A stretch of 49,786 nucleotides of DNA, the filler included, from Jimgerdemannia flammicorona (taxonomy: Eukaryota): the NCBI GenBank assembly GCA_003990765.1. It is 2 parts of 2 records of this genome, joined end to end, with 100 filler letters (N's around TTAATTAATTAA, not from the genome) between each part and the next. Parts side by side here need not be neighbours in the genome. Positions count along the whole stretch, not along the records: positions 24,949 to 49,786 come from RBNJ01000915.1; 1 more part is not named here. One strand, written 5' to 3'. Position 1 is the stretch's first letter, and each line of letters opens with the position of its first letter. Both the position numbers and the translations under genes were made by a program. Shown here in pieces: positions 1 through 49,786 of the stretch. The notes below the pieces were generated by a model. That model was not told the DNA's origin, searched no databases, and worked only from the letters and a program-made list of their open reading frames with translations.

Positions 1-3000
1 GGGGGCCTCTCCCCCCTACCCCTTCCCTGTGAAAGACCACTTTGTCAAATACTATTCCAACCCTCCCTCCACTCTGCTCACATATTCATATCACCAAACC
101 ATGACGATGTCCCCCCTAAGGACCCCAACCCACCCACCATCCAGTCAGCAAATCTCCTACCAGCTCCTCCCACCTCAACACCTTCTCTCGCAGCCCCAAC
201 CACTGCCCCTCCTTAAATACAAAAAGCCAATAGCCCACCAGTCCTACCCATACTGCTAACACCCATCCTACAGTGAGCCAACAATCCCCCACCCCACCCA
301 CAAGCCAAGATTTTAAGTCCTCCCAGCAACCCCCCTCCCCCACCAGCCAATGCCCAACACCCAGTCTATCTCCTATCTCAGCCCAAAATTCCCCCAAGAC
401 CTCACACTCTCCTAGCCAATGTTCTGGCATCTGTACATAACCCCCAGCTTGCCCAATATCATAACACTCCTCACAGTCAAATTGTCCACCCTCAACTAAA
501 TACCCCGAGCAGAAATTCAGCATGACATTCCTCCACAACATTCTCCACCATACCACCCAGTACTTGGGAGGGAGCCACCTCTGTACCTCAGCACTCCAAG
601 ACCAGATGCCTGCCCAGTCCCACTCCTCTCTGATTTCAACTGCCTGCCAGCCACTCAGCCAAAGGTCCTGGCCAAGCCCCTGCTGATACTCCACTCTCTC
701 CCCAATATTGAACGCCATCAGGGGAGTACCCCCCAGGAGCAGACTATCCCAATGCCACATATTAGGCCCCCACGCCACCTCCCCCTCATTACCTTGCCAG
801 TGCAGGCCAATTCGGTATGCTCCATCAGCCACTCCACACCAAAAGCCCTTGAACTGCAGCCTCTGAACTCCATTCAGCCCCACCAAAGAGAGCAGATCTC
901 CGGAGGACCCTTGAGGGGACGTTCCCATCTCCCATACCTTCTGCAGCAGAGGCACCCAACCTCTGCCCTGTAATTCCACAGCTCTCTTCAACCACCAGGC
1001 TCTCAAGCAGTGCAGCCTCTTAGGGAAATCCACCAGGCCAAGACCTCCCCTAACTACCGGTCTCACAAGAGTATCCCAACTGATCTGAGACCTCCTCCTC
1101 ACTCAAATCTAATCCCTAGCCACCTTCATTAGCTTCTTCACCACCCATGCTGGGAAGTCTAGGTGATATACCACATACCACAGCTTTGGGAACCAATATA
1201 CATTCAGGATTGATACCTGCCCTGCTAGAGAGATATGGTGGCCTCCCCATCCTCAAAGAGCCTCCCCCCAGCTGTTCACCTTGCCCTCCCACCACACTCA
1301 TGGCAAGACAGAACCATATATGGAGAGGAAGATGCCCAGATACCGCACCACCTCACCAGTAGGGACAATTATTCCAATGACATCCCCACCCACTAACCCA
1401 TTCCCTAGCACCATTGTCTCACACTTATGCCAGTTAAGTTTCGCCCCTGAATGAGCCTCATACCATTCCACAGTCTCCTGAAGTGCCTCTACATCCACCA
1501 CAGACCCAAGTCCAACCACCATATTATCAGCAAAGGCCCCTACCTTCCACACTATACTATATATAGAGAGCCCTGCTATCTTCTGGCGAATCCTATCCAT
1601 CAATGGCTCCAGTAAAAGGGCATAGAGAATCGGGGATAGAGGGTCCCCCTGAGGCACTCCTCTTTCCAAGGGAAATGCCCTCCCACGGTGACCATTACAT
1701 GTCAGAGCTGCCCAACTACTTTCCAGCAGACTCAATATAGAGGCCCTAAATGTTGGGGGAACACCATGCAGTCTAACACCTTTCCCAGCCACACCTGCTG
1801 TACATGGTCATAGGTCTTCTCCTGGTCCAGAAAGACCAACCTCCCATCCAGTCTACAGGCCCGAGCCCCTTCAATGACACCATGAACCCATGCAGTCCCA
1901 TCTTTTATTAGCCTACCCCCAACAAAGCCCCTCTGCTCTTCCCCCAGCACCTGTTGGGCAACCTTCTGCAGCCTTGCGACAATCACCTTAGTCACCATCT
2001 TCCTATCCATATCCAGAAGCATGATCAGCCTCCAGTTCTTCCAGTCTTCCCTTCTTCCCTTGTCTTTGTACAGTAGGGCCACCAGCCCCAGATCCTGCTC
2101 TCCAACCCATGTACCACTCTGAAGGATATGGTCACAAAGATCAGCCATCTCACCCAATACTCCAGGGACATTCACTATCTTCTTCCAGAAGTCCCAAGGC
2201 AATCCATCCTCCCCTGGCACTGTCCAAAGCTTAGTTGCTGCCAGGACACTCTGGATCTCCTCTCCCTGGACCAGTAAGATCAAGTTCCTCAGTCCATCAA
2301 CCTGCAGTGGTTCCCACTCCTCTAGTATATCTGCAATCTCTGCCTCATCTGCCCCCCCTTCTCTCTCACTCCACAAACCCTACCATCTCTCCTTCAAGAC
2401 CCCAAGGATTTGTTGCATGCCATGAACCATGTCCCCATCAGCATCCAGGACTCCATCCCACCGATGGCGCACCCTCCTAGCTTTAAGAAGTCTCGATAAG
2501 TACCTAGTAGGCCGCTCACCCTCCTTAAGCCCCTGCTACTGCAGCCTAGTAGCCATGCCCCACATATATATCTCCTCCTCTTCCCTCAGCACCTGTTGTA
2601 GTTCCACTATCTCCAATTTTGCCCTCACTATCCTCCAATCCTCCACCCCTACAACAGTGAGCAAGTCCGCCCAATCAATTTGTAATCTCCTCAGCCTGCT
2701 GGAAGCACACCTCGTGTGCCTCCTTCTCTGCCTCCCAGCCTCTCTATCAGCCTCTTCCCAATAAACCCTTGCAGCCTCTTTCAATCTCATCCAACAGACA
2801 GCTACAGGCAAACCCTCATGCTTCCAGGTACAAACTTTTGCCTGAATGTCCTCCACCCATAGTTCCCACAGCCTCTTCTCAGCCAACAGGGAGGAGTTAA
2901 GGTGCCAATGTCCAGGTCCATCTCCACTCCCCCCAAACTGCCTCTGTCCCAACAGTCTCCAGTGATCAGACCATGGGCACCACTCTACTTCCAATGCCTT

Positions 3001-3642
3001 CCAAACATCTGAACCCCAGCACTCTGCCGTCAAAATCCAGTCAATCCTTGTGCCCAGGCCATTCACCCAATGTGTGTAAACCCTGGTGGCACCCCACCTC
3101 ATTCGGCCTATATCCCCCAAGGAGCTCAGCGTCTCCACTTCCTCCCATGCATCCAGACCTCCACTTCTACCCCCGGCACCCCTCCCTCCATCAGTTCTAT
3201 CCAGACACTGATCCCGAACCATATTAAAGTCCCCACCAAGAACATCGACCCCTTCCTCCAAGAGGATGCCCTCCTCCAGCAATCCCCTAATCCATGCAGT
3301 CCTCTCACCCCTAGCCACAGGGCAGTAGCAAGAGCCCATCTTCACCAATTCCCACCCTGGCCAATGTCAATCTCCCCAGACCAAGCAATTGCCCCAGCTC
3401 CTGATTCTCCCCAAGTCTCCTCTGCCCTTCCTCACCAGAATTGCCACCTTTCCAAACTAAGCAGCAGCCCCCCCCCACTCCCTAGTCCACTCTGCCCGAT
3501 TGTCCTCATCCTCACATTGAACATCCTGCAATAAAAAGAGATCAGCCTCCAATCCCTTGAGCCAAGTAAAAATGTTCCTACACCACCCAGAGCCCCTTAG
3601 CCCATTCACATTCAAGGAAAAAATGTTGGTTGTACTGTTCAT
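1..3642 (-). pseudogene. LINE ORF2 (APE endonuclease + reverse transcriptase + C-terminal Cys/His motif), disrupted
   Basis: MNSTTNIFSLNVNGL, VLGGDFN, RIDWIL, WSDH (APE); PGEDGLP, DQEKTYD, GVPQGDPLSPILY, AFADN, YLGI (RT); CEEC...PEHWLGEC. Split over several ORFs by stops and frameshifts. Confidence 0.92.
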
Positions 3643-3674
3643 AAGGAATAATGATATATGTCAGGGCCCATCCT

Positions 3675-5710
3675 CTATAAGTTGGCATCCTGCCTCTCCT
3701 GCACCAAGTCCAAGTTAAGTTCAGCAGCCAGTTCCCTCTCCCCAGCTTCCCGTGCCTCCAACTCTCCCAGAAGTTCTACCATTGCCCCGTCCTCATGCTC
3801 CTCAAAATTCTCGTGATACTCCAGACAGGCCTTCTGCCAGAGCTGTAGACCATGATGCTCTGCCCAACAGTAATCTCCCTGCACACCAGCGACCACCCCC
3901 AGCTCTGCCTTCCTCACCTCGTCAACCTCATATCCCTCCTCCTCTAGCAAAATCACCAGAAATTCTACCTTCAGTGCCTCCACCATTCCATCCCCATGCA
4001 GGATCCTTGCCCAATGCTCCTCAGGCATTGCCCACAGGTCCACCTCCCCCAACGCTTCTGCTGCGAGGTTATCCATCACCTTGCGTACCCACAACAAGTT
4101 CCCCACCTCTTTCTCTCCCAGAGTCCTCAGTCACCCTGCATCCAACATCATGGTGTCAGCTCCTACACTAGCAGCCTCATCCCACTCCTCCTCAGGGACA
4201 TCCACCAGCTCATCCTCGCCAACCGTCACCACCTGACCCCCTTGAGCCATATCAGGGACTCCAAAACACACCTGCTGGGTCCCCTGCATCTGTGTATCCT
4301 CTGTCCTCCCTCGCTTCCCCACTGGGCCCCTCCTGATAAGTGGGGGGGGGGGTGGCATCCACCTCCAGCTCCCACACTTCAAAGGTACCATCAGCAAATG
4401 GGTCCTTGTCCAGCCCCTTCCCAGTCCCTGCCTCCTTCGCCTCCACCTCCTCTCTCCCTTTACTAGCCCAGACACTGGCCTCAGCGCCTCCAGCCTCCTC
4501 AGCTTCACCTGCCTTCTTCTTCCCCCCACCAGTCATACTCGCCAACAGCTCCTTCTGCTTCTTGCATCCCTGAATCCACTCCCACTGCTTCTTATCCATA
4601 TGGATATGCCTCCCGCTCACAACATCCAGATTTGTCAACTCCTCATACAGTTTCCAGGCCTTCGCCCTCCTCTCTACAGTACCACCCAACTCCTCCAGTG
4701 CCTCCAACAAGTCCTCCTCCTCCTCTTCGCTCCCCTTCACCCTCAACACCTTGCAGATGACAGTCCCCCACATCAGCACCGAGGGCCAATCACTCATCTT
4801 CCCTGTGACCTCCTTCCCTGCCAACCGAATCCTGATATCAACGTTGCCTGTCCTGATAGTTGTCCCCTCCCACAACTGAAAGCCAATGTCCACCACATCG
4901 CCATACTCAACCATCACCTCCTTCACCCTCCTCCTCGTCTCCTCCTTAGTCACTGTGGGCACCCCCCTCACCAGAAGCTGTACCACCCTAGGGTCCCACC
5001 TCAAGCACCTTACCATGGGGACCACCACCTCCCTAACCACCACTCCCATCTTCATGGCCTTGTCCAGTAGGCCCACCTCCTCAAAGCCTACCTCAACCCC
5101 CTCCATGCTCTTCAGGAACTTCACCGAAGCTGCTCCAGCCACCTGCCTCGAGATAAGCCCCAGGACCATCCTTGCCATCACCACCAAGCCTCAGAAGCAC
5201 AAGGTAGCTGCGAACTCCGAGATTGACTTCTTGAGCAATGGGGCTACCACCAGTCCCGTTACACCATCTGCTAGATCCCCCTTCCTCATTGGGAACCCCT
5301 GCCCCCCCTGGCCATCAGCTGTCACATCTCTTTTTTTTTTCCTGATTTGCCATCATGCCACCATCAGCAGTCCCACCACTACCCGCAGCAGTCCCTCCAC
5401 TACCCCCACCTCCCACCAGCAAAGGCCCAGTACCCCCAGCAGTTCCATCCTTCTGCTTCCCCTTCCCTCCTGCCGGTCCACCACAAGTACCTAATGGCCA
5501 GCCCCCATCCCTCAGCATGTCCGCAAAGCTCCTCCTCTGCTTCCCTCTGGCCCCCCCACTAGTGCCACCTCCACTCTCCGAGCTGCCCTGCCCACTTGAG
5601 CCACCGAAAGACCCCATCCCCAATCCATACCCTCTCCCGACATGCTGCCAGTTGAAGGCCCCAGGTCCACCCGACCTAGTACATGCATCAGCTTACTTGC
5701 TGGTAGACAT
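3675..5710 (-). pseudogene. LINE family A ORF1 (Gly-rich N-terminus, RRM-like region, acidic C-terminus), disrupted
   Basis: ORFs 5315-5623, 4252-5187 and 3675-4106 lie directly upstream of ORF2. RRM-like VQLLVRGVP...YGDVVDIGF...TGNVDIRIRL. ATG at 5710 matches copy-2 ATG at 16252. Confidence 0.8.
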
Positions 5711-5793
5711 CTCCTTAATATCTTTCTCCAATAAACACTTTGAAAGTGTGTTGTAAAGTGTGTGTAATGTGAATTGTAGTGGAGAGAGATATA

Positions 5794-6665
5794 TGTCGCC
5801 CCCACCACTGTGCTATTGGCTGGCCACCATACTTCCACCATGCTACTTCCTGTCTTGCGATTTTAACAAACTTGTCTCACTCCACCTGTCTCTTGAGTAG
5901 TGCCACATTAAGCCTCCATCTACCTCCACTACCACTGGTCACCTGGAATCTCCCACACACCTCCACATCCCAGTAATCTGACCAGAGACACCACTGTACC
6001 TCTGACAAGTCCAAAATATTACCCCAGCATTCTGCTATCAGGATCCAGTCAATCCTTGTCCCAACCAAATTCTCACCAATCGGATGCCATCTAGTAAATG
6101 GCCCTGACTTCTCACCTTGATGTTGCCATACTCCATTAACCAATCCCATTTCCTTCTCAGCTTGAAGCCATTGTGAGAGCCCAGTGGAGACTACCATACT
6201 GACTCCACCATCCGACCTATCTAATGTCCTATCATGCACCATATTAAAGTCCCCTCCCAGAATGTCCAGCCCAATCTCATCTTGGCCTCCCCAATCCAGC
6301 CAACCTTCCACCTATTGATTTCACTCCCTGCCAACTACCAGCAGATACACTGAGCCAACCACCAATCCATCACCAGCTCCTCCTTTCAATCTCCCCCAGA
6401 CCAATTGATCACCATAATTCTCAACCTCCTTCAGTTCTCCTCTCCCCACTCCAATCAAGATGCCCACCTGCTCATTCCACCCTGCACTACCAAATCATTC
6501 CTTGCTCCACTCCTCATAATCTTGCTCTCTATAGACCTGAATGTCCTGTAGAAATACCACATCATACCTCTGGTTCTTCAGCCACCGAAACAAATGCCTC
6601 TGCTTCACTCCATCCCACAAACCATTGACATTTAGCAATAATATATGTAGACTGTTCATCATCAT
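5794..6665 (-). pseudogene. LINE family B ORF2 N-terminal APE endonuclease fragment
   Basis: MMMNSLHILLLNVNGL at 6665, ILGGDFN, TRIDWILI, WSDY, WRLNVALL; internal stops. Confidence 0.85.
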
Positions 6666-6677
6666 GAATATAAATGT

Positions 6678-8522
6678 TTAAAGCTCAGCCGGAGTTGCCA
6701 CCACCTTTTTGGCCCTATCACAGATTATTGTCTTCTGTTTCTCACAGATAGCCCTCCAGATGCGGGCTCCATTTGCACTACTGCAGAAGGCATCCACTCG
6801 CTCCGATGCCACCCTCCTGATATCAGCCATATGATCCTCATCCACCTCATATTCTTCATCATCCAGAAGTGCTGCCACCATCACTGTCACCAACTTCGGC
6901 CCCTGCAGCGCCACATTGAGGAACCCTTCCCAGGCCTCCTGTGATCCGTTAAATACATCTACTTCCTTGATATCCTCCTCTGCAAGTTCCTCAAGCACTG
7001 CCTGATACCAGTCATCCGCTATCATCACCATGGGCCCAGGCATGGCTGGCCTTGGGGTCCTGCTCAGCTCTTGCAGCATCTCTCTATCCGCCAACACATC
7101 GGAAGCCACATCCACCAGGTTATCCTCCTCAGTGCCTTTCTCTAGCCGAACTACTTCGCCTGCTTCTGGGCATTCCCAATGAATATTCGCTACACCTGCT
7201 ATGTGGACATCCTCCAACTGGGTCTCCGGTACCACCTCAATAGTCTCCTCAAAGCCCCCAGTGTTCACCTCCTCCTTATCTGCCCACTTCCCCTTTACTG
7301 GTGCATGAGTGGAGCTCTCCACTCCCACTAGTTGCACAAAGGACACCTCAACTGTCTCCACCTCTTCCATCTGATTCTTGGCCACCTCTGCTCTCTCTTT
7401 TTCCTCCTTTTCCATGCCCTGGAGGACCGTCTGCAGGTGCTCCCAGTTTGTCCTTTGCCACCTCTTTCTCTTCTCATCTGTCGGGATCCAGATCCAGTCC
7501 TTGGCGAACTCCTCCCATCTCCTCTTCCACAATTCCTTCGCAGCCTCTCTCTCCTCTAGGGCGACTAGCAATTTCTCCTCCTCCTGTTTGGAACCTTTCC
7601 TTCTCCACACTTTGCACTCCTGCCCTCCAATACGAATCACTTCCGGGTAGTCTCTCCCTTGCCCTGTGGCCTCCTTACTCTCCAGTCTCACCATCACCTC
7701 ACAATTGCCATTCCTCAGCTTGGTTCCCTCCCAGAACATGAATCTGAAGTCAACCATCTCGCCAAATGCCCCCAGTGCCTCTGCCACCATTCCCTTGGTC
7801 TCCTGTCTACCCAGTGTTGGCAGCCCTTCCACCACCAGTTGCACTGCCCACAGGTCCCACCTCAGACACCTCGCCATGCCAACCTTGATGCTCTTGATGA
7901 TCAGCCCTTTCTCCAGGGCCTTCACCATCTCCTCCTCCTCAACAAATTCTATCTCCACCGCCTCCACTGATGGGATGAAATTCAGTGACTCAGCCCCTGC
8001 AATCTCCTCTCCCACTAGCCACAAGACCTCTCTAGCAGACATCCCCAGCTCTAAGAAATTCACCGAAATAGCCCACATTGACACCGACTTGTGGAAGAAG
8101 GGACAGACCACCAGCTCACCAGAACCCACCACCATCATCGCCTTCTTCTTGTTCTCTGATACTCCAGCAGTTACCCCAGCCACCGGCCCAGCCCCAGGAA
8201 TACCAGTCCCAGCCACACTTCTTCCAGACCCCTGGCCCCTAGCAGGCACCTGACCAGTCACCTGACCAGTCACCTGGCCGGTCATCTGACTCCTACCCCT
8301 GTCAACACTATGTCCCCCCTGCCCTACCCCCATGGGCCTGGCAGCCGCCCTCCTGCCCCCCATCACCATGTGCCAACTCTCAATACCTGTCTGCCTCCTC
8401 TGACCACCTGCATTTCTTGCCCCTATACTAGCCCCAACTATCGCTGCGAAACTCTTAGAAAGACCCAGACCAGGCCTCCTTCTCTCCAAATGCTCAGAGC
8501 TTGATGAACCCTGGGTCACCAT
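6678..8522 (-). CDS. LINE family B ORF1 protein (~614 aa, uninterrupted frame)
   Basis: Open frame 6678-8711 of the ORF track. Probable ATG at 8522 (MVTQGSSS), since the extreme 5' part of the track ORF lies in family A sequence. RRM-like core; GQVT repeat at ~8248-8285. Confidence 0.72.
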   Translation of the reverse strand: MVTQGSSSSEHLERRRPGLGLSKSFAAIVGASIGARNAGGQRRQTGIESWHMVMGGRRAAARPMGVGQGGHSVDRGRSQMTGQVTGQVTGQVPARGQGSGRSVAGTGIPGAGPVAGVTAGVSENKKKAMMVVGSGELVVCPFFHKSVSMWAISVNFLELGMSAREVLWLVGEEIAGAESLNFIPSVEAVEIEFVEEEEMVKALEKGLIIKSIKVGMARCLRWDLWAVQLVVEGLPTLGRQETKGMVAEALGAFGEMVDFRFMFWEGTKLRNGNCEVMVRLESKEATGQGRDYPEVIRIGGQECKVWRRKGSKQEEEKLLVALEEREAAKELWKRRWEEFAKDWIWIPTDEKRKRWQRTNWEHLQTVLQGMEKEEKERAEVAKNQMEEVETVEVSFVQLVGVESSTHAPVKGKWADKEEVNTGGFEETIEVVPETQLEDVHIAGVANIHWECPEAGEVVRLEKGTEEDNLVDVASDVLADREMLQELSRTPRPAMPGPMVMIADDWYQAVLEELAEEDIKEVDVFNGSQEAWEGFLNVALQGPKLVTVMVAALLDDEEYEVDEDHMADIRRVASERVDAFCSSANGARIWRAICEKQKTIICDRAKKVVATPAEL

Positions 8523-8695
8523 CTGACAAAAACTCCACCAAAACTGATGAGACTTGTTGTATATTGTAGCTAGACTCCGGCCACACCTTATACATACACC
8601 AGAATAGATGATGGGAAAACTTGAAAACATGTTGCTTGTCACAAAAAGATGTCTGTGTGGCTTAGCTTGCTCTGAATGGTTCGAGCAAAAGGAGT

Positions 8696-10466
8696 CCTTG
8701 GCAGCTCCCACTCTTCTAGTGTATCTGCAATTTCTGCCTCATCAGCGCCCCCTTCTCCCTCACTCTATAAACCCTACCATCTTTCCTTCAATATCCCTAA
8801 GATTTGTTGTGTGCTATGTACTATGTCCCCACCATCATCCAGGACTCCATCCCACTGATGTTGTACCCTCCTAGCTTTGAGGAGTCTTGAAAGGTACCTA
8901 GTAGGCCGCTCCCCCTCCTCAAGCCCCTGCCACCATAGTCTGGCAGCCAAACCCTACATATGAGTCTCCTCCTCTTCCCTCAACACCTGTTGAAGTTCCA
9001 CTATCTCCAATTTCGCCCTCTCTATCCTCCAATCCTCTACCCCAACAATAGTGAGCAAATCCACCCACTCCATTTGTAGTCTCCTCAGCCTGCTGGTAGC
9101 ACACCTCATGCACCTCCTCCTCTGCCTCCCAGCCTCACTACCAGCCCCTCCCCAATAAACCCTCATAGCCTCTTTCAATCTCATCCAGTGGACAGCCACA
9201 GGCAGACCTTCACACCACCAGATCAAAACTTTTGCCTGAATGTCCTTTGCCCACAATTCCCACAACTCCTTCTTAGCCAGCAGGGAGGAGTTAAGGCACC
9301 AATGTCCAGGTCCATCTCCACTCCCCCCAAACTGCCCCTGCCCCAACAGTCCCCAGTGATCAGACCATGGGCACCACTCCACTCCCAATGCCTTCCAAAC
9401 ATCTGAACCCCAGCACTCTGCCATCAGAATCCAGTCAATTCTTGTGCCCAAGCCATTCACCCAATGCATGTAGACCCTGTCATCACCCCACCTCGTTCTG
9501 CCCATATCCCCCAAGAAACTCAATGTCTCCACCTCCTCCCATACATCCAGACCTCCACTTCTATCCCTGGCACTCCTCCCTCCATCAGTTCTGTCCAGAC
9601 GCTGATCCTGAACCATATTGAAGTCTCCACTGAGAACATCAACCCCTTCCTCCAAGAGAATACCCTCCTCCAGCAGCCCCCTAATCCACGCAGTCCTCTC
9701 ACCCCGAACTGCAGGGCAGTAGCAAGAGCCCACCTTCACCGATTCCCACCCTGGTCGATACCAATCTCCCTAGACTAAGCGATCACCCCGGCTCCTGATA
9801 CCCCCCAAGTCACCTCTGCCCCTCCTCACCAGAATCGCTACCTTTCCAAACCAAGCAGCAGCCCCACTCCATTCTCTAGTCTACTCTACCTGATCATCCT
9901 CATCCTCACACCAAACATCCTGTAGTAAAAAAAGATCAGCCTCCAATCCCTTGAGCCAAGTAAAAATGTTCTTATGCCACCCAGAGCCCCTTAACCCATT
10001 CACATTCAAGGAGACAATATTGGTTGTACTGTTCATTAAGAATACTGATATAGCATAGTCTCATCCTCTACAAGTCCACATTCCACTCCTCCTGCACCAA
10101 GTCCAAGTCATGTTCAGCAGCTAGTTCCCTCTCCCCAGCCTCCCATGCTGCCAACTCTCCAAGAAGTTCTACCATTGCCCCATCTTCATGCTCCTCAAAG
10201 TCCTCCCAATACTCCAGACAGGCCTCCTGCCAGAGCCTCAGACTATGATGCTCCACCCAACAGTATGTCGCCCATTCACCAGCAACTACCCCCAACTCTG
10301 TTTTCCTCACATTGTCAACCTCATATCTCTCCTCCTCCAGGAAAATTGCCAGAATCTCCACCTTCAGTACCTCCACCATTCCATCACCATGCAGAATTCA
10401 TGCCCAATACTCCTCAGGCATCGCCCACAGGTCCACTTTTCCCAAAGCCTCTGCTGCAAGATTATC
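8696..10466 (-). mobile_element. LINE family A internal fragment (end of ORF1, APE, linker), truncated at both ends
   Basis: Colinear with ~2305-4070. ORF 8954-9739 is an APE paralog of 2536-3348; ORF2 ATG at 10036. Confidence 0.9.
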
Positions 10467-10541
10467 TTTTTTTATAGTCACTTGGACTCCCATTCTTTAT
10501 TAATACCCATCTATCCCATATAATTACAATGATCCCACCCC

Positions 10542-13500
10542 CTATCCAATCCCCCTAGGGGGGGCCCCCCCTTCTATCCCTTCTCTGTGAAAGACCACTT
10601 TGTCAAACACTATCCCCACTCTCCCACCACTCTGCTCACAGATCCTTATCACCAAACTGCGACATCGTCCTCCCTGAGGACCCCAACCCATCCACCACCC
10701 AGTCAGCAGATCCCCCACCAGCTCCTCCCATCTTAACACCTTCTTATGCAGCCCCAACCACTGCTCCTCCTCAAATACAAAAAGCCAGTGGCCTGCTAGT
10801 CCCACCCATACTGCTAACACCCAACCTACAGTAAGCCAACTATCCCCCACCCCACCTACAAGCTGAGATCTTAAGTCCTCCCAGTGAACTCCCTCTCCCA
10901 TCTGCTGACGCCCCACATCCAGTTGATCCCCAATCTCAGCCCAAAATTCCCCAAGACCTCACTCTTCCAGCCAATGTTCCAGCATCTGTACATAACCTCC
11001 AGCCTGCCCAACATCGTAACACTCCTCACAGTCAAATTGTCCACCCGCTACTAAATGCCCTGAGCAGAAATTCAGCATGACATTCCTTCACAACATTCGC
11101 CACCATACCACCCAGAACTTGGGAGGAAGCCACCACCATACCTCAGCACTCCAAGACCAGATGCCTGCCCAGTCCCACTCCTCTCCAATTCCAACCACCT
11201 GCCAGCTACTTGGCCAAAGGTCCTGGCCAAGCCCCTGCTGACACTCCACTCCCTCGCCAATATCGAATGCAGCCAGCGGAGTACCCCCCAGGAGCAGTCT
11301 ATCCCAGCACCACATATTAGGCCCCCACGCCACCTCCCCCTCATTACCTTGCTATTGCAGGCCAATTCGGTGTGCTCCATTAGCCACTCTCCACCAAAAG
11401 CCCTTAAACTGCAGCCTCCAAACTCCATTCAGCCCCACCAAAGAGAGCAAATCTCCAGAGGACCCTTGGGGGGATGTTCGCATCTCCCATACCTTCTGCA
11501 GCAGAGGCACCCAACCTCCACCCTGCAATTCCACAGCTCTCTTCAACCACCAGACTCTCAAGCAGTACAGCCTCTTAGGGAAATCCACCAGGCCAAGACC
11601 TCCCTTGACTACCGGTCTCGCAAGGGTATCCCAACTGACCTGGGACCTCCTCCCCACCCAAATCCAATCTCTAGCCACCTTTGTCAGCTTCTTCACCACC
11701 CATGCTGGGAAGTCGAGGTGATATGCTACATACCACAGCTTTGGGAACCAATATACATTCAGGATTGACACCCGCCCTGCTAGAGAGATATGGCGGCCTC
11801 CCCAACCTTGAAGGACCTCCCCCCAACTATTCACCCTGCCCTCCCACCACACTCGTGGCAAGACAGAACCATATACAGAGAGGAAGATGCCCAGATACCA
11901 CACCACCTCACCAGTAGAGACAATTGTTCCAATGACGTCCCCACCCACTAGCCCATTCCCCAGCACCATTGTCTCACACTTATGCCAGTTGAGTTTTGCC
12001 CCTGAGTGAGCCTCATACCATTCCACAGTCTCCTGAAGTGCCACTACATCTGCCACAGACCCAAGTCCAACCACCATATCATCAGCAAAGGCCCCCACCT
12101 TCCACACTATACTATATATAGAGAGCCCTGCTACCTTCTGATGAAATGGCTCCAGTGACAGGGCATAGAGGATCGGGAATAGGGGGTCCCCCTGAGGTAC
12201 TCCTCTTCCCAAGGAAAATGCCCTCCTGTGGTGACCATTACACGTCAGAGCTGCCCGACTACTTTCCAGTAGACTTAACATAGAGGCCCTAAATGTTGGG
12301 GGAACACCAATTCAGTCCAGCACCTTTCCCAGCCACATCCACCGTACATGATCGTAGACCTTCTCCTGGTCCAGAAAAACCAACCTTCCATCCAGTCCAC
12401 AGGCCCGGGCCCCTTCAATGACACCATGAACCCATGCAGTCCCATCTCTTATTAGTCTGCCCCCAACGAAGCCCCTCTGCTCTTCCCCCAGCACCTGTTG
12501 GACAATCTTCTGCAGCCTCACAACAATCACCTTAGTCACCATCTTCCTGTCCATATCCAGAAGCATGATCGGCCTCCAGTTCTTCCAGTCTTCCCTCCTT
12601 CTCTTGTCTTTATACAGTAAGGCCACCAGCCCCAGATCCTGCTCTCCAATCCACTCCCCACTCTGAATGACATGGTCACAAAGATCGGCCATCTCTCCCA
12701 ATACTTCGGGGACATTTACCATCTTCTTCCAGAAGTCCCAAGGCAATCCATCCTCCCCTGGTGCCGTCCCAAGTTTAGTTGCTGCCAGGACACTCTGGAT
12801 CTCCTCCCCCTGCACTGGTAAGATCAAATCCCCCAGTCCAGCAACCTACGGTGGCCCCCACTCATCTAGTGTATTCACAATCTCTGCCTCATCTGCACCC
12901 CCTTCTCCCTCACTCCACAAACCCTGCCATCTCTCCTTCAAGACCCCCAGGATTCATTGCGTGCTATGAACCATGACTCCATCAGCATCCAAGACCCCAT
13001 CCTACCGATGATGCCCTCTCCTAGCCTTGAGAAGCCTCGATAAGTACCTAGTAGGCCACTCACCCTCCTCAAGCCCCTGCCACTGCAGCCTAGCAGCCAT
13101 GCCCCACATATAGTTCTCCTCCTCTTCTCTCAGCACCTGTTGTAGTTCCACTATCTCCAATTTTGCCCTTTCTATCCTCCAATCCTCCACCCCTACAATA
13201 GTGAGCAAGTCTGCCCAAACTATTTGTAGTCTCCTCAGCCTGCTGGAAGTACACCTCATGTGCCTCCTTCTCTGCCTCCCAGCCTCTCTACCAGCCTCTC
13301 CCCAATAAACTCTAGCAGCCTCTTTCAACCTCATCCAGTGGACAGCCACAGGCAAACCCTCATGCTTCCAGATAAAAACTTTCACCTGAATGTCCTCTGC
13401 CCACAGTTCCCACAGCCCCTTCTCAGCCAGCAGGGAGGAGTTAAGGTACCAATGTCCGGGTCCATCTTCACTCCCCCCAAACTGCCCCTGCCCCAACAGT

Positions 13501-14187
13501 CTCCAGTGATCAGACCATGGGCACCACTCTACTTCCAATGCCTTCCAAACATCCAAACCCCAGCACTCCGCCATCAGAATCCAGTCAATCCTTGTGCCCA
13601 GACCATTCACCCAATGCGTGTAAACCCTGGTGTCACCCCATCTCATTCTGCCCATATCCCCCAAGGAGCTCAATGTCTCCACCTCCTCCCATGCATCCAG
13701 ACCTCCACTTCTACCGCCAGCACTCCTCCCTCTATCAGTTCTGTCCAGACGCTGATCCTGAACTATATTAAAGTCCCCACCGAGAACATCGACCCCTTTC
13801 TCTAAGAGAATACTCTCCTCCAGCAATCCCCTAATCTATGCAATCCTCTCACCCCTAACCACAGGGCAGTAGCAAGAGCCCACCATCACTGATTCCCACC
13901 CTGGCCAATACCAATCACCCCAGACCAAGTGATCACCCCAGCTCCTGACTCCCCCCAAGTCTCCTCTACCCTTCCTCACCAGAATTGCCACCTTCCCAAA
14001 CCAAGCAGCAGCCCCCCCCCCACTCCCTAGTCCACTCTGCCCGATCGTCCTCATCCTCACATCGAACATCCTGCAATAAAAAAAGATCAGCCTCCAATTT
14101 CTTGAGCCAAGTAAAAATGTTCCTATGCTGCCCAGATCCCTGTAGCCCATTCACATTCAAGGAAAAAATGTTGGTTGTACTGTTCAT
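10542..14187 (-). pseudogene. LINE family A copy 2 ORF2 (APE-RT), disrupted
   Basis: NVNGL, GGDFN, DQEKVYD, GVPQGDPL, AFADD, YLGI; frameshifts, stops and a small in-frame deletion near 12140 relative to copy 1. Confidence 0.92.
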
Positions 14188-14219
14188 AAAGAATAATGTT
14201 ATATATCAGAGCCCATCCC

Positions 14220-16252
14220 CTATAAGTCGGCATCCTGCCTCTCCGGCACCAAGTCCAAGTTAAGTTCAGCAGCCAGTTCCCTCTCCCCAGCTTCCCATGC
14301 CTCCAACTCTCTCAGAAGTTCTACCATTGCCCCATCCTCATGCTCCTCAAAATCCTCATGATACTCCAGACAGGCCTCCTACCAGAGCTGCAGACCCCGA
14401 CGCTCTGCCCAACAGTAGTCTGCCCGCTCAGTGGCAACTACCCCCAGCTCTGCCTTCCTCACCTCGTCAACCTCATATCCCTCCTCCTCCAGCAAAATCG
14501 CCAGTATCTCCACCTTCAGTGCCTCCACCATTCCATCTCCATACAGGATCCTTGCCCAATGCTCCTCAGGCATCACCCACAGGTCAACCTCCCCCAATAC
14601 TTCTGCTGCAAGGTTATCCATCACCTTGCATACCCACAACAAGTTCCCCACTTCCTTCCCTCCCGGAGTCTCTGGTCACCCTGCATCCAACATCATGGTG
14701 TCAGCTCCTACACTAGCAGCCTCATCCCACTCCTCCTCAGGGATATCCACCAGCTCATCCTCACCAACTGCCACCACCTGACCCCCTTGAGCCACATCAG
14801 GGACCCCAAAATGCACCTGCTGGGCCCTCTGCATCTGTGTATCCTCTGTCCTTCCTCTCTTCCCCACTGGGCCCCTCCTGATAAGTGGGGGGGGGGTGGC
14901 ATCCAACTCCGGCTCCCACACCTCAAAGGTACCATCAGCAAATGGGTCCTTGTCCAGCCCCTTCCCAGCTCCTACCTCCTTTGCTTTGACCTCCTCTCCT
15001 TCTTTACCAGTCCAGACACTGGCCTCAATGCCTCCAGACACCTCAGCCTCACCCGACTTCTCCTTCCCCCCACCTGTCATACTCGCCAACAGCTCCTTCT
15101 GCCTCTTGCGTCCCTGGATCCACTCCCACTGCTTCTTATCCATATGGATACGCCTCCCTCTGACAACCTCCAGATGTGTCGATTCCTCATACAGTTTCCA
15201 GGCCTTCGCCCTCTTCTCCACAGCACCACCCAACTCCTCCAGCACCTCCAACAAGTCCTCCTCCTCCTCCTCACTCCCTTTCACCCTTGATATCTTGCAG
15301 ATGACAGCCCCCCACATCAGTACCGAGGGCCAGTCACTCATCTTCCCGGTGGCCTCCTTCCCAGCCAACTGAATCCTGACATCAACATCACCTGTCCTGA
15401 TAGTCGTCCCCTCTCACAACTGAAATCCAATGTCCACCACATCACCATACTCTACCATCACCTCCTCCACCCTCCTCCTAGTCTCCTCCTTAGTCACCAT
15501 GAGCACCCTCCTCACCAGAAGCTGCACCACCCTGGGGTCCCACCTCAAGCACCTTACCATGGGGACCACCACCTCCCCAATCACCACTCCTGTCTTCATA
15601 GCCTCATCCAGTAGGCCTGCCTCCTCAAAGCCCACCTCGACCCCCTCCATACTCTTCAAGAACTTCACAAGGCCACACCAGCCACCTGCCTCGAGATAAG
15701 CCCCAGGACTATCCTTGCCATCACCGCCAAGCCCCGGAAGCACAAGGTAGCTACAAACTCTGAGATCGACTTCTTGAGCAATGAGGCCACCGCCAGTCCC
15801 ATTACACCATCAGCCAGGTCCCCCTTCTGCATTGGGAGCCCCTGTCCCCCCTGGCCATCAGCCATCACATCTCTTTTTTTTTCCAGATTCACCGTCACGC
15901 CACCATCAGCAGTCCCGCTACTACCCCCAGCCACTACTCCACTCCCTCTACCTCCCACCAGCGAAGGCCCAGCACCCCCAGCATCACTGATCTTCTGCTT
16001 CCCCTTTCCTCCTGCCTGTCCACTGCAGGCACCCCTCAGCCAACCCCCAGCCTTAAGTGCATCTACAAAGCTCCCTCCCTGCTGCCCTCCAGCCCCCCCA
16101 CCAGTGCCTCCTCTACCCCCCGAGCTGCCCAGTCCACTCAATCCACCGAAAGACCCCATCCTCAGTCCATACCCTCTTCCGACATATTGCCAGTCGAAGG
16201 CCCCAGGTCCACCCGACCTAGGACGTATATCAGCTCGCTTGCTGGTTAACAT
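14220..16252 (-). pseudogene. LINE family A copy 2 ORF1, disrupted
   Basis: ORFs 15665-16252, 15414-15743, 14676-15368 and 14379-14651 match copy 1 ORF1. Confidence 0.82.
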
Positions 16253-16334
16253 CTCCTTAGTATCTTTCTCTAATAAACGATTTGAAAGTGTGTTGTAAAG
16301 TGCGTGTAATGTGAATTGTAGTAGAGAGAGATAT

Positions 16335-18569
16335 CTGACAATCTCTCTCTTTATACCCCCACTGTCAGGTTCTTCTAGTATATTATTGTGAAATAGAAGT
16401 CAATTTCATCTCTGCTGATTTCAATTTAAGTAAATTACTGATTGCTTCAAGATAGAAGTTAGAGGCTGCTTTGGTAATTCTCTCAATCCTTCTATCTAGC
16501 AGAGTTGGTCCTGAGTTGGATTTTGGAAAACCCCCGGAATGTGATATTTTAAAAAGGTTTTTGGGCTCACTAGCTTATGAGTTCAATATAGAGCAAGAGA
16601 TTGATATATTTTGAGAGATATTTAGAAGTTCCTACTGTGAGAAATTGTTTGAGCTGTAGTATTTTTGTTTTTCTGAGAGCCCTCCCCTGATGGGTCAGAA
16701 AATATATGATCAAATTTTCAATATCTTTCTGCTATTCAAGTAAGTTTCTGAGGCATTTTCGTTTTTTTTTTTTTTTTAAAAAAGAAGGAGATATGGGAGT
16801 ATACTCATCTAACCTGGATTATTTATAAGGTTATTTTGCTCTTTATTTTATTTTTAGAAAGTGAAGAAGGATTAATATAAAGTATAGTTAGCAGATTTTT
16901 TAAATCAACAATAACAATACTGAGTGAATCAGTAAAATCTTAAGACCAAATTTATCCAGACTTAGTTCTGTATTCCAAGTCTGCAGAATTTTGAAATACT
17001 GAGAATTCTGAGGCTTGATCTTCCAGAAGGCTAAACAATAACACTTTATATGCAAAATTTGGAAGAAGTAAAATAGCAATATTCTGTCAAGTCTTCAGAA
17101 AAAGAGTACCAAAATTGTTTTCAAACTGTAGCATTTTTGGAGTCCTCCACTTTGCCAGCTGGTATTCTAAATTTATACTACAATTATATTCTCTTAGATA
17201 CTGATATAGAGGAAGTTGTTCTCATTATTTAGAGAGAGATACATATTGAGAGATCAAGTAAGTCAGGTTTTGATAGATATTTATAAGGAGATATTTAAAG
17301 TTTGAAAAGTTTGGATTGTATGGTAAAGCTTGATCTAGAACTAGATCATATATATTAGCTGGCTATACTTTGACTTATACTAGAGGAATGCATTACTGTA
17401 TTATACTACTTAATAATTTTAAACCAAAAATTAGATAAGATAAATAGGAGGAATTTAAAATAGCTATTATAGAGATAGCTTCACTTCTTTTCAATACTTC
17501 TTGCTAGATGTGGCAACAAATTCTCCTACTTTACCTAATTTTTGACCAATTCAATGCTCTCTATTGTTTATCTCCTGAGGAAATTTTAGGGGATATCCCA
17601 ACATCCTCAGCATCCTCAGCATCCTTGGTATCTCTGGTATCCTCAGTATTTCTAGCATCCCCAGCATTTCAGTATCTCTGGCATTCTCAACTTTGGCATT
17701 CTTAGCATTCTTGGCATCTCTGACTTCAGTGTCAGAGTTTCTAACTTTGGCACCAGCATCTTCATCAGCTTTGAAATTATCTAGAATAGATGGAGGTCAG
17801 ATGAATCTGGGTCAATCTAGAATATATTTTAGACTTGGAAGATTTCAGTTTGAGCAAAATATCGTAAAAGTCAGTAACATATTTTTTGATCAATGTGCAA
17901 GTTCTCTTATTTATACTGATCAAGATGTAACATCTGTTTTACTCTATATCATCAAATATAAAAGACAGTATGTCTCAAAATCTGAGAGCTTGATCTATAA
18001 TTTGGCTTACAGTATTGGAGTTCTGCTAGAGTCTGATATGATGATGGTGTTTCACTCAAATCAATCACATGGTTTAATAGTTATTGAAGATGAGGAAGTT
18101 TTGAACAGTTTATCTCTAAGTATTTATCACAGAACCTTAGAAGCTATGTACTGTTATAATAAATCTTTTAGAAACTTAGATGAGGTAGATATTTTATATA
18201 TTTGGTAACTTGTTTTCATATTATGTCTTAGTTTTTAAATATTTAGTAGAAGTTTGATAGATATAGTATTCTTTTTTTAGATTTTTTTTCTGCTAAAGAA
18301 TTGTCCTTTTTAGTAGGCTTGTTAATTTGTACTAGCTGACTTCTAATTCAATTTGGTTTGTCATCTGAAGAATTTACCAGGATTCTGACTCCTGAGGTGA
18401 ATTTGAGCTGGTTTGTTTGGGTTCAAACTGATCTGAACTCATTATATACTAAATTTGAATTTAAATTAATTCAAATTCATTATGTGATAAATTCAAACTG
18501 GCTTAAATCAGATGTATAGTTGGCAAATTCAAATTAGGTTTGAATTTCTCTGACTCAATCAGAGCACTA
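16335..18569. mobile_element. Degenerate AT-rich segment ending in a hAT-family terminus; left boundary not found
   Basis: GAGCACTA at 18562-18569 (reverse complement of the TAGTGCTC TIR start), preceded by AATTCAAA/TTTGAATT subterminal motifs at ~18400-18550. 9-bp CATCCTCAG-type repeats at ~17600-17770. Confidence 0.5.
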
Positions 18570-19066
18570 TGTCTGACTATTCAATATTACTGAGTATAGA
18601 TAACCTTTTATACTAGATCCAGGACTACTAATGATGAGCAGATGACTAGGGCTATCTCTGGGTAGACTCTTTTTATAAAGAATATCTCAGCTACTTGAAC
18701 TCAGATAGTAGCAGCATAATTTGTAAGAATTATCTAATATCAGATTCTGATATAGAATGTATATTGATTCTTACTCATTCTTTGATATATTATATTGAGC
18801 TACTTCTTCAGGACTTTCTTGATCTTATCTATATAGTAGATGGTTCAGAGCCAAGCCTTCTATATTACTAGTATAGCATTATCATCATTTTCTATATGGG
18901 TTATAGCTTTGAATACTGCTCTTACTAATCCTCAGAGACTGAAGGATATGAGAGCTACTTACTATACTGCTGTCAGAGTCCTTATAGTAGCATACTGCTT
19001 GAAATTATCAATGAAAATAATGATTGATTTATCTGAGATACATCTGTAGAATACTGATAATCTCAT
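18570..19066 (-). pseudogene. Heavily mutated Ty3/Gypsy gag (capsid) N-terminal relic
   Basis: Single frame from ATG 19066 (MRLSVFYR...FIDNFKQYA...L*GLVRAVF...LNIIYQRMSKNQYTFYIRI...FIKRV). Stops are explainable by transitions; lies just downstream of an LTR. Confidence 0.55.
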
Positions 19067-19186
19067 ATCTATCTTGTTTAAATATCTTGGTTTGATTTGT
19101 GTAGTTGTTTAGGTGGTAGTGGTTGTTTATTGTTCAGCTTAAAAGTGAGGAATTTATCTTAAATTATCAGCCAATGGACACTAAGT

Positions 19187-19671
19187 TGTAATATAGCAGA
19201 TATATAACTATATAATATAACATAGCAGATACTAAGATGGGCAAGTACATCAGATTTCTTTATCTTGAATTCTTAACTTCTTGACTCTGAGAGTCAGTAG
19301 TTCCTTGAGGCCAAATGTGTTTAAAGAGGTAATCCCGAAAGTCCCTTTATTGGTATACTTGTTCTTTTTCTAACACTTTCAATCTGAGGTTTATTCACTC
19401 AAAGATACTGGATTATTTATATGAGTTTGCTAGCTATGAGATGGTTACTGGGTTATATGGCTAAGCTATGAGTCATTTAACACTTTGCGAAATATTTTGC
19501 TAGTTGTGTAATGCTATACTATATCGAGAAGCTCAATCTCGCACTTTGTGAAATATTTCGCCAGTTGCAAAATCGAGGACTGCTAACTATGCGGCTATAC
19601 TACTTTGGGACTGGGTGTGATCAAGTGTCTATTCTCTATTTCCTTCTTCCAAATCTGGCTATACCATTACA
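19187..19671 (-). repeat. Long terminal repeat (~485 bp) of the Gypsy element
   Basis: Bounded by inverted TGTAAT (19187-19192) and ATTACA (19666-19671). Purine tract immediately 5' on the minus strand; internal direct repeat at ~19481/19542. Partner LTR not in window. Confidence 0.72.
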
Positions 19672-19683
19672 ACTTCCTTCTGA
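19672..19683 (-). promoter_or_regulatory. Polypurine tract (PPT)
   Basis: Minus strand TCAGAAGGAAGT abutting TGTAATGG of the LTR. Confidence 0.55.
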
Positions 19684-19795
19684 ATAGATGATCTCATCCC
19701 TAAAGCATCTATTTAAACTCCCAGGCTTCAATGGTGTGTATGGTCTTGTACTGTGCAATTTGTTGCATTACTGTTTCCCAATGATGTCGCCTAAC

Positions 19796-20170
19796 TCAGT
19801 CGAAGTCTGAGAGAGTCACTCCTTGCTGGTGGGCTAGTGCCGGTTCATCCTCTTGGAATAGCTTGTGAATTCTCTTAGCAATAGTGATCTGGGAATAGGA
19901 GAGCTGGCATTCTGTGATCCAATTTTCTTTGGTCATTTCTGGGTCTTGGTTGAGTACTTGGCTAAGTTTGAAGTACTTTTGAAATTCATTTCGATGCTGA
20001 TAGGCCTTAAAGTGTGAGATCTGAGAGAAATGAGTCTGTACAATACTTTGGATACTATCATAAGACTCCTCTATGGTCAGAGGCTCAGTGGTGTGCCATT
20101 GTCTCTCAATGGCTCTTTGGGCAGCACAAGTGATCTTGAGTGCCATTATAGTATTTTTGTTATTGGCCAT
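19796..20170 (-). CDS. Gypsy ORF3 of unknown function, downstream of pol
   Basis: 124-aa ORF whose ATG overlaps the last codons of pol (NRLKKYYGQ*, stop 20160-20162). The frame continues ~27 codons past a TGA. Confidence 0.55.
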   Translation of the reverse strand: MANNKNTIMALKITCAAQRAIERQWHTTEPLTIEESYDSIQSIVQTHFSQISHFKAYQHRNEFQKYFKLSQVLNQDPEMTKENWITECQLSYSQITIAKRIHKLFQEDEPALAHQQGVTLSDFD

Positions 20171-23100
20171 AGTATTTCTTGAGTCGGTTTCAGTAAATGG
20201 TGGTGGGGATTATTGTGTCTGAAGGCTTTCATAGCTGGAAAGTAGTCCCTTTTATATCCTGCACCAGATAAGGTCCTTCCTACTTGGGCTCCAGTTTTTG
20301 TGACTAAGAAGCTTCTACCATGTTCTGATACACCAGGACTTCATCTCCTATCTTGATAATCTCTAGAGGCTTGTGAGTCTTTTCTGCATTGCTTTGTTGT
20401 AGTGCCTGTGCCTTGATTATATAATCCTCTGCCTTTTTCCTAATTTGATACAATCTCTGTATCTCCATGTCCACATGCTTCTAGACTGCATCATTATTTG
20501 CTGACAAACTTCCACCAGAACTTTCTTCTCCAAATAGCATTTCTCGTAGTGTGAAGTGGATACTTTGTGATCATATGTCCCACAGAGTGGATAATGCTAT
20601 TGGAAGATAGTGGTCCCAGTTTCTATATTCATCACAGTTCTTGGCAATAATGTTCTTGAGGGTCTTGTTGGTTCTTTCTACTTGTCTATTTCCTTGTAGG
20701 TGATAAGCTGTGGTCTTGATGTGCTGGATCTTGTATTTCTTGTAAAGAATCTCATGGAACTGATTGATGAATTCTGTTCCTCTATCTGTGGTGACTTGCT
20801 TTGGGGTTTTGAATTGGCAGATGATTTCTCTATGAAAGAAATCAGCAATTAACTGTGCATTGGCTTCCTTGAGGGGTCCAGCCTCTACCCATTTTATGAA
20901 TAGGTCTACAATCATGATGACATATTGGTTGCCTGTCAATGTCAGAGGTAGAGGGCCAATTACATCCATTGCTATGTGGGCAAATGGTACTGGTTTGATG
21001 TCTGCTGATCCAGGGGCTTGATCTTGTTGGTCTTGTTTCTGTTTCTGGCATTTATCACAGGTTCTGACAAATTGTCTGATGTCTTCTTCCATTTCTGGCC
21101 ACCACATGGTTCTTCTTGCTTTGTCATATGTATTTGTTCCTCCTACGTGATCTTGCTCATGTACTTCCTTCATTACTTGATTCTTCTGGTGCTCAGGTAT
21201 AACTAATTGTTGTCCTTTCTTGAGTATTTCTCCATCAGTTTCGAATTGTTTCCATGTCTGATTAATAATTGTTCTTATCCATTCTTCCAGATGTGGGGGC
21301 ATCTTTTGCTGCCCCAGGTAGCTGATAATTCCATAGTACAGCTCCCTATTCATGGTGATTTTGTGGGGGTGGGGTCCTTCAGGGTGTCTGTGAGAGGGTG
21401 TTGGCATTTGCATTAGTTCTTCCAGAGCAGTGAGTGATTGTGACATTGTATGCTTGTAGCTTCATGATCCATCTGGTATAGATTCCTTTTGGTTCACTGG
21501 TAGTGAGCAACTAAGTGAGTGCCAAGTGGTCTGTCTGGATGGTGAAGTGTCTTCCTGCCAGATAGTAGAGGAATTTTTCTACAGCCCAGATGACTACAAG
21601 ACATTCCAGCTTATAAGACTCATAGGACTGCTCTGCTCTACGAGTACCTCAGCTGAGATTGGCTACTATATACTCAGCACCATTCTTCTTCTGTGCGAGG
21701 ACAGCTCTAAGTCCCATTGCACTGGCATCTGTCTGTAGGATAAATTCTTGTGTCCAGTCAGGTCTTCTCAAGATTGGTGCCTGAGTCAGCCTGATCTTGA
21801 GTTCATTGAAGGCTAGTTGCTGTTGTTGTGTCCACTGGAACTTGACCTCTTTTCTGAACAGATCATAGATAGGGCTAGCAATGTGAGAGAATCTTTGAAT
21901 AAATCTCCTGTAATAGGATGCTAGTCCCATGAAGGCTCGGGCTTCAGTGACACTGGTAGGTACCGGGTATGCTGCTACTGCCTTGATCTTCATGAGATCT
22001 GTATATGTTTCTTCACGATTGATGATGTGTCTGAGGTATGCAATTTTTTCTTCTCCAAATTTGCATTTCTTGGGCTTGATATAGAGGCCATGTTTGCAAA
22101 GCTTTCTGAGGATTTCCTCAATATGTTCCAAGTGCTCCTTGGCTGTTCAGCTGAAGATAATCACATCATCTACATATACTATCATCCATTTTTCCATAAC
22201 ATCTTTGAAGATGCTGTTCATCATTTGCTGGAAGCTTACTGGTGCATTGCACATCCCAAAGGGCATGTGGAGATAGACATAGGTTCTATCGGGAGTAATG
22301 AAGGCTGATCTTTTGCTGGCTTCAGGTATAAGGCCGATTTGGTAGAATTCTGAGAATAGATCCAGAGTGGTGTAAAATTATAATTAATTCTCCAGCATGA
22401 TAAGAATGTTGCCAATGTTAGGCAATGGTTATCTGTCCTTCTCCGTGACCTCATTGAGTCTTCTATAGTCTGTATAAAGTCTTGGTGCAAATTCTTCTGA
22501 TCAGCTCCCTTTCTTTGGTATGAGGACAATTGGTGAGGACCGAGGGCTGCTGGCTTCCTTGATGATACCAGATTCTTCCATTTTCTTGATTTCAGTCCTG
22601 AGCCATTCCCTGTATGCTGGTGGAATGGGGCAGACCTTTTGATAGATGGGTTTTGCATCTCCAGTATTGACATCATGATAGTATAAGGGTTTCTTAGTCT
22701 TAATGTCCTTGAAGTCTGTGGCCAGTTCATCTTTGAATGTATGCAGGTGATCCTGCAGTTCTCTTCTGAGAGGGAAGTTTTCTCCAATTACATAGGTGTG
22801 CTTATCTTGACTTTCTTTCTTCTTGTGCTCTAATTCAGTAATCTTGGTTGCTGCAAGGACTCCTCTTCCTGTAGATCCAAGTCTAGCTCTTCCTTGCTAA
22901 GTTTGTCTGATGTTTGTAACTTCCTTAATTCTTGGGTTAAGGACAGGTAGGATGAGCATTTGCGCCAGCCAATCCTTCTTCCTTACTTCAAATAGGATGG
23001 TTGGATTATGATTCCTGGTGAGGAGGAGGATTTCTCCTATATAGTCTGAATCAATGACTCCTCCTTCTATGGATATTTCACTTTTCGCCAAACTGCTCCT

Positions 23101-24165
23101 TGTCTTGAGGATTCTGACATGATTTGGTGGGATGGTTACTTCAATTCCTGTTCTCAGCATAGTAGTGGTTTGCAGTTCGAGGATTGTGTGTATTGTGGTA
23201 GATAGGTCCATTCCTGCTGCATTCTCTGATTTGTACTGTGGCAAGACTGCATCGGGATGGATCCTTCGTATCTTGACTGTGATGTCTTCTTCATCATTGC
23301 TGTCATCCAATAGCTCTGGTGGTCCATCTTCTGGTTCCTCCTGGTTCTTCTTTGGCTTGTTGGAGATCTTTTTCACTTCGATGATGTAGGAGTAGCAGCA
23401 ATCCAAGTGCTGGGTGCAGTACATTCTTTCACCATGGGGGCACCTTCCTAGTGGGGCATATCTGTCTGCGATCCTTTTGTACCATTCTTCCTCTGTCAAC
23501 TGCTTATCTTTTCCTTTCTTTGTAGTAACCATGTAGGCTTCTTCTTCTTGCTCTTCCTTTATCTCAGGGCGGACTCCTTTGTGGACATTGATGGAAATTC
23601 TGACATTCTTTCTCTGGTAGACAATTTGCATCTTCTGTGCACTGAGATCAATCATTGCCTTGGCTTTGTGAAGCCATTGATTGCCAATGAGGATAATATA
23701 GTTGGTTGCATTGGTGACAATGATATCTACCAGGATGGTGGCTTCTCCAAACTTGATGAGTACATCTTGGATCTTTCCCAGAGGTGTTGCTCATGTTCCA
23801 TCAGCTGTAACAAACACCAATTTGGTGGCTTCTTCTATCTCCCAGTCTAGGCAGTCTACTGCTTTCTTAGTGATGAGACATTCTCCTGCTCCTGTATCGA
23901 TAATGGTTTCAAAGACTCGGTCCTTAGTCTGGCAGGTAGTATAGGCTGATGTCTTCTGATTATCTTCACTTTCTTCATCAGAATCTTCTTGTACATTGTT
24001 GGCCTCGATGATTCTGTATCCTTGATCCTTTCCAATATCAGATATCCCAGTTCTCATCTGCTGTCTAAATGTTGAGATTTCAGCCAGCTGACCAAAGGTT
24101 GCATTCACCTTCTGGTCTTTGAGATCCTTAAAGATATCATACTTGAAGGTCTTGCTCTTGCACAA
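20160..24165 (-). pseudogene. pol: Gypsy pol: aspartic protease, dUTPase, RT, RNase H, integrase; disrupted
   Basis: IIDTGA (DTG 23890-23898); YVDD (22165-22176); FILQTDAS; HHCC HEQDH...CDKC; MDVIGP, TDRGTEF, QVERTNKTLK; KLEPK*EGPY. Confidence 0.93.
22918..23283 (-). CDS. dut: dUTPase domain within pol, between protease and RT
   Basis: Trimeric dUTPase motifs AAGMDL (I), TRSSLA (II), GVIDSDYIGEI (III), DWLAQMLI (IV) in ORF 22897-23655. Confidence 0.9.
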
Positions 24166-24225
24166 TTTCTGTTCCTTCTTTCCTTCACTTGATAGGGTAG
24201 TATTTTGAATAATATCTTCTACTGC

Positions 24226-24692
24226 TCACTCCAGTTCAGCATCTTGTTCTAGCTCCATATCTTGATCAGCTTCAGTCTGCTGGATTTCCTTTTCAATGAC
24301 TGTTTCTGATTGTTTTGTCTGTGTCTGGGCCTTCTTAGGAGGTCTATCTGAAGGTCTTTTGTAGGGACCGGTTTGGACTTCCTTCTTGCTTATGGTAGCA
24401 GGATAAGCTTCCCATTCCTCCCTTTCCTCATCAGATTCTCCAACCTCTTCAAAGGTGATAGTGTTCGCCTGTTCGTAGTTTCTGATTGCATTACTTGGAT
24501 TGGCCTTGTGCTTGGTTTCTGTCATGCAATCAGAGGCATAATGGCCTTCTTCTCCACACCTGTAGCAGGTTACTGACTGCCTATCATATGTGGCTGCAAA
24601 TTTCTGTACTGGCTTCTTCTTGAACTCCTTGATCACATTACTGAGGTATGCAGTCATTTCTGCAAACTGCTTGGCTAGTTCCTCCATTGGGT

Positions 24693-24698
<6 letters not shown>
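24226..24698 (-). pseudogene. gag: Gypsy gag C-terminal part with zinc knuckle
   Basis: CYRCGEEGHYASDC (CX2CX4HX4C) at 24526-24567; interrupted at 24699 by a LINE tail. Confidence 0.88.
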
Positions 24699-24729
<31 letters not shown>

Positions 24730-24833
24730 GTCACTTGGACTGCCCTTTATTACCAATCTATTCTATATAATTACAGCAATCCCACCCCCTATCCAATCCC
24801 CCTAGGGGGGCCCTCCCCCCCTACCCCTTCCCT
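24699..24833 (-). mobile_element. 5'-truncated LINE family A insertion (3' end + 28-nt poly(A)) inside gag
   Basis: T28 at 24699-24726, then sequence matching 10474-10585 and window positions 1-28. Confidence 0.88.
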
Positions 24834-24848
24834 TTGTATTTTTTCTTT

Positions 24849-24948
24849 NNNNNNNNNNNNNNNNNNNNNNNNNNNNNNNNNNNNNNNNNNNNTTAATTAA
24901 TTAANNNNNNNNNNNNNNNNNNNNNNNNNNNNNNNNNNNNNNNNNNNN
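24849..24948. other. Artificial 100-bp scaffold spacer (N44-TTAATTAATTAA-N44)
   Basis: N runs flanking a linker that places stop codons in all six frames. Confidence 0.97.
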
Positions 24949-27500
24949 TTTTATAGTCACTTAGACTTCTCTTTATTACCTCAATCTATAATAATAATAC
25001 AATATCACCTGCCACACCCCCTCAACCAATACCCCTCAGATCTCTCTCTCTATCCTCTATCTCTCTCTATTGGAGGATAACTCAGTCACCTACCACCCAA
25101 ATCCTCTCCCCACTTTTCTGGCAAATACTATTTACCAAACTCCAATGGCTCCCCCCACCCAGTCCCTACCCTCTCCACCAGCCATTCAAAGTATCCAATA
25201 ATAGCCATTCTTAATATACCACCCTAGCCCCAATCCCAACTTGCTAGCCCTCCTCAAATACATATAGCCAATGCCTGGCCAGCCTAACCCAAAATACCAG
25301 AGCCCAATCCAGGGTCAGCCATTCATCCCCAACCCCTCCCACTAGCCTTCAGTAGAGCTCTCCCCATCTTCCCCACTTCCCCTCTCACCAAGGCTCACAG
25401 TTCTAACCAGTCTGCAATGTGGCACCAAAACTCCTCTAAAATCTCACACTCACTAAGCCAATATTCAGGCATTTGTACCACTCTCCCTTCCTGTCCAACA
25501 TCCAAACATTCCTTACACTCAAATGTACCAAGTGTCCAGACTAATAGTTCAACATCACATTCCACCTCAGAAACTACCACCATACCACCCAGAACTTGGG
25601 GAAAAGCCACCACATCACCTGCTTGCTCCAAGGCCAAAGACCATTCCAGTCCCACTCCCCACCAATCTCCACTCTCTGCCATGCTTTAGGCCACAGGTCC
25701 CCCCCTAAGCCCTGTATATACTCTATTCTATCACCAAGCCAGAAGTTTGTCACCAGTATACCACCCAGCAGTAGCCTATTCCATCTCCACATCTGCAGTC
25801 TCCACTCCTTCTCTCTCTCATCACTCTGCCACCAAAGTCTAATTCACCTAGCACCATCTACCACCCCTCACCAAAAGCCCTTATACCATAATCTCTTGCT
25901 CCCATCCAGGGCCACCATTACAAGCATATCACCAGATATTCCCTGGGGGGAATACTAGGCCTCCCACACCTGCTGTATGAGTGGTACCTACTCTTGGCCC
26001 CTTAACTCACTTGCTCTCTTCAGCCACCACATTCTCAAGCAATAAAGGTATTTGATAAAGTCCATCAAGCTTAACCTGCCTCTGTCTACAGGTAGAGTCA
26101 GAACCTTCCATCTTATCTGACTTCACCACCCAGCCCATATCCATGATCTTGCCATCTTTAGAAGACACCTGACTACCCATACTGGGAAGTCCAGATGATA
26201 CCTCACATACCATAGCTTTGGCAGCCAATATACATTCAGCACTATCACCCTTCCTGCCAGAGATATATACTGACCACCCCACCATAAGAGCACATCACTC
26301 TATACTAGGAGTTGCTGTTTCTACCAAACACAGGATAGAAGAGACCCATATACCAAGAAGTAGATTTCCAGGTAATGAACTGGATCATCTGCTGATACCA
26401 ACATTTCAATCATATTACTACCAACTATTCTACTGCCTAGCACCAGAGTCTTACACTTGTACCAATTGAGTCTAGCACCAGAGCCCCTCTCATACTATTT
26501 CACAGTCCTCCTTAATTCCTCCACATCTGCCAATGAACTCAGTCTGACCACCATATTATCCACAAAGGCCCCCACCTTCTAATTAATCCCCAGAATGTCC
26601 AAACCACCAATTCGATGCCTGATCCTATCCAATAGGGGCTCCAAGGAAAGGGCATATAAGATGGGTGACAAAGGATTATCTTGTAGCACCTCTTGACCAA
26701 GTGGAAAGATCACCCCCCTATGTCCATTGACTACCAGTGCTGCCTGACTGTTTTCCAAAAGACTGATTAATGACCTCCTGAACCCTGGGAGAACACCTAC
26801 CCATTTCAGTACCCCCTCCAGCCAGATCCTCCTCACTCTATCATATGCCTTCTCCTGATTCAGAAATACTAATCTGCCATCAATCCCAGTAGCCCTAGTT
26901 CCTTCAATCACTCCATGGACCCAGGCCATCCTATCTCTGATCAACTGACCACCAACAACCCTCTTTGCTCTACTCCCAGCACTTGCTGAGTAATCCCCTG
27001 CAGTCTAGTCACCAAGACCTTCATCACCAGCTTGTGGTCCATGTCTAGGAGTATGATTGGTTGCCAGTTCTTCCAATCTTCCCTTCTCCCCTTATCCTTA
27101 TAGAGCAAGGAGACCAGCCCTAGGTGCTGGCCCCCAATCCAAGTTCCAGACTGAAGAACCTCATCACACATTGCCATCAACTCCTCCAATACTACCTTTA
27201 CCCTGGCCATCTTTTTCCAAAAATTCCAGGGCAGTCCATCTTCTCCCAGAGTTATCCCCTTGCTTGTCAAAGCCAGAACCTTACAAATTTCCTCTCCCCT
27301 CACTGGGTCCCCCAGAGTTCCCAAGCCCATCACTGGATTCAGATGCCAATCCTCCAACTGTCTTTCAATGTTTGAGACATTCTTACTCTCTTCTTCCTCA
27401 CTCCATAGATCCTCTCAGTGGAACTTTAGTAATCTCAGAATTGCTGGAGTCTCCACCACCATCTCCCCATTCTCATCTAAGAGACCATCCCACTGCTGTT
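24949..27500 (-). mobile_element. LINE family C copy 1: 3' end and RT region, 5'-truncated, degenerate
   Basis: Poly(T) remnant, ATAGTCACTTAGACT and TTTATT. ORFs with GEDGLPW, NQEKAYDRV, PLSPILYALSLEPL, CKEC...PEYWLSEC. Confidence 0.85.
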
Positions 27501-27539
27501 TAGTTCACCATGCTTGTAGTATCTACAATAAAAAGCATC

Positions 27540-30500
27540 ATATTCTGCCTTAGGAACCTCTACCATACTACTCAAAACTTGGGAGACAGCTACTGCATCA
27601 CTCTCTTGCTCCAAAGCCAAACACTATTCTAGTCCCACTTCTCTCCAATCTCCACCCTTTGCTACACTTCAGGCCACATGTCTCCTCCTAGCCCCTGCAA
27701 GCATTCCATTCTATTACCAAGCTGAAAATTCTCCACCAGTGTACCTCTCAGCAGTAGCCAGTCTCATCTCTATATCTGTGGTCCCCAGTCCTCCTTCCCC
27801 TCATAACCCCTCTACTGAAGTCCAATCCTCCTTACACTATCTACCACTCTCTACCAAAAGCCTTTGTAATACATCCTCTTGCTTCCATCCATGGCCACCA
27901 TTGCAAGTAGGTCACCAGTCACTTCATGAGGGGAGTACCGGGCCTCCCACACTCTCTACATGAGTGGTACCCACTCCCAGCCTCTTAACTCACTTTCTCT
28001 CTTCAGCCACTATGCTCTCAGACAATATAGACACTTTGTAAAGTCTACAAAGCCCAGCCTACCTCTGTCAACAGGTAGAGTCAGAACCTCCCAGTCTATC
28101 TGACTTTGCTACTCAGTCTAAATCCAGAATCTCACCATTTTCAGAAGTTGCCTGACCACCCATCCTGGGAAGTCCAGATGATATCCTACATATTATAGCT
28201 TCAGCAGTCAATATACATTCAGCACTATCATCCTTCCTGCCAAGGATATATGCCAACCACCCCATCTTAAGAGAACATTCCTCTATACTATTAGCTGCTG
28301 TTCCCACCAAGTATGGGACAGAAGAGACCCATATACCAAAAAGTAAATTCCCAAGTATCAGACTGGTTTCTCTACTAGAACTACTGTTCCAATCACATTG
28401 CCACTGACTATTCCACTGTCTAGCACTATAGTCTCACATTTGTACCAATTGAGCTTAGTACCTGAGTCCCTCTCATCTATTTTACAGTCCTTTGCAATTC
28501 CTCTACATCTGCTAATGAACTCAGTCTAACCACCATGTCATCTGCAAAAGCCCCCACCTTCCAGTTAATTTTCAAAATATTCAAACCCCCAATTTGATAC
28601 TGGATCCTGTCCAATAGGGGCTCTAAGGAAAGGGCATATAAGATAGACAATAAAGGATCCTCTTGTGGCACCCCATGTCCTAGTGGAAAAGTCATACCCC
28701 TGTACCCATTCACCACCAATACTACCTAACTATGTTCCAATAGACTAATTAATGACCTCATGAACTCTGGGGGAAATCTCACCTGTTTCAGCACTCCTTC
28801 CAGCCAGACCCTCCTCACCCTATTATATATCTTCTTCTGATTCAGAAATACTAACTGACCATCAACCCCAGCTGCCCAAGCTTCTTCAATCATCCCATGG
28901 ACCCAGGCAGTTCTATCTCAGATCAACTGACCACTAACAAATCTCCTCTGCTCCACTCCTAGTATCTGTTGAGCAATCCTCTACAGCCTAGTCACCAAGA
29001 TCTTCATCACCAACTTATGGTCCATGTTGAGGAGTATAATTGGCCACCAGTTCTTCCAATCTTCCCTTCTCCCCTTATCCTTATAGAGCAAGGAAACCAG
29101 CCCTAGATGCTGGCCCCCAATCTAAGTTCCAGATTGAAGGACCTCATCACTCATTGCCATCATCTCCTCCAATACTACCTCCACCCCTGCCATCTTCTTC
29201 CAAAAATTCCAAAGAAGCCCATCCTCTTCTGGGGCTGTCTCCTTACTTGTCAAAGCCAAGACCTTGCATATCTCCTCCTCCCACACCAGGTCTCTCAGTG
29301 TCTCCAGTCCCAAAGCTGGGTCTGGATACCAATCCTCTAACTACTATTCAATGTTCATGGCATCCTCACTCCCTTCTTCATTACTTTATAAATTTCCCCA
29401 GTAAGTTCTCAGCATTCTCAAAATCTTCAGAGTCCCTGCCACCATCTCTCTATTCTCATCCAAAATACCATCCCACTACTGTCTGGTTCTCCAAGCTTGG
29501 AGTAATTATGAAAGAAATCTAGTAGGCCTCTCTCCCTCCTCTAATCCCTACTACTACAACCTCACCCTCCTCTAATCTCTACCACTACAACCTCACCACT
29601 ATCCCCTTTAGCTGAACCTCTTCCTCCATTTGTAATACTTCCTTTAGCTCATCTACTTCTTTTTATATCCACAGAATTCACCAATTGGCTGTCCCCCTAT
29701 CCTCCAGCAACCCTGCCCACCTCTCCAGAAGCACCACTAATCTTCTTGAAGCCCAAAGTACTCATTGCCACCACTGAACACTCCATCCTTTCTCTGCCTC
29801 CCTCTAGTACCTCTGAGCACTGAATTTTAGCTGCCACCAGTAATCCCAATCATCAATCCCTATTCCCACCATCTACCAATTTTTGCAATAACATCCACCT
29901 CTCAGTCTATCTATAAGGAACCATCCTCCAACAAAGAAGAATTCAGTCACCAATGTCCAGACCCATCCCCACTTCCCCCAAACCTTCTACTCCCTAATAG
30001 ACCCCAGTGGTCTGACCACAGGCACCAAACCACCTCTAGTGTATCCCAGACATTTACTCTCCAGTACTCCACCATCAACATCCAGTCAATCCTGAAGCCC
30101 AGCCCTGCCACTCAGTGAGTATAAATTCAGTGCTACACCCAAAAATGTCACTCTGAGTCAACCAAGGAGCTCAACCTCTCAATCTCTATCTAATCTTCTA
30201 ACCTGTTACTTCTGCCTCTCATACCTCTCCCATCATCAGTCCTGTCTGCCCCATTATTATATACTATGTTGAAATCACTCCCCAGGTAGTCAATCCCTGT
30301 CTCATCCATAAAACCAGTCTCTCTCAAGTCTCTTATTCAATCTATGTGTTCCCCCCTCAGTAGTATGACCCAACAGTCAAAGAGTTCCACCCAGGCCTCT
30401 TCTATACTCCCCACACCAACCTACTCTCCTAATGTCCAATATCTCCAATGTCCCCCATCTCTTTTTGAACCAGAATGCCCACCCATCACATCTATATAGC

Positions 30501-32685
30501 TGCTCTACCCCATTTACTAGTCTAGTCCTACAAGTCCATATTGATCTCATACCATATATTCTGTAGTAAGAATAGATCTACATCCAGTCTCTTCAACCAG
30601 TCAAATATATTTCTATACCATACTGCTCCCTCAACCCATTCACATTCAAAGAAAAGATTCTAGTTATACTATTCATATTGAATAATATTTGATATTGAGG
30701 GTCTAGTCTAGAATTCCATACTCATCTCATCACCAGTAAGATCTAAGTGCTACTCTGCCTCTAACTCACCCTTCACTATAGCCTGAGCATTCAGTGCTTT
30801 CAAGATTTCCTGACACTCCACCCCATCTACAACCTCTATATCTGTCTGATAATCTATACATACCACTCTCCACTTCTCCTACCCCTTTCTTGAATTCCAC
30901 AAGTATGCTGTCTGGTCATTTGCAATCCCTCAAAGGGCCTCCTCTCTCTGATCATCTACTTAATATTCCTCTGACTCCAAGAGCACCACCAGGATCTCAT
31001 TTCTAATCTTCTTCAGCACCTTCTCCCTATGGAGGATTTCCTTTCAATGCCAATCACTTAGAATCTAAAAGTCCTCTCCTCCTAGCTCCTCAGCCACCAC
31101 TCCCTCCAGAGTCTTCCACAGCTACTTCTCTTCATCCACTGCTTCAGCAACACCCTGGGCAACTCCTTCAACCTCCACCACCAGGTCCATCAAGGCGTCT
31201 CTCCTCCTTGACTCATTCCACTCCTCCTCTAATACATCCAGTAGTTCCTCCTCCCCACTCTCTCCACTTGGGACATCATACTGAGGGCAGACTTCCTCAC
31301 CCATTTCAGCATCCTCTACCATGCCACCTAGACCCTCCTCTCTTGATTCTCTCTGGGCTGCATTCTGGGCCATCCTGTGCTCTCCTACCCATATACTCTC
31401 CATCAGTATAGCACCCTCTTCTCCTACACTATTACCTTCTACACTCTCTCCAAACTTCTTTAGTAGCTCCTCTGGATTCGCCTCTCCTGCACTTTCTCTC
31501 AGATCACCCAGTTTATTCTGATCTTTTTTCCATTCACAATCTCCACCACTGTCTTAGCTTCATACTCCTTCCAAGCCAATTACCTCCTCTCCACTACTCC
31601 TGCCAGATCCTCAAGAGTCTCCAGCAAGTCTTTCTCTTCCTCAAGCATCCCCTTCACCCTTGAAACCTTATATTCCATATGTCCCCACTTAAGGGTCACT
31701 GGTCAATCCCTTGCCTTCCCAGTACTCTCCTTCTCTGCCAGCCTTACTCTGACATCAACATCTCTCATCTAGAGTTCAATACTCTCCCAGACTCTAAACC
31801 CTATGTCTACAATTTTCTCATATTCATTTACCACCTCCATAATCAACTCTCTAGCCTTCTCTCTTGATACTATAGACAGATTGAATACCATCAACTGCAC
31901 CACTCAGGGGTCCCAGTGCATATATCTGATCATAGAGACCACTACTCTGCCCACTACTACTCTCTTCTCCACAGCCTCCAATAATGATTCCTCTTCCTCA
32001 AATCCCACCTCGACCTCTTCTTTCTCCTTCAAGAACTTTACCAAAGCTGCTCCCTTCACCTCCTGCATCACCAGCCCCAAAATATCCTCACAGTTACCGC
32101 TAAGTCTTAGAAGTACAATGTAATAGTGAATTCTGATCTCAACTTTTTGAGTAATGGTACTGAAACTATATCTGTCATACCATCTGCCAGATCCCCAGAC
32201 CTTGTGCCCTCCCTCTGTCTTGATCTGCCAACTACTATCATATCTGAATTTTTTTTCCAGATCCTCAGTCACAGCTCTATCAGCAGTCATACTTTCACCC
32301 TCTCTCTACTGCCCAACCCTCCCATGAAGGCCCCTCCCTGGCCCCTAACTGAAGCTGTCAATGCCTTCCCTAGTCCCAACCAACTATCTAGACCAGATGC
32401 CATTCTCTCTATCTTGACCTTATCAGCAAAGGTCATCCTCTCCCCTTCTCATTGCCTCAATCCACCCCTCCCTCTACTACCAATGATACTATGACCAGCC
32501 ATAGAAGGCTCTGGCATCCCCAAACCATCTCCCCTTCTCCTGATATACTGCTAGTCAAAGGCACTGCTGCCCCTCTGGCTGGTACACTCATCAGTATATT
32601 TGTTGCTGTTTATGTCAATAGTCTTCTTTCACCAAAAATGTTGCAAAAAGTGTTGTCTGAATCTTGTGTCACCTGAATGTTACTG
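27540..32685 (-). mobile_element. LINE family C copy 2: 5' UTR, ORF1, APE and RT; 3'-truncated, strongly degenerate
   Basis: 27540-29490 parallels 25560-27500. GVPQEDPL, AFADD; ORF2 start MNSITRIFSLNVNGL at 30676; ORF1 relic (LVKFLKEKEEVEVGFEEE...WDP) at 31904-32290. Confidence 0.85.
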
Positions 32686-32989
32686 GCTAATCCCATAACC
32701 TCTGGCAGAGAGTCGAAAAGTGGTGTTTATGGGCTGGTATCTTCTCTATATATTTTGGTGTGATGGTGAAGGGTTGCTTCTTTTATATAGAGCAAGGGCC
32801 TGATTCTGATCTTGACTAATCAGTTAATGATTCGAACTCCTCTGACTTCAAAAGTCTCATGGATGAGTAGTTGCTAGTGCTATATCCCTTAGAGAATGGT
32901 CCAGACAGATTGTCTACTAGTTATGAGACATACTCTTATAATTTGCAGACTAGAATCTCATGGACAGTCATCATATTTTACTTCTCTTA

Positions 32990-34596
32990 TATAGGTTCAT
33001 AGTACTTCTTGAGTCTATTCCTATATACCATGGTAGGCAATATGGTCTCTAAGAGTTTTCTAAGCCAAAAGGTAGTTTCCTTGATATCTTACACATAGAA
33101 GAGTCTTTCCCATTTGGGCTCCAGTTTTTATGACTATGAGGTTTCTATCATATTTCAATACAGTAGAACCTTTTCTCTGATTTGGATAGGTTCTAGGGTT
33201 TTATAATTCTTTTCTGCATTCTTTTTCATCAGTACTTATGACTTGATAATATAATCTTCAGCCTTCTTCCTGATTTGGTATAGTCTCCAGATTTCTGAGT
33301 CAACCTATCTCCAAGTTAAGTCTAGATTTGTAGCTGAGGTACCATTGGAATCTTCTTCTCTGAAGAGCAGTTCTCTTGAGGTAAAGTGTGTACTCTGTGA
33401 CTGTATGTCTTATAGGATAGAGAGGGTGGTTGGGAGGTAGTTATTCCAATTCTTATATATGTTTGAGATCTTTACCAGGATGTTCTTGAGGGTCTTATTG
33501 GTTCTCTCTGTCTGTCTATTTTCTTGAGGATGGTATGTGGTGGTCTTGATGTGCTGAATCTTGTATTTCTGATACATTATCTCATGAAATCCATTGGCAA
33601 ATTCAGTGCCACAGTCTGTGGTAATTTACTTTGGTATCTTGTAGCAGCAGATGATTTCTCAGTGCAGGAAGTTGACTATAGAGAGGATATTGACTTCTTG
33701 TAATGCTCCTGCTTCTATCTATTTGGTAAAGAGGTCTACAATAATTATAATGTAGTAGTTTTCTAATAGTGTTACTGGTAGTGGCTCAATGATATTCATT
33801 GTGATGTGGTGAAAGGAGATAGGCTCAATTCTTGATAACTCAAGTACTTGGTCTTACTGATCTTGTTTCTGTTTTTGGCACTTGTCATATTCTTTGACAA
33901 ATTGGTGCAGATTTTCTTCTATCTTGGGCCACCATATGATTCTTCTTACCTTAATATATATTGGTTCCTTCTAGGTATCCTTGTTCATATACTTCCTTCA
34001 TTACTTGATACTTCTTATATTCAAATATTACAAGCTTTCCTCCTTTTCTGAGTATGGTATTGTCTAGTGCTCTCAATGAATCGAATCAAATTGTATTTGG
34101 CCCAAACTCGATTCAATTCGATCAAATCAAGGGTCCAATTCAATGCGATTCAAATCAAATCAAAGGTCCAATTTGATTTAAAGTTCGATTCAAACCTTAA
34201 TTTTCAAAATATAATAATTCGATGAAAACACATCCAAATTTAATGTATTTTAGCTTGTTAGATTCACTGTATTAATGTGATTCTAACAAGCTAAAGTATG
34301 TTAGATTTGGATGAGTTTACGCTGAGTTATTGCATTTTGAAATTTAGGGTTCAAATCAGACCCTCAATTCTATTTGACTTTTGATTTGATTCGAATTGAT
34401 TCCAATTGAAAAATCCCCAATTCGATTTGACTCGTTTAACCCTCAATTCGATTTGATTCGAATTGATTCAACTCATTTGGGAGCACTAGTATTGTTTAGT
34501 TCAAACTGTTTCCAAGTCTAGTTGATAATGATGATTGTCCAGAGTTTAAGATGGTTGGGTATCTTCTACTATCCAAGATAGCTGATTAATCCATAG
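32990..34596 (-). pseudogene. Second Gypsy integrase relic, interrupted by a MITE and cut by the hAT element
   Basis: Nucleotide colinearity with 20170-21336 (TGGTCTTGATGTGCTG, TCTTGAGGGTCTT, TTGGGCTCCAGTTTT); ends NRLKKY. Confidence 0.85.
34065..34488. mobile_element. Palindromic hAT-type MITE (424 bp)
   Basis: TAGTGCTC...GAGCACTA termini; 8-bp TSD GTATTGTC/GTATTGTT; the two halves are imperfect inverted repeats around ~34272. Confidence 0.93.
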
Positions 34597-34887
34597 TAGT
34601 GCTCTGAATGGATGGAGTTGATCCAGATGAGATTCGATTCAGATTCATCATATGGTGGATTCGAATCAACTCAGATTGGTCTCGTGATCTGATCTAGATT
34701 AATCTGGATTGATCTAGATTGATCCATCTGGATTGATCTATCTGGATTGAAATCTTTGGTGACATCACCCTTTCTTTTGTTCATTTCACTCTTGTTTTTT
34801 TTTTTCTGCTGCACTTTGGTGACATCATCCTTTCCTTTATTCCCTCTCTTTTTTTTGTTCTTTTTCTTTGTTCTTTCCTGCCGCATT

Positions 34888-37013
34888 ATGAGCAAACAAA
34901 ACAGCAGCCTTTAATTCATACATTGATCCAGTCTACTCATTTTTCACCCTACAATGATCATCAAAAGAGAGAGTATTCAAGGTGGAAATGTACTCTCTGC
35001 TGACAATGTTAGATGCTTTCTCATATGGACAGCACACAAGCTGCTCATCGAGAGCCAAAGGAGTGATGGTGGTGGTGGTGGCAATGGCAATGGCAGAGAT
35101 GAGGGAGAATTCTGGCAACAACTCACAGTGGCCCTTCAGACCTCAGAATTCACAGACCTCACAGCTATGTATGCAGCAGCCTTTTTGGAGCAGCTGATAG
35201 TAGATGTAGGTTGCTCACTTAGCTGCCACTTGTTTACTTATGTTTATTTAAACTTCTCCAGCACAACCCAATTCACCTTGTGCTTATCTTAGGGTCCACA
35301 GCTCTATGGTGAGATCTGCCAACTTTTTTCACAATATCTGGTCAAGATGAAGAAAGGCTGGTAGATGTTGTGGGGTATGCCTTTGGTGGCTAAGCTGTTG
35401 TGTCAATGCATCGCATGGTGGAGGTCTCAAAAGGAACAGAAGCAAGCCTTCATGAGCAATCTTATGCAACTCATGCAACTTGTGCAACTCATTGGTGTGC
35501 AACTCATCAGCATGCAGCTTACTCACTCATGCTCTTTTTCAAAAATACCCATCTCTATGTTTTATTTAATTTCATTTTATGTGGTCTCCCCCTAAAAAAC
35601 ACCCACACCCACACACAACCCATCTGTATGCAACCCACTCACATGCAACTCACTCACATGCAACCCACTCACAACCCACCCATACACAACCCACCTGCAT
35701 GCAACCTGTCTGCATGCAACCCATCTGCATGCAACCTGTCCACATACTTATCTTGGTCCCTCAGATCAGGGCTCAGTTCCATTGGAAAGGAGAGTTCAAA
35801 GTTACCCAAGTTCCACCACATCCAGTGTCTGATCAAATAGAGAAATTCGAGGGCAAGATGTTCAGCATGAGCAGTACTAGCATCATCATCAAGGCTTGGG
35901 GGTCTACTTTCAAATCAGAGCCAATCATACTCAACCAAGAGGTCCATTGGCCAGCAGGAGTAACCAATGATGAAAAGAACCATATCTTTATTAATGAACA
36001 TGGAGAGGTGGTTGTGATGGTGGTAAGAAATCTCTATGGTGATGAGCTTTGCCACCACATCAATGAGATTTGCAAGGATTGCATCAAATACTGGGTGGCA
36101 GGAAAGAGGGGGCAAAAAAAGCAAGGAGGGGGGTTTGGATGGGAATTGGGTATACTACAACACTGGCGAATGGTGGGTTCTGGAGTTCCGAAATCCCCTG
36201 CACTCATCTCACTTTTTTTTTAACCCCTCTCCAGATAAATCACACTCTTTGTGGACATACTCTTTTTGATACAATTCTAGAGATGTATAAGATTCTATAC
36301 CCCTACTGGAACTTTAGAAGTGCCATCAAAGAGCAAACTATGCATGAGCATAACATGACCTGTGTGGCAATGGTGGCTATGATCTGGGGTTCTTTGAGCA
36401 GATTGGTAGAGTGTATAGCAGGCCAGCTTGGTGGTGATCTCAGTGCTGCTGTATGTACATTCTTGGTACAATTTAGTGTGCCATATGAGGTAAGGAGCTC
36501 CACTTTTTTGGGGTGCTGCAGCCCAAGGGATTTCTGCAGCCCAGGGGGTTTCTACCCCCCCACATGCAAAAAGGACTGACCGGTTACCATCCATTTTGAC
36601 AGGTTTCCAAGCCAGGGCTCCTGGGGCTGGACCAAGAGCAGGCATCCACCAGCACAGCCTGGCAGTATGAGGTCCTGGGCCAAGGGTTCATCCAACTGTA
36701 TACTCACATCACATCAGGATATATCGGGTGCAACCTTTCTCTGCCTATACACACAGATAACAATGTCACACTGGTAATGTTTTACATTCCAGAAAGGAAG
36801 GGCCCAACCTGGGAAGATAGTGGCGGAGTCTGGTATGACCTCACCTATGGTTTTGGGGTCCCATTTGTGGCCAACACAGCCATCCTATTCCAACTACATG
36901 ACCACTACAGCACCATCACCTTTGAGAAGAGCTCGGACACAACAGTCATCATACTCACAATGGATGATAGGCTCATCAAGGCCTGGGACCAGCAGGTGGA
37001 GCAGTTTTTGTGA
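34888..37013 (+). pseudogene. 5-exon cargo gene, putative TET/JBP-like Fe(II) dioxygenase (~490 codons; this copy disrupted)
   Basis: Exons 34888-35205, 35293-35451, 35765-36094, 36235-36489 and 36603-37013 join in frame via four phase-0 introns. PIHTDNN (HTD 36750-36758), GGVWYDLTYGFGVPFVANTAILF, LHDHYST. Stops in exons 1-2; intron-2 donor reads ATGAGC. Confidence 0.6.
35461..35745 (+). repeat. ATGCAAC-core short tandem repeats in intron 2 of the cargo gene
   Basis: Repeated ATGCAACTC / ATGCAACCCACTCAC / GCATGCAACC units. Confidence 0.8.
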
Positions 37014-37298
37014 GGGTTAGGCAATCTTTCATGAGGGTTAGATAGCCATTTGGTACAGATTGGGCAGTCTTATATGGGGGGGTTGGGCTGGGCACCTCTT
37101 ATGTAGCACTAGCTTAGCTGTTATGCAGGGCCCTACTGGCCCCTCAGCCCTGCTCTGTAGTGCCACCAGTGTGGCACTGTGGCACAGGGCCAGGGTACCC
37201 GTGAGACCCAAACTAGTGACTTTGACCACCAGAAATGCCCTCTGACTGCCAGAAGCACCCTCCGACCACCAGAAGCACCCTCTGCCCTGGACTCCTTA

Positions 37299-37760
37299 GC
37301 AGCTTGGAGCTGCCCCTATGCTGCTGGTAGAGGGCTACAAATTTTGCATGCTCCCTCTGCCTGCCTCACCTGTCTCGGACACTTGCAGCTTGGGGCTGCC
37401 CCTTGCTGCTGGCAGAGGGCTGCAAATTTTTGCATACTCCCTCTATCAACCCTGCGCCTGCCAACTGATCCTGCCCACTGACCCAGGCGCTGACAGCTTG
37501 GGGCTGCCCCTTGCTGCTGGTGGAGGGCCACAAATTTTGCATGCTCCCTCTACCTACTCCTCTGACCTGGACACTTGCAGCTTGGGGCTGCCCCTTACTG
37601 CCAGCAGAGGGCCACAAATTTTGCATGCTCCCTCTGCTGACCTGCCCACCAACCTACCAACCTGCTCACCAACCTGCCCACTGACCTGGACACTGGCAGC
37701 TTGGGGCTGCCCCTTGCTGCTGGCTGAGGGCTGCAAATATTGCGCACTCCCTCTGCTGCT
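37299..37760. repeat. Five GC-rich ~58-bp repeats with variable spacers between the convergent genes
   Basis: Core GCAGCTTGGGGCTGCCCCTTGCTGCTGG.AGAGGGCYRCAAATTTTGCATGCTCCCTCT at ~37299, 37385, 37493, 37577 and 37696; mirrored at ~49580-49745. Confidence 0.88.
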
Positions 37761-37891
37761 ACCACCAACCCCACCCCACTTTGGCTGCAAACTCCAGGCC
37801 AAGTTCTCAGGTTTTTTTTTTCTTTTTTATTATTTTGAAAGGTATTAAATATTCCATAAGACCAACCAACTTATCCGCAACCCACCAAATT

Positions 37892-40503
37892 TTAGTGGCC
37901 TGAGCCCCACCAAGACTTCAGACACATACATACCCGGATTATCTCAGCATTCAGTACACACCTCTTTGGAGCAACAAGGTCCACCCCACCTGAGAACAAC
38001 TACTCGATGGGAGTGCTGGAGGTAGAAATCGCCAGGTAGTCCCAAGCCATACTACACAGGCTGGAGAAGTCCATTTGACACAGCTGTATGCTCCAGTGGG
38101 TAGAGCAGTGGTTAGATTGGTGGGTTAAATTGGCCCAACACCTGCCTGACAACCCACCTTCCACCAGTTGACCACCTCCATACCCTCTAGCAGGACCATA
38201 TAGTTGCTGGTGAGATAAATGATAAGTTCATCTATTGATGGCAGCTCTTCTACTGACAGCTCCCTCTTCCTCTTTCTGCCAAAGTAAATATGGGACAGGA
38301 GGAATCCCTTGGCATATTCATCCAGACTTTGGCCAGAACCTTGCGGCAATGTGTAGTTTTTCTAGTACACTTCAATTATGGCCTGCTTGGTTCTCTCAAT
38401 GAAGTGCTGCTCCCAGCCCTGATCTTTATGGTATTGTAGCTTTAAGCATAGGTTCAGCACTATTTAAAGAAAAGGAGAGTGAGTTTTTGCAGGATTTCCT
38501 CTGTTTTGGAAAGAGCAATGGCCAAATGCCAACATTGACATACCTGTACTGATTGAGTATACAGTGGTATCTGTTTGGGAGTAGTATTTTCTGAGCTTGC
38601 TTAGAGCAATCTCCATGGTGTCTCTCTGATCTGGGCTTAACTGCAAATTACTGCAACTCTTCAGCCTATCCTCAAGCTTGTCCTCTAGCTGGTCAATCAG
38701 AAGGTTGTATACTGGTATTGCAGAGCTTATTGTCAGGGTCATTTGTCTGACTATATCCTTCATACAATTGTTGAAACACTAGCAGTTATATGTGGTGAGG
38801 TGTTGTATTGTGCAGAGGCTGACAAAATGAGTGTAGAGCCAGAGCAACCACTACTTACTTCCAAAACTCTGACAACATTTCTAAGTACATCCCACTTGCT
38901 TTTACCTAGAGCCTTGGTCCATATTTCCTTATTGACAGCCATCATTGAATCTATTGGCTTTTTTTTTTTTTTTTTTTTTTTAAAATAAATCTTCTATCAT
39001 CCGAAACAGTTGCTTCAGCTGACCAGAGAAAAAAAGGATACATACTACAGCAAACTCTAGCATGTGCTGGATCATTGCAAATGTTGAGTTCCAATACCTA
39101 CAGATATCCAATATAAGCTCTTTCGGGGCTAAACTGATTGCCCTACACTGTGCAGTGAATTTGTCTCATCATTGTAGAGATGATCGGACTGACACAACCA
39201 GTTTGTGCAACTTGGAAATTATACTCAGGGCCCCTCCTCTCTCAGATATTTATCTACATACATAAGATAGTCCTGAACAGTGAGGTTCAGTACATGGGCC
39301 TGGCATTACACACAATAGCTTTCTGTACCAAAGACCACAGTTTCCTGTTTGAGGCTGACTGCAAAAACTTGGAAAAATATTGAGTTGTTTGTGACATTGT
39401 CTGTTGTAATGGCCAAAATCTATACTTGAAATATTTGATTGACAAATTTATGTGAAAATAAGTAACCAATAAAATCTGGTTTGGTTTAGGACCTCTCTCA
39501 AAATACCAATCTGATGGCAAGCCCCCCTTTTTTACCTTAGTGGTGATCCCAAGCTCTCAGATATAACTAATAAAAGCATCTGTGATATTGTCTCCAGAAT
39601 GAGGGCCAGCAAGTTTGATGAAGTCAAGGGTGAGAGATTTAAGCTACCAATCAAGATCAATCCAATGACCAGTAATACTCAAAAACAAAATTACATTGGG
39701 GGATGTCCATGTGTCGATCGTAAATGAAATTTTGCCTGCCGAATTCTGTTATTGAATATGAGGTTAAATTGGTGAGCTCTTTTATATAATTTAGCTTGCA
39801 AAGGTCATAGTGCTGCCCTTATTTTACCTGAAGTATCTGGTGGAGATTGTTGTGCTCCTTCCTATAGGCCTCCAGGACATCTTTGCAAATAGTATTGGTA
39901 CTTGGCAAATATAAATCATACTTGAGGAGACCAAAGATACTATGTAATTGATCACTCTTGATGGTTGTGAATGGCTGGTCTGTGTACACAATCCAGCAAA
40001 TGAGCCGATTTCGAAATTCTGCCAAAGAGTATGTCAAAATATTTTTGATTAAATGGTGTTGTTGGTATAGAAATAGTTGGGCAATCGGATAAACATACCC
40101 ACCACAGCTTAGATGTTTATTTTATTTATCTCTGTATTCTTTTTGATTTTGTCAGAGTACTTGTCTTTTATGTTTTGATTCATATTCGAAGTTGTACCCC
40201 CAAGCATTTTGAACTTCTGGCTGATGCAGTTTATGGGGGTGGATGAAACAATATCATGTGTGTGTCAAAACAATATCATGTGTGTGTCAAAACAATATCA
40301 TGTGTGTGTCAAAACAAACAAAGTGTCAATAGGTGTGTCTTAATTTTTTACCTGCAATAATTACAAACAACATCATCTCTTATCTTAGCACAATGTTGCC
40401 AGATTTCAGAGTGAGGATTGCATGGAAGGTGTGGAACTATCAGGGATGTTTGACTTGAAGCATCATCAGTACTGTGAACTGTTGAAGACTGATCTGTCAA
40501 CAT
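37892..40503 (-). pseudogene. hAT (Ac-like) transposase, multi-exon, disrupted
   Basis: BED finger (EIWQHC...CNYC/GTTSNM), DQPFTTI, ISFTIDTWT, ITTDN, CQAHVLNL, RYWNST, C-terminal DYLAISTSSTPIE*LFS; about 8 GT-AG introns. Confidence 0.92.
40246..40311. repeat. 22-bp tandem triplication in transposase intron 1
   Basis: AAACAATATCATGTGTGTGTCA x3; single unit in copy 2 (~47051-47072). Confidence 0.92.
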
Positions 40504-40599
40504 ATGTGTTTGTATATATGTGTGTGCATGTATATGTGTATGTGTGTATGCATATATGTATATTGTATTGTAGATGTGTCCAGCATATGAGTCATGTAG

Positions 40600-40980
40600 A
40601 GGATTTGGATTGGAGGATTCAGTTGAAGGATTCAGATGAGAATTCGGATTGAAGGATTTGAATTGGAGGATTTGAATTTGAGGATTCAGATTGAGTGATT
40701 CAGATTGAGTAATTTGGATTGAGTAATTCAAATTGAGTGATTCAGATTGGGGTGGTTCAGATGGGTGATTTGGATGGGACAATTTGGATGGGGCAATTCA
40801 GATTGAGTGATTCAGATTGAGTAATTTGGATTGGGGTGATTCAGATGGGTGATTCAGATGGGGTGATTCAGATAGGGCAATTCAGATTAAATCCAAGTTG
40901 ATTCAGATGGCTTTGGATTTGAGATTTGGATCAAACCATCATGTAATGAATCAAATCTGGATTTGATTCAAATTGACTTG
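40600..40980. repeat. hAT subterminal repeat array (GATTCAGATTGAGT-type), probable transposase-binding sites
   Basis: Dense GATTC/GATTT motifs next to the TIR; mirrored at 46385-46765. Confidence 0.8.
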
Positions 40981-40992
40981 TTCAGAGTACTA

Positions 40993-43320
40993 TTTAGAAA
41001 TTAAGAATCAAAGAAATTATATACTAAGAGATTGATAGTAAGAATTAAAAAGTAATATATATTAGTCATTCAAAATGAGAAATCAAATTATTACTCATAT
41101 TTGATAATATAATATCTATCAATATTATCAACAAAAAGTAACTCAGAAGATATCTCTTATTTCAATACTAGTGATAGTTAGAGTTTTCTCAAGACTAGAA
41201 ATTGATATTATTAAATCTTTACTAGTTATATATAAGATAAAAAAAGTAATATATTCCTATAATTGAAAATTATTTTACTAAATAGCTTAAAGTTTTTACT
41301 CTAAATATAGATTAATATTTATATAATTGTCCGAGTTCTTTATGATAATGTTTTCTTATTATATAATTTATTATAAAAAATAATTACAGAATAAGAAAGC
41401 AAATTTATTAATAAGATTATATAATCTTTTAAATTCAGAATTAAACTATGATAGGTAATAGCTTATTATCTATAAGTAAAAAGGTTGACATAGTACTTTC
41501 AAATAACTTGAATTAATTTAAATTAAATTAAATTTTAATTGAACCAATTTGGAGATTTTTCAATTTAAATTAAATATAAATTAAATTGAGATATAATTTT
41601 CTTTTATTCAAATTGAATTCAGATTTACTTTGATTTTAAATTAAGAGTTAACCTTTAAAATACCAAATATAATTATCTTTATTATTCTAGATTCTTCTAG
41701 ATAAGATAAATATAACAAACTAAATTTTATCAAATTTGAATCACTAATGATAAAACTTATTTCTAATAATAAAGCAAAATTTGCTAATAAAATATTTAAG
41801 CTTCTTAAATAACTTTTAAAATATCTTCAATATATTATTAATGTTCAATAATATAAAATATTTTTTGTTTTCAGATATATCTTTTCAAATTACCAATAAT
41901 TATATTTTGCTTTTCTATATCTTTTAATACTTTTTATCCAATCTGTTGATATCTGAATAGATCTATAATAATATAAAATAATAATTTACTATATATATAT
42001 AATTATGACTCTGCTTTAACAAAATATCAATTATAATAATAGACTGATTCAGTATAATATATTATCTATAACTTATCAATCTGAATAATATCTATAGTAT
42101 AATTAAAGTCAATAAATAAACTTATATCTGTTATTACTAATCACAATATTGTTAATAATTATATCTTAATAGAAAACTCCAGTAATAAAGAGATGATGAA
42201 ATATTATAATAATATTATATAATATCTAAAGTAGCTATTGATTATTGAAGAATTTAATAAAGAGTTTACCAAGGATAAAAGTATAATATAGCTATAGAAA
42301 CAGTCAACTGGGTCTATACTGGATACTTTAGATATAATATAGTCTATATAAGATTCAGTCTCAAGCTCTTGTAGTTATTAGTGAGATATTATTATGATTT
42401 TTTATCAATTTTAGATCTAGATTTCTTTATACTAATTGGTTATTCCAATTTTTGAATAGTTAGCAATGAGACTTTACTATTACTACTCTAAATTTAAATT
42501 AGATGAGTAAAAGGCCTAACAGGTCAAGAGTGAGCCTGCAATATAAGATTGTCTCTCATATAATATGATTTTAATAATTATATCTCAATAAAAAAAGGTT
42601 GAATATATATAGCTAATAATACTCATCTAAATGGATTATAAGTTTTTGAGAGATATGATATATCTTCATATTATCTCAAGGACAATTTTGTACTAAAGCT
42701 CTAGAGTAATAAGAGAATATAGCTAGATATTTGACTATTCTATTAGTATCTACTAAGCTATCAGAATACTTATATAAATAAGAAAGAGTCTCTTTGATAA
42801 ATTCTATATCTATATAATAAATAAGTCTAAATTATATTAGATTTAAAATAAAATGAGAATTTGATTAAATCTGATAATAATAGAATATTAAAATTATGGA
42901 ACAGTCATCTGCTATTATAGGTATTATCAGAGCAACTATGAGTTAAGTATGAGCTATCATAATTGCAGAGAAGGCAGATATTTCAGGAAAGTATTAGCAT
43001 ATCTAGAGTGAATTAGTTATAAATGAGAGAAGCTAGAACCTGTTCTCTTTTAGCCTCTTTGACATACTAAGTATATATATATATATACTATAATAAGTAA
43101 ATATTATATTAGAGTCAGATAATATATAAATTATATAGTATAGTTATCTTATATATATAGTTACTCCTTATACTATCTATTGAATAAATAGTCTGAAATA
43201 CTAAATTAGAACAAATTTTATATTATCAAGAGATATATATACTCTGAGGAAATATATATCTATACTCTGAGAGAATATCTGTTCTCTGAGGGAATATCTT
43301 TCTAAATTAATCTTACTATT
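40993..43320. other. Extremely AT-rich relic TE DNA, including a decayed MITE-family end at 41491 and possible Gypsy pol remnants
   Basis: TAGTACTTTCAAATAACTTGAATTAATTTAAATT at 41491 aligns to the MITE right end almost entirely via C>T/G>A changes; no ORFs >=60 aa. Confidence 0.55.
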
Positions 43321-44699
43321 GTAATGGTGATCTCAGAATAGTGACATCATCATAGAAGATAGTCTTTTCTTATAAGCTACCAGATCAGAGTACAAGAAAA
43401 TCATACTACATAACTCACCCTAACTATAAGATAAGCAATAATGACCAACTATAAGTTATTATCTACAAGACAGACATCTCAAGGAATATAAAAGAAGGAT
43501 TGAGAAACTGCAGTAGTAGCAACTCAAACAAAGCTCACCATAAACAAAATGCCTACCACTTACCAAACCTCAAGGTCCAGGAATCACCAAGGCCTCTCAG
43601 TCTAAGAAAGGATATTTCAAAACATTAAAAGAGCCAGGAGGACCTATATAAGAAGGACTCCTAGCTTCAACCTAGATACTAGTGACCCTTATTATTATAT
43701 CCTCTACTATCATAAAATGAAAACAAGAATCACTATTGTACCAAATGTCTCCAGATATGGTAGAAATATGAAATAAGAAATCTTCTCTGCTAAGAATTCT
43801 CTTAGGCCAGTCTCTAAGAGATATAAGATGCCACTCTCTTAGATGTATATAAAATAAGGATAGCCAAGAAGATTTATCAGATCTTCAGACATACACTGTG
43901 GTCAATTCCCAACTTGGAGTATACTAGAATCTCAGACTTCAAGAAATTATCAGCCCACCATACCAATGTACTGGAGGCCATAATGGCTACAGAAGTCCAA
44001 TTCACCATCACTCTTGATAGTGATGAAGTAGAAGAGTTTTGGAATCCCATTCTTCAGGACAATCCAGATCAATTTCTACAAAGATTGATCTCAATATTCC
44101 AAGGCCCCAGTATCTAGGTTAGATCTATCCAAGACTCTATATTTATTTCTTATTTTGTAGAAGAGAATGTCATAGACTAAAGAGCTCCTGCTGCTACTAA
44201 ATAAGCTGATGTCACCTATAATGATGTCATTGATGATAACATTATCCCACTAATTGATATACATGACATATGTGAGATATAAAAAATATGTAAGATAAAC
44301 AAGATACTCAAAATGTTCACCAACCTCATTTTCTTTGAAGACATCCTGTCTCTAACCTCTAGCCTTGATAATAGTGACAAAGATGAAGCCCCCATAGTTC
44401 TGAACATTCTGCTTTAAGTTCTTGATAATACCAAAATATTCTGGCATCCTTTTTCTATGTAACTGAATTCTACTGGCATCCTTTTTCTATACTATCAAAA
44501 TCTACTAGCATCCTGAACTTATTTAACCATTTGTATAGGAACTCAAATTTGTACTTATAACTGAAGTTTTCTATATTCCAGTATTTTATTTGATTATTGG
44601 AATTTATATTTAGCTTTATAACTTAGTAACTATTAAATTATATTTTGTATAAATACCTCTCTTATTTCCTTGAAATAAAGTCAGTCAAGTTCACTTATA

Positions 44700-46370
44700 C
44701 TCAATTCTATATAAGCAATCTAAGAGATAACAAAACAGTTTAAAGATAAGAAGTTTGAGGACTATAAGATCTTGTGAAGACACTCTAATAAGAACTTGCT
44801 TTTTTAACAAACTTGTAGTTTGTCTAAGAGATATACCTTGAAGAGAATCTGATATATTTGATCCTCCTTCTATAGTTATTTCTTGTCTTGCAATTCCACA
44901 CCTTGAGGTCAGTTGGATGTAAGCTTCTTGGGGTAGCTATATGGCTAATCTAGTTCTGATCATGAAGATTTTTCCAGGCTTGATAGATTCATCCTCCAGA
45001 CTATGAAGATCATATCCTACATCCTCTGGGTGGGCTTTGGTTGGGAGTTTGGCCTTGAGATGCAGCAGGGTATACTGAGCAATATTCTTGCTGAGTTTGG
45101 GCTGACTTAAGGCTGAAGCTCCACTAGCAGAGAGCCTCTAAGCTCTAAGATTGAGGTGTGGCCATCTGGCTCCAATAGAGGGGTCTCAGAAATAGTTGAT
45201 TCCTCTTCTTCCTGTAGGGTCTAGGGCTTCCATGAAGTTGGTGGCATCTTCTACCCATACTTGACAGGTTGTATATCTGATGAGAGCTAGAATGTCTTCT
45301 CCTAAATAATAGATCTTGAGAGTCCTTCTTTCTGGCTTTTTGGTCTGGCTTTTTTGGATCTGGCTTCAGTTATCTCTTCTCTTCAAAGTGTGGATTGCAA
45401 CATCATGACTGAGATGGATCTTCTGATGTCTGCAGTCTCAGCAGTCTGGGTGTCTTCTATGGTTGCAATATCCCATTGCTTAGAAATGATATTCTCAGTT
45501 GTTGAACTCTTGTTGTCTTGAGAATTGATATCTATCTTGGTCATAAGTTGGAAGAGTAGACAAGAGGTATAATTCTGTCCAGATGAAGAGACCATGTCCT
45601 CTGAATCAGCTTTGCAACTCAGTGGTAACTTCTTAGAAGGTAGTTGACTGTAGAACTATATTCAGGAGTTCTGGTCTCTGGGGTCTCTATCTCTCCTGTT
45701 GGTCTAGTAGATGGCACTGATAGTAGTAGTCTCAGGGAGAGTGGAAGACTATTTGGTGTAGACATCTTCCTAACTGAAAAGCCTTTTCTTGATGAGTTTC
45801 TTTCTTAGGGATAATGGTAATTATGCTGGGTCCATCTTTCATATTCCAAGGATTATTGTCTTCAGTTGGTGTCTAGTGAGAGTTATCTCAGGGAATGAGT
45901 TCAGGGACTTCTTTCTCTTTGGGTACTTCTTGTTCAGAAACTTCTTGATCAGGAGCTTCTTCTTCCTTAGATGATTCTTGTCTCCAAATTGCTTATACTT
46001 CCACAACTTCAGCTGCAGGTTGTTTCTGAAGCATGTCTGCATTTCTTCTTCTTCTTTCTGCACTCAGAGCAGGCTGTGTCAGGCGAATTCCTTGTGTCTC
46101 TTGAGGCAGGTGGGGCATCCTTTGATTTCTCCTGCAATAGCTCTGATGGTAATAGGGACAGTATTCTTGGCCCATACATTGTTTTCTGGTCTATTATCCA
46201 CTAGGTTAATTTGGGGGTTGAGTCTGAGATCATTTCCATCTTCAGATGCTTCTTCCTTCTCTGTGGTAAACTCTTTACTACTGATATATTCTTCCTAAAT
46301 AGTGACCTTCTTCTTCTTCTTTGATTGCTCATAGCTGGTCACCTTAACTCTGTACTTCTTGCCTCAGTAG
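44700..46370 (-). pseudogene. Degenerate coding relic, probably retroelement-derived, cut by hAT copy 2
   Basis: Purine-rich minus strand with K/E-rich broken frames and an ACSECRKKKKKCRH motif at 46033-46074. No catalytic motif recognised. Confidence 0.35.
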
Positions 46371-46529
46371 TAGTGCTCCAAACAAGTCAATTTGAATCAA
46401 ATCTGGATTTGATTCATCACATGACAGTTTGATCCAAATCTCAAATCTGGAGCCATCTGAATCAACTCAGATTAATCTGAATCACCCCATCTGAACTGCC
46501 CCATCTGAATCACCCATCTGAACTACTCC

Positions 46530-46665
46530 AATCCAAATCACTCAATCCAAATCACTCAATCCAAATCACTTAATCCAAATCACTCAATCCAAATCACTCA
46601 ATCCAAATTACTCAATCCAAATCACTCAATCCAAATCACTCAATCTAAATCACTCAATCCAAATC
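46530..46665 (+). repeat. 14-bp tandem array AATCCAAATCACTC (~9 units) in the hAT subterminal region
   Basis: Read directly from the sequence. Confidence 0.9.
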
Positions 46666-46866
46666 CTCCAATTCAAATCCTCCAATTTGAATCCTCCAAT
46701 TTGAATCCTTCAATCTGAATCCTCATCCAAATCCTTCAAATGAATCCTCCAATCCAAATCCTCTATATGACTCATATGCTGGATATATCTACATATACAA
46801 TATACATACATATATATATAATATATACACATACATACATTTGCACATACAAACATGCAAACACAC

Positions 46867-49436
46867 ATATCAACAGATCAGTCTTCAACAGTTCACAGTA
46901 CTGATGATACTTCAAGTCAAACATCCCTGATAGTTCTACACCTTCCATGCAATCCTCACTCCAAAGTCTAGCAATATTGTACTAAGATAGGAGATGATGT
47001 TGTTTGTAATTATTGCAGGTAAAAAATTAAGATGTACTTATTAACTTGTTTGACACATACATGATATTGTTTCATCCACCCTCATAAACTGCATCAGCCA
47101 GAAGTTCAAAATGCTTGGTGGTATGACTTCAAACATGAATCAATACATAAAAGACAAGCACTCTAACAAAATCAAAAAGAACACAGAGATAAATAAAATT
47201 GACATCCAAGCTGTAGTGGATATATTTATCTAATTACCCAACTATTTCTGTACCAATAATGCCATTTAATCAAAAATATTTAGTCATACTCTTTGGTAGA
47301 ATTTCAAAATCGGCTCATTCACTGGATTGTATGTACAGATCAGCCATTCACAACCATTGAGAGTGATCAATTGTATAGCATCTTTGGCCTCCTCATGCAT
47401 GATTTATATTTGCCAAGTGCTGATACTATTTGCAAGATGTCCTGGAGGCCTATAGGAAGGAGCATGACAATCTCCACCAGATACTTCAGGTAAAATAAGA
47501 GCAGCACTATGACCTTGGCAAGCTGAATTATATAAAAGAGCTTACCAATTTAACCTCACATTCAATAAGCAGAATTTGGCAGGCAAAATTTCATTTACAA
47601 TTGATACATGGACATCTCACAATGCAATTTCATTTCTGGGCATTACTGGTCATTAGATTTACCTTGATTGATAGCTTAAATCTCTCACCCTTGACTTTGT
47701 CAAACTTGCTGGCCCTCATTCTGAAGACAACATTGCAGATGCTTTTATTAGTTATATCTGGGAGCTTGGGATTACAACTAAGGTAAAAAAGGGGGGCTTA
47801 CCATCAGGTTGGCATTTTGAGAGATGTCCTAAAACAAAACAGATTTTATTGGTTATTTATTTTCACATAATTCACCAACCGAATATTTCAAGTACAGATT
47901 TTGGCCATTACAACAGACAATGCTACAAACAACTCAACATTTTTCCAAGTTTTAACAGCCAGCCTCAAACAGGAAAATGTGGCCTTCAGTGCAGAAAGCT
48001 ATCATGTGTGATGCCAGGCCCACATACTGAACCTCACTATTCAGGACTATCTTATATATGTAGACAAAACATCTGAGAGAGGAGGGGCCCTAAGTATAAT
48101 TTCCAAGCTATGCAAACTGGTTGTGTTGATCTGATCATCTCCACAATGATGAGATAAATTCACTGCATAGTGTAGGGCAATCAGTTTAGCCTCGAAAGAG
48201 CTTATATTGGACATCTATATGTGTTGAAACTCAACATTTGCAATAATCCAGTGCACGCTGGAGTTTGCTGTGGTATGTATCCTTTTTTTCTTCAGTCAGC
48301 TGAAGTAACTTGTTTCGGATGATGGAAGATTTATTTTTTTTAAAAAAAAAAAAACAAAAAAAGCCAATAGATTCAATGGTGGCTGCCAACAAGGAAATAC
48401 AGACTGAGGCTCTAGGTGAAAGTAAGTGGGACATACTTAGGAATATTGTCAGAGTTTTGAAAGTAAGTGGTGGTTACTCTGGCTCCATACTCATTTTGTC
48501 TACCTCTGCACAATACAACACCTCACCACATATAACTGCTAGTGTTTTGATGATTATACAAAGGATATAGTCAAACAAACAACCCTGATAATAAGCTCTG
48601 CAATACCAGTATACAACCTTCCAATTGACTGGCTAGAGGACAAGCTCGAGGATAGGCTAGAGGGTTGTAGTGATTTATGGTTAAGCTCAGATCAGAGAGA
48701 TGTCATGGAGGTTACTCTAAGCAAGCTCAGAAAATACTACTCTCAAACAGATACCACCATATACTCAATCAGTACAGGTATATGTATATGTCAATGTCAG
48801 CATGTGGCCATTGCTCCTTCCAAAACAGAGAAACCTCACAAAAACTCACTCTCCTTTTCTTTGAATAGTGCTGGACCTATACTTAAAGCTACAATACTAT
48901 AAAGATCAGGGCTGGGAGCAGCACTTCATTGAGAGAACCCAGCAGGCCATAATCGAAGTATACCAGAAAAACTATGCACCACTGCAAGGTTCCAGCCAAA
49001 GTCTGGACAAATATGCTGAGAGATCCCTCCTGTCCCACATTTACTTCAGCAGAAAGAGAAAGAGGGAGCCATCAGTGGAAGAGCTGCTGTCAATAGACAA
49101 ACTTACTATTTACCTTGCCAGTGACCATGTGGTCCTGCTGGAGGGCACAAAGATGTTCAACTAGTGAAAGGTGGGTTGTCAGGCAGGTGTTGGGCCAATT
49201 TAACCCACCAATCTAACCACCACTCTACCCACTATAGTATGTGGCTGCATCAAATAGACTTCCCCAGCCTATATGGTATAGCTCAGAACTATCTGGCAAT
49301 TCCTGCCTCCAGTGCTCCCATTGAGCAGGTGTTCTCAGGTTAGATAAACCTTGTTGCCCCAAAGAGGTGTGCACTGAATGCTGAGACAATCTGGGCATAT
49401 ATGTGTCTGAAGTCTTAGTGGGGCTCAGGCTGCTAA
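46867..49436 (+). pseudogene. hAT transposase copy 2, multi-exon, disrupted (start codon ATG>ATA)
   Basis: CNYC/intron 47019-47097/QKFKMLGG..SNMNQYIKDKH; WIVCTDQPFTTIES; ISFTIDTWT; ITTDN; C-terminal YLAIPASSAPIEQVFS; TAA at 49434-49436. Confidence 0.92.
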
Positions 49437-49786
49437 AATTCAGCAGGTCCTGGGGGTTCACAGATAAGTTGTTGGCCTTGTGGAATATTTAATATCTTTC
49501 AAAAATAATAAAAAGGGAAAAAAAACCTGAGGACTCGGCCCAGAGTTGTGGCCCAAGTGGGGTGGGGTTGGTAGTGGCAGTGGAGAAAGTGCATAATATT
49601 TGTGGCCCTCAGCAAGGGACAGCCCCAAGCTGTCAGTACCCGGGTCAGTAGGCAGGTCAGTGGGTGGGCACAGGGTCAGTGGAGAGAGTATGTAAAATTT
49701 GTGGCCCTCTGCCAGCAGCAAGGAGCAGCCCTGAGCCACAAGTGTCTGGGTTGGGGGGGTTGGCATGAGGGGGGTTAGACAGAGGG

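Follow-up and report, generated by a model that had tools for sequence, protein, structure and literature searches.

The locus examined here raises the question of whether a decayed DNA transposon of Jimgerdemannia flammicorona (GCA_003990765.1) carries a gene for a TET/JBP-like dioxygenase and, if so, which of the described TET enzymes is closest to its product. The window, i.e., the whole stretch of DNA that was analyzed, is 49,786 nucleotides long. According to Kojima 2025 (Biology 14:1741, PMC12730594), transposon-borne TETs comprise three enzyme types in 11 transposon carrier lineages, and a function has been shown experimentally for none of them. The range known so far comprises Pucciniomycetes, Agaricomycetes, and Pezizomycetes. 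Our best explanation, to which we assign a probability of about 0.75, is that the element is a dead member of a multicopy hAT family carrying a putative TET/JBP-like Fe(II)/2-oxoglutarate dioxygenase gene, whose predicted product is nearest to the PE-type TETs of that work.

The hAT-like element (copy 1) occupies positions 34597 to 40992 (~6.4 kb), with 12-mers at both ends and subterminal repeats. Its left terminal inverted repeat (34597 to 34608, plus strand) reads TAGTGCTCTGAA, and its right one (40981 to 40992) reads TAGTACTCTGAA on the minus strand; 14-bp subterminal tandem repeats (40627 to 40877) lie ahead of the latter, and the termini of the element family start with TAGTGCTC. Inside the element, the TET-like cargo gene (plus strand) and the remnants of a hAT transposase (minus strand, from approximately 38000 to 40121) are convergent, tail to tail, as an earlier note on this DNA had described. 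The transposase remnants are fragmented and contain in-frame stops in the ORF list, and the piece equivalent to Dimer_Tnp_hAT is interrupted by a stop. The ~1-kb stretch separating gene and transposase holds four copies of an 81-nt repeat (37367 to 37758; start-to-start spacing of 84 to 119 nt). We could not recognize a target-site duplication at copy 1, whose flanks (ATCCATAG versus TTTAGAAA) differ. The left flank is a Gypsy integrase, which is not continued on the right, where blastn and tblastn gave no Gypsy similarity.

The interior of copy 1 from 37378 onward recurs in inverted orientation as copy 2 (46371 to the window end at 49786, minus strand), with arms that are 84 to 89% identical; the window ends before the cargo gene of this copy. 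Pfam Dimer_Tnp_hAT (PF05699) matches copy 2 at 49125 to 49340 (E 2.6e-5; 24.4 bits, with a cutoff of 21.4). The 12-bp termini are common to copy 1, copy 2, and a small nonautonomous MITE-like relative at 34065 to 34488. This relative lies between GTATTGTC and GTATTGTT, the two halves of an 8-bp duplication that match at seven of eight positions and differ by one transition at the other. Together, the Dimer_Tnp_hAT match on copy 2 and the common terminal repeats support a hAT identity of the predicted carrier, which agrees with the earlier reading.

Decay is evident throughout. The two copies are 85.9% identical and differ by 428 transitions and 48 transversions, and the observed/expected CpG ratio is 0.02 to 0.21 across the window. 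Copy 1 is dead: it cannot work because of a 1-bp deletion in a coding G run, a distal His-to-Tyr change with an adjacent Gly-to-Ser change, and the stops in its transposase. Beyond the window, a single soil metagenome provides 807 contigs that are at least 80% identical and together cover all 30 bins of positions 34597 to 37400, and by these contigs the gene-bearing family exists in many diverged copies.

These contigs also bear on the structure of the cargo gene, which the earlier note had modeled as five exons joined by four phase-0 introns. The peptides that it quoted are all encoded on the plus strand where it had placed them; the model itself fails, since one of its introns is a frameshift and its first two exons are unsupported. 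The proposed start, an ATG at 34888, meets a TAA after eight codons. The first exon (P0004, 34954 to 35205, plus strand) is an ATG-started ORF of 84 codons for which we found neither a Pfam match nor a relative; many family contigs cover its region, and its membership in the gene is unsupported. The second exon could be picked only mechanically by phase 0, among 28 candidates that are all of low complexity, have poor donors, and lack a homologue.

The third and fourth exons (P0003, 35765 to 36172, and P0002, 36283 to 36489, both on the plus strand) form the predicted N-terminal part of the TET-like domain (35765 to 36489), as indicated by the homology between P0003 and the protein P0005 and by a by-eye match to blocks of PE-type TETs. 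An additional G after 36127, which is among the 40 best-ranked of 248 consensus differences, is present in seven contigs that make up 85 of 133 depth units; with this G the third exon runs directly into the open frame of the fourth (ORF 36067 to 36579). The tail of P0005 follows this second frame (8 of 18 residues identical; E 0.001). The supposed third intron (36173 to 36282) is thus most likely an artefact bridging a 1-bp deletion private to copy 1, and the two exons, as read from the contigs, are a single predicted exon in most family copies, which is broken in copy 1 near the G run at 36127. A frame change is still needed between ORF 36067 to 36579 and ORF 36600 to 37013, so the predicted intron at 36490 to 36602 (plus strand; GTAAGG...ACAG, 113 nt) is probable; no indel was seen there among the best 40 of the 248 consensus differences of the family contigs. 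It is followed by the fifth exon (P0001, 36603 to 37013, plus strand; stop codon at 37011 to 37013), which would encode the C-terminal catalytic part.

Homologues were found for both parts of the domain. An exhaustive search of 1.84 billion representatives with the third exon returned three proteins, among them P0005 (E 2.6e-17; 38% identical); the other two, P0006 and P0007, were rejected as spurious, being long NHL-type repeat proteins matched over five to six short stretches. The fifth exon has a metagenome homologue, P0008, at E 1e-61 and 74% identity. The window itself contains a second TET-like gene remnant at 17083 to 18208 (plus strand), very diverged and AT-rich, with an exon-3-like piece (17125 to 17256) that holds a stop and an exon-5-like ORF, P0009 (17762 to 18205, plus strand), which matches P0008 at E 2e-11. 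A hAT-type terminus (TAGTGCTCTGAT, 18558 to 18569, minus strand) lies 350 bp beyond the stop codon of this remnant. The two TET-like paralogues of the window are only 23% identical, and each adjoins the same kind of hAT terminus. Homologues at these E values rule out chance open frames. Word-indexed searches of longer proteins yielded nothing with the fifth exon (0 of 77 candidates) or with the three-sequence alignment (0 of 7,689 candidates). In the JGI metagenomes, a protein-pattern scan matched 286 stretches, none of which was confirmed, and a degenerate DNA pattern for H-T-D-N-N-V-T-L-V matched two loci, both by chance. Scans with Rfam and for tRNAs, run for a clue to the host, gave nothing.

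The alignment of these proteins identifies the putative iron ligands. The first site, H50-T-D52 at 36750 to 36758 in P0001, is identical in P0008 (H-T-D) and reads Y-T-D in P0009. The distal site of the window copy is CAC TAC AGC ACC, i.e., H-Y-S-T (36903 to 36914), in which Y102 and S103 (36906 to 36911, with the Tyr codon TAC at 36906 to 36908) occupy the His-Gly positions of relatives; the corresponding motif is L-H-G-T in P0008 and H-G in P0009. The distal His, ~50 residues downstream of the first site, is therefore absent from the window copy and kept in both relatives. Both Tyr codons (the distal site of P0001 and the first site of P0009) differ from a His codon by a single C>T change, and a test of mutation direction assigned 20 of the 36 differences to C>T or G>A changes in the window copy, the Tyr and Ser changes among them. 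The distal, presumably iron-binding His is a family feature lost in the window copy. The idea that H-Y-S-T arose from x-H-G-T by two transitions, put forward from the window alone, is borne out by the L-H-G-T of P0008 and by the direction of mutation.

In canonical TETs, the 2-oxoglutarate-binding Arg lies ~10 residues after the distal His. No Arg is found at about that distance in P0001, P0008, or P0009, which agrees with a caveat raised earlier that the usual residue is not visible. That caveat holds for the usual place only; an Arg, R123 (36969 to 36971), is invariant in all three proteins 21 residues past the distal His, and in an alignment by eye it falls on the S-S-R-L motif that PE-type proteins have.

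The membership of the cargo protein in the TET/JBP family was not recovered by profile searches. The Pfam profiles Tet_JBP and 2OG-FeII_Oxy, with which the earlier note had proposed to check its claim, and PF20515 gave no hmmscan match to any exon or to P0005, P0008, or P0009 up to an E value of 10. This silence is explained by the PE-type family being almost invisible to profile searches: in Kojima 2025 (PMC12730594), HHpred found CMD1 for PE-type proteins at an E value of only 1.4, whereas structure comparison found CMD1, NgTET, and CcTET at E <1e-5. Searches of PDB sequences, run both with individual proteins and with profiles, returned no dioxygenase, and at most weak WD40-like or OTU matches. 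AlphaFold2 models built on two- and three-sequence alignments were unusable (pLDDT of 35.3 and 36.7), and a Foldseek search with the second of these (pLDDT 36.7) gave no match at E ≤0.001. A protein-language-model search with the fifth exon was more informative: the first family-bearing match was PF20515 ("Tet-like 2OG-Fe(II) oxygenase"; 0.92, 182 of 256 features, six hits), Tet_JBP (PF12851) followed at 0.88, and all matches were eukaryote clusters dominated by Basidiomycota. The same search with the third exon gave no useful match. PF20515 (2OG-FeII_Oxy_6) and PF12851 are thus the nearest named clusters in language-model feature space but are not matched by hmmscan. Similarly, the cargo protein resembles CcTET, NgTET1, CMD1, and human TET2 in its presumed 2-His-1-carboxylate triad and in the ~50 residues from H-x-D to the distal His, but it has no detectable sequence similarity to them and its Arg is off the usual place.

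A closer likeness emerged from a hand alignment, made by eye, with the PE-type domains of Table S1 of Kojima 2025 (PMC12730594). The blocks are collinear by eye across a domain of ~300 residues, and the spacing G-x4-N-x5-H-x-[D/E] before the first His appears identical. The likeness peaks at the distal His (Q-P-x-D-x-H-G-T), where, by eye, an ungapped 33-residue block of the PE-type EnSpm-22_AB ending in H-G-T is identical at 17 of 33 positions to P0008 and at 12 of 33 to P0001. In the GE-V-V-MV-RN block of P0003, 6 of 10 residues are identical to EnSpm-22_AB by eye, and a C-terminal T-x3-R-L-x2-A motif is common to the cargo protein and the PE-type proteins. Both groups are cargo of DNA transposons and nearly invisible to profile searches. 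They differ in three respects: the PE-type hallmark, an H-x-E in place of H-x-D (section 3.4, PMC12730594), is not found in P0001 and P0008, which have H-T-D; a hAT carrier is absent from the five PE carriers given in that source; and the cargo protein is, by eye, ~45 residues longer between the blocks. On this by-eye comparison with the domains of Table S1, the predicted cargo protein has its nearest described relatives among the PE-type TETs known from mushrooms and truffles rather than among the PU-type TETs of rusts, which hAT7 carries. The TET/JBP-like identity claimed in the earlier note is accordingly the most likely one, given the triad of the homologue, the paralogue, the language-model matches, and the collinearity with the PE type.

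TET-carrying hAT elements are already in print for Puccinia, namely, the hAT7 families (Kojima 2025, section 3.1.2, PMC12730594), so that the earlier note was right in stating that capture by hAT in rusts has been reported. Like the window element, these are transposons of the hAT superfamily in which a second ORF is a TET/JBP gene. Their target duplications are 7 bp long, compared with 8 bp at the MITE-like relative in the window, and the terminus of hAT7-1_PGr, the one hAT7 terminus compared, begins differently from that of the window element. Their cargo is PU-type, with motifs such as F-N-x-x-H-x-D and R-x-G-M-S-x-Q that neither P0001 nor P0008 contains. The TET gene of the three described hAT7 families precedes the transposase and is oriented like it, whereas in the window element the two are convergent. 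Among the papers returned by our literature searches, Kojima 2025 alone was directly relevant, and we found none that describes a PE-like TET carried by a hAT element.

Intact family members would encode a protein whose iron triad reads H-x-D ... H-G-T. CcTET as an analog and the argument of Kojima 2025 suggest that this enzyme would oxidize 5-methylcytosine (5mC) in the DNA of its own element, which would benefit the element by countering silencing through methylation as well as the ensuing C-to-T decay. Homology, conserved motifs, the position of the gene within the element, the diverged copies, and the decay of copy 1 are observed directly; the fold, the substrate, and the benefit are inferred from them. 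It is conceivable, if unlikely, that the protein has the same fold and belongs to the same family but modifies another base or attaches another group (e.g., by hydroxylating thymine, as JBP does; by oxidizing 6mA, of which CcTET is capable; or by transferring a glyceryl group, the reaction of CMD1). "Demethylation to escape silencing" would then be an incorrect or partial description. Kojima 2025 leaves another activity possible for the PU and PE types (section 3.4, PMC12730594) and places CMD1 among the closest solved structures, and the odd position of the conserved Arg, together with the missing Pfam Tet_JBP match, points to active-site surroundings far from those of canonical TETs. However, the element shows CpG-type C>T decay, which is exactly what 5mC oxidation would counter, and the one fungal relative that Kojima 2025 names as assayed, CcTET, oxidizes 5mC.

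A more radical doubt concerns the family itself. Three independent lines of evidence agree: the triad positions are conserved and their losses are single transitions, the language model points to PF20515 and Tet_JBP, and 17 of 33 residues around the distal His are shared without gaps with a published PE-type sequence. In addition, association with DNA transposons is typical of fungal TETs. These observations make it improbable that the cargo is a conserved beta-rich protein other than a dioxygenase that merely mimics H-x-D...H, with the PE type also misassigned or the resemblance convergent, even though the profile and structure tests were all negative or unusable, the PE-type link was made by eye, and the PE-type assignment rests on one author's structure comparison (Kojima 2025, PMC12730594). 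The notion of the C-terminal 35 residues as a stray WD40 repeat, or of all the ORFs as chance frames in transposon DNA, is effectively refuted by the E values of the homologues and by the paralogue-extended profile: residues 96 to 134 of the fifth exon have weak WD40-like matches (phmmer, Pfam), including the designed repeat protein Tako8 (summed E 1.2e-8, with single stretches at i-E 90 to 270) and beta-propeller profiles at E ~0.1, but every single stretch is nonsignificant and the match disappears once the paralogue joins the profile (0 hits).

The preferred reading, a hAT-borne TET/JBP-like gene nearest to the PE type, makes this locus a new combination of carrier and cargo within a published pattern and not a new principle, a TET-bearing fungal hAT having been described in 2025; it extends that pattern and raises no new question. 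What it adds is an ordinary hAT of the 8-bp type with a PE-like predicted enzyme that keeps H-x-D. We tentatively suggest, at a little under even odds, that the cargo represents an undescribed TET-like clade, a sister of the PE type with the ancestral H-x-D and a long-standing partner of the hAT lineage with 8-bp duplications. If so, hAT would be a twelfth carrier lineage, and there would be a sequence bridge from the orphan PE type to the canonical TETs; the sequences of this locus may in this way link the hard-to-place PE type to the remaining TET family. Among mobile elements, transposons with a TET-like gene of their own are the best candidates for active removal of the host's methylation mark. 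In both TET-like remnants of the window, C-to-T transitions turned a presumed iron-binding His into Tyr, in DNA that is nearly without CpG, and the decay of copy 1 illustrates what a TET-like enzyme is supposed to prevent.

The earlier note had described a TET/JBP-like gene of five exons inside a hAT transposon, and the peptides that it quoted are indeed encoded where it placed them, with the gene convergent with the transposase. An exhaustive HMMER search with exon 3 (35765-36172, plus strand) against 1.84 billion representatives returned three proteins, of which P0005 (128 aa) is a true relative (38% identical; E = 2.6e-17) and two long NHL-type repeat proteins were set aside as spurious. 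Exon 5 (P0001; 36603-37013, plus strand) has a relative of 136 aa, P0008, with 74% identity (E = 1e-61); P0005 and P0008 were each found on a short metagenome contig. The cargo ORFs are not chance frames. The proposed gene model fared less well: the ATG at 34888 is followed by TAA eight codons on, and exon 2 can be picked from 28 phase-0 candidates, all low-complexity with poor donor sites. Exon 1 (34954-35205) lacks a homologue or family match among Pfam and the in-window relatives. The third intron is probably an artefact: among soil-metagenome contigs aligned to 34597-37400, seven, with 85 of 133 depth units, contain an extra G after 36127, with which exon 3 reads straight into the open frame of exon 4 (36283-36489; ORF 36067-36579), and the P0005 tail matches this second frame (8 of 18 residues identical; E = 0.001). 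Exons 3 and 4 are therefore one exon in the family, and the window copy is frameshifted. The 113-nt GTAAGG...ACAG interval upstream of exon 5 is a plausible candidate intron. Within 36283-36288, the T of the window at positions 36286 and 36288 is C in family contigs; the Tyr after the exon 4 Met is therefore a His-to-Tyr change private to the window copy.

The H-T-D motif is the same in exon 5 and P0008, and D-H-Y-S-T in the window aligns with D-L-H-G-T in P0008. The window Tyr (TAC) and Ser (AGC) can each be derived by one transition, from His and Gly, respectively; the suggestion that H-Y-S-T arose from x-H-G-T by two transitions is thus supported by P0008. Exon 5 and P0008 differ at 36 residues: only C>T or G>A on the side of the window copy can account for 20 of these, only such changes in the other lineage for 6, and neither for 10. 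R123 is invariant across P0001, P0008, and P0009 (an exon-5-like ORF of an in-window paralogue) and has a counterpart, seen by eye, in the PE-type proteins of Kojima 2025 (PMC12730594); it is a candidate 2-oxoglutarate (2OG) ligand, at an unusual spacing from the distal His.

Pfam profiles gave no match to any exon, relative, or paralogue, even at an E value of 10. In PDB sequence searches, the last 35 residues of the exon 5 protein drew nothing beyond weak, single matches of WD40 type; this reading was rejected, as the matches disappeared with a three-sequence profile. AlphaFold models reached pLDDT values of 35.3 (two-sequence alignment) and 36.7 (three-sequence alignment), and Foldseek found no match with the latter. 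In a protein-language-model search with exon 5, the top unnamed clusters were basidiomycete, the first family-named cluster, sharing 182 of 256 features at a score of 0.92, was PF20515, "Tet-like 2OG-Fe(II) oxygenase", and a Tet_JBP cluster followed further down the list (0.88); the same search with exon 3 returned nothing. Motif logic, the paralogue, the language-model search, and the literature indirectly support the TET/JBP-like reading.

According to Kojima 2025 (PMC12730594), there are three types of transposon-borne TET, which have only H, D/E, and H conserved in common. Divergence of the PE type is such that its best HHpred E value to CMD1 is 1.4, and its AlphaFold-database models still match CMD1, NgTET, and CcTET at E <1e-5. 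Compared by hand with the sequences of Table S1 of that paper, the cargo protein appears collinear with PE-type domains and shares the G-x4-N-x5-H-x-[D/E] spacing and a C-terminal T-x3-R-L-x2-A. In its block G-E-V-V-V-M-V-V-R-N, 6 of 10 residues agree with EnSpm-22_AB. Over an ungapped 33 residues up to H-G-T, 17 are identical by eye in P0008 and 12 in the window copy. However, the cargo has H-x-D, whereas the PE hallmark is H-x-E; the PU-type motifs in the same source are not present in the cargo protein.

The carrier, copy 1 (34597-40992; 6.4 kb), was delimited by its termini and shared subterminal repeats: the 12-mer TAGTGCTCTGAA lies at both ends, with one mismatch at the right, and the subterminal repeats are alike at the two ends. 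From 37378 on, its interior has an inverted counterpart between 46371 and the window end (copy 2), the arms being 84-89% identical. Fragmented transposase frames occupy 38000-40121 (minus strand) in the ORF list of copy 1, and the copy 2 counterpart of one piece matches Pfam Dimer_Tnp_hAT (E = 2.6e-5; 24.4 bits; cutoff, 21.4). A 424-bp non-autonomous relative with the termini of copy 1 (34065-34488) is bordered by the 8-bp duplicates GTATTGTC and GTATTGTT, which differ by one transition. No target-site duplication is recognisable in the flanks of copy 1, and a Gypsy integrase continues in its left flank, not in its right. Inside the right ends of copies 1 and 2, a 14-bp GATTCAGATTGAGT-like tandem repeat forms arrays of 12-13 copies (40627-40877 and 46458-46723), which may be transposase binding sites. 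The facing right ends are separated by a very AT-rich 5.4-kb spacer (40993-46370; GC, 16-42% per kb), in which similarity to the Gypsy element left of copy 1 was not found.

In one soil-metagenome run, 807 contigs, whose depth does not equate to copy number, match 34597-37400 at ≥80% identity (65 at ≥99%, 218 at 95-99%, 345 at 90-95%, and 179 at <90%), covering 30 of 30 bins, the cargo gene body included. The breadth of these identities shows that there are many diverged copies that contain the cargo gene. A second, very diverged TET-like remnant lies at 17083-18208 (32% G+C; one in-frame stop). Its ORF P0009 aligns with P0008 over 132 residues with one gap (E = 2e-11) and retains the distal His-Gly and, after the first site, T-D-x-[DN]-V-T; Tyr replaces the first His, one C>T step. 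Another hAT-type terminus, TAGTGCTCTGAT, follows 350 bp after the end of its stop codon. Relative to the adjoining terminus, the remnant is oriented opposite to the gene of copy 1.

Copy 1 and its cargo gene are dead because of the 1-bp deletion, the distal-ligand His-to-Tyr change with the adjoining Gly-to-Ser, and the transposase stops. CpG is nearly missing in the window (observed/expected, 0.02-0.21). Copies 1 and 2 differ at 476 of 3,382 aligned sites (428 transitions and 48 transversions), including 83 CA/TG doublets, as is typical of independent CpG decay, and a further 139 differences that set TG or CA against TA.

The window consists of eukaryotic repeat DNA. A Ty3/Gypsy-type retrotransposon (19796-24762, minus strand) encodes zinc knuckle, reverse transcriptase, RNase H, and integrase domains, and its pol region includes a dUTPase domain (PF00692; E = 1.3e-19); dUTPase-bearing Gypsy elements are known from basidiomycetes. 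Just past its gag end lies an N run (about 24850-24950), seen as X in an ORF translation. The small hAT relative and copy 1 both break up a second, partial Gypsy copy (32998-34055), which is 68% identical to the first. The stretches 1-16300 and 25000-33000 hold long repeats spaced at about 10.5, 6.4, and 4.15 kb, with an extreme strand bias, the plus strand being C-rich (GC skew, -0.28 to -0.57), low CpG (observed/expected, 0.02-0.21), and low-complexity frames rich in proline and serine.

TET genes within DNA transposons, hAT among them, are already in print (PMC12730594). In that paper, the Puccinia TET+ hAT7 elements carry the PU type, whereas the carrier here has 8-bp-type termini and is no hAT7, its cargo is PE-like, and cargo and transposase are convergent. 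What sets this family apart is the 8-bp-type carrier, the PE-like H-x-D cargo clade, the convergent order, and two deeply diverged paralogues by like termini; literature searches found no report of an 8-bp-type hAT combined with a PE-like H-x-D TET. Intact family members would encode an Fe(II)/2OG dioxygenase with H50, D52, and the distal His as its triad. This enzyme might possibly act on a substrate other than 5mC. By analogy with CcTET, and following the argument in PMC12730594, the TET-like enzyme would oxidise 5mC on its own element and may thereby oppose silencing and deamination.
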